Source of the DNA: Spirochaetia bacterium
Lineage (GTDB): Bacteria > Spirochaetota > Spirochaetia > SZUA-6 > Bin103
Length of the DNA: 64,000 nucleotides
NCBI GenBank assembly: GCA_965208575.1
Contig: CBDBOV010000003.1
Span: forward strand, 32,001-96,000
Direction of reading: 5' to 3'
The position numbers and the translations under genes are program-made. Shown here piece after piece: positions 1 to 64,000 of the stretch. The notes under the pieces were generated by a model. That model did no database searches. It saw nothing but the letters and a program-made list of their open reading frames with translations, and was not told the DNA's origin. Each line of letters begins with the position of its first letter. Position 1 is the stretch's first letter.

Positions 1-4
1 ATTC

Positions 5-706
5 ATGTTGATAGCACTCTTATGTTTCGGCTTGTTTCAGGCGATCTACGGCTCTCATAGTGAGTTGAAGTTGGTCCGTTGGCGCGGTGTTGCGTTTGGT
101 TTGCTTGTCGCAGGTTTGGTGGTGAGTCTGTCACGTGCTGCATTTATTGTAGGGTCTGGATGCCTTGTATTGGTGTTCGTATTACAAAAGGATGGTCGAG
201 GATTACGAAGAACGCTTTTGCTTGTGGTCGGTATCTTGGTAGTGTTCGGTGGCGCAATGGTCCTATATTGGAACTCTCGTGATGAGGGAGATTTCGGAAG
301 GTGGCTAGACCTTTTTGTGACTCAGGGAGCGTACGAAAATCTCGTGATGAGCCGGATTCTAACGATGGGCGAGACACTAGGGAGATCGGCAGCGGACATG
401 ATTCGAAATCCACTCGGTATTGGGACCGGGATGGCGATTTTCGAATACAGTACCATAGGTGCCCCGTTTCGTTTCATCGTCGAGTACGGCGTCGTGCTTA
501 CGATTGTGGGGGCGATCCTATTTCTTCGCTACGGATGGACGATGTGGCGGGGGCGGAGTGGGCGCTCCGGCGACCGCTTGGCCGTGCTTTACATTGCGTT
601 TACGGCGATTCTGTTCAATTACAATTCGGTGACCCACGCCTGGACGTGGTTGGTGGTCGGTATTATGATGGTGGCGTCACGGATTCTGCGGTTGGAACGC
701 GATTAA
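5..706 (+). CDS. Polytopic membrane protein, probable O-antigen polymerase/ligase (Wzy/WaaL-like), probably 5'-truncated by the window edge
   Basis: Multiple TM helices, SLSRAAF and NPLGIGTG motifs; lies immediately upstream of a flippase. Confidence 0.65.
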   Translation: MLIALLCFGLFQAIYGSHSELKLVRWRGVAFGLLVAGLVVSLSRAAFIVGSGCLVLVFVLQKDGRGLRRTLLLVVGILVVFGGAMVLYWNSRDEGDFGRWLDLFVTQGAYENLVMSRILTMGETLGRSAADMIRNPLGIGTGMAIFEYSTIGAPFRFIVEYGVVLTIVGAILFLRYGWTMWRGRSGRSGDRLAVLYIAFTAILFNYNSVTHAWTWLVVGIMMVASRILRLERD

Positions 707-709
707 CGG

Positions 710-2044
710 ATGAGTTTTTTGAAGCTCTCCGGCCTCAGGAAGTTCATGTGCGCTCGGTTGGCCATTCCGAAAACGGTGAGTATAGATGCGCTCGTGACAT
801 ACGTGGCCCATGGTGCTCCACTTGGCGCGGGGTTGGGTTTGATGTATTTGATCAACACATATTCCGGCGTAGACACCTATGGGAGACTTGCGATTTTGGT
901 GGCGTCCACCAGTTTCGTCGGGAATCTGCTTGGGGCGCGGACCGGTGCAGCTGTTGTAAAGTTCTACGTCCGTGAGTCGATGTCTGGGAACAATGGACGC
1001 GCAAAGAGCATCGTATTCGTGAGTGTGTTTGTGGACCTTGTTCTCGCCGGCGTGGCGCTCGGGTCGGTCGCTGCAGCCAGTGGGTTGGTGGCGACGAAGT
1101 TATTGCAACAGCCTGAACTAGCGGGTCTGGTTGTCGTCCAATCGTTTGTCGTCGTGGCGCGGCATAGTCGTCGCAGTATGCTTGGATACCTCGAAGCACA
1201 TCGGCGCTTCGGCGTGGTCAATCTGTGTCAGATATTGGAGGCCGTGATGCGGGTGGGTCTTGTGGCTTGCTTCTTTCTAGTATTACGAGATTCGCGGTTG
1301 CATGGTGTCGTAATTAGCTATGTGATAGCCGCGGCGATTGCTACGCTGCTGGTGATCAGCGCATTTGCCGTGCACAGCCGTCGGGAGTTTAGAGGCATCC
1401 GTACCACGGCGTCGTGCGGCCTGATGGCAGAGTACGCGCGCTATAATCTGAAATGGTTCTGGTCGTCAACGGTCGCTACAGGTTGGGAGCATGCTCAGCA
1501 GATTATTTTGGCAATCATCGCAACTCCAGCGGTGGTAGGGACGTATCAGATCATCAAGAACTTCCTCGCTCCACTACACCTGATAGGGACGCCATTTAAT
1601 CTCCTGACGTTCCCGACAATGTCACGGCTGTACGCTGCGGGTAGGATGGACGAAATGAAGCGATATATGCATCGACTCACTTGGATTAGTGTGCCGCTAG
1701 CGGGTTTCGTCGGAGCTTCTCTTAACGCGATGATAGCCCCGCTGGTGGGGCTCTTCGGAGTAGTGGTAGATTCGGCAATTCGGATGAGTTTTGCAGCTAT
1801 TTCGTTGCGCTCAGCAGCCCGATTGTATGTGTGGTGGGCGCGCAACATTAGCAGCTTAGTCGATCCAATGATCGACTTCTATAGGAATGTAATCAACGCG
1901 TTGTCGTTTCTCTGTATCGCGATGGTGGCGTGGTGGGTGCTGGAGGATTCTGTTCATCCGCTGTTGTTGATCAGTTTGGCGAGTTTGGTGGCTAATGTAC
2001 CGGCATATGTCTACGCGCTACGGGTTTACCACTCGCGCCTATGA
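710..2044 (+). CDS. wzx: Oligosaccharide flippase (Wzx-like)
   Basis: 444 aa, many TM segments, YG motif near N-terminus and VGTYQ..K/FP motif; polysaccharide context. Confidence 0.75.
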   Translation: MSFLKLSGLRKFMCARLAIPKTVSIDALVTYVAHGAPLGAGLGLMYLINTYSGVDTYGRLAILVASTSFVGNLLGARTGAAVVKFYVRESMSGNNGRAKSIVFVSVFVDLVLAGVALGSVAAASGLVATKLLQQPELAGLVVVQSFVVVARHSRRSMLGYLEAHRRFGVVNLCQILEAVMRVGLVACFFLVLRDSRLHGVVISYVIAAAIATLLVISAFAVHSRREFRGIRTTASCGLMAEYARYNLKWFWSSTVATGWEHAQQIILAIIATPAVVGTYQIIKNFLAPLHLIGTPFNLLTFPTMSRLYAAGRMDEMKRYMHRLTWISVPLAGFVGASLNAMIAPLVGLFGVVVDSAIRMSFAAISLRSAARLYVWWARNISSLVDPMIDFYRNVINALSFLCIAMVAWWVLEDSVHPLLLISLASLVANVPAYVYALRVYHSRL

Positions 2045-3216
2045 ATTTGATCTACATCTCAAATACAAGGATGCCGTCCGAGCGAGCAAACACCCTTCAG
2101 TCCATGAATATGTGTGAGGCATTGGGGCGGATCGTTCCAGGTTTGGTGTTTCTGCTTCCACGTAGACGTAACACACGCGCGTTGGAGCGGGTGGTAGATC
2201 CATACCGCTACTATGGCGTGCAACGGACTTTTGTGCTGCGACGGCTTCCGTGCTGGGACTCTCGCTGGTTGTATCGACGAAGCCAGCGTGTGTGGTTCTT
2301 ATTACACTCGGTCACGTTTGGCCTGGCATGCGTGTGGATGCTTTTTGGCTCCGGTCGGGCGGTGTGCGTACTAACCCGCGATACGGTCGGCTTCCGCGTC
2401 TTGGCTCTTGCCAAGCGCTTGGGTCTCCTGCGTTGTCGGCTATTCTACGAAATTCATGACTTCAGGCGACTCATGAGGCTATTTCTTCCGGGAGCGGAGG
2501 GCACAATAGTGACGAACCCATTTCTTGCTAAGCGAGTTCGGAGCGTGTCCGCCGTGAGGGTGTGGATGAGCCCGAACGGAGTGCATTCGAAGAGGTTCGT
2601 GCCGATGGACAAGATCGTGGCGCGACGGGAGATCGGGCTACCCGATTGTGGCAAGGTCGTGATGTATGTGGGGCGGTTCCAAACGCTAGGTTTGGAGAAG
2701 GGGATCGAAGACATGATCGCTGCGTTACCGTTCTGCGCGACGCGGGAGGTCAGCATGATCTTTGTCGGAGGACCACTGCAAGCAGTAGTTTCGTATTTGA
2801 ACCATGCTATATTGGTGGGGCTCGACACGACGCGGCTGATCTTCCACGATTGGCAACCACCGGAGTCGGTCCCGAAGTATCTCGCGGCGTCAGATGTTCT
2901 GGTGATTCCGTACCCGCGGCTCCGCCGATACGATTACGGGATCAGTCCGGTCAAGCTTTTTGAGTACATGGCTAGCGGCAGGCCAACGGTGGCGAGCAAC
3001 TTGGCGTCGATCGGGTTGTACGTGGAACATGGAGTCAACGGCCTTCTGTTCGAACCCGGGGATAGCCGTGATTTAGCGCGGCAGATCGACCACGCTCTGA
3101 GCAGGAGCGGGAGCCAGCTCGCTCACGCGGCGCGCGCACGAGCGCGCGCATACACATGGGATCGTCGGGCTGCGGGGATTGTCTCGTTTATGCTGAGGGG
3201 AGAGAAGACGTCGTGA
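2041..3216 (+). CDS. GT4 family glycosyltransferase
   Basis: YVGRF..EKG and SPVKLFEYMASGRP motifs; ATGA overlap with wzx. Confidence 0.9.
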   Translation: MNLIYISNTRMPSERANTLQSMNMCEALGRIVPGLVFLLPRRRNTRALERVVDPYRYYGVQRTFVLRRLPCWDSRWLYRRSQRVWFLLHSVTFGLACVWMLFGSGRAVCVLTRDTVGFRVLALAKRLGLLRCRLFYEIHDFRRLMRLFLPGAEGTIVTNPFLAKRVRSVSAVRVWMSPNGVHSKRFVPMDKIVARREIGLPDCGKVVMYVGRFQTLGLEKGIEDMIAALPFCATREVSMIFVGGPLQAVVSYLNHAILVGLDTTRLIFHDWQPPESVPKYLAASDVLVIPYPRLRRYDYGISPVKLFEYMASGRPTVASNLASIGLYVEHGVNGLLFEPGDSRDLARQIDHALSRSGSQLAHAARARARAYTWDRRAAGIVSFMLRGEKTS

Positions 3217-4532
3217 TTACCCTACGGGCGCTGCGCGATCGGTCGTCGAGCATCGGTGTCGTCGGGCTCGGCTACGCGGGAACGCCGTTGTTAATGGCGC
3301 TACAAGACTGTTTTTCCGTGTACGGATATGACAGTGACGAGGAGCGAATTCAGGAGTTGCGCACGGGCGCGGATCACACGGGGTCCACATCAGCAAGGGA
3401 GCTTGAAGCTTCAAGCGCATGCCTCTCATCGGACCCCACGGTCCTGAGACAGTGCGGTATGGTAATAGTCACCGTACCTACACCGCTCGCACTCGATCAC
3501 CGTACACCAGACCTTGGACCGCTAGAGAGCGCTTCTTCCGCCATAGGAAGGAATCTCAGCCTAGGAGCACTTATCGTTGTGGAGTCGACGGTCTATCCGG
3601 GTGTGACACAAGGGGTCGTCGGTCAAATCATCGCGCGTGAGAGCGGGTTGGAACCGGGTGCAGGTTTCCACCTGGGTTACTCCCCGGAGCGTATCAACCC
3701 GGGCGACAAGCTCCATACGCTGAACCAGATTACCAAGGTTGTGGCTGGTGAGGACAACGCCGTTACCGAGCTGATGAGCGCCGTCTACGGGGCCGTGAAC
3801 GGTGGTCAAGTTTACCAGGCGGCCAGTATCCGAACGGCCGAGGCCGCGAAGGTTTTTGAGAACGTGCAGCGGGACGTCAACATTGCACTCATGAATGAGT
3901 TGGCCATGATATGTCATCGACTTGGAGTCGATACGAGAGAAGTAATTCGGACCGCGGGGACGAAGTGGAACTTTGTCCCGTTTGAGCCGGGACTCGTTGG
4001 CGGTCATTGCATTGGCGTTGACTCCTACTACCTCACACATGCCGCCGAGGCGGCAGGATACTCGCCGCGCATGATTTCCACAGGCAGATCGATTAACGAC
4101 TCGGTGAGCGGCTATGTGGCGGACCGAACCGTTGCGCTGATCAGGTCCGTCCGCAGTGGCCAGGTACCGATCAGAGTACTGGTATTGGGTTTTGCATTCA
4201 AGGAGAATGTCCCGGACGTGCGCAACAGTCGGGTAGCGGACCTCGTTGTTGCGCTGCAAGAACGAAAGATCGAGTGTTCTGTATTCGATCCTGTAGTCGA
4301 CCCGGACGAAGCCCGTAGACAGTGTGGCGTTGACCTTGTCGACAGAGTCGATTTCGGAGCACCGTATGACGCGATTGTCTTGGCGGTGAAGCATGACCTC
4401 TTTCTCTCGACCTATTCCCTTTCGAGAGTACGAGAGTTGGCGGTTGCATCGGGTGCTGTTCTGGTTGACATAAAGTCCGTATATGATCGTCAGGCGGCGC
4501 AGGCCGCCGGCTTCGTCTATTGGCGCTTGTAG
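3213..4532 (+). CDS. Nucleotide-sugar 6-dehydrogenase (WbpO/TviB-like)
   Basis: VVGLGYAG, ESTVYPG, YSPERINPG, GGHCIGVD and FKENVPDVRNS motifs; GTG start overlaps the previous stop. Confidence 0.9.
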   Translation: MITLRALRDRSSSIGVVGLGYAGTPLLMALQDCFSVYGYDSDEERIQELRTGADHTGSTSARELEASSACLSSDPTVLRQCGMVIVTVPTPLALDHRTPDLGPLESASSAIGRNLSLGALIVVESTVYPGVTQGVVGQIIARESGLEPGAGFHLGYSPERINPGDKLHTLNQITKVVAGEDNAVTELMSAVYGAVNGGQVYQAASIRTAEAAKVFENVQRDVNIALMNELAMICHRLGVDTREVIRTAGTKWNFVPFEPGLVGGHCIGVDSYYLTHAAEAAGYSPRMISTGRSINDSVSGYVADRTVALIRSVRSGQVPIRVLVLGFAFKENVPDVRNSRVADLVVALQERKIECSVFDPVVDPDEARRQCGVDLVDRVDFGAPYDAIVLAVKHDLFLSTYSLSRVRELAVASGAVLVDIKSVYDRQAAQAAGFVYWRL

Positions 4533-4540
4533 CTCCGTCG

Positions 4541-5626
4541 ATGCGAGTATGTTATTTCGGAAGCTACGATTCGGAGTATGCGCGCAACGCGATCATTCGC
4601 CGCGGATTGGACATGGCCGGAGTCCAGGTCTACGAGTGTCGAGCGGATCTCGGCCTTTCGAAGGGACAGCGCTATCGTGAACTATGGCGACTGCAAAGTG
4701 GGCTTCCTGGATCGTTGGACGCCATTGTAGTGGCTGAGGTCAATCAGTATCAGATGCCTCTTGCGCGGTACGCCGCACGTCGGCTCGGTGCTCGTCTAGT
4801 CTTTGATCCATTCATATCGCTCTATGATACTGCCGTTCAAGATCGAGCACTTGTGAGTTCTCGTTCAATTAGAGCGGGGGTATATCGTGTGGCCGATCGG
4901 GTGGCCGTGAACTTGGCAGATGCGGTGTTCGCGGATACCGAGGAGCATCTCAAGTTCTTTCGCGGGTTTGTTCGGCTTCGGAAGCCGGGCTTCGTCGTTC
5001 CTATCGGTGCGAACGAGGCTGTTTTTGACGCAAATAGATTCCTTGGTACGGGTGTTAGTACCGACAAGTTTAGCGTGCTATTCTGGGGAAAGTTTATCCC
5101 GTTGCAAGGCGTAGATACCATTCTGAGAGCGGCGAAGTTGCTGGAGCGGGAGACTGGGCTTACCATAACGCTTATCGGGAGCGGCCAGATGCTATCAAGC
5201 GCGAAGGACTTGGCGCGTCGGCTAGAGTTGGCGAATGTTCAGTTTCCGGGATTCGTACCACTCACCGAGCTTCCGGTGCGAATCGCGTCCGCGGACGCGT
5301 GCCTGGGCATATTCGGGACGACGGAAAAGGCGCTTCGGGTGGTTCCGAATAAGGTCTACGAGGGCCTGGCGATGCGGAAGCCAGTGATTACCGGCGCGTC
5401 ACCGGCCATTGAGGAGGAGTTGGAGCCAGGGCTTCATATTCTGACCGTGCCGATGGGAGACGCTGAGGCGATTGCAGAAGCCATCATGCGGATCAGGCGA
5501 GATCGAGTTTTCGCGCAACGGCTGGCGGCAGAAGGGTATGAGATTTTCCGTACCACATTCACGGCAGCACATATCGGGCGGCGGGCCAAAAATGCCCTGG
5601 AGCAGGCGATTGATACGCGCCCGTAG
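4541..5626 (+). CDS. GT4 family glycosyltransferase
   Basis: FWGKFIPLQG and PNKVYEGLAMRKPVIT motifs. Confidence 0.88.
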   Translation: MRVCYFGSYDSEYARNAIIRRGLDMAGVQVYECRADLGLSKGQRYRELWRLQSGLPGSLDAIVVAEVNQYQMPLARYAARRLGARLVFDPFISLYDTAVQDRALVSSRSIRAGVYRVADRVAVNLADAVFADTEEHLKFFRGFVRLRKPGFVVPIGANEAVFDANRFLGTGVSTDKFSVLFWGKFIPLQGVDTILRAAKLLERETGLTITLIGSGQMLSSAKDLARRLELANVQFPGFVPLTELPVRIASADACLGIFGTTEKALRVVPNKVYEGLAMRKPVITGASPAIEEELEPGLHILTVPMGDAEAIAEAIMRIRRDRVFAQRLAAEGYEIFRTTFTAAHIGRRAKNALEQAIDTRP

Positions 5627-6833
5627 TAGCGGCCGAGCATCGGGGGCGTTACGAGTCTTGTCGCTGGGGTATACGCGCGACCTCTGGGATGGTGCTCGGC
5701 GTTCGTTCGGAGACACCCGGGCGAGGCTGATGAGATATGCGGACGCAGTTGAGGAATACCACGTGGTGGCACACTCGCTGATCCGGCACAGGCTGGAACG
5801 AAAGATCAGACTGGCGGGTGGGTTTTGGGCCTATGCGACTGGCGGCCGGGGGCGAGTGCACTCATGGCTCGTGATGATCACAATCGGTGTTCGCATTGCG
5901 CGCCAGCGCTCGATTCACGTCATTCAGAGTCAGGACCCACTCGTGACTGGTAGCGCTGCACTTGTGGTGAAGCTGTTGACGGGCCGGCCCTATAACGTGT
6001 GTGTGTACGGCCCCAACCCGTTCGATCGACACTGGCGCCGATCTCATCGTCTACACGGGCTTGTTGCGCCACTGATGGGCTGGGTCCTGAGACAGGCCGA
6101 TGGGATTCAGGTTGACGGAGATCGTACCGCACGCTCCATCCGGCGGCGATTACCCGGCGTCCCACTCGTGGTGAAGCCCATGGTCCCCCTGAACATTGCT
6201 CGCTTTCTGGAAGCGGACTCAGTTGCGGCGTTGCGAAGGCGGCTGAGTGCGAACGGACGTTATACGTTCGTCGGCGTGTTTGTCGGACGCGTGGTCGCCC
6301 AGAAAAACATTGGCTTGCTACTAGCCGCGGCGGCGATCGTGAGGGCGACTCGATCCGACATCGTCTTCTGGGTGATCGGCGCCGGCAGCGCGCTACCTGG
6401 ATTACGGCGGGTGGCGGCGCGGAGGCAACTAGCGGATACTGTCCACTGGCATCCACCGGTCTCGCACCACGAGGTGCCTGCAATCATGGCCAGTGCCGAT
6501 TTCGTGGTTCTCACATCGGACTATGAGGGTATGCCGCGTGCCGTGATTGAGGCGGCCGCGACGGGTACCAAGATCGTAATGACTCACGTGAGCGGCAGCG
6601 ACGAAGTGGTTGTACCCGGCGAGACAGGTTGGGTTGTTCCGGTAGGCGATGCCTGCGGCATTGCCCGGGCAGTGGCCGACGCAACTGCAGATGGCGGAAG
6701 GACACCTGACGCGGCGGCCCGTGCGCGCACGCAAGCACGCGATTTCGTGGCCCGCCACGCCGACCCGTTGCGCCAGATTCGCTGGTGGGAAACGATTGTG
6801 GAGAGTCATCGGAATAGCCAAAGCGTTACCTGA
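5592..6833 (+). CDS. GT4 family glycosyltransferase (start uncertain)
   Basis: FVGRVVAQKN and SDYEGMPRAVIEAAATG motifs. Confidence 0.82.
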   Translation: MPWSRRLIRARSSGRASGALRVLSLGYTRDLWDGARRSFGDTRARLMRYADAVEEYHVVAHSLIRHRLERKIRLAGGFWAYATGGRGRVHSWLVMITIGVRIARQRSIHVIQSQDPLVTGSAALVVKLLTGRPYNVCVYGPNPFDRHWRRSHRLHGLVAPLMGWVLRQADGIQVDGDRTARSIRRRLPGVPLVVKPMVPLNIARFLEADSVAALRRRLSANGRYTFVGVFVGRVVAQKNIGLLLAAAAIVRATRSDIVFWVIGAGSALPGLRRVAARRQLADTVHWHPPVSHHEVPAIMASADFVVLTSDYEGMPRAVIEAAATGTKIVMTHVSGSDEVVVPGETGWVVPVGDACGIARAVADATADGGRTPDAAARARTQARDFVARHADPLRQIRWWETIVESHRNSQSVT

Positions 6834-6848
6834 ACGACACCTCGTTCG

Positions 6849-7847
6849 TCACTGTTGCCACGATGACGGCAGATTCCTGGGAATCTCTATGTCGTCGAAC
6901 GGCGCGCTACTCCTGGAACCCGCACGGCGTACCCAGTTCGCCATGCGCTGCAGGCCCTCGTCCAACGGTGTTTGCCTGCCGCGACCGAACACATCATTCA
7001 ACTCCGTATGGTCGCAGTACGCGTTCTTTACCTCGTTTCGCTCGGGCAAATGAACCACCGGGTGCTGTGGCGAATCCATGGCGCAAGCGACCGCTTGTGC
7101 GAGATGATTCACTGTATACGGCATATCGGCTCCGACGTTAAACACTCTCCCACGGGCACGACCGACCTCTACCGACCGCACTATAGGATCAACGATGTCA
7201 CCAATGTAGCTGAATGCCCGTTGTTGTTGCCCGTCCCCGAAGATCGTCATCGGTTGGGATTGCAGAATCTGATTCATGAAGATCCCGACGACATTGCGGT
7301 AGCGATCGCCAATGTTCTGAAATTCGCCGTACACGTTGTGGGGTCGGAAGATCACGTAGTCTATCCCGAACATCTCATGTGCGCACGAAAGATCGAGTTC
7401 CACGGCATACTTTGCTACACCGTAAGGGTCTTCGGGCTTTGGTGCCATTTCCTCTCGAAGAGGTACTTGACCGGCACCGTAGACGGCAATTGAACTAGCA
7501 AAAACAAAACACTCGCATTCGGTCATTACCGCTTCATTGATGAGGTTGATGCTGCCCAGCAGATTATTCTGGTAATTGAAACGCCGGATGAAGTGACTGA
7601 GCCCCTCTGCCGCATAGGCGGCGAGATGATAGACGTACTTGAATCTGTGCTTTGCAAACAGCTCCTGTACGGCTCGGCGGTCGACAACGCTTGCCTCAAC
7701 GAAGGTAACAGACTCGGGAAGATTTTCGCGGAACCCTCCCGACAGATCGTCTACCGCTACCACATCGTGCTCACCTCGCTGGATGAGAGCGTGAGTGACG
7801 TGGGCGCCAATGAAGCCGGCAGCTCCAGTTACCAGCACACTACTCAT
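6849..7847 (-). CDS. NAD-dependent epimerase/dehydratase
   Basis: GAAGFIG Rossmann motif, YGVAK catalytic motif, FRPHNVYG. Confidence 0.92.
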   Translation of the reverse strand: MSSVLVTGAAGFIGAHVTHALIQRGEHDVVAVDDLSGGFRENLPESVTFVEASVVDRRAVQELFAKHRFKYVYHLAAYAAEGLSHFIRRFNYQNNLLGSINLINEAVMTECECFVFASSIAVYGAGQVPLREEMAPKPEDPYGVAKYAVELDLSCAHEMFGIDYVIFRPHNVYGEFQNIGDRYRNVVGIFMNQILQSQPMTIFGDGQQQRAFSYIGDIVDPIVRSVEVGRARGRVFNVGADMPYTVNHLAQAVACAMDSPQHPVVHLPERNEVKNAYCDHTELNDVFGRGRQTPLDEGLQRMANWVRRAGSRSSAPFDDIEIPRNLPSSWQQ

Positions 7848-7949
7848 AAAACCGTCCTCGTTCCACTGAACATTACAATTCGTTGTTGTACATATGCCGT
7901 CGTTGGGCGATACTTGTCAAGACAGTCAGCGCTGCAATCACTCCGTGGC

Positions 7950-8711
7950 GCACCTATCAAATTCAGGAGGATCCATCTCGGTGCTCGACGCGTTGCTTCA
8001 GTCAGGACTCATTGGCATCACACGTCTGGTGGTCGCCAGCAGCTTGGTCTACAGTGCTGCAACATGATGCCGGCGCCGGCGACGCACCAGTGCGATCCCC
8101 GGTCTCCCGACACCCCTTGCCAGAGTCATCAGGGAGCAGTGGTGCGTTCTGTTCCACCGGCTATATGGACTCGACGTAGTCCCGTTGTGGTACTTCATCG
8201 TTTTCGGTCCGGGTTTGCTGATAGGTGATGCTTATTCGACCGTCGAGCTGCGGCGGGTCGCTGCTCGGCGATGCGTTGCGCACGGTGCACGACGACGTGT
8301 TCGACGTTGTGACGTTGTGAGTGCATGGCTCTTTCACTTGTTCGTTGACGGCTCCTACAGGCCTATTAGGGGGGGGGGATGGTAACCACTCGCGTGATTC
8401 TTGTTACGTGGACAACGTGGCACGGGCCAACGTCGCCGCGATACCGCGACGGCGAGGCTTCGCTACCGATGTGTTCAACGTGGCTCAAGGCAGCGCTCAC
8501 ACGTTGCCGCATGTCAAGGAGGTCTTGGAGCGGATCGCGGGCCGGTGTCTTTGACTTGAAGCGGCGCCGACCGCGCCGCGGCGATCTGTCCTACGCATTG
8601 GCCAACACTACGCGGGCTCAGTTCGAGTTGAGATTCGACGCGTCGAACGGTTTTCGCGCGCCGCTCTCTCATTCGACGGCCTGGATCCGGGACTTAGGCG
8701 CCAACTCATGA
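7950..8711 (+). pseudogene. Heavily degraded UDP-GlcNAc 4-epimerase (WbpP/TviC-like); boundaries approximate
   Basis: Colinear fragments in different frames: IHLGAR, QDSLASH, LYGLDVVPLWYFIVFGP, GDGNHSRDSCYVDNVARAN, DVFNVAQG, PRRGDLSYALANTTRA. Confidence 0.75.
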
Positions 8712-9796
8712 GGCTGTTGGTATTCAACTTGGCGACCGATGAAGACGACCCGATTCTTGGCTTCGCTACCGACTGGATACGTGCGTTGGCAGTTCACTGC
8801 GAATCACTCCACGTGGTCACGATGCGGCGCGGCCGTGTTGCCTTGCCGAGTAACGTGAGCATCTTCTCGGTCGGCAAAGAGCGTGGATTCAGCGAGATCC
8901 GACGAGGGATTCGATTCTACCGTCATCTTGGACGCCTGCTCCTCACGCGGTCGTTCGACGGGTGTTTCGCCCACATGATGCCATTGTTCGCCCTCATGGG
9001 CGCACCGCTTCTTCGGTTGCGGGGCGTGCGTACGATCTTGTGGTATGCGCACAGCGCTGTCACTCCGACACTGAAGGCGGCAGCGCGTGTCGTCGAGTGC
9101 ATCATTACTGCGTCACCGGAAAGCTGTCGGTTGCATAGCCCGAAGGTCAAGGTCACTGGACACGGGATTGACTCCGTTTTGTTCGTGCCACCTCCGGTAG
9201 ACAACCGCTGGCCTCCTAGCGAATTACGTCTCGTACACGTAGGCCGCATCGCACCGATCAAACGTCTCGAGATACTGATTTCCGCGGCCCGGAAGTTGAG
9301 GACGTGTACAGGGAAATTACGCCTTGATCTAGTTGGTCCTGTTGGTGATGAACGATATGCCCGCATGCTACGTGAAACAGTCGAACGAGATGGGTTGGCG
9401 CGCGTTGTGCACTTTGCCGGTCCGCTGGAACGACACAAACTGACGGCGATCTATGGTCAGGCTCATTTCATGTTGAATGCTTCGGCAACCGGCAGTCTTG
9501 ACAAGGCAGTACTGGAAGCGATACTGTGCGGTGCTTTGCCGGTTACTTGTAATGACGCTTTTGCGGGGTACCTGAGCGCTTTAGATCCGCTCCTTTACGT
9601 TGAACGCGGCTCCGGGGCGGAATTAGCAGAACACATAGCGGCACTCTGTCGACGTGATAGCGAAGAACAACGTCGTCTTGTTCAGCGCTGCCAAGAGTCC
9701 GTCCTAGCGACTCACTCCCTTGATAGACTCACGCATTGCGTAGTGAAGATGTTCAAGAACGTAGCGCGGCGTTCCTCGACACCGAGGCATGTATGA
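8708..9796 (+). CDS. GT4 family glycosyltransferase
   Basis: [10 protein letters not shown] and [11 protein letters not shown] motifs. Confidence 0.85.
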
Positions 9797-10737
9797 GTAA
9801 GCGTATCCTGGTGACCGGTGGAGCCGGCTTTCTGGGCTCTCACCTTTGCGATCGTTTGCTTCGCGATGGGCATGAAGTACTTGCTGTAGATAACTACTTC
9901 ACGGGCCGCAGGCACAATCTTAGTCATCTGGTGGGGAATCCGCGATTCGAAGCGATGCGCCATGACATTTGTTCTCCGCTCTACGTCGAGGTCGACGAGA
10001 TCTACAACCTCGCGTGTCCTGCCAGTCCCGTGCACTACCAATACGATCCGGTGCAGACTACGAAGGTCAGTGTTTTGGGTGCTATCAACATGCTGGGACT
10101 TGCGAAACGGTTGGGTGCACCGATCCTGCAAGCGTCCACCAGCGAAGTATACGGCGATCCGGAGTGGCATCCACAGACCGAGGACTATTGGGGGAATGTC
10201 AACCCGATTGGCCCTCGTGCTTGCTACGATGAAGGCAAGCGTTGTGCGGAGACCCTGTTCTTCGACTATCGCCGTCAACATGATCTTGAGATCAAGGTCA
10301 TACGCATATTCAATACCTACGGGCCACGAATGCGGCATGACGATGGTCGCGTGGTGAGTACATTCATTACGCAGGCATTACGAGGCGAAGACATCACGGT
10401 CTTTGGGGATGGTATGCAGACACGTAGTTTTTGTTACGTAGACGACCTGATCGATGGGATCGTCGCAATGATGGCATCGCGCCCTGGATTCACCGGGCCT
10501 GTGAACCTCGGAAATCCAACTGAGTCTACCATGCGAGATCTAGCCGAATTGGTCGTCAAGCTCACCGCCTCCCGTTCGCGCATAGTATACCGACAGCTTC
10601 CCGAGGACGATCCACGGCGGCGGTGTCCAGCGATTACACTTGCGTGGGACGTGTTGCGTTGGCGTCCGCGGACCAGCCTGCAGGACGGACTCAGGTCCAC
10701 GATTGACTACTTTGGCGCAAAACGCTTTCCGGCGTAG
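9793..10737 (+). CDS. UDP-glucuronate decarboxylase (UDP-xylose synthase-like)
   Basis: [30 protein letters not shown] and CYDEGKR motifs. Confidence 0.92.
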
Positions 10738-10859
10738 ACTGCCTCGTACGAGTGTTCTCCGGTGGCGTCGACTTGGTTCGTTTCGAAAGTGGCAGACAGA
10801 GCCGGACGCGTGTCCGTAGTGCCGCACTTGTGATCAGAACTGACTCGCCGATGACAGAG

Positions 10860-11852
10860 CTAAGCGGTCTTCGGCCTGCCTTGGCGGCTACGATGATATG
10901 AGATCGTATCATCAACTATTTCGTTGAGTTTCAGTACCGGCAAGTAATCGACTAAGCGCTGCAACCTGTCAACACAAGGCACGCGCCGCTCTATGTCTTC
11001 GAAATCTCTAGGAAAGGCCACATCGTAAGGAATCAGCCTAATGTCTGATCCACTGCGTGTCTTCTCTCTAATCATCCGAGCCAGCTCGATTATCGAGGTT
11101 TCCTCGATCCCTCCAACGTTTACGACCTGTCCGACTGAGGCGGGTGTGTCTATCAACTTACGCATTGCTGTCACGACATCCCGCACGTGGACAAAGGTAC
11201 GTGTTTGAGTACCGTCTCCGTAAACCGTAATTGGCCGATTCTCCAAAGCCTGCTGCACGAACCGCGGTACGACCATGCCATAGCGCCCGGTCTGCCGCGG
11301 ACCCACCGCGTTGAATAGTCGTACAATGATCACGGGAAGGCCCTTCGTATTGTGGTAAGCGAGAGCAGTGAACTCATTGACGACCTTGGAGGCTGCGTAA
11401 CTCCAGCGAGGCTTCGTAGACGGCCCGTACAAACAGTCGTCTGTTTCCTCCAGTGGAACACGCTTTTGCTTGCCGTAGACTTCAGATGTGGACGCAATCA
11501 GAACCCCTTTGCCAGCCTGACTACAGACATCCAGTAAGGTCTCGGTGCCATATACGTTCGTCAGAATCGAAGACAACGGGTTATCAATGATATATCGTAC
11601 GCCGACGGCGGCCGCCAAGTGAACGACATAATCAGAGCGCCGCACAAGTCTGGAAAGGACGTCCTTATTGAGGACAGAATCAACAGTAACTTCCAATCGC
11701 TGCCTCTCGTAAGTACTCAAATGACCGAGATTGTCTAGCGAACCGGTAGAAAGATCATCAACAATGTCGACCTTTACGCCGTCCCGTAGATAGCTCTCAG
11801 CCAAATGAGAACCAACGAAGCCGGCGCCACCCGTGATCAAAACCCTGTTCAA
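10860..11852 (-). CDS. NAD-dependent epimerase/dehydratase
   Basis: GGAGFVG, STSEVYGK, RWSYAASK and RLFNAVGPRQ motifs. Confidence 0.9.
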   Translation of the reverse strand: MNRVLITGGAGFVGSHLAESYLRDGVKVDIVDDLSTGSLDNLGHLSTYERQRLEVTVDSVLNKDVLSRLVRRSDYVVHLAAAVGVRYIIDNPLSSILTNVYGTETLLDVCSQAGKGVLIASTSEVYGKQKRVPLEETDDCLYGPSTKPRWSYAASKVVNEFTALAYHNTKGLPVIIVRLFNAVGPRQTGRYGMVVPRFVQQALENRPITVYGDGTQTRTFVHVRDVVTAMRKLIDTPASVGQVVNVGGIEETSIIELARMIREKTRSGSDIRLIPYDVAFPRDFEDIERRVPCVDRLQRLVDYLPVLKLNEIVDDTISYHRSRQGRPKTA

Positions 11853-13003
11853 CTGCTGCTCCTCGCCAACTGATGTACGAGCTCAAAGTATCGCGTTGCC
11901 ACGGATGATACGTCAAGACTCGCGACGCGTCGCTGCGCCTCAGACCGGATACGCTTGTTCATCGTGGAATTCATTATCACTTCCTCGATCTTCACGCTAA
12001 GTGTTCGCGCGTCGTCGATCGGAACAAGAAGTCCGTTCAGTTTGTCACTAATCAGATAAAGCGCGCCATCTGTCTCGGTAGCTACGACGGGTAGACCGAG
12101 TGCCATGGATTCTGCGATGGCAATGCCGAAGGTCTCCCACCGAGACGAGCTGACTACGACGTCCGCCGATGCGATCCAAGCATAGGGATTTGATGAGTAA
12201 CCGACAAAATACACTCGGGAATCCAACCCGGGAAGACTACGCACCAAGCCCTCGAGCGTCCCTCGCTCTTCACCATCTCCGACTATACAGACTTCGAGAT
12301 CGATGCCACGCGATAGAGTCAAAGCCAACGCCCGAATCAATACGTCGGTGCCCTTAGCATAGTGCAACCGACCGACACTCACCAATCGGTAAACGGCACG
12401 CTTTGCAAGAATGCCGAAGGAGATGGCGGATCGTTCTCTGATGAACGCCCGATCGATCGAGTTGGGAATTAAGGTAAATCGGTTGGAGGAGATCCCTAGC
12501 AACTTCATCGTAGTTCTCTGAATCCCGGGCGAAACGGCGACAAAATGCTCTACGGAAATCGAAAACACAACGGAAATCAATTGCCTAACGATACGGCGCA
12601 ACAGTGTCTTGTTAAGATGCTTGTACAAGTCACTTTGAACGCTCCACACCAGAACCGGACGTCGCTTGAGGAAGAATAGAGCAAGCGCGGATAGAAACAC
12701 GGGTAGCCAAAGAAATCCGATTACGACATCGTGTGGATGCTGACCTAGGAAGGTCCGAAGTCGACCGATGGTACGAACCGCCCACCAGACTTTCGAAACT
12801 ACAGTCTGCGGGGCACTATCAGACAGGTAGTGGACGCGCTCCCGGATGTATGGGAGGGGACGCTCGTTTAGCCAGACGCCTTGTCGTTCGAGCAATAGCA
12901 ACGATGAGTCGCGTCCCGCAGTGCACCATTGCTGGAGGATCTGTAGCAACTGCCGTTCGGCTCCACCGCTGTGGAGGTTGGTGTTAAGCAAGATACACTT
13001 CAT
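11849..13003 (-). CDS. GT4 family glycosyltransferase
   Basis: GGAERQ, VGRLHYAKG and SRWETFGIAIAESMALG motifs; ATG at 13003 preferred over TTG at 13060. Confidence 0.88.
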   Translation of the reverse strand: MKCILLNTNLHSGGAERQLLQILQQWCTAGRDSSLLLLERQGVWLNERPLPYIRERVHYLSDSAPQTVVSKVWWAVRTIGRLRTFLGQHPHDVVIGFLWLPVFLSALALFFLKRRPVLVWSVQSDLYKHLNKTLLRRIVRQLISVVFSISVEHFVAVSPGIQRTTMKLLGISSNRFTLIPNSIDRAFIRERSAISFGILAKRAVYRLVSVGRLHYAKGTDVLIRALALTLSRGIDLEVCIVGDGEERGTLEGLVRSLPGLDSRVYFVGYSSNPYAWIASADVVVSSSRWETFGIAIAESMALGLPVVATETDGALYLISDKLNGLLVPIDDARTLSVKIEEVIMNSTMNKRIRSEAQRRVASLDVSSVATRYFELVHQLARSSS

Positions 13004-13118
13004 TGTTGGACAGCGGACGGAATAAGAGTGTTGACTGATAGCATTTCGTCGAGAGCGCAACCGTTGACCCCTGATGCCGAGTCGGTGAACTCGGTGAGAT
13101 CAGGTCGAGCCCAAGTGG

Positions 13119-13146
13119 AGATTACCGAGATATAGAACAATGTCAA
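13119..13146 (-). promoter_or_regulatory. Putative internal sigma70 promoter (TTGACA-16-TAATCT)
   Basis: Perfect -35 hexamer in the intergenic gap upstream of the 13003 gene; weak -10. Confidence 0.35.
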
Positions 13147-13149
13147 GTG

Positions 13150-14292
13150 CTAAACTGGGTTGTTGGCCGATAGAGAGGTCAGCGCGACTTCGGTTTCGCA
13201 GCACATGATGTCGCGCTTGAATTGCGACGCGAGCAGCGTGGTCGCGTTCTCGGTGTGGCGGACTCGCCTGTCGTCCGACAGAATCGTTCCGACGGCTGCC
13301 TCGAGATCCGCCGGAGAAGCGGGCGGGATGAGGCAGCCGGTCTCACCGTCTCGGACGAGTTCGCTAGTGCCTCCAGCGTTGGTGGCGACGACGGGGATGC
13401 GTAGCGCAAAGGATTCGAGAACCACATGCGGCAACCCCTCATACGTGGAGTTCAGTACGAAGACATCGGCGGTCGACATCAGCGCAGCGAGGCGGTGCCG
13501 GCTGAGATTGCCATAGAATCGTATCCGGTCAGCGCACCCGAGGTTCGCGGCGAGTGACTCGTAGCGCTGGCGCTGGGGTCCATCTCCGGCTACCGACAGC
13601 AGCCAGTCATGATGCGTGGAGACCACACGAATGAGGTCGTCCACGCCCTTCCAGGGTACCAGACGGCAGGCAGTGACAAGATGTGCGTAGTCGGACGGTA
13701 CTCTATACTCGGCTGGATCGGCGGGTGAGACACGCTCGAACGAGTTGTAGATTACAATCAGCCGGGAGGGATCTATGTGCCAACCCGACACGAGATGCCG
13801 AAGATAGTACGACGGAACGACAATCCGGTCGGCAGTGCGCAGCGGGAGATTCCGGAGGAACTTCAAGAGTGCAAGCTTCGGGTTGTGCTGCGGACGCTGG
13901 AATTGCTCGATGGTCAACGTGGTCATGGCCCGGGTAGTCGCACGCTCCCAGGCCCAATCACCGACTACTTTCGCCGCGAGCGGCTTGCGCATCACCAAGT
14001 TCGCAACGAAGGACTCCAGTGCGAGCCCGTTGACATAGATCAACTCTGCCCAGCTACGTTGTGCGACGAGAACGCGCACGACGGCAGTGAATCTCCAGAG
14101 CAGTGGCAGTGTCCGCGATATACGCGTAACTGCGAACGGGAACCGGTCACGAGTCTCGGGTTCGCCGTCGGCCAGGGTCACGGTACGAACTTCGTGCCCG
14201 GCGGTTACGAGGTGCTCAGCCATGACTGGCACGTAGCTGGCGGGCCCGCCGACGTCAGGGGGGAAGATACCGGTCACTATGAGAATGCGCAC
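13150..14292 (-). CDS. GT4 family glycosyltransferase
   Basis: FPPDVGGPA, RLVPWKG and STYEGLPHVVLES motifs. Confidence 0.9.
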   Translation of the reverse strand: MRILIVTGIFPPDVGGPASYVPVMAEHLVTAGHEVRTVTLADGEPETRDRFPFAVTRISRTLPLLWRFTAVVRVLVAQRSWAELIYVNGLALESFVANLVMRKPLAAKVVGDWAWERATTRAMTTLTIEQFQRPQHNPKLALLKFLRNLPLRTADRIVVPSYYLRHLVSGWHIDPSRLIVIYNSFERVSPADPAEYRVPSDYAHLVTACRLVPWKGVDDLIRVVSTHHDWLLSVAGDGPQRQRYESLAANLGCADRIRFYGNLSRHRLAALMSTADVFVLNSTYEGLPHVVLESFALRIPVVATNAGGTSELVRDGETGCLIPPASPADLEAAVGTILSDDRRVRHTENATTLLASQFKRDIMCCETEVALTSLSANNPV

Positions 14293-14395
14293 AGTGCCGA
14301 TCCTGCATACGAAGGCGCGCGGCAGCCCAGTAAGCAGCCACTTGTCAGTTCATGCACAAGACATTCCCGCGTTGCGCTGGGAGCCGCAATCCCAT

Positions 14396-15526
14396 TCAGG
14401 TCGCACCGTCCGAAACCGCCCTCATAATCTCGTCCCAAAGGTCTCGGTTCACCTCCTCCGCGTCAAATCGACATACTGCAAGCTGTCGACTTCGCAATCC
14501 CATGGATCTGATCTGCTGATGTTTGCCGATCAGTCGCCTCATCGCGGCTGCAAGCTTTACCGCATCACGAGCAGGCACGATATAACCATTGTGTCGATCG
14601 ATTACGGTCTCACGACAACCCGGCGTATCAGTGGTGATCACCGGTTTGGCCATGGCCATGGCCTCAAGTGTCGACACTGGGGTGCCCTCTCGATACGACG
14701 GCAGCACGAAGACGTCAGCGTCCGCAAGGTACGGACGTACATCCGTGGTGGCGCCCCTATAGCTTACTATGCCTCGATCCTGGTAAGAGCGAAGCGTAGC
14801 AGGATCGATGGCCGACGGGTGATCGTCGAACGGTCCGACCAAGACCGCTTCAGCCGGATGTCCCTCCTGCTTGAGGATAGCCGCGGCTTCGAGATACTCC
14901 AACACTCCCTTGTGTTTCAGCAATCGAGCGATCATCAGGAAGGTGGTCGTGTCCTTGGCCTTGCGGGCGGGCGCCGGTACGAAGTGCCGCGTGTCGACAC
15001 CACTGCCGTAGACCCGGAAGGTGCGGGACCGAGGCAGGATACCCATGCGTACAAACATATCCTGGTCGTCCGGATTCTGAAAGAACACCATTACGTTTTT
15101 ACTTAGAGCGAAGCGCAGTGCGAGATGTAGTACAGGTCTGATAATCGCCATCATCCGACCATCATCGGTAAACAGGAAGCCAAGCCCGGTGATCACGCTG
15201 AACACGCTGCTAGTCCGCGTGGAGCGCGCCGCTATGGAGCTGTAGATTACGACCTTTGGTGTAAAGTTCAAAATGATGTCAGGTCGCAGATTTGCCAGTC
15301 GCCGCCGCAGCCGGCCGATGGCTAGCACTTCCCGAATCGGATTCGCACCGCTTCGGGAAACAGGCCAGTCAACCAACGACACGTTCATACGTCGCAGGTC
15401 GGAAGCCGCGGAGTCGAGCGCACACACGACAGAGATGCTATGTCCGCAGCCCTGCAGAAACCGAATCAGATTAGACCGAAGCGTGCTCACGCCGGACGCG
15501 CTATTCATGATTATAGCGATGTGCAC
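14396..15526 (-). CDS. GT4 glycosyltransferase (PglA/WbpZ-like)
   Basis: FQNPDD, GSGVD, ARLLKHKG and LPSYREGTPVSTLEAMAM motifs. Confidence 0.9.
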   Translation of the reverse strand: MHIAIIMNSASGVSTLRSNLIRFLQGCGHSISVVCALDSAASDLRRMNVSLVDWPVSRSGANPIREVLAIGRLRRRLANLRPDIILNFTPKVVIYSSIAARSTRTSSVFSVITGLGFLFTDDGRMMAIIRPVLHLALRFALSKNVMVFFQNPDDQDMFVRMGILPRSRTFRVYGSGVDTRHFVPAPARKAKDTTTFLMIARLLKHKGVLEYLEAAAILKQEGHPAEAVLVGPFDDHPSAIDPATLRSYQDRGIVSYRGATTDVRPYLADADVFVLPSYREGTPVSTLEAMAMAKPVITTDTPGCRETVIDRHNGYIVPARDAVKLAAAMRRLIGKHQQIRSMGLRSRQLAVCRFDAEEVNRDLWDEIMRAVSDGAT

Positions 15527-15716
15527 GGAAGCAGCTGCTCCTTCAATGTTTGCCGTCTATCCTTGAGATCGAGATCCAATAGAGGTCGCCACTTGCGCAT
15601 ATGAGGAACCGAGGTGGTAATGCGTTGATCGCAGACCACCACTATATCACTACTGCATCGACCTGGCAATAAACAAAGCATTGAGTCTCGCAGGAGACGA
15701 GAACGCGCGGGCTCTA

Positions 15717-17099
15717 CTAGGTCACATTGTCCACCGTGGCAGCCCTGCGACTGTACGACCCGCCGGCCAGATCAGTCCGAATGCGGTTCAGCTTGGCGGT
15801 TTGCTTCGGATCGGTGATCAAGTTCCGCCAATACTCAAAAAAGAATGCAAGAAGTGTCGACAGTCCGAACACGATTACTGTCCCGATCTGGCAGATCCGT
15901 GAACGGCTTGGCCTAAGTTTGGTAGTGGGGATCTCCGCAGGCTCGATGATGGTGAACGCAGGGATGGTCGCCCGTGCGTTGATCGCTTGTGCATGTTCGC
16001 TGCGTAGCCAGTCGTGGATTCTCAAGTGAAAGTCCAGGTCCCGACGTAATTCGCGGTAGCGAGCGAGCATCCCCGGGAACTCACTCTCTGGAATTGTCAC
16101 AGCCGAGAACTCGTTGAAACCTGCGTGAAGCTCATCCACTGCTCGACGTAAGATATCGGTTTCGCTCTCCAGCGTTACGATCGTCGGATCGCTTTCCGGA
16201 AATGTGCCGCGTAGAGAGCGTAACTGCAATTCGTTAGAGAGTACCCGTTCCCTGAAACTCGAAGCTAGATTCGTGGCCAAGGCTCGTTGTTCACCGGGGT
16301 GGATGAACCCGCTTGTTACTTGGAATGCTTGCAGGCGCGTCTGTGCAACTCTTTGAACGTCAGCAACTATCCGCAACCGGTCTTCGATGTGTCGTCTTCT
16401 TTCTTTTTGTGGTTCCTCGAATACTGTGCGGAGACGTTCACCAAGAAGTACAAGAGCACGCTCTAGCACCGCGGCCGAGAGTTGCGCGGATGTTGACTCG
16501 TATGAAATCGTCATTACGGAAGAGCTCTCATCGAATCGACTCCGTAGCGAATCGTTGAGCATTTGACGAGCGCGAGCCCTGTCGTTCACCCCCGAGGGGC
16601 CGATGAAGCCAAAATCGTCGATGATCTGGTCTTGAATCGTACGTCCCGCGAGCAGCTCAGTCGCCAATGCTGCGGTCCTCTTGACGCTCCTCGAAGTCAC
16701 CGTCCTCGCAGAGGGTCTCACTCGAGATCCGAAAGGAGTCCTGTCGGAAGCCAGCGAATATTGGCGCGAATCAGGGTAATCCAATAGCAAGACGCTAGCC
16801 TCGGATCGGTAAATGTTGGGTAGCAGATTCCAAGGGCTCGAGCTGGGAAGATAGAGAGTTAGAAGCGCGTACGAAAAGATCAATACAGCTCCGATGGTGG
16901 TGCTGGCGACGACGAATCGAAATCGTTCGAATGGGACTCGCAGTAGGTCGTACAGCGAAATGGAGTCATCGGGTACCGTATCACCGCCGACCGGCTGACC
17001 GAGTTCATGGACGCGTTGGTCATCCATACGCTGCTGGCTGGTCGTTAGGTGGTCGAACTCACGTTGGAACTCGTCGCGTGAGCGCCGCGTACTCGCCAC
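15717..17099 (-). CDS. Polysaccharide chain-length determinant (Wzz/GumC-like)
   Basis: ISLYDL N-terminus, two TM helices flanking a coiled-coil region, IIEPAEIP..K.RPSR motif. Confidence 0.75.
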   Translation of the reverse strand: MASTRRSRDEFQREFDHLTTSQQRMDDQRVHELGQPVGGDTVPDDSISLYDLLRVPFERFRFVVASTTIGAVLIFSYALLTLYLPSSSPWNLLPNIYRSEASVLLLDYPDSRQYSLASDRTPFGSRVRPSARTVTSRSVKRTAALATELLAGRTIQDQIIDDFGFIGPSGVNDRARARQMLNDSLRSRFDESSSVMTISYESTSAQLSAAVLERALVLLGERLRTVFEEPQKERRRHIEDRLRIVADVQRVAQTRLQAFQVTSGFIHPGEQRALATNLASSFRERVLSNELQLRSLRGTFPESDPTIVTLESETDILRRAVDELHAGFNEFSAVTIPESEFPGMLARYRELRRDLDFHLRIHDWLRSEHAQAINARATIPAFTIIEPAEIPTTKLRPSRSRICQIGTVIVFGLSTLLAFFFEYWRNLITDPKQTAKLNRIRTDLAGGSYSRRAATVDNVT

Positions 17100-17157
17100 C
17101 GTCTCAGCTCCAATCTCCGGTGGTCGCGCCTAAACCGGACGACGTACGTTCGCCCGG

Positions 17158-18276
17158 CTACTTGGTGGGCTGGCTGTCTGGACGAACGGCGACCGGGGGA
17201 CAACTGGCACCCTGGTACTGAGGGTCGCCATCGGGGATATTGCGGAGATACCAGGCAACGAATCGGTCTACGCCCTCGGTAAGCGAGGTGTGGACCTTGT
17301 GTCCGATTTCTTCTTGCAGCGCGGTGGTGTCGGCCCAGGTGCGGGGGACGTCGCCGGGTTGGATGGGGACTTGACGGGTTACGGCTTTCTTGCCCAAGGC
17401 GTTTTCGAGGGCGGCTACCAGGTCGAGGACCGAGACGGGGTCGCCGTTGCCGATGTTGTAGACGCGGGCAGGGGCCGGGGAGACGGCGGACTGGCGGCCG
17501 TCCCAGTCGGCGGCGCCTTGGGGCCGATGGTCGATCACGCGGTGGATGGCTTCGACGACATCGTCGATGTAGGTGAAGTCGCGTTCCATGTCACCGTGGT
17601 TGTAGAGGTCGATCGGGTCGCCGTTCATAATGGCGCGGGTGAAGGAGAACAGCGCCATGTCGGGGCGGCCCCAGGGGCCGTATACGGTGAAGAAGCGCAG
17701 GCCGGTTGACGGGATGCCGAACAGGTGCGAGTAGCTGTGCGCCATCAACTCGTTGGCGCGCTTGGTGGCGGCGTACAGGCTGACGGGATGGTCGGCGGCG
17801 GTGGACTCGGTGAACGGAACGTGGCGGTCGAGGCCGTACACCGAGCTGGACGAGGCGTAGACCAGGTGTCGCACCGGGGTCTTGCGGCACGCTTCGAGCA
17901 CGCTCAGGAAGCCGTGCACGTTGTTCGAGGTGTAGGCGAACGGGTCGCTGAGCGAGTAGCGGACGCCGGCTTGCGCGGCCAGATGGCATACCACGTCGAA
18001 GCGTTGTTCCGCGCACAGGGCCGCAACTGCGTCGGCGTCCGCAAGGTCGAGGCGTCGGAAGCGCAGTCCCGACTCGGCGGTGAAGGTTTCGGGACCGCAT
18101 GTCTCGTTGCAGACGATTCCGAGTTCATGCAAGCGGTCCAGCTTGAGCTGGACGTCGTAGTAGCGGTTGAGGTTGTCGATCCCAAACACGCGGTGGCCCA
18201 ACTCGACCATGCGGCGTGCGAGGTGGAAGCCGATGAAACCGGCAATTCCGGTAATGAGAATCTTCACAGATCGCAT
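17158..18276 (-). CDS. UDP-glucuronate 4-epimerase (start may be GTG at 18267)
   Basis: GIAGFIG, HLAAQAGVRYS, YAATK and RFFTVYGPWGRPDMA motifs. Confidence 0.93.
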   Translation of the reverse strand: MRSVKILITGIAGFIGFHLARRMVELGHRVFGIDNLNRYYDVQLKLDRLHELGIVCNETCGPETFTAESGLRFRRLDLADADAVAALCAEQRFDVVCHLAAQAGVRYSLSDPFAYTSNNVHGFLSVLEACRKTPVRHLVYASSSSVYGLDRHVPFTESTAADHPVSLYAATKRANELMAHSYSHLFGIPSTGLRFFTVYGPWGRPDMALFSFTRAIMNGDPIDLYNHGDMERDFTYIDDVVEAIHRVIDHRPQGAADWDGRQSAVSPAPARVYNIGNGDPVSVLDLVAALENALGKKAVTRQVPIQPGDVPRTWADTTALQEEIGHKVHTSLTEGVDRFVAWYLRNIPDGDPQYQGASCPPVAVRPDSQPTK

Positions 18277-18303
18277 TATGAGCCCTCAGGCGCTTAGGGG
18301 CAA
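18275..18303 (-). promoter_or_regulatory. Putative promoter TTGCCC-17-CATAAT of the minus-strand polysaccharide operon
   Basis: 17-bp spacing; -10 lies 7 nt before the in-frame GTG at 18267. Confidence 0.45.
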
Positions 18304-18314
18304 CAGGGCAGGGG

Positions 18315-19752
18315 GGGTGCGAACGCCGAAAGCGGTAGCAAATCATTGACTCTGAGGCGGAAAAAAGGTCTACCTACCCCACGACACCACACCATGGGGA
18401 GGTAGACCATGAATACGGAAGGACTTATAACGGCCGCCGAGGGCCTTGTCAAGGAGTTGCAAGGGCGCATCAACGGCGGCCGGATGGATCTCCAGGAGGC
18501 GGAAGCCAAGATCCTTGAGATGGTGAACTGGATCGGCGACGAGATGGTGCAGGAAGTGGTAGCCGGACTCGCGGAGCCGACATCCGCCAACCAGATCACG
18601 GTTGGCGGTGAGGTGGCAGTGTTCGAGCGGGTGCGTAACCTGCGGTTCATCAACCGCTTCGGCGAAGAAGTGGTGCACCCGCGGCGCTGCTACCGGTACC
18701 GGCACCGGAGCGGAGGCGTGGCGCCGCTGGATGTGAAGCTGGGGATCGACGGGTGCTTCGGATTCTCACCGCTGATGACGTACCTGATCTGCATGCTGGG
18801 CGCGGATGAGTCGTATGCCGGTGCAGCGGCAAAACTGGAGGCGATGCTCGGGTTCAAGGTGAGCTCGACGGCGGTGCAGCGCACTACCGAGAAGACGGGA
18901 GAGCGGATACCCGATACCCCCGACGATCTAATTGATGAGCAGCGTCAGCGGCAGCCATGTTCCCTGATGGTGGTCGAGGTAGACGGAACGACGAGCCCGC
19001 AGATCACGGAGCAGGAAGGGATTACTGGTCTTGCCAGCCTCCGGGCGCCGACCTGTTACAAGGAGTGCAACCTGATAGTCATCGAGAAGCACGATGATGG
19101 CAAGGTGATCGACCGCTGGACCGGAGGACGCTATGGACCACGCGGTGAGTTTGCCGGCTACGCCGAGCAGGCTGGACTGCGAATGGGCTTCCTGGACGCT
19201 CCACGAACGCTGTTCCTCGGTGATGGTGCACACCACAACTGGGAACTGCAGCAGACCCACTTCCCCGGCGCGATACCGATCCTGGACTACTACCACGCGG
19301 CTGAGCACCTCGCCGATTACTGCAAGCTGCTGTCTGCTACGCTACGCGATGCCGTCGAGCGCAGCTTGTCCACGATGATGTGGGAAGGCGAGGTGCTGCA
19401 GATGATCCACGAGATGAAGCGTTCACTGTCGAAGGTCACCGATACTGACGAAGCGTGGAAGCAGATCAACTACTTCACGAACAACCAGGACCGTATGGAC
19501 TATGCCCGTTACCGCGATCTCGGGTGGCCGATCGGCAGTGGCTTGGTCGAAGGGCAGTGCAAATTGGTTGTCGGTCGACGCTTCAAGGGCAACGGGATGA
19601 GATGGCGACCGCACGACAACCGCTGCGTGCTACGCACCCGTCTGGCTCTGCTCAACGGCGACCTCAAGCGCTATTTCAGTCCTCCTGACGACTGCGAGAT
19701 CAAAGCGGCCTGATCGTGTCAACCCCTGTTACCGCTTTTGGCATTGGCACCC
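18315..19752 (+). mobile_element. Complete insertion sequence (ISKra4/ISLre2-like DDE element), 1438 bp
   Basis: 26-bp imperfect terminal IRs (GGGTGCGAACGCCGAAAGCGGTAGCA; 22/26 match) and 8-bp target duplication GGCAGGGG at 18307-18314 and 19753-19760. Confidence 0.9.
18409..19713 (+). CDS. DDE transposase (UPF0236/ISKra4-like)
   Basis: EVDGT, LGDGA, ILDYYHA and PIGSGLVEG motifs; GGAGG RBS. Confidence 0.9.
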   Translation: MNTEGLITAAEGLVKELQGRINGGRMDLQEAEAKILEMVNWIGDEMVQEVVAGLAEPTSANQITVGGEVAVFERVRNLRFINRFGEEVVHPRRCYRYRHRSGGVAPLDVKLGIDGCFGFSPLMTYLICMLGADESYAGAAAKLEAMLGFKVSSTAVQRTTEKTGERIPDTPDDLIDEQRQRQPCSLMVVEVDGTTSPQITEQEGITGLASLRAPTCYKECNLIVIEKHDDGKVIDRWTGGRYGPRGEFAGYAEQAGLRMGFLDAPRTLFLGDGAHHNWELQQTHFPGAIPILDYYHAAEHLADYCKLLSATLRDAVERSLSTMMWEGEVLQMIHEMKRSLSKVTDTDEAWKQINYFTNNQDRMDYARYRDLGWPIGSGLVEGQCKLVVGRRFKGNGMRWRPHDNRCVLRTRLALLNGDLKRYFSPPDDCEIKAA

Positions 19753-19824
19753 GGCAGGGGACTCGTCAGTCGCCTACTCGCTCGCTCGTACACGGTGATC
19801 AATCATTTCCTCACTATCGCTTGC

Positions 19825-19953
19825 TCAGATCGACCGGAGTCGCAAAGCGAGGGGCAGCAACCGGCTGGCTCGAAGCCGGCACCGTCGCCGGTCAACTTGT
19901 CGTGCACTGATGAATATGTTGGAGTCGTCCCAATAGATGAAAACCTTGTCCAT
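19825..19953 (-). pseudogene. N-terminal remnant of a NYN (PIN-like) ribonuclease gene
   Basis: Reads MDKVFIYWDDSNIFISARQV then loses resemblance and stops at 42 aa; starts 28 bp after the SBP copy 1 stop. Confidence 0.6.
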
Positions 19954-19980
19954 TTCGAGTTCGGATCACTGCCTCAAGTG

Positions 19981-22028
19981 TCAGCGGTCGAACCAGAGTT
20001 GGTCGGCCCAGTACATCAGGTTGCCTTTCCAGTCGGTGTTGGAGACCGGGAACTCGGTGGGCACGTTGCGCAGGTCGTTGTTGGTGAGCAGGACGGCCGG
20101 GGCTTCGCCGACGGTGCCGATCACGAACACGTTGTTGCCGGTGAATTCGAACATCTGCTGGGCCAGCTCGAACCACTCGTCGGAGCCGAACTCGGACAGC
20201 CTCAACTGGCGCCGCCAGTCCGGAACTGGCGCTGCCAGTCGAAGTAGCGCTTCCATTCCGCGGGCGGCTCGGTGCCCGGCAGCTCGCCGCCGTAGTCGGA
20301 CAGCTTGCGTTCGCCGCGCTCGATCAGCCGGCGCGCCTGCTCCCACTCGTCGTAGCTGCCGGTCATGTTGAAGTCGCCGTGCAGGCCGACGCCGCCGGAG
20401 CCGGGACCGTCGTTGATCCAGTTCCAGAACTCGGTGATGGCGTCGATGCCGCCCGGCTGCAGCATGAACTCGTCGGCGGCGATGTTCTCGCCCCAGGCGG
20501 CGTCGTCCACCAGCCGCGGCACCACGCGCAGGTCGACCTCCGCCCACTGCGCGATCTCCAACTCGAACAGCTTGCTGATGTCCACCGGGCCGCCGGTGCG
20601 CGCGGCGACCTGGATGGTCAGGTTGGAGCCGTCCGGGAAGGTGCGGAAGCCGTCGCGGTCGCGCCCGCTCAGGCCCACTTCGTCGAGCAGGCTGCCCGCC
20701 TGCTCGGGGTCGTGCTCGGCCCACAGCCACTGCCACTCCGGTTTGTAGAAGCGCGCGGTGGAGTGGATGGTGGCCGCGGTGGGCCGGCCAAGCCCCAGGA
20801 AGTACACCTCGTTCAACTCGTCGCGGTCCAGGGCCAGCGACATGGCGCGGCGGAAGCGCACGTCGTTGAACAGCGCGCGGTAGTTCTCCTCCTTGTAGGT
20901 GGGGTTGAACCCGAACGCGCGGCCCACGTCGACGCCGGGAATCAGCGAGATGGTGTAGTTGCCGCGCTCCTCGTTCTCCTTGTAGTCGGGCAGGGAGGCG
21001 AAGTTGGTCATGGTAATCGCCCAGTCCACCTCGCCGGCGATCGCCTTCAGGTTGAACACCTCGGTGTCGGCGCTCGGGGTGGTGAGGATGCCGTCGATGT
21101 AGGGCAGTTGCTGGCCCTCGGGATCGACCTTCCAGAAGTAGGGATTGCGCTCCCAGCGCTCGACCTGGGCGCTGATCTCCTTCGCGATCCACGGCATCAT
21201 GGTGGGAGTCTCCAGGCCGACGCCGCGGATAATGTCCCAGTGCGCCACCAGCGCCTCGGCCCAGGTGTCGTAGCCCTCCTCCTCGGCCAGCTTCTGGGCG
21301 TCCTCGTTGTAGCGGATGTGCCACTTCTTGAGATAGTTGCTCGGCGCGTACTGCACGTAGTTGCCGCCCTTCCAGGTAGTCCAGCCGGGAATGACCACGT
21401 AGTCGATCTGCGACATGTGGAACTGCATGGCGTGGTCGTCGATCTTGGTGATGCTGACCGCGGTGGTGGGCGTCTCGCCGGCGCGCCAGCCGGGGTCGAC
21501 GCGGTCGTCCCACTTCATGTCTTCCATCACGAACATCAGGTCGTCGACGATGAACGGGTCGCCGTTGGACCACCTGGTGCCGGGGCGCAACTCCAGGGTG
21601 ACGGTGAGTCCGTCGTCCGAAACCGCGTAACCGGCGGCGATGTTGGGCACGATCTCCAGCGTCTCCTGGTGCATGGTCAGCAGGTAGATGTCGAGCATCT
21701 GGGTGGTCATTTCGCCGCCGCGCTGGTTCATGAAGCCGACCGCCTCCGATACCCGCAGCGTGCCCCCGTACCTGCCGACGCCGTCGGCGAGCATCTCCTG
21801 CACCACCGGATCGAACGGGATGCGCTCCTCGACCGGCGGCAACTCGCCCGCGGCAACCCGCGCCGCCAGCATCGGCGCCTCGCTGAACCGCCCGCTCATC
21901 GCCGCGCCGGCCCCGGCGGAAGCGCCCTGCTCCGCCTCGCCGGTAGCGAACGCCGCCACCGGCAACGCCAGCAGCAGGACGCCCGCCGCCAGCCACCGCC
22001 ACGTCATTGCAATCTTCGCCACAGACAT
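19981..22028 (-). pseudogene. ABC transporter substrate-binding protein family 5, copy 1, frameshifted (608-aa product)
   Basis: Signal peptide, GELPPVEERIP and GQQLPYID motifs; 20-bp insertion at 20201-20220 moves the last ~70 codons out of frame. Confidence 0.88.
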
Positions 22029-22040
22029 GCTCCGCGCCCA

Positions 22041-22068
22041 ATTGTATCAAACTTGGGCCGACGGTCAA
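22041..22068 (-). promoter_or_regulatory. Promoter of SBP copy 1 (TTGACC-16-TACAAT, extended TGn -10)
   Basis: Both hexamers are conserved in copy 2 despite divergence of the surrounding sequence. Confidence 0.65.
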
Positions 22069-22253
22069 CGGCTACAACGCTGCCACCCGCTACGGCGCCG
22101 CAACCGGAGTAGGGAGCAAGCGCCAGCGCCAACAGCGGTACGCCGACTGCGCCGCCGTTGGTTGACATAACGGAGCAAGTTCGTGTCATTGTATCATGGT
22201 TGGCCGGTCGTCGAGCCGCACCACCAAACAGCGGCCGTCGCGGAGGTATCCTG

Positions 22254-22598
22254 GTGCAGAACGGAACCGCAGTGCCGGTTCAGGACGACGAAGGACTGAA
22301 ACAGATAGCGACAATCGCCCGGGAGGGCCTGGAGCAGTACAAGGTTCGGTTCAAGTTTCAGGTAGTGGTGGACCGCGAGTCGAACGACTACGGTGACAGC
22401 GACGGCGAACCGTACTTGGATATCGCTATCATATGTGATGTCAATAACGTCGACGAATTAGGAGCATCTGATCTGGTTGGTTACTTGATGACGCTGCGAG
22501 ATAAGCTGGTCGAGATCGGCGTGGAGGAGTTTCCGGTGCCGTCATTCTTTTTGAAATCAGAGTGGGAGGGGCTGAACAAGCACAGTGGATCCCCATAA
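22254..22598 (+). CDS. Small acidic protein, putative degenerate nucleotidyltransferase-like (MNT) antitoxin
   Basis: GGAGG RBS before GTG; DSDGEPYLDIAII motif; overlaps the downstream HEPN gene. Confidence 0.55.
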   Translation: MQNGTAVPVQDDEGLKQIATIAREGLEQYKVRFKFQVVVDRESNDYGDSDGEPYLDIAIICDVNNVDELGASDLVGYLMTLRDKLVEIGVEEFPVPSFFLKSEWEGLNKHSGSP

Positions 22599-23043
22599 GC
22601 TCTTGGCGGCGGCACGGGACCTCGTTCACTCGGGTATACAGGGCAACAGAGTAACTGATGAGTACCTTCGGCGATCTGTCAGCACGATCTACTATGCGCT
22701 ATTCCAGTGTTTGTCGAGATCCAATGCCGATGCGTTGGTTGGCGGCCCAAGGGCGCGGCGTGATCAGGAAGAGTGGGATTTGGCTTACCGTGCGATGGAT
22801 CACAGGAAGGCACTCAATCGTTGCCGCAGAAATGACGAGGTGAAGAGGTTCCCAGTAGAGATTCAGAGGTTTGCCAACCTGTTCTGTATAGCACAGGAAC
22901 AGAGGATCAAGGCGGACTATGATCCGCACGCAAGGTTTTCAGGCGGTTCGGTTCTGGTCGCGATAACATTCGCCACCATTATCATACAAAGATTCCGCGC
23001 GCTGCCGCGTCATAGTCGACGGGCGTTCGCGATTTATTGCTGA
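22585..23043 (+). CDS. HEPN domain protein (putative toxin)
   Basis: RRSVSTIYYALF and R.KADYD motifs typical of HEPN. Confidence 0.75.
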   Translation: MDPHKLLAAARDLVHSGIQGNRVTDEYLRRSVSTIYYALFQCLSRSNADALVGGPRARRDQEEWDLAYRAMDHRKALNRCRRNDEVKRFPVEIQRFANLFCIAQEQRIKADYDPHARFSGGSVLVAITFATIIIQRFRALPRHSRRAFAIYC

Positions 23044-23045
23044 TC

Positions 23046-23078
23046 GACAAGAGGCGGGGATAGCGGCGTCCCTCTGTC
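23046..23078. terminator. Hairpin between the convergent HEPN and SBP copy 2 stop codons
   Basis: GACAAGAGG...CCTCTGTC stem with one bulge; no U tract. Confidence 0.35.
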
Positions 23079-25124
23079 AGCGGTCGAACCAGAGTTGGTC
23101 GGCCCAGTACATCAGGTTGCCTTTCCAGTCGGTGTTGGAGACCGGGAACTCGGTGGGCACGTTGCGCAGGTCGTTGTTGGTGAGCAGGACGGCGGGGGCT
23201 TCGCCGACGGTGCCGATCACGAACACGTTGTTGCCGGTGAATTCGAACATCTTCTGAGCCAGCTCGAACCACTCGCCGGAGCCGAACTCGGACAGCCTCA
23301 ACTGGCGCCGCCAGTCCGGAACTGGCGCTGCCAGTCGAAGTAGCGCTTCCATTCCGCGGGCGGCTCGGTGCCCGGCAGCTCGCCGCCGTAGTCGGACAGC
23401 TTGCGTTCGCCGCGCTCGATCAGCCGGCGCGCCTGCTCCCACTCGTCGTAGCTGCCGGTCATGTTGAAGTCGCCGTGCAGGCCGACGCCGCCGGAGCCGG
23501 GACCGTCGTTGATCCAGTTCCAGAACTCGGTGATGGCGTCGATGCCGCCCGGCTGCAGCATGAACTCGTCGGCGGCGATGTTCTCGCCCCAGGCGGCGTC
23601 GTCCACCAGCCGCGGCACCACGCGCAGGTCGACCTCCGCCCACTGCGCGATCTCCAGCTCGAACAGCTTGCTGATGTCCACCGGGCCGCCGGTGCGCGCG
23701 GCGACCTGGATGGTCAGGTTGGAGCCGTCCGGGAAGGTGCGGAAGCCGTCGCGGTCGCGCCCGCTCAGGCCCACTTCGTCGAGCAGGCTGCCCGCCTGTT
23801 CGGGGTCGTGCTCGGCCCACAGCCACTGCCACTCCGGTTTGTAGAAGCGCGCGGTGGAATGGATGGTGGCCGCGGTGGGCCGCCCGAGCCCCAGGAAGTA
23901 CACCTCGTTCAACTCGTCGCGGTCCAGGGCCAGCGACATGGCGCGGCGGAAGCGCACGTCGTTGAACAGCGCGCGGTAGTTCTCCTCCTTGTAGGTGGGG
24001 TTGAACCCGAACGCGCGGCCCACGTCGACGCCGGGAATCAGCGAGATGGTGTAGTTGCCGCGCTCCTCGTTCTCCTTGTAGTCGGGCAGGGAGGCGAAGT
24101 TGGTCATGGTAATCGCCCAGTCCACCTCGCCGGCGATCGCCTTCAGGTTGAACACCTCGGTGTCGGCGCTCGGGGTGGTGAGGATGCCGTCGATGTAGGG
24201 CAGTTGCTGGCCCTCGGGATCGACCTTCCAGAAGTAGGGATTGCGCTCCCAGCGCTCGACCTGGGCGCTGATCTCCTTCGCGATCCACGGCATCATGGTG
24301 GGAGTCTCCAGCCCGACGCCGCGGATAATGTCCCAGTGCGCCACCAGCGCCTCGGCCCAGGTGTCGTAGCCCTCCTCCTCGGCCAGCTTCTGGGCGTCCT
24401 CGTTGTAGCGGATGTGCCACTTCTTGAGATAGTTGCTCGGCGCGTACTGCACGTAGTTGCCGCCCTTCCAGGTGGTCCAGCCGGGAATGACCACGTAGTC
24501 GATCTGCGACATGTGGAACTGCATGGCGTGGTCGTCGATCTTGGTGATGCTGACCGCGGTGGTGGGCGTCTCGCCGGCGCGCCAGCCGGGGTCGACGCGG
24601 TCGTCCCACTTCATGTCTTCCATCACGAACATCAGGTCGTCGACGATGAACGGGTCGCCGTTGGACCACCTGGTGCCGGGGCGCAACTCCAGGGTGACGG
24701 TGAGTCCGTCGTCCGAAACCGCGTAGCCGGCGGCGATGTTGGGCACGATCTCCAGCGTCTCCTGGTGCATGGTCAGCAGGTAGATGTCGAGCATCTGGGT
24801 GGTCATTTCGCCGCCGCGCTGGTTCATGAAGCCGACCGCCTCCGACACCCGCAGCGTGCCGCCGTACCTGCCGACGCCGTCGGCGAGCATGTCCTGCACC
24901 ACCGGGTCGAACGGGATGCGCTCCTCGACCGGCGGCAACTCGCCCGCGGCAACCCGCGCCGCCAGCATCGGCGCCTCGCTGAACCGCCCGCCCATCGCCG
25001 CACCGGCCCCGGCGGAAGCGCCCTGCTCCGCCTCGCCGGTAGCGAACGCCGCCACCGGCAGCGCCAGCAGCAGGACGCCCGCCGCCAGCCATCGCCACCT
25101 CATCCCGATCTTTGCCACAGACAC
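23077..25124 (-). pseudogene. ABC SBP family 5, copy 2, frameshifted (608-aa product)
   Basis: Near-identical to copy 1; the same 20-bp insertion at 23297-23316. Confidence 0.88.
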
Positions 25125-25136
25125 GCTCTGGCCCCG

Positions 25137-25164
25137 ATTGTATCACACTTGGGCCGGCGGTCAA
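25137..25164 (-). promoter_or_regulatory. Promoter of SBP copy 2 (TTGACC-16-TACAAT, extended -10)
   Basis: Same hexamers and spacing as copy 1. Confidence 0.65.
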
Positions 25165-25473
25165 CGGCTGCGACGCTGCCACGCATTACGGCGCCACGGC
25201 CGGGGTAGGGATTGATCCGAGAACTACCGCGTCCACGTTTTCGCGCAGCCAGGCGGGGTGGTCCGCCGGCGATGGCCATCGAGGCTCGGCACCGAGACGC
25301 CCGATCGTTGCCGCAATCGGGTGAAGCATGAACTTGACACTGCCGTTGGCGGACTACGTTCGGTGCCCAGCCCGATGGCGAACGAGGGGCAGCGGAGCAA
25401 CTGGCACGGGCGAGCCGGAGAAGGCGAATCGGCCAGCCGCGCGACAAGTACTTCCAGCGGGGTGTTCTCGAGA

Positions 25474-25986
25474 TCACACACTGCTCTGCGAGCTCAACCG
25501 AATGATCGGGGAATTCGGAAAACTGAGGTTCCACGTTTGCATGTTGAACACGCCAACACGGCGCACGAGAGGTCTCCGCCACTTCTGGCCCTTGGGCCCA
25601 AGACGAGGAAGCTTTCTTCTCAATTCGGTGTGTCTTTGGAGCAACAGGGGTTTCGGAATACCGGTGATTATCACGAAGTAGTCTATCGGCTTGGCGGCCT
25701 TACCGGAGGCCCATTCATAGAGAAATGTATCGCGAAACTTGTACGTGAGCGAGTCGTCAAGAACACCGCTCTTGAACTCGCCCATGAAGCGCTTTAAACT
25801 GGGAACTGATGTCTGTGGGTTGCGGGGGTCCTTCAGTTCGATGAACTGATAGTGCCGCTGCATCTCGACAACGAAGTCGACAGCCTTCATGCAGTGACTG
25901 AGTCCGTGCACAAGAGGGTCGTCGAATCTACGCGCGTTCAGCGGGTTATTGAACGTAATCTGCAGGTCCCCCTCTACCAGGGTCAC
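25474..25986 (-). CDS. Putative PD-(D/E)XK nuclease-fold protein
   Basis: KAVDFVVE...FIELKD motif; translationally coupled (GTGA) to the ATPase. Confidence 0.6.
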   Translation of the reverse strand: MTLVEGDLQITFNNPLNARRFDDPLVHGLSHCMKAVDFVVEMQRHYQFIELKDPRNPQTSVPSLKRFMGEFKSGVLDDSLTYKFRDTFLYEWASGKAAKPIDYFVIITGIPKPLLLQRHTELRRKLPRLGPKGQKWRRPLVRRVGVFNMQTWNLSFPNSPIIRLSSQSSV

Positions 25987-27005
25987 GGCGTCTGTGCTCC
26001 GATTGTCCGCTCGATCTCCCGGTCATAGAGGTCGTCGAATGTAGCGGCAATCGCATTGGGATCGATGTAATCGAACTGGGCGGTCGAGTGACACATGATG
26101 TCACCCGTGTCAACGTCACGGTACAGTGAATGGTACATTATCTGGTCACCCTCCTCAGTGCGTAGGTCAAGTTCCTTGAGAATGACGTAGTCGTGGGTAG
26201 CCAGCAGTACTTGGAGACCGGTGCGCTGCAACTCCAGCAGAACGTCGATAACGGTGCCGAACAGCCCCGGATTCAGGTTCGTTTCCGGTTCGTCCCACAT
26301 TAGCACGGTGCCATCCCGGAGAGTGCCATTCTGGACAAGTATCCAGAGCAAGGCCAGTTTGCGTGTACCTTCTGCGAGGAGCGAGAACTCGATATTCCCG
26401 TGTCTGCTGGAAAGAAAGAACTCTTCATTCTTTACCGTGACGCGACCACCTATTGCCTTATTGAAGGTACGAAGAACACGCTTGTGAACGGCGTCGACAG
26501 ACTCGCGTAGTGGCGGGACATATGCACGATCGATAATATCTGCGTAGGTGTCGTCGAAGTGTATCTCTCGGGAGGCATGGAGGGAACGGAACCCCGGTGC
26601 GTTCGCGAGCAATTCCTTGACGGGTATGTAAACGCTATTGAGAGGATCGGTGCGCCAAATCCGCGCACGTTGTGCCTTAAGTGACGATGTAGAAGTGGTG
26701 TGGTTGGAGAACTTCAGGACCATCCTGTGCGTTCCCCGAAATACTCTTATGGTTGCGCTATTGCTGCCACTCTTTCGAGTGACAAGTCGACCTATGGAAC
26801 TACCGGACGGAAGAAATACTCGCACGAGTTTTTCGGCAAACCGAGAGTCCTGTCGGTATGCTTCGCAAGCAGCGTAGCACACCTTCATGAGATGAGTCTT
26901 GCCAGTACCGTTGGCTCCTAGCACGACGTTGATTCCTGGCGAAAGGTCAAGTGCAAGTTTGGAAAATGCGGTGAAGTTCTCCAGTTCTATTCTCGTTAGT
27001 GGCAC
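25983..27005 (-). CDS. Soluble ABC-family (AAA_15/AAA_21-like) ATPase
   Basis: Walker A GANGTGKT, signature LAEGTRK, Walker B WDEPE, H-loop ATHD; GGAGG RBS before GTG 27005. Confidence 0.88.
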   Translation of the reverse strand: MPLTRIELENFTAFSKLALDLSPGINVVLGANGTGKTHLMKVCYAACEAYRQDSRFAEKLVRVFLPSGSSIGRLVTRKSGSNSATIRVFRGTHRMVLKFSNHTTSTSSLKAQRARIWRTDPLNSVYIPVKELLANAPGFRSLHASREIHFDDTYADIIDRAYVPPLRESVDAVHKRVLRTFNKAIGGRVTVKNEEFFLSSRHGNIEFSLLAEGTRKLALLWILVQNGTLRDGTVLMWDEPETNLNPGLFGTVIDVLLELQRTGLQVLLATHDYVILKELDLRTEEGDQIMYHSLYRDVDTGDIMCHSTAQFDYIDPNAIAATFDDLYDREIERTIGAQTP

Positions 27006-27145
27006 GTAATTGCCTCCACTCGGATGTGCGCTCCCAGCACCAAAGGTCAAGCACCGGTGTACCGGGTTGCCGGGCACCAGGAACGGCGACAACCCTCACA
27101 ACCGGACTGGGAGCGCTCAGACGCTTCCGGGCAGCGCGGGATTCG

Positions 27146-29164
27146 CTAGCGGTCGAACCAGAGTTGGTCGGCCCAGTACATGAGGTTGCCTTTCCAGTCG
27201 GTGTTGGAGACCGGGAACTCGGTGGGCACGTTGCGCAGGTCGTTGTTGGTGAGCAGGACGGCGGGGGCTTCGCCGACGGTGCCGATCACGAACACGTTGT
27301 TGCCGGTGAATTCGAACATCTTCTGGGCCAGCTCGAACCACTCGTCGGAGCCGAACTCGGACAGCCGGAACTGGCGCTGCCAGTCGAAGTAGCGCTTCCA
27401 TTCCGCGGGCGGCTCGGTGCCCGGCAGCTCGCCGCCGTAGTCGGACAGCTTGCGTTCGCCGCGCTCGATCAGCCGGCGCGCCTGCTCCCACTCGTCGTAG
27501 CTGCCGGTCATGTTGAAGTCGCCGTGCAGGCCGACGCCGCCGGAGCCGGGGCCGTCGTTGATCCAGTTCCAGAACTCGGTGATGGCGTCGATGCCGCCCG
27601 GCTGCAGCATGAACTCGTCGGCGGCGATGTTCTCGCCCCAGGCGGCGTCGTCCACCAGCCGCGGCACCACGCGCAGGTCGACCTCCGCCCACTGCGCGAT
27701 CTCCAACTCGAACAGCTTGCTGATGTCCACCGGGCCGCCGGTGCGCGCGGCGACCTGGATGGTCAGGTTGGAGCCGTCCGGGAAGGTGCGGAAGCCGTCG
27801 CGGTCGCGCCCGCTCAGGCCCACTTCGTCGAGCAGGCTGCCCGCCTGTTCGGGGTCGTGCTCGGCCCACAGCCACTGCCACTCCGGTTTGTAGAAGCGCG
27901 CGGTGGAATGGATGGTGGCCGCGGTGGGCCGCCCGAGCCCCAGGAAGTACACCTCGTTCAACTCGTCGCGGTCCAGCGCCAGCGACATGGCGCGGCGGAA
28001 GCGCACGTCGTTGAACAGCGCGCGGTAGTTCTCCTCCTTGTAGGTGGGGTTGAACCCGAACGCGCGGCCCACGTCGACGCCGGGAATCAGCGAGATGGTG
28101 TAGTTGCCGCGCTCCTCGTTCTCCTTGTAGTCGGGCAGGGAGGCGAAGTTGGTCATGGTAATCGCCCAGTCCACCTCGCCGGCGATCGCCTTCAGGTTGA
28201 ACACCTCGGTGTCGGCGCTCGGCGTGGTGAGGATGCCGTCGATGTAGGGCAGTTGCTGGCCCTCGGGATCGACCTTCCAGAAGTAGGGATTGCGCTCCCA
28301 GTGCTCGACCTGGGCGCTGATCTCCTTCGCGATCCACGGCATCATGGTGGGAGTCTCCAGGCCGACGCCGCGGATAATGTCCCAGTGCGCCACCAGCGCC
28401 TCGGCCCAGGTGTCGTAGCCCTCCTCCTCGGCCAGCTTCTGGGCGTCCTCGTTGTAGCGGATGTGCCACTTCTTGAGATAGTTGCTCGGCGCGTACTGCA
28501 CGTAGTTGCCGCCCTTCCAGGTAGTCCAGCCGGGAATGACCACGTAGTCGATCTGCGACATGTGGAACTGCATGGCGTGGTCGTCGATCTTGGTGATGCT
28601 GACCGCGGTGGTGGGCGTCTCGCCGGCGCGCCAGCCGGGGTCGACGCGGTCGTCCCACTTCATGTCTTCCATCACGAACATCAGGTCGTCGACGATGAAC
28701 GGGTCGCCGTTGGACCACCTGGTGCCGGGGCGCAACTCCAGGGTGACGGTGAGTCCGTCGTCCGAAACCGCGTAACCGGCGGCGATGTTGGGCACGATCT
28801 CCAGCGTCTCCTGGTGCATGGTCAGCAGGTAGATGTCGAGCATCTGGGTGGTCATTTCGCCGCCGCGCTGGTTCATGAAGCCGACCGCCTCCGATACCCG
28901 CAGCGTGCCGCCGTACCTGCCGACGCCGTCGGCGAGCATCTCCTGCACCACCGGATCGAACGGGATGCGCTCCTCGACCGGCGGCAACTCGCCCGCGGCA
29001 ACCCGCGCCGCCAGCATCGGCGCCTCGCTGAACCGCCCGCCCATCGCTGCACCGGCCCCGGCGGAAGCGCTCTGCTCCGCCTCGCCGGTCGCGAACACCA
29101 CCACCGGCGCGAGCAGCAGGACACCCGCCGCCAGCCATCGCCACAACATCCCGATCTTGCCCAT
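27146..29164 (-). CDS. ABC SBP family 5, copy 3, intact
   Basis: Uninterrupted ORF ending WADQLWFDR; lacks the 20-bp insertion. Confidence 0.92.
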   Translation of the reverse strand: MGKIGMLWRWLAAGVLLLAPVVVFATGEAEQSASAGAGAAMGGRFSEAPMLAARVAAGELPPVEERIPFDPVVQEMLADGVGRYGGTLRVSEAVGFMNQRGGEMTTQMLDIYLLTMHQETLEIVPNIAAGYAVSDDGLTVTLELRPGTRWSNGDPFIVDDLMFVMEDMKWDDRVDPGWRAGETPTTAVSITKIDDHAMQFHMSQIDYVVIPGWTTWKGGNYVQYAPSNYLKKWHIRYNEDAQKLAEEEGYDTWAEALVAHWDIIRGVGLETPTMMPWIAKEISAQVEHWERNPYFWKVDPEGQQLPYIDGILTTPSADTEVFNLKAIAGEVDWAITMTNFASLPDYKENEERGNYTISLIPGVDVGRAFGFNPTYKEENYRALFNDVRFRRAMSLALDRDELNEVYFLGLGRPTAATIHSTARFYKPEWQWLWAEHDPEQAGSLLDEVGLSGRDRDGFRTFPDGSNLTIQVAARTGGPVDISKLFELEIAQWAEVDLRVVPRLVDDAAWGENIAADEFMLQPGGIDAITEFWNWINDGPGSGGVGLHGDFNMTGSYDEWEQARRLIERGERKLSDYGGELPGTEPPAEWKRYFDWQRQFRLSEFGSDEWFELAQKMFEFTGNNVFVIGTVGEAPAVLLTNNDLRNVPTEFPVSNTDWKGNLMYWADQLWFDR

Positions 29165-29182
29165 GTCCACCCTCAAGATGAC

Positions 29183-29210
29183 ATCATAACGGACCACCCG
29201 CGCCCGTCAA
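29183..29210 (-). promoter_or_regulatory. Promoter of SBP copy 3 (TTGACG-16-TATGAT)
   Basis: Consensus-like hexamers; surrounding sequence differs from copies 1 and 2. Confidence 0.55.
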
Positions 29211-29253
29211 CCGGTCGTCGCGATCCGCCGCGGTCGCGGCTCGGCTGGGCGGT

Positions 29254-29904
29254 TCAGGAGCCGCTGGCCAGGTAGGGGGAGGACTCGTCGACGAACGCGC
29301 GCCACAGTTGGTACTTGGGGTTCTGCAGGCGCTCGGCCACGGTCGGGTTGGTGCGCGGCTTGGTGGGCTTGCGGCGCAGGCGCATGTTGGCGCCCTGCGG
29401 GGTACGGCCGCCCTTGCGGGAGTTGCACGGCACACAGGCGCTGACCAGGTTGTCCCAGGTGTCGCGGCCGCCCTGCGAACGCGGCACGATGTGATCCACG
29501 GTAAGGTCGCGGGTGGTGAACCGCTTGCCGCAGTAGTGGCAGCGGAACAGGTCGCGGGCGTGGATGTTGCGCCGCGTCAGGCGCACCTCGCGCTGCGGGC
29601 GCCCGGTGTAGTGCAGCAGGCGGATCACGCGCGGCACGGCAATCGCCAGGCGCGGCGTGTGCACCCAGTCGGGCGGTTCGTGGCCGTTGCCGTGCCGCGG
29701 CGGATTGTTGGAACGCACCAGGTCCGACCACAGCATCCACGCCGCCAGGTCGTAGGTCCGGAACTGCCCGTCGTCCGTGGTAACGACTTCGGCCGCCTCC
29801 CGGATGAGCAGAATGAACGCACGGCGGGCGTTGGTGATGCGGATCGCGGTGTATCCGCTGTTCAGGACCAGCACGTTGGATTCGAGAATTGCCAGCTTGC
29901 CCAC
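29254..29904 (-). CDS. HNH endonuclease (McrA-like)
   Basis: VLVLNSGY N-terminus, CHYCG, TVDHIVPRSQGG, NLVSACVPCN. Confidence 0.92.
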   Translation of the reverse strand: MGKLAILESNVLVLNSGYTAIRITNARRAFILLIREAAEVVTTDDGQFRTYDLAAWMLWSDLVRSNNPPRHGNGHEPPDWVHTPRLAIAVPRVIRLLHYTGRPQREVRLTRRNIHARDLFRCHYCGKRFTTRDLTVDHIVPRSQGGRDTWDNLVSACVPCNSRKGGRTPQGANMRLRRKPTKPRTNPTVAERLQNPKYQLWRAFVDESSPYLASGS

Positions 29905-29984
29905 GACGCCTCGCTCGGCGGTGATCTAGACACGTTTGCCGATTCAAGTCGATACCGCCGCCGTATCGGGTGTACCATCGGCGC

Positions 29985-31088
29985 ATGGCCGATCCCCGTT
30001 ATCAGCGTCTCGCCGACGTTATCGTGCACCATGCCTGCCGGGTGACCGCGGGCGACAAGGTGCTCATCGAGGCCTTCGACATGCCGGAGCGGTTTCTCGT
30101 GGTGCTCATCGACACGGTGGCCGCCGCCGGCGGCCATCCCCTGTGCATGACCAAGAGCAACCGCGTGCTGCGCGCGCTGTACCGCAACGCCACCGAGCAG
30201 CAGATGGCGGTGTGGGGCAGCGTCGAACGGCGCCAGATGGAGCAGGTGCAGTGCTACGTGGGCCTGCGCGGCAGCCTCAACAGCACCGAACTCGGCGACG
30301 TGCCGCACGACCGCTATGCCCATTACTCGCGCCACGTGTGGCACGCCGTGCACACCTCGCTGCGGATCAAGAACACGCGCTGGGTGGTGCTGCGCTGGCC
30401 GACGCCGTCGATGGCGCAGCAGGCGCAGATGAGCACGGACGCGTTCGAGGACTTCTACTTCGACGTGTGCACGGTCGACTACCCGGCGATGGCGCGCTCC
30501 ATGGAGCCGCTGCGCGAATTGATGGAGCGCACCGACCGGGTGCGCATCCAAGGGCCGGGAACCGACCTGAGCTTCTCGATCCGGGACATCCCGGTGGTGG
30601 GCTGCTCGGGCGAGCGCAACATTCCCGACGGCGAGATGTTCACCAGTCCGGTACGCGACTCCGTGCACGGCACGCTTGCGATCAACACCCCCAGCCTGAA
30701 CCGCGGCATCGTGTTCGACGGCATCCGCCTCGAGTTCGACAACGGCCGCATCGTGGCGGCGGACGCCAATCATCGCGGCGACCTGAACCGGATTCTGGAC
30801 ACCGACGACGGTGCGCGCTACGTGGGCGAGTTTTCGCTCGGGTTCAACCCGCGCATCATGCAGCCCATGCTCGATACCCTGTTCGACGAGAAGATCGCCG
30901 GATCGTTCCACTTCACGCCGGGCCAGGCGTACGAGGAGGCGGACAACGGCAACCGCTCCGAGGTGCATTGGGACCTGGTGGTGATTCAGCGCCCCGAGTT
31001 CGGCGGCGGCGAGATCTGGTTCGACGATCGCCTGATCCGCAAGGACGGGTTGTTCGTGGTGGACGAGCTGCTGGCGCTCAACCCATAG
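29985..31088 (+). CDS. Aminopeptidase, M29 family
   Basis: NIPDGEMFT, GEFSLG, LFDEKIAGSFH and SEVHWD motifs. Confidence 0.92.
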   Translation: MADPRYQRLADVIVHHACRVTAGDKVLIEAFDMPERFLVVLIDTVAAAGGHPLCMTKSNRVLRALYRNATEQQMAVWGSVERRQMEQVQCYVGLRGSLNSTELGDVPHDRYAHYSRHVWHAVHTSLRIKNTRWVVLRWPTPSMAQQAQMSTDAFEDFYFDVCTVDYPAMARSMEPLRELMERTDRVRIQGPGTDLSFSIRDIPVVGCSGERNIPDGEMFTSPVRDSVHGTLAINTPSLNRGIVFDGIRLEFDNGRIVAADANHRGDLNRILDTDDGARYVGEFSLGFNPRIMQPMLDTLFDEKIAGSFHFTPGQAYEEADNGNRSEVHWDLVVIQRPEFGGGEIWFDDRLIRKDGLFVVDELLALNP

Positions 31089-31208
31089 ATGCCCTGGCCG
31101 GCGACCGCCGCCGGCTGGAGGAGATTCTGGCCCGCTATTGCCGCCGCTTCCTGGGAGCGGCCGGCCACCGGCCCGAACTCGGGGCCGCGATCCGGGGATT
31201 GCAGTGCG

Positions 31209-32324
31209 CTACCCGGCGTGCGGTGCCTGTTCGTCCGGCGCGCCGGATCCTGGAGCGCCGCCGTCCGGCGCTGCATCGTCCACGGCGTGTTCGCCGTCCG
31301 TGCCGTTCGGGTCCCCGTGGCGCACCGCGAACTGTTCCCACAGGATCACCGCCAGGGTGGCGATCACCGGTCCGACGATGAAGCCGATCAGGCCCAGCCA
31401 CACCAGGCCGCCGAGCGTCGACACCAGCACCAGCGCCGGGTGCAGGCCGGCGCGGTCGCCCACCAGCTTGGGCCGGATCAGGTTCTGGCTCACCACGGTG
31501 CCGGCCACGCCCACGGCGATCAGCCCGATGCCGCGGCCCACGTCGCCGAGAATGATGGCGATGATGCCGGCCGGCACGATGATGACGTTGATGCCGAGCA
31601 GCGGGAGCACCGACATGATCACCATGACCACGCCCCACAGGGTGGGCGACGGGAAGCCGAACACCGCGAACAGTACCGCTCCGAAGGTGCCTTCGATGAT
31701 GCCGATGAACAGGGTGCCGAGCACGGTGGCGTCCAGCGTGTTGGCGGCACGCTGCAGCAGTTCGCGGGAGTGCGCGCGGTCGAGCGGCAGCAGGCGGTAC
31801 ACGTACTGGATCAGCTTCTCGCCGTCGACCAGCAGGTAGATCACCAGGTAGATCACCACCACGCCGCGCAACGCGATGCCGGCGGCGCTCTGCAGGGCGG
31901 CGCGCGACGCGCTCAACGCCTGCGCGGCGGCGTCGCCGATCAGCGCCGAGATGCGCTCCTCGATCTGGTACTCCGCCATCAACTCCCGCACGCCCGGCAG
32001 TTTGCTCTGCACCCAGGTGAGCAGGCGCGGCCACTCGGTGCGCACGATCTGCGCGCCTTCCTCCACTTCGGCGATGATCAGGCTGGCAAGCAGCGCTACC
32101 GGCCCGGAGCCGACCAGCACCAGGCCGACGATGATCAGCACCGTGGCCTTGCCGCGCTTCATGCCGTGGCGGGTGAGCCAGCCCACCGGGTGGCGCAGCA
32201 CCAGCGCCAGGATCACGGCGATCACGACCGCCACCAGCAGCGGCACCAGCAGGCGGACGAACGCCGCGCTGAGAGCGACCAGCATCACGATGAAGAAGGC
32301 GTCCTGTATCTGCTTGCGTTGCAC
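31209..32324 (-). CDS. AI-2E family transporter
   Basis: TM pattern; [22 protein letters not shown] and GFIVGPVI motifs. Confidence 0.88.
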
Positions 32325-32404
32325 GGCGACGGGGCACTCTGATACGGCGCGCCGAAAATGTCGAGCCCGCGCGCCGGGCACGGCGGGGCCGGATCGGGAT
32401 CGGC

Positions 32405-32743
32405 TCAGGCCTGGTAGTAGACGCGCTGCATCTGCTTCCAGGTGGGTTCGCCGGGGAACGGGATCTGCATCGGGCCGCAGGTGGCCAGCCACTGGCGGTT
32501 GCGCGGCTCGGCGGCCAGGCGCGCCATGTCGGCGTCGTAGTCGTCGCCGTCGTACTCGTAGTAGCCGAACAGGTAGTGGTTGCCGTCCGGGAACTGCTGC
32601 AGGTAGATGGAGAAGTTGCGCATGTGCGCGGCGGCGATCAGGTCGCGCACGCCGGGATGATGGTCGGCGTGCAGGCCTTGGTACTCGGCGAGTTTCTCCG
32701 GCCTGATTCCGATTACCATGCCGAAGCGTTGTATCTGACCCAT
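32405..32743 (-). CDS. rhaM: L-rhamnose mutarotase
   Basis: EY..LHA, RNFSIY and LFGYYEY motifs; divergent from the rhamnose isomerase. Confidence 0.82.
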
Positions 32744-32986
32744 GTCCGGTTGCGTAGCCGGTGCGGGCCGCGGCCGTCAAGCGCGGCGTGGACGGGGGCG
32801 GCAGGGGCAGGGCGGTGCGTCAGGCGATGCGCGGGCAGGCGAAGGTGCGCGGGGGCGGGCCGCGCGCGCATGGCAGGGCAGGGAAGGGCATGGCGCGGCG
32901 GCGACGCGTGGGGCGGCCGGGCCCAGGCGGCGTGCGTGCGGCGAGTGGCGTGGACGCGGCGGGGGCACTTTCTGCATGCTGATCCC

Positions 32987-34195
32987 ATGGATGCATATCA
33001 GCGGCTGGCGGACGACCTCGCCGCCTCCGGCGTGGACGTGGATGCGGTCAAGGAGAAGCTCGCGGCGCAGGCGATCGAGACGCCCTCCTGGGGCTACGGC
33101 AACAGCGGCACCCGATTCAAGGTGTTCCCGTGGCCGGGAGCGCCGCGCAACGTCTACGAGAAGCTGGACGATGCCGCCTACATCCACCGCCTGACAGGCG
33201 CGGCGCCTACCGTGGCGCTGCACATTCCGTGGGACCGGGTGGACGACTGGCCGGCGCTCGGGCAGTACGCGCAGGAGCGCGGCGTCGGCATCGGAGCGAT
33301 CAATCCCAACGTGTTCCAGGACGAGATCTACCAGCTCGGCAGCGTGTGTCATCCGCAGGCGGCGGTGCGCGAGCGCGCGGTGGCGCACATGGTCGACTGC
33401 TGCGCGGTGATGAAGGCGACCGGCAGCGGCCTGCTCAGCGTGTGGCTCGCCGACGGCACCAACTACGCCGGCCAGGACAGCATGAGCGACCGCAAGGCGC
33501 GGCTGGAGCGGGCGCTGGCGGAGGTGTACGCCCACCTGCCGGACGGCGCGCGCATGCTGGTCGAGTACAAGTTCTTCGAGCCCGGTTTCTATCATACCGA
33601 CCTGGCCGACTGGGGCATCGCCTACGCCACCGCATTGAAGCTCGGGCCGAGTGCCGAGGTGCTGGTCGACACCGGCCACCACGCGCTGTCCACCAACATC
33701 GCGCATATCGTCAGCTACCTGCTTGCCGAGGGCCGGCTCGGCGGCTTCCATTTCAACTCCCGCCGCTACGCCGACGACGACCTGATCGTCGGCAGCGGCA
33801 ACCCGTTCGAGCTGTTCGAGATTTTCTGCGAGCTGGTCAGCGCCGGCGACGCGGCGGCGAACGTGGCCTACATGATCGACCAGAGCCACAACATCGAGCC
33901 CAAGCTGGAGGCGATGCTGGTCAGCGTGCTCAACTGCCAGTCCGCCTATGCCAAGGCGCTGATCGTCGACTACCCGCTGCTGCGCGAGCGGCAGGCGGCC
34001 GGCGACGTGCTCGGCGCCCACCGGGTGTACGTGGACGCGTTCGAATCCGACGTGCGGCCGCTGCTGGCGCAGGTGCGGCGGGAGCAGGACCTGCCGCCCG
34101 ATCCGCTCGCCGCGCTGCGCGCCGACGACTACGCCGCCCGCGTCGCCGCCGAACGCGGCACCGCCGAAACGGGCGGCGGCGGGTATCCGGGCTAG
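32987..34195 (+). CDS. rhaI: L-rhamnose isomerase (RhaI type)
   Basis: [33 protein letters not shown] and YADDDL motifs. Confidence 0.9.
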
Positions 34196-34421
34196 CAGGC
34201 CGCGGCGGAACCCGGTGTCGCGCCGAGAGCGGCCAGCCGGGATGGATCGCTGCTCGAATGCAACTGGAGTTGCGCCACGAGCTGCGAGCTGCCGTCTTGC
34301 AGCGGCCTGCCCCCGAGACGTGCCGGCAGCGCGCGCCGCTGCGCCGGTTGTCCGTTCCATCCGGCGCCGACTGCCCGCGGGCAGCGCCGGCGGGCGCCGG
34401 CTCCGGTACGCCGCTCCCCGG

Positions 34422-34841
34422 TCAGTCGGGGGCGCCGGGGGTGTCTTCGCCGGCGCTGGTGAAGGCGGCGATCGCCGCCACCGCGGCCACCAGCGCGTTG
34501 ATGGCGAGCCAGCCGCGTTCGTCGGCCAGGGTGTCCGCGAACAACACCCCGAAGAACGGGTAGATGATGGCCGGCGCGCTGCTGAACAGCTCGATGGCGA
34601 GCCGGATCGCCACCGCGGCGCCCGCTCCGATGGTGGCGCCGGTAGCCAGCAGTTGGCTGATCGGGCCGCTCTCCTCCAGCCACGAGGTGAGCATCAGCAG
34701 GGCCACAGGCACGGCCGCCGAGTAGAATACGAACAGTCCGCGGCTCTGCTCGCCGAACAACTCGACTTCCAGGCCCGGGAGGTTAAACGCCAACACGCCG
34801 GCCACGACCCCCATTATCGCAACCAGTCCGAGCCGCAGCAT
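34422..34841 (-). CDS. Small hypothetical membrane protein
   Basis: About four hydrophobic segments; high-GC3 codon usage. Confidence 0.65.
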   Translation of the reverse strand: MLRLGLVAIMGVVAGVLAFNLPGLEVELFGEQSRGLFVFYSAAVPVALLMLTSWLEESGPISQLLATGATIGAGAAVAIRLAIELFSSAPAIIYPFFGVLFADTLADERGWLAINALVAAVAAIAAFTSAGEDTPGAPD

Positions 34842-34945
34842 GGCGCCATCCTGCACCGTACGGCACGGCCAGGAAAAGCCCGCCGGCGGACCGGGCGGGT
34901 GAAACGGAGGGCGCCAATCTGGTAGGGTGGCGCCCGTCAAGAGCG

Positions 34946-37642
34946 ATGTTCACCAAGACCGACAAGACCGCGCGCCAGATCCGCCAGGACTTTTTCGACT
35001 ATTTCGTGGAACGCGAGCACACGCTGGTGCCGAGCGCGCCGGTGGTGCCGGCCGACGACCCGACGCTGCTGTTCACCAATGCCGGCATGAACCAGTTCAA
35101 GGACGTGTTCCTGGGCACCGGCACGCGTGGCTACCGGCGCGCCGTGGACACCCAGAAGTGCATCCGCGTGAGCGGCAAGCACAACGACCTGGAAGAGGTG
35201 GGCCGCGACACCTACCACCACACCTACTTCGAGATGCTCGGCAACTGGTCGTTCGGCGACTACTTCAAGGCGGAGGCGATCGCCTGGGCGTGGGACCTGC
35301 TCACCCGCGTGTGGGGCCTGCCCAAGGAGCGCCTGTACGCCACCGTGTTCGCCGGCGACGAGGGCGACGGCCTGCCCGCCGACGACGAGGCGGAGCGGCT
35401 GTGGCGCGGCGCGACCGACATCAACCCGGATCACGTACTGCGCTTCGGCAAGAAGGACAACTTCTGGGAGATGGCGGACACCGGCCCATGCGGGCCCAAC
35501 TCGGAGATTCACGTGGACCTGACGCCGGACGGCTCCGGCGGCGGCCTGGTGAATGCCGATGACCCGCGCGTCATGGAGATATGGAACCTCGTGTTCATCC
35601 AGTTCAACCGCACCGCGAGCGGCGTGCTGGAGCCGCTGCCGGCACAGCACGTGGACACCGGCATGGGCTTCGAGCGCATCGTGGCGGTGCTGCAGTGCAC
35701 GGACAACTACGGCACCGACGTGTTCACGCCGCTGATGGACCGCATCGGCGACCTGGCCGGGCAGCGCTACGCCGCCGCCGAGGCCGAGCGGCAGGTGGCG
35801 TTCCGGGTGGTGGCCGACCACGTGCGCATGCTGAGCTTCTCGATCGCCGACGGCGCGCTGCCCTCCAACGAGGGCCGCGGCTACGTGCTGCGCCGCCTGC
35901 TGCGCCGCGCCGCCCGCTACGGCCGCCTGCTGGACATGACCGAGCCGTTCGTGCACCGGCTGGTGGCGACGGTGGCGGAGATGCACGCCGCCGAGTTCCC
36001 GGAGGTGGCGGCGCGCGCCGACTACATCGCCGAGGTGATCAAGGCGGAGGAGGCCAGCTTCGGGCGCACCCTCGGGCGCGGACTGGAGATCTTCGCCGGC
36101 ATCGCAAGCCAGGCGGAGGCGGACGGCAAGGACGCGGTGCCGGGCGGCCAGGCATTCCGCCTGTACGACACCTACGGGTTTCCGCTCGACCTGACCCGCA
36201 TGCTGGCCGAGGAGCGCGGCCTGGGCGTGGACGAGGCCGGTTTCGACACCGCCATGGAACAGCAGCGCGAGCGCGCGAGGCGCGCCGGCAAGTTTGCGGC
36301 CGGCGGCGTGGAGGCCTCCGAGTGGGTGCCGGTGCACGCGCTCGAACGGCAGCGGTTTGTCGGCTACGAGCAGCTCGAGGTGACCACGCTCGTGCACAGG
36401 TGGGCGGTCAAGGACGGCCTCTGCCACGTGGTGCTGGCCGAGACGCCGTTCTATGCCGAGGCCGGCGGCCAGGTGGGCGACCGCGGCGCCATCACATTCG
36501 GCGAGGGCAATGGCGCATTGACCCTGACCGTGGAGGACACGCAGCGCGACGGCGACCTTGTCCTCTGCCGCTGCCCGCTGCCGGAAGGCGCCGCCGCGGA
36601 CCGCCTCGCGGACGCGGACTGGAGCGCGCCGGTCACCGCCCGGGTCGACGCTGCACGGCGCGCGCCGACCACCTCCAACCACACCGCCACCCACCTCCTG
36701 CACATGGCGCTGCGCCGCATCCTGGGCGACCACGTGCACCAGGCGGGCTCGCTGGTGGCCCCGGACCACTTGCGCTTCGACTTCACCCATTGGCAGCGCG
36801 TGGAGCCGGAGCAGCTCGCCGAGCTCGAGCGCATCGTCAACGGCGTGGTGTGCGACGACCACGAGGTGGACTACTTCACCACCGCCTTCGACGACGCGCA
36901 GCGCCTGGGAGCCATGGCGCTGTTCGGCGAGAAGTACGGCGACACGGTGCGCGTGGTGCGCATCGGCGGCGAGCAGCGTCCGGTAAGCCTGGAGCTGTGC
37001 GGCGGCTGCCACGTGCGCCGCACCGGCCAGATCGGGCAGTTCGTGATCAGCTCCGAGGGCAGCATCGCCAGCGGCGTGCGCCGCATCGAGGCGCGCACCG
37101 GCGGCGCCGCGGTGCAGGCGATGCAGGAGCAGCGGGCCTCCCTGCAGCAGGTGAGCGCGCTGCTCGGCGGCGGCACCGGCGAGGCCGCGCAGCGCACCGG
37201 CGAACTGGTACAGCACGCCCGCGAACTGGAAAAGCGCGTCAAGGCGCTGGAGGCCGAGCAGAGCACGCAGCAGGCGCGCGTGCTGGCCGCCGAGGCAGAG
37301 GAGGTCGGCGGCGTGCGACTCATCCTGCGCGCCTTCGACGACCAGCAGCCCGCCGCGCTCAAGAATCTGGCCGAGCGGCTGGCTAGCGAAGCGTCCGGTA
37401 CCGTGGCGTTCCTGGCATCCACCCGGGGCGGCAGATTGGCAATCGCCTGCGCGGTAAGCTCCGATCTGGCCAGCCGGGACGGTGGCCTTTCCGCAGCCGT
37501 CCTTGCCAAGGAAGCCGCGGAAGTGGCAGGCGGCGGCGGCGGCGGGCGACCCACGCTCGCCACCGCCGGCGCAAGAGAGACGGCCGACCTCGACGCAGTG
37601 CTCACCAGCGTCCGTGACCACGTTGCCGCGGCGCGCGGCTGA
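34946..37642 (+). CDS. alaS: Alanine--tRNA ligase
   Basis: LLFTNAGMNQFK, HHTYFEMLGN, NHTATHLLH, ELCGGCH and GGGGG motifs. Confidence 0.98.
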   Translation: MFTKTDKTARQIRQDFFDYFVEREHTLVPSAPVVPADDPTLLFTNAGMNQFKDVFLGTGTRGYRRAVDTQKCIRVSGKHNDLEEVGRDTYHHTYFEMLGNWSFGDYFKAEAIAWAWDLLTRVWGLPKERLYATVFAGDEGDGLPADDEAERLWRGATDINPDHVLRFGKKDNFWEMADTGPCGPNSEIHVDLTPDGSGGGLVNADDPRVMEIWNLVFIQFNRTASGVLEPLPAQHVDTGMGFERIVAVLQCTDNYGTDVFTPLMDRIGDLAGQRYAAAEAERQVAFRVVADHVRMLSFSIADGALPSNEGRGYVLRRLLRRAARYGRLLDMTEPFVHRLVATVAEMHAAEFPEVAARADYIAEVIKAEEASFGRTLGRGLEIFAGIASQAEADGKDAVPGGQAFRLYDTYGFPLDLTRMLAEERGLGVDEAGFDTAMEQQRERARRAGKFAAGGVEASEWVPVHALERQRFVGYEQLEVTTLVHRWAVKDGLCHVVLAETPFYAEAGGQVGDRGAITFGEGNGALTLTVEDTQRDGDLVLCRCPLPEGAAADRLADADWSAPVTARVDAARRAPTTSNHTATHLLHMALRRILGDHVHQAGSLVAPDHLRFDFTHWQRVEPEQLAELERIVNGVVCDDHEVDYFTTAFDDAQRLGAMALFGEKYGDTVRVVRIGGEQRPVSLELCGGCHVRRTGQIGQFVISSEGSIASGVRRIEARTGGAAVQAMQEQRASLQQVSALLGGGTGEAAQRTGELVQHARELEKRVKALEAEQSTQQARVLAAEAEEVGGVRLILRAFDDQQPAALKNLAERLASEASGTVAFLASTRGGRLAIACAVSSDLASRDGGLSAAVLAKEAAEVAGGGGGGRPTLATAGARETADLDAVLTSVRDHVAAARG

Positions 37643-37725
37643 TGTAGTGCGACGGGCCCGGCGCAGCTCACGGAAGATGAGAGTAAATTGTTAATCATTA
37701 AATAAATATGGGAAGTCGTCAGGGA

Positions 37726-37768
37726 CAACCGAGGTTGGTTGACAACGCGGAGAATGCGCTCGTACATT
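37726..37768 (+). promoter_or_regulatory. Putative promoter TTGACA-18-TACATT with an abutting palindrome CAACC-GA-GGTTG (possible operator)
   Basis: AT-rich upstream tract; precedes a TA-like pair. Confidence 0.5.
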
Positions 37769-37818
37769 CAATTGCTACTTGAGTTCGCAGGTGTATCTGT
37801 GAGTGGTGAGAATTCAGC

Positions 37819-38346
37819 GTGAGTAACACAGGGCAAAACAACGATTCATGGCGGCCTGCCGGGAAAGAGTGGCCACTGCTGTTCTCGTACCGAGCGCAGT
37901 TGAAGGTTAAGGGATCACTTGTTCTCATTGAGCTATCGGGTCGCGCTACCGCGTACGTGGATAGGGGTGGCGCTGTTTGGATGGACGGCGTATACCCGGG
38001 AGCATTCACTGCGGCTGGCGATAGTCTGGAGCACGCGGAGGCAGACCTTCGATCGACTCTGACGGAGGTCTTTCTCGATATTGCACACGAGAGCAACGAT
38101 GTAGCCGAGTTTACTTGTCAAGCGGAGGATTTCCTCCGTGCGACCGATGACGACACCGTCGCGGAGTGGAACAGTGCTCTGGCAAGAGTGCGTAGGAGCA
38201 GCGGGGTAGCGGTTGCCGGATTGCAGCGCCGATCCGCAGATGAGCACCAGCCGTCTGTCCAGGTTACCGGCGGGCCTCCCCAAGCCGATGCTCCGCTGCT
38301 GTTGCCTGAAAAACCAGAATCCTTGGAGCTTACAGCCGCCGCTTGA
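37819..38346 (+). CDS. HicB-like antitoxin
   Basis: PGAFTAAGDSLEHAEADLRSTL resembles the HicB core; acidic protein. Confidence 0.55.
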   Translation: MSNTGQNNDSWRPAGKEWPLLFSYRAQLKVKGSLVLIELSGRATAYVDRGGAVWMDGVYPGAFTAAGDSLEHAEADLRSTLTEVFLDIAHESNDVAEFTCQAEDFLRATDDDTVAEWNSALARVRRSSGVAVAGLQRRSADEHQPSVQVTGGPPQADAPLLLPEKPESLELTAAA

Positions 38347-38347
38347 G

Positions 38348-38600
38348 ATGCCCCAGGTTCGAGAGAGTAGCGTGTTGGCAGCGCTGGATCAGTGCGCCCC
38401 CGGAGCGACCGTGGAAACCAAGCGCCACAGGAAGTGGGTCATGGTCGCTGGCAAGACCTATCGAGGGTTCCCGAGAGGTGGGCATGGCGAGAAGAACCCT
38501 GAAGTCGAACTTGGCCACGTCAGTAATTGGCCACGTCAGGAAACTGGGGCGATTCTTCGACATCCTCGACTGCCTGAAGCGAATCATCTCTGGCCTCTGA
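38348..38600 (+). pseudogene. HicA-like toxin, frameshifted by a 16-bp insertion
   Basis: Removing one TTGGCCACGTCAG copy plus TAA gives a 78-aa basic ORF ending EVELGHVRKLGRFFDILDCLKRIISGL. Confidence 0.6.
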
Positions 38601-38669
38601 GGGAACCGCGGCGCGGCGCTTGGCGGACGGTGGGTGAATGTAGCATATTCCAGCACCGGAGCAATTTGC

Positions 38670-38909
38670 ATGTCACGAGTCTGTAAGATCACCGGCAAGC
38701 GGCCGATGGCCGGCAACAACGTGTCCAAGGCACACAACAAGACGCGGCGGGTGCAGCGGCCCAACCTGCAGCGCAAGCGCATCTACCTCCCGGAGGAGGG
38801 CCGCACCGTTACCCTGCGGCTGTCGGCGCGCGCCCTGCGCACCGTGGACCGCAAGGGCCTGATGAACTACCTGCGCGACGAGGGGCTGGAGCTCCGCGAC
38901 GTGACCTGA
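38670..38909 (+). CDS. rpmB: 50S ribosomal protein L28
   Basis: MSRVCKITGKRPMAGNNVSKAHNKTRR. Confidence 0.97.
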   Translation: MSRVCKITGKRPMAGNNVSKAHNKTRRVQRPNLQRKRIYLPEEGRTVTLRLSARALRTVDRKGLMNYLRDEGLELRDVT

Positions 38910-39472
38910 TGGCCGGTTCCACCGAGGCGCGCATCGGCATCATCAACGTTTCCGACCGCGCCGCCGCCGGCATCTACGAGGACACGCCGGGCAAGGCGGT
39001 GGTCGCCGCGCTCGGCGAGTACCTGCTGTCTCCCTGGAGCAGCGAGTACCGCGTCATTCCCGACGAGCGCGATCAGCTCACCGCGGCCATGATCGAGATG
39101 GCCGACGACAAGGGCTGCTGCCTGGTGGTCACCACCGGCGGCACCGGCCCGGCGGTGCGCGACGTTACCCCGGAGGCCACCGAGGATGCGTGCGAGAAGA
39201 TGCTGCCCGGGTTCGGCGAGCTGATGCGCCAGGTCAGCCTGCAGTACGTACCGACCGCCATCCTGTCGCGGCAGACCGCCGGCGTGCGCGGCGCTACCCT
39301 GATCGTGAACCTGCCCGGGCGCCCGCGCGCCATCCGCCAGTGCCTGGACGCGGTGTTCCCGGCGATCCCCTACTGCGTCGACCTGGTCGGCGGTCCGCGC
39401 CTGGAGGTGAATCCCAACGTGGTCAAGGCATTCCGCCCCGGCGAGGGCAAGCCGTCCGAAGCTCGCTCCTGA
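38909..39472 (+). CDS. mog: Molybdopterin adenylyltransferase
   Basis: SDRA, TTGGTGPAVRDVTPEAT, AILSRQ and NLPG motifs. Confidence 0.93.
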   Translation: MAGSTEARIGIINVSDRAAAGIYEDTPGKAVVAALGEYLLSPWSSEYRVIPDERDQLTAAMIEMADDKGCCLVVTTGGTGPAVRDVTPEATEDACEKMLPGFGELMRQVSLQYVPTAILSRQTAGVRGATLIVNLPGRPRAIRQCLDAVFPAIPYCVDLVGGPRLEVNPNVVKAFRPGEGKPSEARS

Positions 39473-39482
39473 GAAACAACAA

Positions 39483-40871
39483 TCAGGCGGCCTCCGGGAC
39501 AAGCTCATAACCGAGTGCGTGTGCCTGCCTTCGGAGCCGGCGTTCAAAGCGGCGCCGGTCCTGGCGCTCCTCGGCGGCGAGGATGCTGTCATCGTAGGCC
39601 ACGCGATGCGTGATCAGATGGTAGATGATCCGAGCCAGTTTATGCGCGACTGCAGTGGTCGCTTCGGGAGTACCCAGACGCGCCCGCATGCGGCGGAAGT
39701 GCTGGCCCAGGGCCGATGGGCTGCGGTACAACGACTGGGTCGCCCAGTGCAGCGCCTGGGCGGCCCGATTGGTGCCCCGACCGGTGTGCGAGCTGATGAT
39801 CTTGCCGCCGGTGATCTGGTTGTGGGGGCACAGGTGCAGCCAGGAGGCGAATTGCGGTGCGGTCGGAAAGCGGGACAGTTCCGGGCCGAGTTCGGTGAAC
39901 AGAACCAGCGCCGTACTTTCGCCGATGCCGGGAATCAGCGTCAGGTCAGTGCCGAACAGGTGCGTAAGGTGGCCGCGCAGGTCGAACCGCTTGGCCGGTG
40001 ACTCGGTTGGCGCCTCGGGCTCCGCATCGATTCCCTCATCCGGTGGGTCGTCGCCCACCGCGCCGGGTGGCTCGCTGCTGGCTTCGAACGCGCGGATGCC
40101 GGCTTCGATTTCCTGATCGCACTCCGTGATGAGTTGTTGGTAGTGGGCATAGGTCGCTCGCGCGTGCCGCAACGCCAACAGGTGCTCGGCGCGCCAGTCG
40201 CCCTGCAGCGCCTTGATCAAGGTCTCGCGGCTGGCTTTGATCCGCCGGTCGGCCAGAGCGGCCAACCGCGCCGGATCCCGCTCACCCGCCAGGATAGCGT
40301 CCGTAATGGCCAGACCGGTCGTCCCCGTCAGGTCAGAGATGGCATGGTGCAGATGCACGTTCATCTGGCTGTACGCCTTCTGCATGTGCAACACGCTGCG
40401 CGACGCCATCTTGATCAAGGTGTCGCGATGGCGCAGCACCGAGCGCAGTGCACACACCTCGTCGGCAGGGCGGAATGAGCCGCGCAGCAATCCCACCGAG
40501 TGCAGGTAGCGCAACCACTCGCAGTCGGCCACGTCGGACTTCCGACCGGGTACCGAGTGCACGTGACGCGCATTCACCAGCACCACGTCGAAGCCGTGTG
40601 CCTCCAGGATCTGATACACCGGAATCCAGTACACACCGGTGGACTCCATCGCCACCGTGGTGACCTCGCATTCCTTGAGCCAGTCGGCCAAGGCGTGCAG
40701 GTCCGCGGTGAACGTAGCAAAGTTCCGGATCGGGTCCGGGTCGCGCTCCGGGCGCACAGCCGCGTACACCTCGGTAGCGCCTATGTCCAAGCCGGCAGCG
40801 TCCGGGTGCATCACCTTTGGTTGCGCTGTGCGACTGCCCTTGCCCTTGCGTCTGTGTCTGCGTCGTGCCAT
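39483..40871 (-). CDS. IS110-family transposase/recombinase
   Basis: GLDIG, MESTGVYW and KSDVAD (DEDD RuvC-like) motifs, IPGIG, C-terminal AHKLARIIY; GGAGG RBS. Confidence 0.95.
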   Translation of the reverse strand: MARRRHRRKGKGSRTAQPKVMHPDAAGLDIGATEVYAAVRPERDPDPIRNFATFTADLHALADWLKECEVTTVAMESTGVYWIPVYQILEAHGFDVVLVNARHVHSVPGRKSDVADCEWLRYLHSVGLLRGSFRPADEVCALRSVLRHRDTLIKMASRSVLHMQKAYSQMNVHLHHAISDLTGTTGLAITDAILAGERDPARLAALADRRIKASRETLIKALQGDWRAEHLLALRHARATYAHYQQLITECDQEIEAGIRAFEASSEPPGAVGDDPPDEGIDAEPEAPTESPAKRFDLRGHLTHLFGTDLTLIPGIGESTALVLFTELGPELSRFPTAPQFASWLHLCPHNQITGGKIISSHTGRGTNRAAQALHWATQSLYRSPSALGQHFRRMRARLGTPEATTAVAHKLARIIYHLITHRVAYDDSILAAEERQDRRRFERRLRRQAHALGYELVPEAA

Positions 40872-40874
40872 GAA

Positions 40875-41080
40875 ACCTCCGCTACGACTGAGTGGTGCGG
40901 CCAAGGCGTGTGTAGCAGGTATTCTCCTGAACGGGATGATCGCCACCCGGCCGCGCCGGCTGACAACCTCACCAATGACTACGCCACCCGCCCCGGGGCC
41001 AAGCTCTTGAACGGGTTCGCAGAACGTAACGCCAGTGACGCGCCGGCCTACTTTCGCGCTCCACCCAGAACTCTGCCCAC
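40875..41080 (-). ncRNA. Candidate IS110 bridge RNA
   Basis: Two related ~80-nt modules, one carrying TCAAGAGC (target match) and the next TCAGGAG (donor match); TATAGT -10 at 41081-41086. Confidence 0.65.
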
Positions 41081-41146
41081 ACTATAGCTCACCCTTGTTT
41101 CTTTCATGACTGCGCCGGCCCAGGGGCCGGTGGGATAGCTCTTGAG

Positions 41147-42286
41147 TTACTGATCCATCACCGAGCCGTCGCTGTTCAGGCGCGTCTCTACCGCTCGCGG
41201 CCGGTAGGGATGGCGCTGGCGGGCGTCCGGTGCCAACTCGATGCCGATGCCCGGACGCTCCGGCAGTAGCAAGAACCCGGCGTCCACCGCGAGAGGCCGG
41301 TCGACGATGGTGCGCTTCGGCGGCAGCTCCTCCCCGGCCGGCAGCTCCTGCAGCGCGAAGTTGGGAATGGCGGCGGCAAGCTGGACGCACGCCGCGGTGC
41401 TCACCGGGCTCAGCGGGTTGTGCGGGACCACCTGGACGTGGAACGCCTCCGCCACCGCCGCGATCTTCCTGGCGTGGGAGATGCCGCCCACCATGCACAC
41501 GTCGGGCCGCACGTACTGGACGGCGCCGCGCTGCAGGAGCGCCTGGAATTCCCAGATGCTGTGCAGCCGCTCTCCGGTGGCGATGGGAATGTGAATCCGC
41601 TCCGCCACCAGGGCCATCTCGTCGAGGTTGTCGGGGAGAATCGGATCCTCGTAGAAGAAAGGGCGATAGGGCTCGATGCCGCGGCCGAGCACCACCGCCT
41701 CGGCCGGGGTCAGGCGGCGGTGTATCTCGATGCACAGGTCCACGTCATTGCCCACCGCCTCCCGGTAGCGGCGCACCGTATCGGCGGCATCCTCCATCTT
41801 GTCGGCGTGGGTCTTGAAGTAGGGCCGGTCGCGCGCCTCGTCCAGGAACGGCGTCAGGTGGCCGACCGCCGTGAAGCCGCGCGCCTTGGCGTCGATGCAG
41901 CCCCCGATCAGCTCTTCCTTGGTACTCCCCTTGACGTGGTAGTAGGCGCGCGCCCGGTCGCGGCACTTGCCGCCGAGGAGCTGGTGTACCGGCACGCCGA
42001 AGTGCTTGCCGGCAATGTCCCACAGGGCAATGTCGACGGCGCTGAGCGCGCCCATGATGGCCGCCCCGCGGAAATGGGTCCAGCGGTACAGGTACTGCCA
42101 GTGGTGCTCGATGCGCAGCGCATCCTGGCCGACCAGGTAGCGTGCAAAGGTGTCGACGGCCGCGGCCGACGCCTCCAGGAAGCCCCACGCCCCTGATTCG
42201 CCGAGGCCGGTGATGCCGGCGTCGGTATGCACCTGCACGTACAGATAGCGATCCACCAGCAGCGTCTCGACGGCGGTGATCTTCAT
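41147..42286 (-). CDS. Enolase-superfamily dehydratase (galactonate dehydratase-like)
   Basis: SAVDIALWDIAGK, FYEDP, IATGER and VPHNPLSP motifs. Confidence 0.88.
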   Translation of the reverse strand: MKITAVETLLVDRYLYVQVHTDAGITGLGESGAWGFLEASAAAVDTFARYLVGQDALRIEHHWQYLYRWTHFRGAAIMGALSAVDIALWDIAGKHFGVPVHQLLGGKCRDRARAYYHVKGSTKEELIGGCIDAKARGFTAVGHLTPFLDEARDRPYFKTHADKMEDAADTVRRYREAVGNDVDLCIEIHRRLTPAEAVVLGRGIEPYRPFFYEDPILPDNLDEMALVAERIHIPIATGERLHSIWEFQALLQRGAVQYVRPDVCMVGGISHARKIAAVAEAFHVQVVPHNPLSPVSTAACVQLAAAIPNFALQELPAGEELPPKRTIVDRPLAVDAGFLLLPERPGIGIELAPDARQRHPYRPRAVETRLNSDGSVMDQ

Positions 42287-43590
42287 TCGACTTCTCCTCG
42301 TGGCGGGCGCCGCCGGTTCTCCCTGGCCACTCCCGCCGGCGCGCCGGCCACGGCCGGCGGTCGTGCCGGCAGGTAACCGGTAAAGCGGCGTCCGAGCAGG
42401 CGCGCGGCCAGCATCAACACCGCAATGGCCGCGAATGCCAGGGTGTAGGCAAGAAAGACGTGCCGCGTACTTGCCTGGATCGAGATCCAGCTTGCCACCA
42501 GCGGTCCGAGCCCGAAGCCGAGCCCGCCCACCAGCGTCTGCAGTCCGAACAGCATCCCGCGCTGCGCGCGTGCGCTGTGTGCCGACAGGTAGGCCTGCGC
42601 GAACGGTTGCACCCCACCGAAGGCGAATCCGCTGATGGTAAAAAACAGGGCGAAGAACAGCACTCCGGGTGCGAAGAAGGTGGGCAGCGCCAGCGCCGCG
42701 CCGACCCCCGCGCAGACGGCAATCAGCCACAGCTTGTTGACGCGGTCTCCGAGGCGTGCCAGCGTGATGCCGGACAGGGCGGCCATCGCGGCCGACCCCG
42801 CGATGATCAGTCCAGTGACGGCGGCATCGCCCGAACCGCCGATGTTGCCGCGCAGCTCGGCGACGTACAGCGGCAGGAACGCCATCGGCTGGGCGCGGGC
42901 AAAGCGCAACAGGAACAGCACGAAGAACAGCACAAGAAAGGGCAGCGTGAGCAGGTCGCGTATCGAGGCTCGGGACGCGACCGACGCGTCTGTGGTTCGC
43001 CGGCGCCATGCCGAGCGCTCCTCGCCGGGCTCTTCGAGAAACAGCACTACCACGACCATCCCGGCCGCCACTACCCCGGCACCGACGAAGAACGACGCGC
43101 GAAAGCCGAACAGGTCGGCGGAGATGCCACCGAGCAGCGGCCCCAGGCTATGGCCGATGAAGGTGGCGGAGCCGAGGAATCCCAGCGCCCGCGTGAGGTG
43201 GGCGTTCGGTGTGCCCGCGGCGACCAGGGTGGCGGCGGCGGTAACCGATCCGGAGAAGAAACCCTGCAGTGCTCGGATCAGGAACACCATCTCCACCGAA
43301 CGCGCGAACGCCAGCGTGATTGCCAGGATGATGGTCGAGGCGAGGGCGCGCACGATCATGACCTTGCGCCCGAAGCGGTCGGAGATCATTCCCCAGAACG
43401 GCGCCGCGAGCGCCATCCCCACTCCGGGGACGGCCGCCGTCACGCCCACCCACATCTTCAGGGAGCGTGGATCGTTCACCCCTAGTTCGCTCATGAACAA
43501 CGGGACGAACGGCAAGATGAAGCCGAAGCCGGTGAGGGTCAGGATCTGCGCGAACCAGGCCAGGTAGAGGTTCTTGCGCCACTGCTCCAC
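42283..43590 (-). CDS. MFS transporter (DHA1-like)
   Basis: WGMISDRFGRK motif A; ~12 TM segments. Confidence 0.9.
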   Translation of the reverse strand: MEQWRKNLYLAWFAQILTLTGFGFILPFVPLFMSELGVNDPRSLKMWVGVTAAVPGVGMALAAPFWGMISDRFGRKVMIVRALASTIILAITLAFARSVEMVFLIRALQGFFSGSVTAAATLVAAGTPNAHLTRALGFLGSATFIGHSLGPLLGGISADLFGFRASFFVGAGVVAAGMVVVVLFLEEPGEERSAWRRRTTDASVASRASIRDLLTLPFLVLFFVLFLLRFARAQPMAFLPLYVAELRGNIGGSGDAAVTGLIIAGSAAMAALSGITLARLGDRVNKLWLIAVCAGVGAALALPTFFAPGVLFFALFFTISGFAFGGVQPFAQAYLSAHSARAQRGMLFGLQTLVGGLGFGLGPLVASWISIQASTRHVFLAYTLAFAAIAVLMLAARLLGRRFTGYLPARPPAVAGAPAGVARENRRRPPRGEVE

Positions 43591-43598
43591 GGGCGAGC

Positions 43599-44510
43599 TC
43601 AGCGGGCGGCGTGCGCCGCCAGAAATGGCATCACGGCGGCCAGGAACTCGCGTGGGCGATCGCTGTGGATGCCGTGCCCGGCCCCCGCCACGTGGCGCAC
43701 CTGTATGCGGCACGGGGTGCCGGCCATGGCGTTGCGCGCCTGTACCTGGCGCGCCACCAGCGGGCTGACGATGGCGCCCGCGGCCACGTCGGCGGTCACC
43801 AGCAGCGTGGGAGCGGCGAGGTCGGGCATGAAACGGCTCCAGTGCTCCCGGTCCACCAGCCACTCCAGCACCGCCGGCGAGAGACGGCGGCGGTCCGCCA
43901 TGAGTTCCTCGGTCAGCGCCGGCGGGAGGCCGCGCCAGGGTCCGGCGAGTTGCGCCCGCAGCTCGGCATCGGGCAACCGCTGCTCCGCCAGCAACTGGTC
44001 GTGCCACTCGCGGCGCATCGCCCGGCGCACGCTGAACGGCAAGGGCCACCAGGGCGGGTCCTCCAGCACAACGCACGCCACCCGGTCGGGATGGCGCGCG
44101 GCACAACAGGCGACGTTCTCGGCGCCCATCGACTGTCCGACCAGGGATGCGCGTGCGATACCGAGCGCGTCCAGAACCGCAACCAGGTCGGCCGCGTGGT
44201 GCCGGGCCGAGTATCGGAGCCGGTGGGCGGCCGCGCCGGCGAGGGCGCTGCGGCCGTGACCGCGGGCATCGACGGCGATCACCTCGTAACGGCGCGCCAA
44301 TGCCGGCACCACCGGATGCCACTGCAGGGCGCTGGAGGTGAGGCCGTGCGCCAGCACTACCGGCGCGCCGGCGCCGCAACGGTACACCGTCAGCGGGCCG
44401 CCGGCGCCGCGTACCACGACGCGCCGCCCGCGCAGCGGCGCCAACTCGGCGTCCATGGAGGCGCGGGTGCGACCGGGTGACGCAGCGGCGACCCTATCGG
44501 TTTCCGGCAT
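43599..44510 (-). CDS. Alpha/beta hydrolase
   Basis: HGL, DARGHGRS, GQSMG and GAGH motifs. Confidence 0.88.
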   Translation of the reverse strand: MPETDRVAAASPGRTRASMDAELAPLRGRRVVVRGAGGPLTVYRCGAGAPVVLAHGLTSSALQWHPVVPALARRYEVIAVDARGHGRSALAGAAAHRLRYSARHHAADLVAVLDALGIARASLVGQSMGAENVACCAARHPDRVACVVLEDPPWWPLPFSVRRAMRREWHDQLLAEQRLPDAELRAQLAGPWRGLPPALTEELMADRRRLSPAVLEWLVDREHWSRFMPDLAAPTLLVTADVAAGAIVSPLVARQVQARNAMAGTPCRIQVRHVAGAGHGIHSDRPREFLAAVMPFLAAHAAR

Positions 44511-44696
44511 GCGTCTCCCTCCCGCGGGCGCCGAGTGCAAGGGTGTCCCGCGCCGGCATCGATTCTCTCTTGCGGGCCTGACCGAGTGATCGCACCATCA
44601 ACCGCTTGCGCCGCCGGCGGGCGCTTGCGAGGGCAGCCGAAAGAATGAGAAACTGTCCATGTCCGTGCATCATACGCTGCAATTATATCTACGTCT

Positions 44697-46672
44697 GTGC
44701 TGAAGAAATCCGATCAACCCGCCGGCCCGTCGGAGCGGCCAGCGCCCGGGCGTTCCGCCCGTGAGCTTTCCGCGTTTCGCATCAATCTCCGCTTCCTCGC
44801 CTACCTGAAGCCGCGCTGGCGCCGCGTGCTGGCGATCTACGCGGTCATGCTCGCCGGCAGCGGCACCCTGCTGGCGATCCCGCAGCTCGTGCGCTGGATC
44901 GTCGACCACGGCATTGCGCGCCAGGAGCTGGGCGTGGTGTGGCGGGCGGTCGGCCTGCTGCTGCTGTTGGCGCTGGCGCGCGCGGTGCTGGCATTCCTGA
45001 TGGGCCGCTGGACGGAGATCGTCTCGCAGGGCGTGGCGGCCGACCTGCGCCAGGCGATGTTCGACCGGTTCACGGTGATGTCGGTGTCGCTGATAAGCCG
45101 CATGGAGTCGGGCCAGCTCCTGCAGCGCGCGGTACAGGACGTGGAGCGGATCCGTTTTCTCACCGGGCGCGCCGTGCTGCGGGTGGTCGACTCCACGGTG
45201 CTGTTCCTCGGCACGCTGGTGCTGCTGATAAGCATGGACCCGGTGCTCGGCGTGCTGTGCCTGGCGACCATGCCGCTGCTCGCCTACCGCGGCTACCACT
45301 ACGGGCGCCGCCAGCGGCCGCTGTCCACCCGGCTGCAGCAGCAGCTCGGCGAACTGACCGGGTTGCTGGAGCAGAATCTGCGCGGGGTGCGCCTGGTCAA
45401 GGCATTCGCCCAGGAGCGCAACGAGGTGGTGCGCTTCGACTCCGGCAATGACGCCTGGTTCGCACTGGCGGCGCGGCAGGCGCGGCTGGCGGCGGTGAAC
45501 TCGCCGCTGCTCGATCTGCTCGCCAACCTCGGCCTGGTAATCGTGATCGGCGCCGGCGGCCTGTTCACGATCAACGGCCACCTGACCATCGGCGAGCTGG
45601 TGGCGTTCACCACCTACCTGACGCAGTTGTTCGCGCCAATCCGCCGCGTCGGCCTGGTCATTCCCATGCTGGCGATGGCGGCCGCTTCCGGCGAGCGCAT
45701 CGCATCGGTCCTGGATGCGCCCGACGGCGTGCACGAGCGTCCCGGCGCGCGTCCGCTGCCGCCGATTCGCGGTACGGTATCCATGAAGGGAGTTTCCTAT
45801 CGCTACGAAGGCAACGGCGCCGCCGGCGCGGCGGCAGATGGCGCGGCAAGTCCCGGCGGCCCCGGCGACTCCGGCGACTCCGGCGGCTCCGGCAGGTGGG
45901 CCCTGCGTGACGTGAACCTGGACGTTCCGGCAGGCACCACGGTGGCGCTGCTCGGCGCGACCGGCGCCGGCAAGAGCACCCTGGCCGGGCTGGTGCTGCG
46001 CCTGTACGACCCGCAGGCGGGCAGCGTCCGGATCGACGGCGTCGACGTGCGCGAGGTGGCCATCGCATCGCTGCGCTCGCAGATCGGCGTGGTGATGCAG
46101 GATCCGGTGCTGTTCGCCGCCAGCATTCGCGACAACATCGCCTTCGGCGCGCCCGACGCCACCGATGACGACGTACAAGCTGCGGCGCGCGCGGCCTGCA
46201 TTCACGACCACGTGGTAAGCCTGAGCGAGGGGTACGACACCATGGTGGGCGAGCGCGGCGTTACCCTGTCCGGCGGCCAGCGCCAGCGCATCGCGATTGC
46301 GCGCGCCATCCTGGTCGATCCGCGCATCCTGATCCTGGACGACGCCACCTCCAGCGTCGACGCACACACCGAAGAGCTGATTCACGATGCGCTGCGCCGG
46401 CTGCTCGCTGGCCGCACGTCCTACATCATCGCGCAGCGCCTGAGCACCCTGGAACTCGCCGACGTGGTGGTGGTGCTCGACGACGGGCGCATCACCGCGC
46501 AGGGCGGCCACGAGGAGCTGCTCGCCGCCTCGCAGACCTACCGTGCCATCTGCGCCGAGCAACTGCAGCGCGAGGGGGCCGGGCCGCCGGCCCGTCCGCC
46601 GGACGGCTCGGCAGCCGCCCGGCGTGGCGCGGCAGACGGCGCCGACCGGGCGCCGGCAGCGGTGGAGTCGCC

Positions 46673-46676
<4 letters not shown>
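44697..46676 (+). CDS. ABC exporter, fused permease-ATPase (subunit A of a heterodimer)
   Basis: GATGAGKS, LSGGQRQR and ILDDATS (degenerate Walker B) motifs. Confidence 0.92.
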
Positions 46677-48552
<1,876 letters not shown>

Positions 48553-48556
<4 letters not shown>

Positions 48557-49356
48557 CGGTAGCTACCTGGAACATCAACGGCATGCAGGCGCGGTTGGCA
48601 TTCCTGCAACACTGGCTGCGCGCGCGGCAGCCCGACCTGGTGATGCTGCAGGAGTTGAAGCAGACCGCGGACCGCTTTCCGCACGCCGAATTGAGCGAGG
48701 TCGGCTACCGGGCCGTGGTGCACGGCCAGAAGAGCTGGAACGGCGTGGCGATCCTGACCCATGCGGAGCGCGTCGGCGAGGCGCGCGCGGTTACCCGCGA
48801 TCTGCCGGGACTGGAGCAGCACGGCGCGCGCCTGGTCGGCGCGGAGGTGCCGGTGGCCGGGTTGGGGCTGCTGTCCTGCACCTCGGTGTACGTCCCCAAC
48901 GGACGCACCGTGACCCACCCCGAGTTCACCCACAAGCTGGCGTTCCTGGACGGGCTGGCAGAGTACGCGCGGGCGGCGCTGGCGGGACCGCGGACGGTGC
49001 TGATCGGCGGCGACTTCAACCTCTGCCCGGGACCGCTGGACACCTGGCGCGAGGACGCGGCGGAGGGCGCCATCTTCCACACGGCGGCGGAGCGCGAGCG
49101 GTTTGCGATGCTCCTGGGCCTGGGACTGGTCGACCTGTTCCGGCATCGAAACCCCGCCGACCGGCGCTACTCGTGGTGGGACTACCGGGCCGGCAGTTTC
49201 CACAGGAACCAGGGCTTGCGCATCGACTTTCTGCTTGCCGGGGAGGCGCTCGCCGAGCGCACCGGCGCGGTGCGCGTGGACCGCGACTACCGCAAGAAGC
49301 AGGCCGGAATGATCGCCAGCGACCATGCTCCGGTGCTCGCCGATCTCATCCCCTGA
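48553..49356 (+). CDS. xth: Exodeoxyribonuclease III
   Basis: ATWNING, LQELK, GGDFN, LRID and SDHAP motifs. Confidence 0.92.
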
Positions 49357-49443
49357 CCGCGACTCCGGTACCTCCTCTCCAAGGGGCGCACGCACGGCAG
49401 CCCCCTTGCCATCGCCGCCCCGGCCGGGCCACGCTGCCGACTC

Positions 49444-50094
49444 ATGGCAGACCTCTCTCGTCCTCTCTCCCCGCAGCTTGGCGAGTACCTCGACGGCCTG
49501 GTTCCGGAGCGCCACCCGGAGTTGCAGGTCATGGAACAGTGGGGCCGGGAACACCGCTTCCCGATAGTCGGCCCCGCCTCCGGCAACATGTGCTACCTGG
49601 TCGCGCGCCTGATCGGCGCACGCCGCGTGTTCGAGCTCGGCTCCGGATACGGCTACTCCACCGCCTGGTTCTGCCGTGCGGTGCAGGACAACGGCGGCGG
49701 CGTGGTGCACCACGTGGTGTGGGACGAGGAACTGTCGTCCCGCGCCCGCGGCCACCTGACGGCGCTCGGATACGGCGACCTGGTGCGCTACCACGTCAGC
49801 GAGGCGGTGCAGGCGCTGCGCGGCGAGGCGGACGGCAGCTACGACCTGATCTTCAACGACATCGACAAGGACGGCTATCCGGCGGCGCTGCCGGTCATTG
49901 CCGCCAAGCTGCGTCCCGGCGGCGTGCTGATCATCGACAACATGCTGCTGCGCGGGCGCGTCTACGATCCGCAGGCCGCCGGCGACGACCTGGAAGGGGT
50001 GCGCGAGTTTACCCGCATGATCACCACCGACGACGCATGGGTAACCACCCTGGTGCCGATCCGCGACGGCCTGATCGTGGCGCAGCGGGCCTGA
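49444..50094 (+). CDS. SAM-dependent O-methyltransferase
   Basis: ELGSGYGYS, IFNDIDK and IIDN motifs. Confidence 0.88.
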   Translation: MADLSRPLSPQLGEYLDGLVPERHPELQVMEQWGREHRFPIVGPASGNMCYLVARLIGARRVFELGSGYGYSTAWFCRAVQDNGGGVVHHVVWDEELSSRARGHLTALGYGDLVRYHVSEAVQALRGEADGSYDLIFNDIDKDGYPAALPVIAAKLRPGGVLIIDNMLLRGRVYDPQAAGDDLEGVREFTRMITTDDAWVTTLVPIRDGLIVAQRA

Positions 50095-50182
50095 CGGCGG
50101 GCGGGCTCGGCGTTGCGCGGTTTCGCGGGTTTCGCGCACGCTAGCTTGAACCCCGCGCGGCAGGAGTTTAAGAATACCTGAG

Positions 50183-51019
50183 ATGCCTGTACTCGACGCC
50201 CATCCGGGCATGGCGCGTGAATTGCGCTTCTTCCCCATTCACAACCGGCACCCGCGCCATCTCACCCCGGCGCAACTCGCTCAGTTCAACGACAGGGGCT
50301 ACATCTTTCCGCTCGACCTGTTCGACGAGGCTGAAACGGCCGCGCAACGCGCCTACTTCGACCGCCTGCTGGCACTGGCCGCCGAGGCGGGACGCGACAA
50401 CTACGCGGTCAACGGCTGGCACACGCACTGCCGCGGCCTCTACGACCTGGTGTGCCATCCGCGCATGCTGGACTACGTCGAGGACCTGGTGGGGCCCGAC
50501 ATCATCTGCATCATGACCCACTACTTCTCCAAGAATCCCACCGACAGCAAGACGGTGTACTGGCACCAGGACGCGCAGTTCTGGGGGATCACGCCGAGCA
50601 AGGTGGTAACCGCCTGGATCGCGATCGACGACGTGGACCGGGCCAACGGCGCGATGCAGCTCTTCCCGGGCAGCCACCACCGCGGCGTGATTCCGTTCGA
50701 ATACGTCACCGACGAGGAGAACGGCGTGCTGAACGAGCACGTCCACGACCCGGAGCGGTTCGGCCGGCCGGTGGGGGTGGAAATGCACGCCGGCCAGCTC
50801 TCCCTGCACACCGACATGCTGCTGCACGGATCGCTGCCCAACAACTCCGGTCGCCGGCGCTGTGGTCTGACCGTGCGCTACATGCCGCCCGACGTGCGGT
50901 ATGGCGACGACGTGGCCCAGCCGCGCGCGATCATTGCCCGCGGCGGCGATCCGAGCGGTTACTGGCAGGCTGTGCCGCGTCCCGAAACGGACGAACTCCC
51001 ACCTCAGCCAGAGTCGTAA
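50183..51019 (+). CDS. Phytanoyl-CoA dioxygenase family protein
   Basis: WHQD, AWIAIDD and LLHGS..N...RR motifs. Confidence 0.9.
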   Translation: MPVLDAHPGMARELRFFPIHNRHPRHLTPAQLAQFNDRGYIFPLDLFDEAETAAQRAYFDRLLALAAEAGRDNYAVNGWHTHCRGLYDLVCHPRMLDYVEDLVGPDIICIMTHYFSKNPTDSKTVYWHQDAQFWGITPSKVVTAWIAIDDVDRANGAMQLFPGSHHRGVIPFEYVTDEENGVLNEHVHDPERFGRPVGVEMHAGQLSLHTDMLLHGSLPNNSGRRRCGLTVRYMPPDVRYGDDVAQPRAIIARGGDPSGYWQAVPRPETDELPPQPES

Positions 51020-51030
51020 CTTTTTTCTTC

Positions 51031-51954
51031 ATGAGGTTATATCTCGTTGACGGAACCTTCGAGCTGTTCCGCGCCTACTACGCCCACCGCCGCAACCACG
51101 CCGCGGACGGCATGTCCGCTTTGCCCACCGGGGCGGTGCGCGGACTGGTGGCATCCCTGCTCGCCCTGCTGCGCCGCGAACCGGTGGACCTGATCGCGGT
51201 GGCGTTCGACCACGTGATCGAGTCGTTTCGCAACGACCTGTACCCCGGTTACAAGTCGAGCGCCGGCGTGCCGGCGGACCTGCTGCAGCAGTTCGGAGAA
51301 GCCGAGGAGGCGGTGCGCACCCTCGGCATCGTGGCGTGGCCGATGATCGAGTTCGAGGCCGACGATGCCCTTGCCACCGCGGCCGTACGCTGGCGCGATC
51401 ATCCCGACATCGAGCAGATCGTCATCTGCTCTCCCGACAAGGACCTCGCCCAGGTGGTGCACGGCGAACGGGTCGTGACCCGCAACCGGATGCGCGACAC
51501 CACGCTCGACGAGACCGGCGTCCACGCCAAGTTCGGCGTGCCGCCGGCGTCGATCCCCGATTATCTCGCGCTCGTGGGAGACAGCGCCGACGGCATACCG
51601 GGAGTGCCGGCCTGGGGCAGCAAGTCGGCCGCCGCCGCGTTGTCATTCTACGGCACGGTGGATGAGATTCCGCGCGACGCGGCGCAGTGGGAGGTGGAGG
51701 TTCGCGGCAAGCAGCGGCTGGCCGAGAAACTGCGCACCGCCGACCAGGACGTGCGCCTGTACCGCCTGCTTACCACGCTGCGCCAGGATGTGCCGCTGGC
51801 CGAGGAACTGGAAGATCTCGCCTGGCGCGGCGTGGTGCGCAGCGCATACCTGGACCTGTGCGCCCGTCTCGGCTTTCCCGAAATGAGCACGCGCCCGCAC
51901 CGTTGGCGCTCCTCGGACGCTCCGAGTGAAGCGGGCGCCGGCGGCGGTGCGTGA
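51031..51954 (+). CDS. Stand-alone 5'-3' exonuclease/flap endonuclease
   Basis: LVDG, EADD, SPDKD and LVGDSADGIPGV motifs. Confidence 0.9.
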   Translation: MRLYLVDGTFELFRAYYAHRRNHAADGMSALPTGAVRGLVASLLALLRREPVDLIAVAFDHVIESFRNDLYPGYKSSAGVPADLLQQFGEAEEAVRTLGIVAWPMIEFEADDALATAAVRWRDHPDIEQIVICSPDKDLAQVVHGERVVTRNRMRDTTLDETGVHAKFGVPPASIPDYLALVGDSADGIPGVPAWGSKSAAAALSFYGTVDEIPRDAAQWEVEVRGKQRLAEKLRTADQDVRLYRLLTTLRQDVPLAEELEDLAWRGVVRSAYLDLCARLGFPEMSTRPHRWRSSDAPSEAGAGGGA

Positions 51955-51956
51955 TA

Positions 51957-52021
51957 AACGGAACCCTTTGTATAAAAAGGGAACCCGTTGTGTTGTCAGG
52001 CGACTGCCGTCCGCATAGAAT
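51957..52021 (+). promoter_or_regulatory. Promoter TTGTCA-17-TAGAAT with an upstream inverted repeat CCCTTT-N6-AAAGGG
   Basis: Consensus spacing ahead of aapJ; the IR could be an operator or a terminator. Confidence 0.6.
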
Positions 52022-52090
52022 ATGGAAGAGCATGTAAGGTCGGCATCCGCGCCAGCCGTACATAATTTTTACGTCTCCAAGGAGGAGATC

Positions 52091-53116
52091 ATGAGAATCA
52101 AGGTTTGGGCGAAGGGCGCGCTGATTGCCCTCGCCATCGCGATGGCCGGCGTGACCGCCCATGCCGGTACGCTGGAGGACGTGCAGTCTGCCGGCGTGCT
52201 GACGTGCGGCATCAACACCGGCCTGGCCGGGTTTGCATATACCGACGACATGGGCAACTGGACCGGCTTCGACGTGGCCTACTGCCGCGCCCTCGCCGCC
52301 GCCGTGCTCGGCGACCCGGAGAAGATCGAGTTCGTGAACCTCACCGGCAAGACCCGCTTCCCGGCGCTGCAGGCGGGGGAGATCGACGTGCTGTCGCGCA
52401 ACACGACCTGGACCCTGTCGCGCGACGTGGACCTGGGCCTGACCTTCGTCGGAGTCAACTACTACGATGGACAGGGCTTCATCGGGCGCACGGCGCTGGG
52501 CATCATGAGTGCAAAGGAGCTGGACGGCGCGTCGGTGTGCATCCAGACCGGAACCACCACCGAGCTCAACCTGGCGGACTTCTTCCGCACCAACAACATG
52601 ACCTACGAGCCGGTGCCGATCGAGACCAACGCGGAGGCGCGTGCCGCCTACGAGGCCGACCGCTGCGACGTGTACACCACCGACGCTTCCGGCCTGGCCG
52701 CCACCAAGGCGACCTTCGACGATCCGGACGCCCACATGGTGTACCCGGAGATCGTGTCCAAGGAGCCGCTGGGGCCGCTGGTACGCCACGGTGATGACCA
52801 GTGGGCCGACATTGCACGCTGGGTGCTGAACGCGCTGATAATCGCCGAGGAGCTTGGCGTGACGCAGGGCAACGTGGAGCGCATGTCGATGGGTACCGAC
52901 CAACCCGAGATCAACCGCATGCTCGGCTCCGAGGGCAGCTACGGCGAAATGCTGGGGCTGGACGCCAAGTGGGCCGTGCGCGCCATCATGGCGGAAGGCA
53001 ACTACGCGGAGATCTTCGACCGCTACATCGGCCCGGACACCAAGCTGGGTCTGCAGCGGGGGCTGAACGCGCTGTACAAGGACGGAGGCATCCTCTACGC
53101 ACCGCCGTTCCGGTAG
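52091..53116 (+). CDS. aapJ: General L-amino acid ABC transporter substrate-binding protein
   Basis: LSRNTTWTLSRD, SKEPLGP and GGILYAPPFR motifs; AGGAGG RBS. Confidence 0.9.
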   Translation: MRIKVWAKGALIALAIAMAGVTAHAGTLEDVQSAGVLTCGINTGLAGFAYTDDMGNWTGFDVAYCRALAAAVLGDPEKIEFVNLTGKTRFPALQAGEIDVLSRNTTWTLSRDVDLGLTFVGVNYYDGQGFIGRTALGIMSAKELDGASVCIQTGTTTELNLADFFRTNNMTYEPVPIETNAEARAAYEADRCDVYTTDASGLAATKATFDDPDAHMVYPEIVSKEPLGPLVRHGDDQWADIARWVLNALIIAEELGVTQGNVERMSMGTDQPEINRMLGSEGSYGEMLGLDAKWAVRAIMAEGNYAEIFDRYIGPDTKLGLQRGLNALYKDGGILYAPPFR

Positions 53117-53210
53117 ACCGACAGGCCGAATCTGTAGACCGACAGATCGGTCCACATCGACCGGCCGAGTCCATGGACCGGCAGGACGGATTCATGCCGC
53201 CCTGCCGGTC
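53113..53210 (+). repeat. Intercistronic short direct repeats and stem-loop
   Basis: GTAGACCGACAG twice; perfect 10-bp IR GACCGGCAGG/CCTGCCGGTC at 53176-53210. Confidence 0.65.
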
Positions 53211-53220
53211 TTGACCGGTA

Positions 53221-54390
53221 ATGTCCTCTAGGCCCTCCAGCCGCGGGGGATCGCTCCTGGGCGGTTCCTCGCGTGGCGTCATCCTGCAGTTGCTGCTGGT
53301 GCTCGGGGTGGCGCTCTTCATCGCGTTCATCGTGGCCAACACCAAGGCCAACCTGGAGCGAGCGGGGCTGTCCGCAGGATATGGCTTTCTGTGGGACACG
53401 TCTGCGTTCGACATCAACCAGCGCCTCATCTCCTACGATTCCACCAACACCTACGGGCGGGCGTTCATCGTCGGCGGCCTGAATACGGTCCTGGTGGCGT
53501 CAATGGGCGTTGTCGCCGCCACCGTCATCGGTTTCCTGGCCGGTATCCTGCGCCTGTCGCGCAACTACCTGGTCAGCCGCATCGTCACCGTGTACGTGGA
53601 GTTCACGCGCAACGTCCCGCTGCTGCTGCAGATCATCTTCTGGTGGGTCATCCTGCTGGCGCTGCCGCGGGTGCGCGACAGCATTCAGTTCGCCGGCGCC
53701 GTGTACCTGAACAACCGGGGCGTGCGCATGCCGGCGCCGGTGTTCGAGCAGGGCTCGGCGGTGTTGCTGATCGCGCTCGTGGCCGGGGTGGCGGCCACCG
53801 TGGTGCTGGCGCGCTGGGCGAGGGCGCGGCAAGATGCCACCGGGCGCAAGTTCCCGGTCGTCTGGACCGGCGTGGGCCTGGTGGTCGGGTTGCCGCTGAT
53901 ACTGTTCTTCGTCACCGGGCGCCCGATCGGGCTGGACATGCCGGAGATGGGCAGGTTCAACCTGCAGGGCGGCTTCAACGTCACCCCGGAGCTGGTGGCG
54001 CTGTGGCTCGCGCTGGCTACCTATACCGGCGCGTTCATCTCCGAAATCGTGCGCGGCGGGATTCTGTCGGTGAACAAGGGGCAGACCGAGGCGGCCGGCG
54101 CGCTCGGGCTTCCGCGCGGCCTGACCCTGCGCAAGGTGATCCTGCCGCAGGCGTTGCGCGCCATCATTCCGCCCCTGACCAGCCAGTTCCTGAACCTGAC
54201 CAAGAATTCCTCGCTGGCGGTGGCAATCGGCTACCAGGACCTGGTTTCGATCGGCGACACCATACTGAACCAGAGCGGCCAGGCGCTGGAGGTGATCTCC
54301 ATCTACATGATCACCTACCTGTCCCTCAGCCTGCTCACGTCGACGTTCATGAACTGGTATAACGGGCGCATCGCGCTGATAGAACGATGA
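53221..54390 (+). CDS. aapQ: Amino acid ABC permease
   Basis: RNVPLLLQ, GQTEAAGALGL and KNSSLA motifs. Confidence 0.88.
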   Translation: MSSRPSSRGGSLLGGSSRGVILQLLLVLGVALFIAFIVANTKANLERAGLSAGYGFLWDTSAFDINQRLISYDSTNTYGRAFIVGGLNTVLVASMGVVAATVIGFLAGILRLSRNYLVSRIVTVYVEFTRNVPLLLQIIFWWVILLALPRVRDSIQFAGAVYLNNRGVRMPAPVFEQGSAVLLIALVAGVAATVVLARWARARQDATGRKFPVVWTGVGLVVGLPLILFFVTGRPIGLDMPEMGRFNLQGGFNVTPELVALWLALATYTGAFISEIVRGGILSVNKGQTEAAGALGLPRGLTLRKVILPQALRAIIPPLTSQFLNLTKNSSLAVAIGYQDLVSIGDTILNQSGQALEVISIYMITYLSLSLLTSTFMNWYNGRIALIER

Positions 54391-55556
54391 ACGCACCACC
54401 CTCGGCATCGCGGGCCTTCTTTCGCAACCGCGACCAGATGGTCCCCGGCAGGCCCGCGCCGGCAACGCACGTCGGGGTGATCGGCTGGCTGCGCACCAAC
54501 CTGTTCTCCAGTTGGTTCAACACCCTGCTGACCGTGGCCGCGCTGCTGCTGCTGTGGCGCATCGTGCCGCCGCTGCTGGGCTGGACGCTGTTCAACGCCG
54601 ACTTCAGCGGGGTAACCGGCGAGGAGTGCACCGCGGAGGGCGCCTGCTGGGCGTGGGTGGATCAGCGCATCAACCAGTTTCTGTACGGTTTCTACCCCGC
54701 CGATTCATACTGGCGGGTCAACGCCGCGCTGATCCTGCTGATCCCCGCAGTGGCGTACGTGCTGTTCGACAGGATTCCCTACGCTCGCTACGGGCGCTGG
54801 TACTCGCTTGCGTACCCGGTGATCGCGGTGTTCCTGCTGGTTGCCGGGTTACCGGTGTACGACGACCAGGGAGAGATGGTCGGCAGTTTGTTCGGCATCC
54901 GTGGCATTACCACCGACCAGTTCGGCGGCTTCATGCTCAACCTGGTGGCCGGCTTGGCCGGCATCGCGCTGTCGCTGCCGATCGGCATCCTGCTGGCGCT
55001 GGGCCGGCGCGCGCGGCTGCCGGTGGTGCGCTACGCCTCGATCATCTTCATCGAGGTGGTGCGCGGCGTGCCGCTGATCACGCTGCTGTTCGTCGCGATC
55101 ATCATCCTGGAGCTGTTCCTGCCGCCGGGGGTGTCGCTCGACCAACTCGTGCGCGTCATGATCATGATCACCGCGTTCTCCTCCGCGTACATGTCGGAGG
55201 TGATCCGCGGCGGCCTGCAGGCGATTCCCAGCGGCCAGTACGAGGCCGCGCAGGCGATGGGGTTGAGCTACTGGAAGATGATGCGCCTGGTGATCCTGCC
55301 GCAGGCGCTCAAGATCGCCATCCCCGGCATCGTCAACACCTTCATCGGCCTGTTCAAGGACACCACGCTGGTGGTGACCATCGGACTGTTCGACATTCTC
55401 GGCCAGGCGCGGCTGCTGCAGACCAACCCGGAGTGGATCGGCAAGGTCGATCACGAGACCTTCCTGCTCGCCGCGCTGTTCTTTTTCGTGATCTGCTTTT
55501 CGATGTCGCGTTATTCGATCAACCTCGAAAGGCGGCTGGATACCACCCGGCGCTGA
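54387..55556 (+). CDS. aapM: Amino acid ABC permease
   Basis: [21 protein letters not shown] and FKDTTLV motifs. Confidence 0.88.
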
Positions 55557-55587
55557 TGACGGCCGGAGCACGCTAAGGGAGCACCGC

Positions 55588-56340
55588 ATGTCAGGAAATA
55601 CCACCACCGCCGAGCCGATCATCCGCATCACCGGCCTCAACAAGTGGTTCGGGACGCTGCACGTGCTGCGCGACATCGACCTGGAGGTGGAGCGGCAGGA
55701 GCGCATCGTGATCTGCGGGCCGTCGGGATCGGGCAAGTCGACGCTGATCCGCTGCATCAATCGGCTCGAAGAGCACCAGCGCGGCTCGATCGTGGTGGAA
55801 GGCACGGAGTTGACCAACGACCTGAAGAACATCGACGTCATTCGCAGCGAGATCGGCATGGTGTTCCAGCAGTTCAACCTGTTCCCGCACCTGACCGTGC
55901 TGGAGAACTGCACCCTGGCGCCGATCTGGGTGCGCAAGATGTCGCGCGCCGACGCCGAGCAGCAGGCGATGGAGTTCCTGGAGCGGGTGAAGATCCCGGA
56001 GCAGGCGCACAAGTATCCGGGCCAGCTCTCCGGCGGCCAGCAACAGCGCGTCGCCATTGCCCGGTCACTGTGCAAGCGGCCCAAGATCATGCTGTTCGAC
56101 GAGCCCACCTCGGCGCTCGACCCGGAGATGATCAAGGAGGTGCTCGACGTGATGATCGACGTCGCCGGGACCGGCATGACCATGTTGGTGGTGACTCACG
56201 AGATGGGCTTCGCGCAGCAGGTCGCCGACCGGGTGATGCTGATGGACCAGGGCCAGATCGTGGAGCAGAACACCCCCGACGAGTTCTTCAACAATCCGCA
56301 ATCCGACCGCACCAAGCTGTTCCTCAGCCAGATCCTGTAG
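55588..56340 (+). CDS. aapP: Amino acid ABC ATP-binding protein
   Basis: [16 protein letters not shown] and [11 protein letters not shown] motifs. Confidence 0.92.
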
Positions 56341-56374
56341 TGCCTGCCGTCGCCCGGTGGGGTGGTAGCCGCTC

Positions 56375-59300
56375 GTGGCGTTGAACTTTCCGAGGGTTGA
56401 GCCGCCCGACCTGCGGGCGCAGTTTGACGCGCTTTCGGAGGAGGAGCGGCTGACCGCGCTGGTCGCCGGGGTGGTGGCACCGGTGCTGTACGAGGCGCGC
56501 GAGTTGGCGCGCATGCTGCGCAACGCGGACGTGCGCGTCGGCAAGCGGCACCTCACGGTGGCAACGGTGGAGCAGGCGTGCGGCGCGCTGTTGCGGCGCG
56601 GCGTGCTGTTCGGGCTGCGCGAAAGGGACCAGGTGGTGGCGGCGCCGGCCTGGGCACCGTGGCTGACCCTGGAGGCACGGCGGGTCGACCTTCTGGAGCG
56701 CCTCTGGGCCGCGTTTCAGGCGGAGCGCACCCCTTACTACTGGCACTACCGGGAGCACGAGCAGCGCGACGCGGCGCGGCTCCGCTACGCCGCCGTAGCC
56801 GGGCGATTCGACTTGGTGCCCGGCGGAATCGAGCCGGAGAACTGGGCGTTCCTGGCGCAGCCGGGGGCACTCGCGCTGCTCGACTCGCTGCCCGAACGGT
56901 ACCGGGAGATGGCGCTGCGCGGCTGCCTGAACGAGGCCGTCAACCTGGCTGCCGATTCCGACCCGGTGATAGCCGCCTGCCGCGAGCACGCCCGCGACCT
57001 GGAACCGTATGCCGCCGACATCGCGCTGGTCCGCGTGCTGCAGGGGCGCTTCGACGAAGTCGAAACCACGTTCGATCAACTGACGGAGGTCGAGCAGGGC
57101 AGCAAGCGGGTCCGCGTCGGCCGCGCCGCGGCGTGCGGCCTGGTGGCGACGCTGCGCGGCGACGACGACGCGGCGTTGCGCGCGATCGAGGAAGCGCTCG
57201 CCATCGAGAAGGAGGGCACGCGGAGGCGGTCCGTGTTTCCCGAGTCGGTGCCGTTCGCGTTGTCGCTGCTGTCGCTGGTGCGGGCCGACACCCCGGCGGC
57301 GCGCAGCCGGCTCACGGCGCTGGTGACCACGGCGCGGCGGCAGCAGGTCGCCGAGCCGATCGTCGCAGCGGTGGCGTATGCCGGGGAGCTGCGCGCCGGT
57401 GGCGCCGCCTTCCGCGAAATCGACGTGGGTTCATCGTGTCTGGACGCGCTGCTGGAAGGGTGGATGTACTGCTGGTCCAAGCTTGGCCCGGGAACTGCGC
57501 CCTACGTGCCTCCCGGCGCGGCGCGCATGCTCGGCTACCATGTCGAACAGCTCGCGGCGTTTGGCTTCGGCTGGGCACTGGCGGAGTTCCTGGCCGTCAT
57601 CGGGAGCGCCGGCGCCGCGCTGGACCCGCGCGGCGGCAAGTCGTTCGGGGCGGCCGGCCGGCAGGCGGCGGCGATGCACGGGCAACTCGGCACGCGTACG
57701 CTCACCACGCTGGTGCCGGCGGCCGTACCGCGGTGGGAGTACGATCTCAAGGCGCTGGAGCAGTTCGCGTACGACACCAGCACCACGCCTCCGCGGCGGG
57801 AGAAAGGAGGGGCACGCGAGGGCCAGCAGCGGCTGGTGTGGGACCTGGTCGACATCGGCGACAACCTCGCGGTGACGCCGCGTGAGCAGCGCGGCTACCG
57901 CAACGGCGCCTGGTCCAAGGGCCGCGCCCGCACGCTGCGCTGGCTGGCCACGGCGGCGGACGTCGCCAAGTTCCCGCACGAACAGGATCGCGCGGCCGCG
58001 GCGGCGGCGGTACGGCACGGCGCAGCCGCGGGCAAGCGGGTGCCGGTGGAGGCACTGCTGTTCGAGCTGGCCGGTCACCCGCATGTACTCGACGAGGGCG
58101 GTGACCCGGTGGAGGTCGTGCGCGCCGACCCGGAATTGCTGATCGAGCAAACCGCCGCCGGGCTGCGCGCGGTGCTGGTCCCCGACTACTGGGAGGATGA
58201 CCGCTTTCACGCCTGGATGGTCGATGCGCGACGTTGCGAGGTGATCCGCCTCACCGATGCGCACCGGCGTTTGCGGACCATCATTCCACGTGACGGCCTG
58301 GACCTGCCGGCCGGTGCCCGCGCGCGGCTGCTGGAGGCGGTGTCGGCGCTGGTGACGGTGGTGCGCATTCACGGCGGCGTGGAGGGCGGCGCCGGCTCGG
58401 CGCGACGGGTGGAGGCCGACGCGGAGCCGCGGGTCCGGCTGGAGCCGTACCGTGGCGGGGTGAGCGCCGAGCTGGTAGTGGAACCGATCGCCGGGTCGGA
58501 AACCCGCTTCATGCCCGGTACCGGCGGTACCCTGGTGTTCGCCCAGCTCGCCGGCGAGGCGGTGCAGGCGCGCCGCGACCCGGCCGCCGAGCGCGCCGCC
58601 GCCGGGCGTCTGCTGGAGGCGTGTCCGCGGCTTGCGGCCGGCGTGCCGGGGTCGTGGGCCGTGGAATTGCCGGAGGCCGCGGACGCGCTGGAGCTGCTGG
58701 AGCAGTTGGACGCCGCCGGCGCGCGCTGCCTGTGGCCGCAGGGCGAGCGGTTCCGGATCGTGGCGCGCGCCGACGCCGGAACGCTACGGCTGCAGGTCAA
58801 GACGGCCGAGGACTGGCTGCAGGCGTCCGGCGAGCTGCGCATCGATCCGCAGCGCGCCGTAGACCTGAAACAGTTGTTTGCCATGCTCGACGCCAGCCCC
58901 GGTTCGCGCTTCCTGGAGCTCGGTGCCGGCGAGTTCGTGGCGCTTACCGAGTCGTTCCGCCGCCAGTTGGAGGACTTGCAGGTCGTGTCGAGTCCGGCGG
59001 CGGGCGGCGCGGTGCGCGTGGCGCCGGTTGCCGCGGTCGCCCTGGAGGAGCTGATCGACCAGGCGCAGCTCGACGCCGACCGGCAATGGCGCGGCCTCCG
59101 GCGGCGGCTGCGCGAGGCGCGGAAGTTCGAGCCGGAGGTGCCGAGCACTTTGCAGGCGGAACTGCGCCCCTACCAGGTGACCGGGTTCGGCTGGCTGGCC
59201 CGCCTCAGCCGCTGGGGCGCGGGCGCCTGCCTGGCGGACGACATGGGCCTCGGCAAGACGGTGCAGGTGCTGGCGCTGCTGCTGGAGCGCGCCGCCGGGG

Positions 59301-60559
59301 GCCCGGCGCTGGTGGTGGCGCCCACCTCGGTGGTAGCCAACTGGCTCGACGAGGCGCGCCGCTTCGCGCCGACCCTGAACGCGGTGCCCTACGTGGGACC
59401 GGACCGGGCCGCCCTGCTCGACGATGACCCCGGTGCGTTCGACCTGGTGGTGACCACCTATACGCTGTTGCACCTGGACGCGGAGCGGCTGGCCTCCGTG
59501 ACGTGGCACAGCGCGGTGCTCGATGAAGCGCAGGCGATCAAGAACCGGAACACCAAGCGCGCCCGCGCCGCCCGCGCGCTACGGGCGGACTTCCGCGCGG
59601 TCACCACCGGCACCCCGATCCAGAACCACGTATCCGATCTGCACTCCCTGTTCAGCTTCATCAACCCCGGCCTGCTGGGGTCCGCGCAGCAGTTCAGCCG
59701 TAACTTCGCGCGCGCCGCGGACGGCAACACGGACGGCGCCGTGCAGGCGCGGACGCGGCTGCGCCGGCTGGTGGCGCCGTTCATCCTGCGCCGGCTGAAG
59801 AGCGAGGTGCTCGACGACCTGCCGCCGCGCACCGAGATCACCCTGCACGTGGAGATGTCGCCGGCGGAGGCGTCGTTCTACGAGGCGCTGCGCCGCCGCG
59901 CCGTGGAGGACCTGGAGGCGCTGGCGGCGGCCGGGCCGCCCGCCGGCGGCGACGGCCGGCTGGAGATCCTGGCCCACCTGACGCGGCTGCGCCGCGCCTG
60001 CTGCAACCCGGCGCTGGTGCGCCCGGAGGGGGCGCCGGCGAGTTCCAAGCTGGCGGTGTTCGGGGACACCCTCGCCGAGCTGCTCGACAACCGCCACAAG
60101 GTGCTGGTGTTCTCGCAGTTCGTGGGCCACCTGAAGCTGATCGAGACCTGGCTGCGCCGGGAGGGGATCGGCTACCAGTACCTGGACGGCAGCACCCCGG
60201 TCGGCGCCCGGAGCGAGCGCATCGCCGCGTTCCAGTCCGGGCAGGGCGACGTGTTCCTGATCTCGCTGACCGCCGGCGGGGTGGGCCTGAACCTGACCGC
60301 CGCCGACTACGTCATCCACATGGACCCGTGGTGGAACCCGGCGGTGGAGGACCAGGCGTCCGACCGCGCCCACCGCATCGGCCAGACCCGCCCGGTCACC
60401 ATCTACCGGCTGGTCACCAAGGGCACCATCGAAGAGCAGATCGTCGATCTGCACCACCACAAGCGCGACCTCGCCGACCGCCTGCTCGAAGCCGGCGACA
60501 CCCCCGCCCGCCTCGACCCCGCCGAACTGCTCGCCCTGCTCCGCCATCCCCCCACCTGA
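56375..60559 (+). CDS. SNF2/SWI2-family helicase with a long N-terminal region
   Basis: LADDMGLGKT, DEAQ, TGTPIQN and QASDRAHRIGQ motifs. Confidence 0.93.
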   Translation: MALNFPRVEPPDLRAQFDALSEEERLTALVAGVVAPVLYEARELARMLRNADVRVGKRHLTVATVEQACGALLRRGVLFGLRERDQVVAAPAWAPWLTLEARRVDLLERLWAAFQAERTPYYWHYREHEQRDAARLRYAAVAGRFDLVPGGIEPENWAFLAQPGALALLDSLPERYREMALRGCLNEAVNLAADSDPVIAACREHARDLEPYAADIALVRVLQGRFDEVETTFDQLTEVEQGSKRVRVGRAAACGLVATLRGDDDAALRAIEEALAIEKEGTRRRSVFPESVPFALSLLSLVRADTPAARSRLTALVTTARRQQVAEPIVAAVAYAGELRAGGAAFREIDVGSSCLDALLEGWMYCWSKLGPGTAPYVPPGAARMLGYHVEQLAAFGFGWALAEFLAVIGSAGAALDPRGGKSFGAAGRQAAAMHGQLGTRTLTTLVPAAVPRWEYDLKALEQFAYDTSTTPPRREKGGAREGQQRLVWDLVDIGDNLAVTPREQRGYRNGAWSKGRARTLRWLATAADVAKFPHEQDRAAAAAAVRHGAAAGKRVPVEALLFELAGHPHVLDEGGDPVEVVRADPELLIEQTAAGLRAVLVPDYWEDDRFHAWMVDARRCEVIRLTDAHRRLRTIIPRDGLDLPAGARARLLEAVSALVTVVRIHGGVEGGAGSARRVEADAEPRVRLEPYRGGVSAELVVEPIAGSETRFMPGTGGTLVFAQLAGEAVQARRDPAAERAAAGRLLEACPRLAAGVPGSWAVELPEAADALELLEQLDAAGARCLWPQGERFRIVARADAGTLRLQVKTAEDWLQASGELRIDPQRAVDLKQLFAMLDASPGSRFLELGAGEFVALTESFRRQLEDLQVVSSPAAGGAVRVAPVAAVALEELIDQAQLDADRQWRGLRRRLREARKFEPEVPSTLQAELRPYQVTGFGWLARLSRWGAGACLADDMGLGKTVQVLALLLERAAGGPALVVAPTSVVANWLDEARRFAPTLNAVPYVGPDRAALLDDDPGAFDLVVTTYTLLHLDAERLASVTWHSAVLDEAQAIKNRNTKRARAARALRADFRAVTTGTPIQNHVSDLHSLFSFINPGLLGSAQQFSRNFARAADGNTDGAVQARTRLRRLVAPFILRRLKSEVLDDLPPRTEITLHVEMSPAEASFYEALRRRAVEDLEALAAAGPPAGGDGRLEILAHLTRLRRACCNPALVRPEGAPASSKLAVFGDTLAELLDNRHKVLVFSQFVGHLKLIETWLRREGIGYQYLDGSTPVGARSERIAAFQSGQGDVFLISLTAGGVGLNLTAADYVIHMDPWWNPAVEDQASDRAHRIGQTRPVTIYRLVTKGTIEEQIVDLHHHKRDLADRLLEAGDTPARLDPAELLALLRHPPT

Positions 60560-60641
60560 CCGGACGCGTACGAATTCCCAGAGTCAGGCCGGGTCGGCAT
60601 GGGCGGAGTGTATCGGTACACTGGGCGCGTGGTGGATCGCC

Positions 60642-61262
60642 GTGATCGATGACCGGACGACCGTGCCGGCCGAGCCTGACGACGACGGCGGCAAGCCGAC
60701 CGCGTATGGCGTACCCAAGCTGAGGCGGCAGGTGCTGCAGAAGCTGGCGGATGCCTTTGCCGACGACAACCTGGAGTTGGCCGAGTACGAGCGCCGGGTG
60801 CGGGCCGCCGAGCTGGCCACCACCATCGGCGAGTTGGAGGCCGTGGTCGCCGACTTTCCCGACAGCGCCGGCGGCGGCGACCGGCCAGTTCCGCACGTGA
60901 CGGGCGCGGTCGCGGCTGCCGGCGCCGCGGTTACCGTGATGGGTAACCGGGAGATGGAGATCCACGAGGCGGGCGATGTCCCGAGTTTCGTGATCAACGT
61001 CATGGGCGATACCCGCATCGACCTGAGCGCGGCGCCGCCGGGGGTATACGACCTGCGCATCTGCTGCGTGATGGGCGACGTGCAAGTAGCCGTTCCGCCC
61101 GGCAGCCAGGTAAACCGCTCGCTGTGGTGCCTGATGAGCGACGTGAAAACGCGCCCGTCGAAGGCGAAGCGCCCGCCGGCGGCCCGCTTCAACAGTCACC
61201 AGGTCAATCTCGCCGGCTTCAGCCTGATGAGCGACGTGATCATCCGAGAGGAGCAGAAATGA
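60642..61262 (+). CDS. DUF1707 (SHOCT-like) / LiaF-related protein
   Basis: L.DAFADD.L.L.EY.RR N-domain; repeated VMGD..ID motifs. Confidence 0.75.
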   Translation: MIDDRTTVPAEPDDDGGKPTAYGVPKLRRQVLQKLADAFADDNLELAEYERRVRAAELATTIGELEAVVADFPDSAGGGDRPVPHVTGAVAAAGAAVTVMGNREMEIHEAGDVPSFVINVMGDTRIDLSAAPPGVYDLRICCVMGDVQVAVPPGSQVNRSLWCLMSDVKTRPSKAKRPPAARFNSHQVNLAGFSLMSDVIIREEQK

Positions 61263-62857
61263 AACACACCAGGATAACCCTCGATCACCCCTACCTGATC
61301 CTGCCCGTGCGCCGCGGCCCGGTGAGTGGCCGCATGCGGGTAGTCGCCGAAGGTGGCGAGGTGCGCGAGTTCGACATCGAGCTCGGCGACGACGCCGCCA
61401 GCGACTACGACGTATTCAGCGACTTCGGAGCGCACCTGGGCACGACGCTGACGGTGGAGTACGAGGGGGCGGCGTCCCTGGAGGGGGTGCACGTCGCCGC
61501 CGAGCCGCCGGGCGCCGCCGAGCGGTACGGGGAGCCGCTGCGCCCCCAGTTCCACTTCTCGTCGCGGCGCGGCTGGCTGAACGATCCCAACGGGCTGGTC
61601 CACTACGACGGCACCTACCACCTGTTCTACCAGCACAACCCGTACGGCACCGAGTGGGGCAACATGCACTGGGGCCACGCCACCAGCAGCGACATGCTGC
61701 ACTGGCGGGAGGGGCCGGTGGAGCTCTATCCCGACGAGCTCGGCACCATGTTCACCGGTTGCGCGGTGGTCGACCATGCCAACACGTCCGGGCTGGGCAG
61801 CGGTGCGCACCCGCCGATCGTGCTGCTGTATACGGCGGCGGGCAAGACTCCGGAAGACTTCACCCAATGCTTGGCGTTCAGCGCCGACGGCGGCGCCACC
61901 TGGCAGAAGTACGACGGCAACCCCGTGCTGCCGCAGGAAGCGCCGAGCAACCGCGACCCGAAGGTGATCTGGCACGCCCCGACCGGGCGCTGGATCATGG
62001 CGCTGTACCTGCACCGCACCGCGTACGCCCTGTACGCATCGCCGGATCTGATCCACTGGGAGAAGACCTGCGACCTCGACCTGCCGCAGTGCACGGAGGT
62101 GCCGGACTTCTTCCCGCTGGCCGTCGATGACGACCCCGACGACCAGAAGTGGGTGTTCTGGGGCGCCAACACCACCTACCTCACCGGCACCTTCGACGGG
62201 CGCACGTTCACGCCGGAGGGCGGCCCCAAGCGCCTGCAGCCGGCCGGCTTGCACTACGCCGCGCAGACCTTCAGCGACCTCCCGGCCGGTGACGGGCGGC
62301 GCATCATGATGGGCTGGATGCGGCAGCCGCTGCCCGGCATGCCGTTCTCACAGTTCATGAGCGTGCCGCACACCCTGCACCTGCGCCGCCACGGCGGCGA
62401 GGTGGTGCTGACCACCGCCCCGGTCCGTGAGCTGGAAGCGCTGCGCGAGGCGACCTGGCAGGCCGAGGACCGGGCGCTGGCCGACGGCGCCGGCGTGCAG
62501 GCGGAGGTGGCGGGCGAGCTGCTCGACGTGGAGGCGACCATCGAGCTGCGCGGCGCCGACGCCGCCGGCATCGCGGTACGCGGCGTCAACGTGTGGTACG
62601 ACCGGCGTACCGGCGGCCTGTACAACGGCTCATACGGCGCGCAGATCGCCGCCGGCCAGGACAGCGTCGACCTGCGCGTGCTGGTGGACCGAGCATCGGT
62701 GGAGTTATTCGCCGACCAGGGCCGGGTGATGCTGGCCGGCGGCATCGTGCTGGCGCCGGGCGCCGATCAGGTGCGCTTCTTCGCCGCCGGCGGGGACGCC
62801 CGCTTGCGGCAGGCGCGCGTGTCGACGCTGCGCGCGGTGTGGCCGGCGACCGGTTAG
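61259..62857 (+). CDS. GH32 beta-fructosidase/levanase
   Basis: WLNDPNG, WGHA, RDPKV and YAAQTF motifs. Confidence 0.92.
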   Translation: MKHTRITLDHPYLILPVRRGPVSGRMRVVAEGGEVREFDIELGDDAASDYDVFSDFGAHLGTTLTVEYEGAASLEGVHVAAEPPGAAERYGEPLRPQFHFSSRRGWLNDPNGLVHYDGTYHLFYQHNPYGTEWGNMHWGHATSSDMLHWREGPVELYPDELGTMFTGCAVVDHANTSGLGSGAHPPIVLLYTAAGKTPEDFTQCLAFSADGGATWQKYDGNPVLPQEAPSNRDPKVIWHAPTGRWIMALYLHRTAYALYASPDLIHWEKTCDLDLPQCTEVPDFFPLAVDDDPDDQKWVFWGANTTYLTGTFDGRTFTPEGGPKRLQPAGLHYAAQTFSDLPAGDGRRIMMGWMRQPLPGMPFSQFMSVPHTLHLRRHGGEVVLTTAPVRELEALREATWQAEDRALADGAGVQAEVAGELLDVEATIELRGADAAGIAVRGVNVWYDRRTGGLYNGSYGAQIAAGQDSVDLRVLVDRASVELFADQGRVMLAGGIVLAPGADQVRFFAAGGDARLRQARVSTLRAVWPATG

Positions 62858-62870
62858 CAAGGCCCCAGGT

Positions 62871-64000
62871 ATGGCTTCCCGACCTCCGAACGTGCTGATC
62901 TTCTTTGCCGACGACCAGCGCTTCGACACCATCCGCGCCCTCGGCAACCCGGACATACACACTCCCAACCTGGACTGGCTGGTGCGCGAGGGCACGGCGT
63001 TCACCCGCGCCCACATCATGGGCGGCACCGTGGCGGCGGTGTGCATGCCGAGCCGCGCCATGCTGATGACCGGGCGCACCCTGTTCCACCTGCAGGACTC
63101 GGGCGAGACTATCCCCGACGAGCACGTCATGCTGCCCGAGCTGCTGCGCGGCGCCGGCTACGACACCTTCGGCACCGGCAAGTGGCACAACGGGCCGGCC
63201 TCCTACGCGCGCTGCTTCTCGCACGGCGACCAGATCTTCTTCGGCGGCATGGACGACCACTGGAACGTGCCGGTGTGCCGCTTCGATCCCACCGGCGCCT
63301 ATCCCGAGCCGCGCCCGCATCCGTTCGACCCCGGCACCGGCACCGTGCAGATGCTGGGCAAGCGCTTCGACGGGGTGGCCAGCGGCACCCACTCGTCGGA
63401 GCTGTTCGCCGACGCCACCATCGAGTTCCTGCATGGACGCGCCGGCTCGGGGGCGCGCGCCCGCGCCGGCGGCGACGGCTGCGCGCCGTTCCTGGCCTAC
63501 CTGTCGTTCATGGCGCCGCACGACCCGCGCACCATGCCGCAGCGGTTCCTGACCATGTACGACCCGGACCGCATCCCGCTGCCGGACGCGTTTCTGCCCG
63601 AGCATCCGTTCGACCTCGGCTGGCGAGGGCGCGACGAGCTGCTGGAGCGTTTCCCGCGCACGCCGGCCGCCATCCGCCGCCACATCGCCGAGTACTACGC
63701 CATGATCAGCCACCTGGACGCCGAGATGGGCCGCGTGATCGACGCGCTGCGCACTACCGGGGAGCTGGACAACACCATCATCGTGTTCGCCGGCGACAAC
63801 GGGCTGGCGCTCGGCCAGCACGGCCTGATGGGCAAGCAGAGCACCTACGACCACAGCGTGCACGTACCGTTGCTGATGGCCGGACCGGGCATCCCGCGCG
63901 GCGAGCGGCGCGAGGCGCTGTGCTACCTGCTCGACATCCATCCCACGCTGTGCGGGATGCTCGGCGTGGCGGCGCCGCCGTCGGTCGAGGGGCGCAGCCT
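62871..64000 (+). CDS. Sulfatase (runs off the window; absent from the ORF track)
   Basis: NVLIFFADDQR, VCMPSRAMLMTG (CxPxR), GKWH and GDNG motifs. Confidence 0.92.
   Translation, partial: MASRPPNVLIFFADDQRFDTIRALGNPDIHTPNLDWLVREGTAFTRAHIMGGTVAAVCMPSRAMLMTGRTLFHLQDSGETIPDEHVMLPELLRGAGYDTFGTGKWHNGPASYARCFSHGDQIFFGGMDDHWNVPVCRFDPTGAYPEPRPHPFDPGTGTVQMLGKRFDGVASGTHSSELFADATIEFLHGRAGSGARARAGGDGCAPFLAYLSFMAPHDPRTMPQRFLTMYDPDRIPLPDAFLPEHPFDLGWRGRDELLERFPRTPAAIRRHIAEYYAMISHLDAEMGRVIDALRTTGELDNTIIVFAGDNGLALGQHGLMGKQSTYDHSVHVPLLMAGPGIPRGERREALCYLLDIHPTLCGMLGVAAPPSVEGRS

Follow-up and report, generated by a model that had tools for sequence, protein, structure and literature searches.

In the window (the whole 64,000-nucleotide stretch analysed, from an uncultured Spirochaetia bacterium), three tandem transporter binding-protein (SBP) genes are interspersed, as assembled, with phage-defence or toxin-like genes of foreign origin, at a genomic site that is variable (Table 1). 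The account that we favour, and hold to be moderately probable, is that of a variable defence/TA hotspot flanked by core genes, in which a resident orphan SBP5 gene has been iterated and RecA-type recombination reshuffles the units. This account is drawn from three genomes: the window and two related Spirochaetia chromosomes, L001 and L006. The array's anatomy, its variation among relatives, its shared junctions and its signatures of concerted evolution are observed directly.

Table 1. Features of the array and its flanks (window positions).
Feature	Coordinates	Strand	Remarks
NAD-dependent epimerase/dehydratase (other flank)	17158..18276	-	Pfam Epimerase E 3e-59
ISKra4-family insertion sequence	18315..19752	+	Adjoins copy 1; transposase 18409-19713
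NYN gene remnant (cargo 1)	19811..19953	-	Internal deletions; matches ends of intact L001 NYN gene
SBP copy 1 repeat unit	19979..22115	-	Type A promoter 22041-22068; truncated 608-aa ORF 20202-22028
Small partner, ~114 aa (cargo 2)	22254..22598	+	14-nt overlap with HEPN-like gene
Divergent HEPN-superfamily protein, 152 aa (cargo 2)	22585..23043	+	Antisense to SBP genes
SBP copy 2 repeat unit	23075..25211	-	Type A promoter 25137-25164; truncated 608-aa ORF 23298-25124
20-nt frameshifting insertion, copy 2	23298..23317	-	From copy alignment; placement uncertain by a few nt (tandem duplication)
Spacer, cargo 3 to copy 2 repeat	25212..25473	.	Overlapping ORFs without family match
HEC-02B-like NERD/PD-(D/E)xK nuclease (cargo 3)	25474..25986	-	PADLOC PDLC04229 E 8.5e-55; motif D..VE...IELK
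HEC-02A-like ABC ATPase (cargo 3)	25983..27005	-	Likely GTG start 27005 with GGAGG upstream
SBP copy 3	27146..29164	-	Only intact copy; 672 aa; ATG 29164; Pfam SBP_bac_5 E 2e-43
Copy 3 promoter-like site, type B	29183..29210	-	TTGACG, 16 nt, TATGAT
HNH endonuclease gene (core flank)	29254..29904	-	Pfam HNH E 3.9e-17; native composition

The three copies are direct repeats (copy 3 spans 27148-29158 in a self-BLAST of the window), spaced 3096 and about 4049-4069 nt apart according to a repeat finder, in agreement with self-BLAST. Copies 1 and 2 align without gaps over 2137 nt at 98.1% identity (41 mismatches); copy 3 matches copy 2 at 97.7% and copy 1 at 97.5% (2034 nt and 2 gaps each). The full SBP copies are 98.4-98.7% identical to one another; for the gene body alone (gene positions 131-1807) the pairs reach 99.2-99.4%. 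All three match Pfam SBP_bac_5 (E 1e-43 to 2e-43). The window ORFs scanned include no Opp/Dpp-type permease, and their sole ABC importer lies at 52-56 kb with an SBP_bac_3 protein; the three roughly 99%-identical orphan genes of the preliminary description therefore stand.

Identity stops at the stop codons (TGA 19981, TGA 23077, and TAG 27146, in copies 1 to 3), also as first described: the next 150 nt are unrelated, only 28-43% identical. The 5′ edge is graded. Between copies 1 and 2, identity is 81.8% at positions -87..0, 93.1% at 1..130, and 99.2% at 131..1807, with 98.2% after a 20-nt insertion; for copy 3 against either, the first three values are about 50%, 84-88%, and 99.3-99.4%. Only three sigma-70-like sites were found in 18300-30000, one just upstream of each copy, all with 10 of 12 positions matched; shuffled sequence had on average 1.7 sites across the whole region. 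The proposal that each copy has its own promoter thus holds to the extent of one such site apiece, but these upstream regions are not near-identical. The type B promoter of copy 3 is also found upstream of the single full SBP gene of L006.

Two of the copies, 1 and 2, are pseudogenes with the same 20-nt insertion (about 20202-20221 in copy 1), a segment prone to form a hairpin that has been duplicated imperfectly in tandem. The insertion shifts the reading frame, brings in a TGA after 608 codons, and removes the conserved last ~75 residues; the out-of-frame 3′ part of copy 2 extends to the old stop. In this the array departs from the preliminary description: not all of its copies are intact genes. 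Copy 3 is full length in comparison with 14 relatives, ends in the conserved C-terminus ...WFDR, and has a GC3 of 0.95; its first in-frame GTG is at 29197. The pseudogenes, the insertion sequence, and the stepwise 5′ decay had all been missed in the preliminary description.

Twenty-one sites vary within the bodies, and synonymous changes make up 17 of them, where 22.7% would be expected (binomial p 2.6e-8 under a uniform mutation model; strong GC3 bias could inflate this excess). Private variants are synonymous at 6 of 7 sites for pseudogene copy 1 and at 7 of 9 for copy 2. By their look, the body variants either came in from functional alleles or became fixed in them. Along the gene, copy-specific variants form clusters (10 runs versus 14.6 expected, P 0.024).

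Because cargo GC is about 53% (0.52-0.54) versus 64-70% for the SBP genes, with GC3 of 0.60-0.68 versus 0.95, the cargo is horizontally acquired. The ABC-ATPase and PD-(D/E)XK pair reported to follow copy 3 is confirmed by PADLOC matches to HEC-02A (PDLC04213, E 1.4e-123, residues 32-365 of the long ORF) and HEC-02B. Phage defence by the HEC-02 family has been shown elsewhere. The ATPase also matches Pfam AAA_21 (E 5e-19), with Walker A GANGTGKT, Walker B LMWDEP, and a GC3 of 0.60; the nuclease has no Pfam match, and the two genes overlap by 4 nt. The adjoining spacer has no match in the related loci fetched.

The pair beyond copy 2, first labelled MNT-like plus HEPN, is supported in its HEPN half. 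The window protein itself has no match to Pfam HEPN, and its family numbers 1111 representatives at E<=0.001. A 46-member profile of this family matches PDB 2hsb (UPF0332/HEPN AF0298) and 9xbd (HEPN), both at E ~3e-5, and 11 of the 46 members have weak Pfam HEPN matches (best E 0.0012). Its AF2 model (pLDDT 96) finds 2hsb as the top Foldseek match, at E 0.054. The small partner has nine relatives, mostly of 111-116 aa, and no match in Pfam, PADLOC, or NCBIfam. Its AF2 model (pLDDT 79) is ambiguous in Foldseek: OsmC-like folds (E 4e-3) versus the minimal nucleotidyltransferase 1ylq (E 6e-3). The MNT-like label is therefore not confirmed.

The remnant at copy 1 was correctly taken for NYN. The 42-aa ORF at its N-terminal end shares 54% identity with the beginning of L001 12060-12674, which encodes an intact 204-aa NYN protein (PF01936, E 7.4e-8, 33.5 bits versus a 24.2 cut-off), and its DNA pieces match L001 12030-12127, 12411-12433, and 12616-12674 at 85-96%. 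The nearby insertion sequence has 26-nt inverted repeats (18315-18340 and 19727-19752; 85% complementary) and an 8-bp target duplication, GGCAGGGG, at 18307-18314 and 19753-19760; its transposase matches NCBIfam transpos_ISKra4 with E 1.6e-58 and 198.8 bits, just below the 205-bit cut-off. At one flank, the HNH endonuclease has 91% protein identity to its L006 counterpart, and synteny continues to M29 peptidase and AlaRS genes. At the other, the epimerase gene is the first of a low-GC polysaccharide island (1-17 kb), with nucleotide identity of 87% to L006 and 83% to L001 at the corresponding end of their arrays.

A search returned seven related loci, two of which (L001 and L006) carry this SBP type. 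Both chromosomes have, at the syntenic locus, several SBP copies or fragments interleaved with differing cargo, and the difference in copy number and cargo bears out the turnover first proposed. Against the L001 and L006 copies, full SBP copies of the window show 92.7-93.5% identity; the flanking core DNA of the window and that of L006 agree at 88.5-91%. L001 holds a single full copy plus six or more other SBP-derived stretches (77-97% identity), with a TmtA-like helicase, two ADP-ribosylglycohydrolase genes, the intact NYN gene, and others as cargo. L006 holds one full copy, a 150-nt fragment, and a 27-nt 3′ remnant, together with a PRTase-like gene and a HEPN-like pair (40% and 29% protein identity to the window's pair). 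This pair lies inside a decayed SBP copy and not past its stop, so cargo does not always form a tidy unit with the SBP gene. The 27-nt SBP 3′ end forms a head-to-tail junction without cargo, its TGA ~30 nt upstream of the next copy's -35 element. In a control, the locus of a 79% paralogue, none of four full loci has a second SBP copy.

Two junctions are common to the window and L001: copy 2 stop to HEPN (SBP part 92.4% identical, HEPN 3′ part 76.8%) and copy 1 stop to NYN. The two units stand in opposite order in the two genomes and, on sequence comparison, are shared with L001 by descent. The change of order is consistent with recombination between SBP repeats having shifted the modules. The L001 copy bearing the HEPN junction is 95.6% identical to the L001 full copy (816 nt) but only 90.1-91.2% identical to the window copies; junction-sharing copies thus resemble their genomic neighbours, as concerted evolution predicts. 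This within-genome clustering rests on pairwise identities, since in a maximum-likelihood tree of 220-nt 3′ ends the split from the paralogue is the only one resolved (the window copies form a group with L006 at 81/88; those of L001 are left unresolved). Many database relatives of the SBP gene are frameshifted or internally deleted, and two start with a HEC-02B-like fragment fused to the SBP start.

The recombination events behind the array, the first entry of its cargo, which has no mobility gene, and any selective value of the arrangement we infer. The hotspot lies between conserved core genes, HNH endonuclease and M29 peptidase on one side and the sugar epimerase with its polysaccharide island on the other. 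On this account its SBP copies are old: at least two, followed by the NYN gene and the HEPN-like pair respectively, predate the split from the L001 lineage. Gene conversion would keep identity of the bodies at ~99% inside each genome, with the unconstrained flanks free to drift or be replaced, and would thereby produce the sharp edge at the stops and the graded 5′ edge. Given the stepwise 5′ decay and an array older than the L001 split, conversion appears the better explanation of near-identity, although the gradient could in part reflect fast-evolving promoter DNA after a more recent duplication. Homologous recombination between SBP copies probably reshuffles the array. Unequal crossing-over between the 2-kb direct repeats would duplicate or delete units of SBP gene and downstream cargo; duplication and then differential loss would permute their order; and internally deleted, truncated SBP relics would be left behind. 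Related genomes may also supply divergent cargo alleles or new cassettes, which would displace the resident ones with the repeats as homology arms. One functional SBP copy would suffice, and the others would decay, here by the 20-nt duplication at a hairpin-prone indel hotspot. With pseudogenes at two of the three anchors and many decayed fragments in relatives, the arrangement looks like a by-product, not a maintained device.

In its strong form, the model of the preliminary description is an integrase-free, integron-like device: circles of SBP plus cargo would loop out by recombination between copies, transfer to other cells, and integrate again at any SBP copy by a Campbell-type single crossover, with the SBP gene kept as anchor, its promoters driving the cargo, and TA cargo stabilising the array. 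Taken as a whole, this is unlikely. Conserved SBP-to-cargo junctions whose order differs between the window and L001 are in its favour, as is cargo that differs among all three genomes, but unequal crossing-over followed by loss also permutes units, without circles. Recent insertion of circles would give uniform identity with sharp edges on both sides; the graded 5′ identity and the old junctions oppose it. Integrase families had no match among the 34 of 94 ORFs scanned (at least 60 aa, 15-34 kb), and the six cargo junctions share no motif beyond chance (an 8-mer common to 4 junction pairs versus 2.8 in shuffles), which agrees with the first report of neither integrase nor att site and with a device that needs none; no vehicle was found, however: cargo 3 DNA has no match in plasmid or phage collections. 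In the window, two cargos out of three run in the same direction as the SBP genes, starting 25-140 nt past the SBP stop with no promoter-like or terminator-like site found between, and the pseudogenes retain their 10-of-12 promoter-like sites, as promoter-driven cargo would have it; yet one cargo is antisense, and the L006 copy-to-copy junction has none. Against it, too, the anchors freely decay to fragments and cargo boundaries are irregular. For a dedicated integron-like system, nothing was found in support.

It is less likely still that tandem amplification of the SBP gene and its promoter came first, for example by dosage selection, and that selfish or defence cassettes arrived later, each on its own, by illegitimate recombination at dispensable junctions and in spare copies, with no part for SBP homology in cargo gain. 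The cargo-free junction and the HEPN-like pair within a decayed copy, both in L006, fit such a course, as do the insertion sequence beside copy 1 and the spare copies being pseudogenes. However, both inter-copy cargos of the window fill the exact stop-to-promoter interval, a pattern that independent insertions at one junction explain less parsimoniously. The SBP-to-HEPN and SBP-to-NYN junctions have been passed on whole, in changed order. Cargo alleles, with protein identities of 40-52% (HEPN) and 47% (HEC-02B-like), have diverged much further than the SBP sequence around them (~93% in DNA), which fits allele replacement through homologous flanks. An assembly artefact, with single-SBP strain variants of different neighbourhoods chained into a false tandem array, is improbable. 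Near-identical 2-kb repeats are hard to assemble, and the closest relatives are metagenome-assembled genomes, but the promoter allele that adjoins the cargo at 25211/25212 differs from the one at 22115/22116 (the two are only 81.8% identical), and a chaining error would not create such joins. Moreover, each copy has private substitutions, and the SBP-cargo-SBP arrangement recurs at the same locus in two independently assembled chromosomes. Least probable, and barely plausible, is surface-protein variation, in which the frameshifted copies would be silent donor cassettes for conversion into the expressed SBP gene: the 17 synonymous sites among 21 leave almost no protein diversity to donate, the silent copies retain promoters, and no hypervariable segments were seen. 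The array resembles the silent-cassette systems with which other bacteria vary their surface proteins in having one intact copy beside two silent ones, in its signatures of gene conversion, and in the place of the intact copy, which is first in the window array and last in L006.

The array rests on three minus-strand direct repeats, c1, c2, and c3, each holding a gene for a transporter substrate-binding protein (SBP_bac_5; here SBP) with an extreme native codon bias (GC3 0.95; window G+C 64.5%). By self-BLAST, c1 and c2 are 98.1% identical over 2137 nt, and c3 is 97.5–97.7% identical to either over 2034 nt. The preliminary description of this DNA counted three SBP genes. Three near-identical copies are indeed present, but two of them, c1 and c2, are frameshifted pseudogenes, which it missed; the only intact copy is c3, alone in combining an SBP_bac_5 domain with full length (Pfam; alignment with relatives). 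Identity ends at the stop codon of all three, as it had noted, and each has its own promoter-like site: the only three sigma-70-like sites in 18.3–30 kb each lie just upstream of one copy (type A for c1 and c2, type B for c3). No Opp/Dpp-type permease or ATPase genes were found beside SBP genes among the ORFs scanned in the window or in the related locus L006.

Features of the array, its surroundings, and related loci (window positions unless a locus is named)
Feature	Position	Strand	Description
Polysaccharide island	1 to ~17000		50–60% G+C; glycosyltransferase, flippase, and sugar-nucleotide genes
ISKra4-family insertion sequence	18315–19752		1438 bp, apparently complete; between NYN remnant and epimerase gene
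Cargo 1 (3' of c1), NYN gene remnant	19811–19953		Matches both ends and a 23-nt middle piece of the intact 204-aa L001 NYN gene
c1 repeat	19979–22115	−	Direct repeat (self-BLAST)
Frameshifting insertion in c1	20202–20221		20 nt; duplicated short palindromic stretch directly after ...WQRQFR codons
Cargo 2 (3' of c2)	22254–23043	+	152-aa protein and overlapping ~114-aa partner; opposite strand to SBP genes
c2 repeat	23075–25211	−	Direct repeat (self-BLAST)
Frameshifting insertion in c2	23298–23317		20 nt; as in c1
Cargo 3 (3' of c3), predicted HEC-02 pair	25474–27005	−	PADLOC; same strand as SBP genes
c3 repeat	27148–29158	−	Direct repeat (self-BLAST)
HNH flank gene	29254–29904; L006 6911–7600		216-aa protein, 91% identical in L006
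Core DNA	beyond 29.2 kb		~70% G+C; includes M29 peptidase, AI-2E transporter, and AlaRS genes
IS110-family transposase gene	39486–41081		DEDD_Tnp_IS110 and Transposase_20; core-like surroundings, ~10 kb from array
ABC exporter gene pair	44649–48553		Adjacent genes, fused transmembrane and ATPase domains
tRNA-Cys call (ARAGORN), probably false	59972–60062		91 nt; within 3' part of a 1396-aa SNF2-family helicase ORF
L006 insert			PRTase-like gene; 150-nt SBP fragment; antisense HEPN-like pair; 27-nt SBP 3' end
ADP-ribosylglycohydrolase segments	L001 2182–3821; L001 16071–17808		1.6-kb duplication, 93–96% identical
Polbeta-type nucleotidyltransferase genes	L004 12137–12520; L005 12098–12490		Directly 3' of the 79% SBP paralogue

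Both pseudogenes carry the same 20-nt insertion, in which a hairpin-forming stretch has been duplicated imperfectly in tandem; the resulting frameshift ends the ORF after 608 codons. The ~75 C-terminal residues missing from c1 and c2 are conserved in 12 of 14 aligned relatives; the other two are frameshifted themselves. Among database SBP proteins, many are frameshifted or internally deleted, and several have indels at this same spot. This suggests a hairpin-driven indel hotspot that may repeatedly kill spare SBP copies. The indels at this spot differ from one another, and their reading runs on as QFRTG..., in differing lengths and frames; they were seen in a fragment of the related locus L001 (near 12990) and in the database relatives P0031, P0032, P0034, P0035, P0037, and P0038.

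All of the cargo is compositionally foreign (G+C 0.52–0.54, GC3 0.60–0.68). Cargo 3 encodes an ABC ATPase, HEC-02A (PDLC04213, E 1.4e-123, 333/337 model positions covered), whose translation shows Walker A and Walker B motifs, and a NERD/PD-(D/E)xK nuclease, HEC-02B (PDLC04229, E 8.5e-55, 169/171 model positions), with an ExK motif; the nuclease gene overlaps the ATPase gene by 4 nt. By its ATPase motifs and adjacent nuclease, cargo 3 is a predicted HEC-02 defense system. Its DNA had no match in plasmid or phage collections.

Cargo 2 had been described as an MNT-like and HEPN pair. Its 152-aa protein is a member of a large family that has no name (1111 cluster representatives). A 46-member profile of this family matches two HEPN structures at E ~3e-5, and 11 of the 46 members, the window's protein not among them, weakly match Pfam HEPN. 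The predicted model is confident (pLDDT 96), with a HEPN protein as its top Foldseek match at an E value of only 0.054; a protein atlas places the sequence in unnamed clusters, with a weak HEPN lead in one cluster where 14% of members carry PF05168. The family conserves R69 and H73, spaced Rx3H where the HEPN motif is Rx4-6H, and also R107..ADY. We call the protein a putative divergent member of the HEPN superfamily, judging from profile and predicted fold. The MNT-like label for the 114-aa partner is unproven: no family assignment was found, the atlas gave nothing usable, no Polbeta or NTP_transf match appeared at E values up to 10, and a GS motif is absent from the conserved columns. The partner was modeled with moderate confidence (pLDDT 79), and structural searches point partly to OsmC-like proteins and partly to one minimal nucleotidyltransferase, 1ylq (TM 0.44/0.51).

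Since the pieces of cargo 1 correspond to the ends and middle of the L001 NYN gene, its damage is an internal deletion. The neighboring ISKra4-family element, overlooked in the preliminary description, was considered as the cause of this truncation and rejected: it lies outside the remnant, the gaps are internal relative to L001, and its 8-bp target duplication (GGCAGGGG) is intact. The element has 26-nt inverted repeats that are 85% complementary. No promoter-like site was found before the HEC-02 genes or the NYN remnant, each of which runs in the direction of the SBP promoter upstream of it, whereas the HEPN-like pair runs antisense.

The array sits exactly at the boundary between a low-GC island and core DNA. 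The polysaccharide island (1–17100), with its glycosyltransferase, flippase, UDP-glucose dehydrogenase, and epimerase genes, differs largely in gene content from L006 12173–21500, and a good alignment is limited to the array-adjacent epimerase. The SBP array thus has another variable locus as its neighbor. On the other side, the HNH gene looks core and not cargo, given its native composition and its conservation in L006. Its HNH region matches the NCBIfam IscB and Cas9d models (E ~1e-14, far under the cut-offs) and PADLOC PtuB models as well. Farther out, the two ABC exporter genes are 68% identical over ~610 nt, as is typical of a heterodimeric exporter pair, and have no bearing on the SBP array. 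The ARAGORN tRNA-Cys is probably a false positive, because at gathering score Rfam detects no tRNA in the entire window.

Close relatives of the SBP protein were found only in uncultured Spirochaetia. The closest database proteins include P0001 (at 98%) and P0002 (at 90%), and large SBP clusters exist, for example of 211 and 169 member sequences. A genome scan gave 65 matching stretches, of which 10 encode relatives, in seven loci (L001–L007). Five of these (L002–L005 and L007) carry an SBP paralogue that is 79% identical in protein, and the four full loci among them served as a sample for defense genes 3' of SBP5 paralogues. The paralogue is single-copy in all four, with a conserved FG-GAP/ASPIC neighbor, and L005 has a gene for a DppB-like permease 2 kb downstream of it. 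Directly 3' of it is a Polbeta-type nucleotidyltransferase gene in two of the four, L004 and L005 (PADLOC candidate PDC-S09, E 2e-9), an SMC-like gene on the other strand in L002, and an unrelated ORF in L003.

The window's SBP type occurs in the other two loci, L001 and L006. L006 is syntenic with the window on both sides (88.5–91% identical on the HNH/M29 peptidase/AlaRS side, 87% on the epimerase side), so that conserved core genes flank the locus at either end. L001 is syntenic on the epimerase side at 83% (23 kb compared, with the other flank beyond it). L006 carries, between its HNH gene and promoter B, 2.4 kb that are absent from the window. The HEPN-like pair of this insert shares 40% and 29% protein identity with the window's pair, and its 27-nt SBP 3' end keeps a stop codon, ~30 nt ahead of the −35 element of the full SBP. 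In L001, a single full SBP is accompanied by six or more SBP-derived stretches at 77–97% identity. Its cargo comprises a TmtA-like helicase (E 3.8e-53 in PADLOC, for the N-terminal part alone), a duplicated ADP-ribosylglycohydrolase gene, the NYN gene in intact form, and a HEPN-like gene that is truncated. In each of the three genomes that carry this SBP type, the locus is thus multi-copy and its content, defense systems included, differs; the intact SBP is first in the window and last in L006.

Two further arrangements deserve mention. The first L001 ADP-ribosylglycohydrolase segment is followed by the antisense TmtA-like gene and then by SBP 3' fragments; the second lies immediately 5' of an SBP copy. 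In the database proteins P0034 and P0035, 43 N-terminal residues are 47% identical to residues 33–75 of HEC-02B and lead directly into the signal peptide of an SBP that has lost internal sequence. These fusions indicate that a divergent, decayed HEC-02-like cassette exists upstream of an SBP copy in other relatives.

The array is old. The junction from the c2 stop codon into the HEPN-like gene aligns through with L001 (92.4% in the SBP part, 76.8% in the HEPN 3' part), and the junction from the c1 stop codon to NYN aligns with that between the full SBP and NYN in L001. By these alignments, both genomes inherited the two SBP-cargo junctions from a common ancestor, so that a minimum of two SBP copies with distinct neighbors predates the lineage split. 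Nevertheless, full copies are 98.4–98.7% identical inside the window versus ~93% between genomes, and the HEPN-linked copy of L001 is 95.6% identical to the L001 full copy versus ~90–91% to the window copies. The copies resemble their genomic neighbors over their positional counterparts, the signature expected of concerted evolution. The identity profile, with a graded 5' rise and an abrupt 3' end, fits: c1 and c2 are 81.8% identical in the promoter, 93.1% in the first 130 nt, and 99.2% in the gene body, and the c3 promoter is only ~50% identical to those of c1 and c2. Conversion tracts would fade where homology has decayed and would halt at the stop codon, the downstream DNA being unrelated.

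In simple tests, 17 of 21 variable body sites are synonymous against 22.7% expected under a uniform mutation model (p 2.6e-8), an excess that the GC3 bias may exaggerate; the same is true of pseudogene-private variants, and copy-specific variants are clustered along the gene (P 0.024). This pattern suggests that variation was exchanged with functional alleles and did not build up in dead genes. A tree of the 220-nt 3' ends was too poorly supported to be of use for anything except the separation from the paralogue.

Between the window and L001, the order of the [SBP-NYN] and [SBP-HEPN] units is reversed. Such a change could come from unequal crossing-over at the direct repeats with later differential loss, or from loop-out of a circle and its re-entry; the data fit both routes. 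Divergent cargo alleles may also have been replaced through their homologous SBP flanks, given cargo protein identities of 29–54% against ~93% for the flanking SBP DNA.

Several explanations of this arrangement can be weighed. Misassembly, in which the array would be an artifact of joining, is unlikely: two distinct promoter alleles are found at the cargo-to-promoter junctions, and the same architecture occurs in two independent chromosomes. A silent-cassette store for antigenic variation is rejected, as the copies hold almost no protein differences. The preliminary description found no integrase or att-like site, and this is borne out by the material covered: no integrase or recombinase family was hit by the 34 ORFs scanned in 15–34 kb (out of 94 that reach 60 aa) or by 27 more from the rest of the window, and the only transposases found are of the ISKra4 and IS110 families. 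The six cargo junctions have no common motif beyond chance (four pairs with a common 8-mer versus 2.8 in shuffled sequence), and Rfam has no match in the array (17–31 kb) or anywhere in the window.

Very probably, the SBP repeats themselves are the sequences on which the locus recombines. The comparison across relatives that the preliminary description called for shows cargo and copy number varying among the window, L001, and L006 and unit order differing between the window and L001, and the proposal that cargo has been gained, lost, and reordered survives it at the sequence level. The further idea of a recent, purpose-made, integron-like device does not: the array is old, its near-identity is upheld by conversion, and two of the three anchors are dead. 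It is opposed also by the relics throughout relatives, the one antisense cargo, and the one cargo-free copy-to-copy junction. A broader reading would make the SBP copies working recombination substrates of an integrase-free cassette array, in which general homologous recombination between the 2-kb repeats would capture [SBP + cargo] units from related genomes and excise, duplicate, and reorder them, and the strong promoters retained by the pseudo-copies would transcribe co-oriented defense cargo. We regard this as a tentative proposal and, on balance, a rather unlikely one.

What the locus may contribute can be stated conditionally. Many defense islands lie between core genes without a recognizable mobile element, and their assembly is described as an open question (PMC10250203). 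The SBP locus has kept scars of assembly: its cassettes are set apart by copies of the flanking gene that are full, frameshifted, truncated, or deleted internally, and individual recombination events should therefore be reconstructable by genome comparison. If the cassette-array reading is true, the SBP relics are readable scars from the building of a hotspot free of mobile elements. If the pattern proves clade-wide, plain homologous recombination on an iterated host gene would give integron-like modularity with no dedicated recombinase, and small unnamed pairs, such as the HEPN-like gene and its 114-aa partner, would be marked as candidate defense or toxin-antitoxin (TA) modules. If it fails, the locus is still a clean natural case of concerted evolution among tandem paralogues, two of them pseudogenes.

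Among known arrangements, rhs/cdiA orphan arrays consist of tandem conserved-gene fragments, each followed by a different toxin/immunity-type module, and homologous recombination swaps the modules. There, the conserved fragment and the variable toxin domain form an in-frame fusion, whereas in the window in-frame fusion is absent: every SBP copy is closed by a stop codon, and the cargo genes are independent, unrelated defense or TA genes. The pneumococcal capsule locus lies between dexB and an orphan SBP5 gene, aliA, and in non-encapsulated strains it contains aliB-like SBP genes. The pneumococcus is naturally competent, and the capsule locus is exchanged by homologous recombination in its flanks. 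An orphan family-5 SBP at the edge of a swappable polysaccharide locus, with tandem SBP paralogues possible, recalls the window array beside its polysaccharide island; however, the pneumococcal locus has no defense cassettes between SBP copies.

Sedentary chromosomal integrons are stores of defense and TA cassettes (PMC12614218), and the window is like them in its small defense/TA-rich cassettes, the repeated element between them, and their shuffling. Unlike them, IntI, attI, and attC were not found in the window, and cassette orientation is mixed. The integron repeat is a 60–120-nt hairpin site recombined site-specifically, whereas the window repeat is a 2-kb gene with its promoter, and its recombination would be general. 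As to single cassettes, a HEC-02 pair (ATPase and NERD nuclease) reduced plaquing, with both genes needed, in the preprint that defined HEC-02 (bioRxiv 10.1101/2024.01.29.577857); that pair came from a different host, where it lay within an Hma system, and the window's predicted HEC-02 lies between two SBP copies.

Core defense hotspots come nearer. In PMC10250203, cDHS1 of Pseudomonas aeruginosa is such a hotspot between conserved core genes, homologous recombination in the conserved flanks is proposed as the means of transfer, and the construction of such hotspots is called an open question; PMC11879095 documents that core genes next to accessory regions recombine at elevated rates. In Streptococcus suis, one chromosomal locus holds different defense elements in each lineage, which the authors tie to mobile elements and competence (PMC5398294); the window locus is likewise single with varying defense content, and an iterated anchor gene does not figure in that abstract. 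With the core hotspots of PMC10250203 it shares syntenic core flanks and variable low-GC defense content that belongs to no recognizable mobile element; it is far smaller (three cargo blocks in ~9 kb), and its flanking gene is repeated between the cassettes as full copy, pseudogene, or fragment. No description of a host gene iterated between defense cassettes was found in the open-access literature searched. The array resembles an integron or an rhs/cdiA orphan-module array and is neither by their defining features. The closest known kind is the core-gene-flanked defense hotspot (PMC10250203, PMC5398294); what is new is that copies of a flanking gene recur between the cassettes and undergo concerted evolution.

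Follow-up and report, generated by a model that had tools for sequence, protein, structure and literature searches.

Does the non-coding end of the IS110-family element found on the minus strand near 39466..41138 of the 64,000-nt window (the whole stretch of DNA that was analysed) encode an RNA that tells its recombinase where to insert? Engineering is turning bridge recombinases into programmable tools for rearranging genomes, with design rules taken almost entirely from IS621 and its close relatives. The analysis of the element's boundaries, of the covariation between its leader and the DNA at its ends, and of the fold conserved in its relatives indicates that the region upstream of the gene very probably encodes a bridge-type guide RNA that chooses the insertion site and recognises the element's own joined ends. 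The system is a real one of a known kind, an architectural variant of the bridge RNA.

Element boundaries, core and recombinase

Comparison of 15 full copies in the genome (14 at 100% identity and one at 99.94%) gave a common span from 41146/41145 to 39466/39465, within which the insertion sequence proper occupies 39466..41138 on the minus strand (1673 bp), with a left tip CTATCC... and a right tip ...TCAGG followed by the right copy of an AG core. In minus-strand sense the left junction is ...GTAA-C-TCAAG-AG/CTATCCC and the right junction ...TTGTTTC-TCAGG-AG/C. The left target arm (41141..41146) consists of a preferred C (41146) and TCAAG (41145-41141) and is followed by the left AG core copy (41139..41140), common to target and donor guides; the right end (39466..39472) consists of TCAGG (39472-39468) and the right core copy (39467-39466), with C as the first base of the right flank (39465). 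TCAAG precedes 14 of the 15 copies, the fifteenth being a tandem copy with TCAGG before it, and C at position -6 was found at 11/14 occupied sites compared with 93/317 free TCAAGAG sites. The flanks of other genomic copies, which an earlier sequence-only reading of this DNA had named as a check, thus gave the same ends in all 15 copies and TCAAGAG as the target.

The AG is present at both junctions and the ends abut in the tandem junction, with neither terminal inverted repeats nor target duplication beyond the core in the 15 copies. The tandem pair (n = 1) displays the predicted circle junction ...CTCAGGAG/CTATCCC, composed of right end, AG and left end. At this locus the crossover is confined by the A/G difference on one side and by the variable right flank on the other, and AG is the sole sequence common to target and donor guides in all relatives (e.g. 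TAAACAG vs TTGGGAG). The core is therefore AG, of 2 nt, and the GAG(C) proposed at first has to be shortened: the following C is the element's first base on the left and a mild flank preference only on the right, where the first flank base of the 15 copies is C in ten, T in three, A in one and G in one, with nothing conserved beyond, against a background of C after 137/317 unoccupied TCAAGAG sites. A 4-nt core (AG + CT) was also rejected, as the right flanks do not start with CT (T at the second position in 3/15). The 317 TCAAGAG sites in the genome that lack the element point to further constraints on site choice. Viewed from the host genome, the element is a recently expanded and recently active insertion sequence.

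Past its stop codon the gene is followed by only 16 nt up to the right core; on its upstream side lies a leader of 267 nt. Close to the left tip is a hairpin (CCGGCC-CCTG-GGCCGG, 41115..41130); single-sequence folds, untallied, predicted a hairpin at left-end positions ~7-25 in most of 41 relatives, with stems unrelated in sequence, and by its position this hairpin may be the counterpart of the 5' stem-loop in the bridge RNA of IS621. Further inside, 32-39 nt from the left tip, the left-end box AGAAACAA (41095..41102) forms an inverted repeat with the right-end subterminal repeat TTGTTTCT (39472..39479). The inverted repeat is 7-8 bp here and covaries, and one of at least 7 nt between left and right ends was present in 18/22 elements, compared with a mean of 5.7 and a maximum of 11 in permutations.

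The recombinase gene (39483..40871, minus strand) encodes an IS110-family protein of 462 aa plus stop, with GGAGG at 40876-40880 ahead of its ATG. The protein matched Pfam PF01548 DEDD_Tnp_IS110 (71.9 bits) and PF02371 Transposase_20 (44.9 bits), and NCBIfam NF033542 “IS110 family RNA-guided transposase” with 251 bits vs a cutoff of 140. Residues D29, E76, D113 and D116 are invariant in seven relatives, the E76 motif AMESTG aligns with IS621 IEATG, and by motif and spacing the four residues probably correspond to IS621 D11, E60, D102 and D105, respectively, as numbered in the available text of PMC11208158. T354 aligns with the chain residue taken as the IS621 nucleophile S241, an assignment that assumes an inferred 2-residue offset between chain and native numbering; the residue here is Thr, not Ser, and in 91 distinct proteins of relatives the position is S in 42 and T in 43, with six unmatched by the motif. 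In plasmid annotations, IS110 transposases carried the generic name “IS110 family transposase” only.

Guides and fold of the leader

The leader contains TCAAGAGC at 41010-41003 and TCAGGAG at 40930-40924, each preceded by CCCGT, so that the 8-nt target match and the 7-nt donor match reported by the sequence-only reading are both present. As RNA, the left target guide UCAAGAG (41004..41010, minus strand) is identical to left flank plus core, and the left donor guide UCAGGAG (40924..40930, minus strand) to right end plus core at 39472-39466, each in the same sense as its counterpart; the single A/G difference between target and donor is kept, with each guide matching its own site.

Among close relatives, for which boundaries were fixed independently by copy comparison, target guide and left flank covary over six guide variants. 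In relative G018, a UGUCAAG guide goes with a TGTCAAG flank (exact at 15/17 left junctions, with one mismatch at the other two), a pairing also found in G008, G019 and a truncated relative in the element's own genome; further pairs are AGUCAAG with AGTCAAG and UGUGAAG with TGTGAAG, and an AGUAAAG guide goes with AGTAAAG, TGTAAAG or TGCAAAG flanks. The donor guide in turn covaries with the right end in relatives (TCAGGAG, TTAGGAG and TAAGGAG). Covariation across homologous elements, suggested as a check beforehand, was thus observed for target guide with left flank and for donor guide with right end.

The 61 distinct elements compared carry 45 distinct target-guide 7-mers. The exact target 7-mer was found in the element's own upstream window in 37/52 cases, compared with 33/2600 (1.3%) for guides of other elements, and the exact donor 7-mer after its own stop codon in 35/50, compared with 21/2142 (1.0%); swap controls gave 2/52 and 1/50 for target and donor 7-mers, respectively. 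In single-copy relatives the ends were located with the guide itself, and the 7-mer match statistic is corrected for this through the cross-element control alone. The two bases after the target guide, CU at 41002..41003 here (minus strand), equal the first two bases of the left end in 33/37 elements (permuted mean 6.9; 0/2000 permutations reaching 33), which fits the handshake logic described for IS621 in the available text of PMC11208158 and PMC13626964. The dinucleotide after the donor guide gave no significant handshake signal with right-flank bases 1-2.

An alignment of 61 sequences supported a fold of 24 pairs in four helices, with 96.0% of cells paired compared with 82.9% in shuffles and 30-46% with slid partners; 15 pairs were altered on both sides, and the covariation score was 0.43 compared with 0.175 (0/500). 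The target loop (41048-40997, minus strand) is closed by an outer stem of GGCCG (41044..41048) with UGGCC (40997..41001), helix 1, which was paired in 100% of cells of the 61 sequences through GC, GU, AU, CG and UA pairs, and encloses an inner stem (41029-41034 with 41012-41016) and its apical part (41012..41034), helix 2, also 100% paired, with CG replaced by UA in 13 sequences and GC by AU in three. The donor loop (40996-40901, minus strand) is closed by CCGGGGC (40990..40996) with GCCUUGG (40901..40907), helix 3, with changes to both partners in all five pairs (87.9% of cells paired), and encloses an inner stem (40965-40974 with 40932-40941) with a variable apical hairpin (40932..40974), helix 4, with both-side changes in 6/9 pairs (96.1% of cells paired). 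The guide/flank covariation together with this compensated two-loop fold points to a bridge RNA with a target loop, a donor loop and an AG core.

The proposal that the leader carries the target match in a first module and the donor match in a second was borne out by the covariation and by the two-loop fold with its compensatory changes. The GGGTGG and GCCGGCGCG repeats, which had been taken as homologous parts of the two modules, did not hold up as such, being missing from the second module of relatives and lying in different structural elements; the true repeated unit of the leader is CAN-UGGYG, a hairpin, and CCCG-U-guide. The two modules may, as the sequence-only reading supposed, derive from an internal duplication. 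Structures from single-sequence folding of the leader proved misleading and were discarded, their stability being no better than that of shuffles (z -0.7 and -1.2). Nesting of the donor loop within the target-loop stem was also considered and rejected, since the outer stem GGCCG/UGGCC covaries. A scan of Rfam 15 with E up to 1 gave no bridge-RNA match, in a release that may hold no such model; its lone match was a chance miRNA outside the element.

Proposed reading of target and circle junction

In the mechanism proposed here, the 267-nt leader at the left end would be transcribed into a bridge RNA that reads both the target and the circle junction, the latter of the form ...TTGTTTCTCAGG-AG-CTATCCC. 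The target loop would present the 7-nt guide UCAAGAG, on its 3' side, to the bottom strand for pairing, and the CU behind it, a handshake-type dinucleotide, would acquire base pairs once the strands have been exchanged. In the donor loop the corresponding position is taken by UCAGGAG, which would read the right end plus core in the circle junction, to which it is identical, and the single A/G difference would keep target and donor apart. Relative to IS621 the arrangement would be mirrored, with a top-strand-complementary right-target guide lying 5' of the bottom-strand-pairing guide. If the site is read on the opposite strand, the core would become the canonical CT and the layout that of IS621, with a 5' guide, a stem-loop and a 3' guide plus handshake. 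For insertion in this genome, the 7-8 nt of left arm plus core would have sufficed, with no reading of the right flank.

The right-hand guides, which the sequence-only reading could not locate, can be accounted for in part. The 5' side of the target loop (GCGCGUCAC, 41035..41043, minus strand) is the homologue of a right-target guide that is apparent at the level of the family, where it formed 90/228 Watson-Crick pairs with right-flank bases 1-6 compared with 59.3 +/- 6.6 expected (z 4.7); 0/1000 permutations reached 90, other registers, serving as composition-matched controls, gave 50-73, and a longest-run test against the right flank gave z 4.6. At the element's own 15 right flanks the presumed guide matched 1.27/6 bases compared with 1.59/6 at free sites, i.e. 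at background. The 5' side of the donor loop (GGCGUAGUCAU, 40975..40985, minus strand) showed no significant complementarity to the left-end tip, right end or flanks in register and longest-run tests. No right donor guide was found by contiguous antisense matches, register tests or inspection by eye, and nothing significant came from longest-run tests that compared the left-end tip, in both sense and antisense, with the donor-loop 5' side and with the 28 nt past the donor guide.

The mirrored order could instead be an artefact of a wrong secondary structure imposed on a canonical IS621-type bridge RNA, in which other helices would close the loops and the flank-identical guides would occupy their 5' sides (e.g. 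with a donor loop nested in the stem after the target guide). The long-range helix CCGGGGC/GCCUUGG directly after the target guide region is real and, as long as the outer stem went unnoticed, allowed a reading as the stem-loop after a 5'-side guide; moreover, a 5' left guide and a 3' right guide is the order given for IS621 and ISPpu10 in the available text of PMC11208160, PMC11208158 and bioRxiv 2026.03.19.712850. However, the guide sits on the 3' side within the outer stem GGCCG/UGGCC, which is paired in 61/61 sequences through all five of its pair variants, the right-flank complement lies 5' of the target guide, and the dinucleotide after the guide acts like the handshake after the 3'-side guide of IS621, which together make a canonical order improbable.

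It is somewhat less probable again that the internal 7-mers are copies of end and target bound by the recombinase at the DNA level, in the manner of subterminal repeats, with no guide RNA involved. Such binding would agree with the inverted repeat, covarying at the DNA level, that links the right end to the internal left-end box, and with the failure to detect a transcript over the leader: sponge metatranscriptome contigs matched the coding region only in part, at 95-99% likeness, and left 40872-41146 uncovered, and a raw-read run returned 0 reads, results that together are no test of absence. However, the first 7-mer tracks a flank that lies outside the element and varies between related elements, the compensatory base pairs between and around the 7-mers are expected of an RNA and not of protein-binding sites, and the protein family is known to use such RNAs (as described in the available text of PMC11208160 and PMC11187229). 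Chance matches in a GC-rich, repetitive leader with similar end and target sequences are refuted by the covariation over 45 distinct target guides and by 20,000 dinucleotide shuffles of the 267-nt leader (the sense 8-mer in 0.39% and both 7-mers in 0.05%), even though the donor and target 7-mers are one base apart in related modules, so that the second match is not independent of the first.

Returning to the bridge-type RNA, no sigma-70-type promoter was found by a consensus scan of the left end or across the tandem junction. A -10-like TATAGT box (41086-41081) was rejected as a promoter, as the scan found none there; close relatives keep the box, as judged by eye. An RNA start nearer the tip is favoured by the conserved tip hairpin, which lies upstream of this box.

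Comparison with known guide RNAs of the family

With IS621, as described in the available text of PMC11208160, PMC11208158 and PMC13626964, the element shares a DEDD + Tnp recombinase, a guide RNA (predicted here) whose coding sequence occupies the long left end ahead of the gene, a pair of pseudo-symmetric internal loops with the target loop first and the donor loop second, a 2-nt core common to target and donor and contained in the guides, a dinucleotide beside the 3'-side guide that matches the non-cognate DNA, and the core as sole target duplication. It differs from IS621 in that the protein similarity is remote (E 1.3e-7, Tnp domain only) and the protein longer (462 aa vs an IS621 chain of 328 residues), the matching guides lie on the 3' side of the loops in reversed order, the core is AG in the sense of the gene and CT when read from the opposite strand, the left guide has a length of 7 nt where that of IS621 has 9, the natural insertions of this element did not read the right flank, no right-donor guide was identified, Thr stands at the position presumed to align with the nucleophile Ser241, and the right and left ends carry a 7-8-bp inverted repeat.

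The seekRNAs of IS1111 elements (ISEc11, ISPa11 and ISKpn4), as far as the available text of PMC11187229 and PMC13604230 describes them, likewise have a top-strand complement 5' of a bottom-strand match, and the 7-8-bp inverted repeat described above may correspond to the subterminal inverted repeats of the IS1111 group (7-17 bp). In contrast, the non-coding region of IS1111 elements lies downstream of the transposase gene and not upstream as here, their transposases are of 330-350 aa (PMC11187229) compared with 462 aa, and the left repeat copy is here 32-39 nt inside the end. The ISEc21 seekRNA and the ISPpu10 bridge RNA, in the available text of PMC11187229 and bioRxiv 10.64898/2026.03.19.712850, respectively, share the upstream non-coding region and RNA-guided site-specific insertion (predicted here), with guide changes that re-target relatives naturally. 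Both are given the IS621 order, with the bottom-strand match first and, for ISPpu10, a CT core, and ISPpu10 uses a target stem-loop, whereas none was evident at 14 sites here, where the flanks are unrelated. In the portions of the literature available, no left-end-encoded bridge RNA with reversed guide order was found; one may exist in print, possible places being the extended data and supplements of PMC11208160 and the 86 models of bioRxiv 10.64898/2026.10.21.760802.

Tentatively, the element and its relatives in Acidobacteriota, cyanobacteria, Burkholderiales and other groups could form a distinct architectural class of IS110-family guide RNAs, although this is less likely than not. Such a class may combine a left-end RNA, as in IS621, with the opposite site polarity, i.e. 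a core that is the reverse complement of CT and a top-strand guide that comes first as in IS1111 seekRNAs. The left target guide may be extended by a handshake dinucleotide that already matches the tip of the element itself, a tip hairpin and the inverted repeat that covaries between right and left end may stand in the place expected of the right donor guide, Ser and Thr may interchange at the presumed nucleophile position, and natural insertion may proceed on a 7-8 nt left arm alone, which would make this a wild “half-match” system.

A widespread natural clade with reversed guide order would separate fixed from free design rules, with the pair of pseudo-symmetric loops, the 2-nt core common to both sites and the handshake that follows the 3'-side guide counting as fixed, and the choice of the element end that bears the RNA, relative to site polarity, as free. 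Half-match insertion by IS621 has been reported in vitro, according to the available text of bioRxiv 10.64898/2026.08.31.748434, and the 15 insertions described here, with the left arm alone in common, may be its natural counterpart, which bears on off-target risk. One of the right ends in G018 is joined to the next copy exactly behind that copy's guide-coding 7-mer; guide-identical DNA therefore served as a target there.

The element, its recombinase and its genomic setting

The insertion sequence at 39465-41146 (minus strand), delimited by sequence reading and copy comparison, is a genuine bridge-RNA-type IS110 element. This interpretation, proposed in a sequence-only reading, is borne out by covariation of guides with flanking DNA and by a covarying RNA fold, and holds with the core changed to AG. 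The kind is already known; guide order, polarity and left-arm-only targeting set this element apart as a variant. The recombinase is a 462-aa ORF on the minus strand (39483-40871) in which Pfam recognises DEDD_Tnp_IS110 and Transposase_20; it hits the NCBIfam model NF033542, “IS110 family RNA-guided transposase”, at 251 bits (cutoff 140) and shows remote similarity, in the Tnp domain only, to the solved IS621 recombinase (E 1.3e-7). T354 (codon 39810-39812, minus strand) aligns with the residue taken as the IS621 nucleophile, Ser241; among 91 distinct relatives, 42 have Ser and 43 have Thr at the equivalent position, and the motif left 6 unmatched. Recombinases 46% identical over residues 15-457 occur in plasmid records of Citrobacter and Klebsiella (e.g. 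H21-H30), where they carry only the annotation “IS110 family transposase”.

Two convergent genes flank the element. At its left junction (41139-41149) it begins 3 nt past the TAA of an enolase-superfamily gene (MR_MLE domains, Pfam), and its right end (39465-39472) runs over the stop codon of the second gene, which has a MoCF_biosynth domain. The 187-aa ORF of the latter, ending ...SEARS*, reads the same, stop codon included, with or without the element, since a single synonymous base separates the right end (CTCAGGAG) from the target (CTCAAGAG).

Copies, junctions and core

Fifteen full copies occur in the genome (6.5 Mb, 67% G+C); 14 of them are 100% identical and the remaining one 99.94%. 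The flanks of other copies, proposed earlier as a check, placed 14 of them behind TCAAGAG, the 15th being a tandem copy behind another. Left junctions read N-TCAAGAG/CTATCCC, where N is C in 12, G in 2 and A in 1, and right junctions ...TTTCTCAGGAG/N, where N is C in 10, T in 3, A in 1 and G in 1; no conservation was seen across the 15 copies beyond this first right-flank base. In the tandem (loci L013/L015, G000:C4:1265899-1269251 of the same genome, outside the window), two head-to-tail copies share CTCAGGAGC, the right end abutting the next left end, and the junction ...CTCAGGAG/CTATCCC is the circle junction as expected. Either insertion into a resident right end, which has one mismatch to the target guide, or donor-donor recombination could account for the arrangement.

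The crossover is confined to the interval between the A/G difference of the two sites and the variable right base, and AG are the only bases common to both guides in relatives (e.g. TAAACAG vs TTGGGAG). The core is therefore AG, and not GAG(C) as first suggested, which sets the element proper at 41138-39466 (minus strand). The 346 TCAAGAG sites in the genome comprise 14 occupied sites, 15 in guide-coding DNA inside copies and 317 free sites. C at +1, the last base of the earlier core, is near background, with 137 of the 317 free sites carrying it, and occupied sites are richer in C at -6 than free ones (11/14 vs 93/317).

Covariation of guides with target and donor DNA

Both matches claimed in the 267-nt non-coding leader are present on the minus strand, each after CCCGU: TCAAGAGC at 41010-41003 for the target and TCAGGAG at 40930-40924 for the donor. 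In dinucleotide shuffles of the leader, the chance was 0.39% for the 8-mer and 0.05% for both 7-mers. Across homologous elements, a comparison also advised by that reading, the target guide (left flank plus core) tracked the left flank and the donor guide (right end plus core) the right end. Specifically, a truncated relative in the same genome (76% identical; G000:C4 ~146500-147225, outside the window), whose gene breaks off near residue 149, pairs guide UGUCAAG with flank TGTCAAG. Related multi-copy elements (73-83% protein identity) were compared in five genomes of the same family. The same pair recurs there in G018, with 15 of 17 left junctions exact and 2 with one mismatch, in G008 (5 copies) and in one G019 family (2 copies). 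Other pairs are AGUCAAG with AGTCAAG, UGUGAAG with TGTGAAG, AGUAAAG with AGTAAAG, TGTAAAG or TGCAAAG, and UCAGGAG with TCAGAAG. Donor guides and right ends covary as UCAGGAG/TCAGGAG here, UUAGGAG/TTAGGAG in G006 and UAAGGAG/TAAGGAG in other related elements.

Distant relatives (44-58% identity) from Acidobacteriota, cyanobacteria, Burkholderiales and others keep the leader plan. Both guides could be recognised in 94 of 116 locus records; these represent 61 distinct elements, carrying 45 different target and 13 different donor 7-mers. The 270 nt upstream of the element itself contained an exact copy of the target 7-mer in 37/52 cases (other elements' guides, 33/2600), and the donor 7-mer lay at most 160 nt past the element's own stop codon in 35/50 (other elements' guides, 21/2142); swap controls gave 2/52 and 1/50, respectively. 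DNA coding for the target guide in turn serves as a target: in a G018 fusion (L055 ~3260-3420, G018:C3; same junction in L031), a right end is joined exactly behind the 7-mer that encodes the guide in the next copy, a copy missing ~136 nt from the start of its left end. In loci L023 (G006), L085, L069, L134 and L088, the target guides UCAGGAG and UUAGGAG equal donor 7-mers of related elements, and the G006 copy lies directly behind a right-end-like remnant, with a partial left end after it; for such elements, the ends of related elements may frequently serve as insertion sites.

RNA fold, guide order and end features

RNAalifold on 61 non-redundant leaders followed by pair counting supported four helices. 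In these, 96.0% of cells are paired (82.9% after shuffling, 30-46% with partners slid), both sides changed in 15 pairs, and the covariation score is 0.43 vs 0.175 (0 of 500). On the minus strand, the target loop has an outer stem GGCCG/UGGCC (41048-41044 with 41001-40997), a 5' side GCGCGUCAC, an inner stem UGG(C)GU/ACCCG and a 3' side of U, guide and CU. The donor loop has outer (40996-40990 with 40907-40901) and inner (40974-40965 with 40941-40932) stems, the guide again being on the 3' side. The two related modules noted from sequence survive as these pseudo-symmetric loops, but the strings GGGTGG and GCCGGCGCG are not homologous parts. An Acidobacteria relative (L064 ~100-345) has a single-loop leader joining target-loop start to donor-loop end, as would result from loss of the stretch separating the two similar modules.

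In IS621 (PMC11208160, PMC11208158, PMC13626964), the 3' side of the loop pairs with the top strand and a 2-nt handshake guide follows, whereas here that side holds the guide identical to the flank, predicted to pair with the bottom strand. In 33/37 elements the dinucleotide directly behind the target guide equals the first two bases of the element (permuted mean 6.9, 0 of 2000), by analogy a dinucleotide of handshake position and logic. Right-flank bases 1-6 show complementarity to the variable stretch of the 5' side at 90/228 pairs vs 59.3 ± 6.6 (0 of 1000; other registers 50-73), and a longest-run test gave z 4.6, with sense and cross controls not significant. Together with the AG core, which is CT on the opposite strand, the dinucleotide and right-flank complement fit a recombination site read in opposite polarity to IS621. 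IS1111 seekRNAs, as reported by Siddiquee et al. (PMC11187229) and in a review (PMC13604230), have a like guide order (top-strand complement first), with the non-coding region downstream of the gene and not upstream as here. For an RNA encoded in the left end, the literature searched yielded no account of such a layout, though its figures and supplements may contain one.

Of the right-hand guides missing from the sequence-only reading, the right-target guide is represented at family level by the right-flank complement. At the element's own 15 right flanks, complementarity to the 5' side is at background (1.27 of 6 vs 1.59 of 6 at free sites), so that nothing beyond the left arm and core was used in its natural insertions. 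The picture differs among relatives, with CATC(G) at offsets 0-2 in 3/5 right flanks of G008 and a partial GCT match in 3-4/7 of G095. Antisense-match, register and longest-run tests and inspection by eye gave no right donor guide, and no handshake behind the donor guide was found against right-flank bases 1-2.

No leader transcript was found in metatranscriptome contigs or one raw-read run, which is no test of absence; a consensus scan of the left end and tandem junction gave no promoter, and the element matched no Rfam family. Parts of the recombinase gene (39478-40693) are matched at 95-99% by sponge and other metatranscriptome contigs, which represent relatives or strain variants and are no evidence that the studied copy is transcribed.

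In addition, family covariation supports an 8-nt inverted repeat (minus strand) between the right end (39479-39472), directly upstream of the donor 7-mer, and a left-end box (41102-41095) 32-39 nt inside the left end. It reaches at least 7 nt in 18/22 elements (permuted maximum 11), with variants that include GGACCA/TGGTCC, GGAACT/AGTTCC and GAAACA/TGTTTC. Possible roles are presentation of the junction in stem-loop form or recombinase binding. Folding of 41 relatives predicts, in most of them, a hairpin close to the left-end tip whose stem sequences are unrelated.
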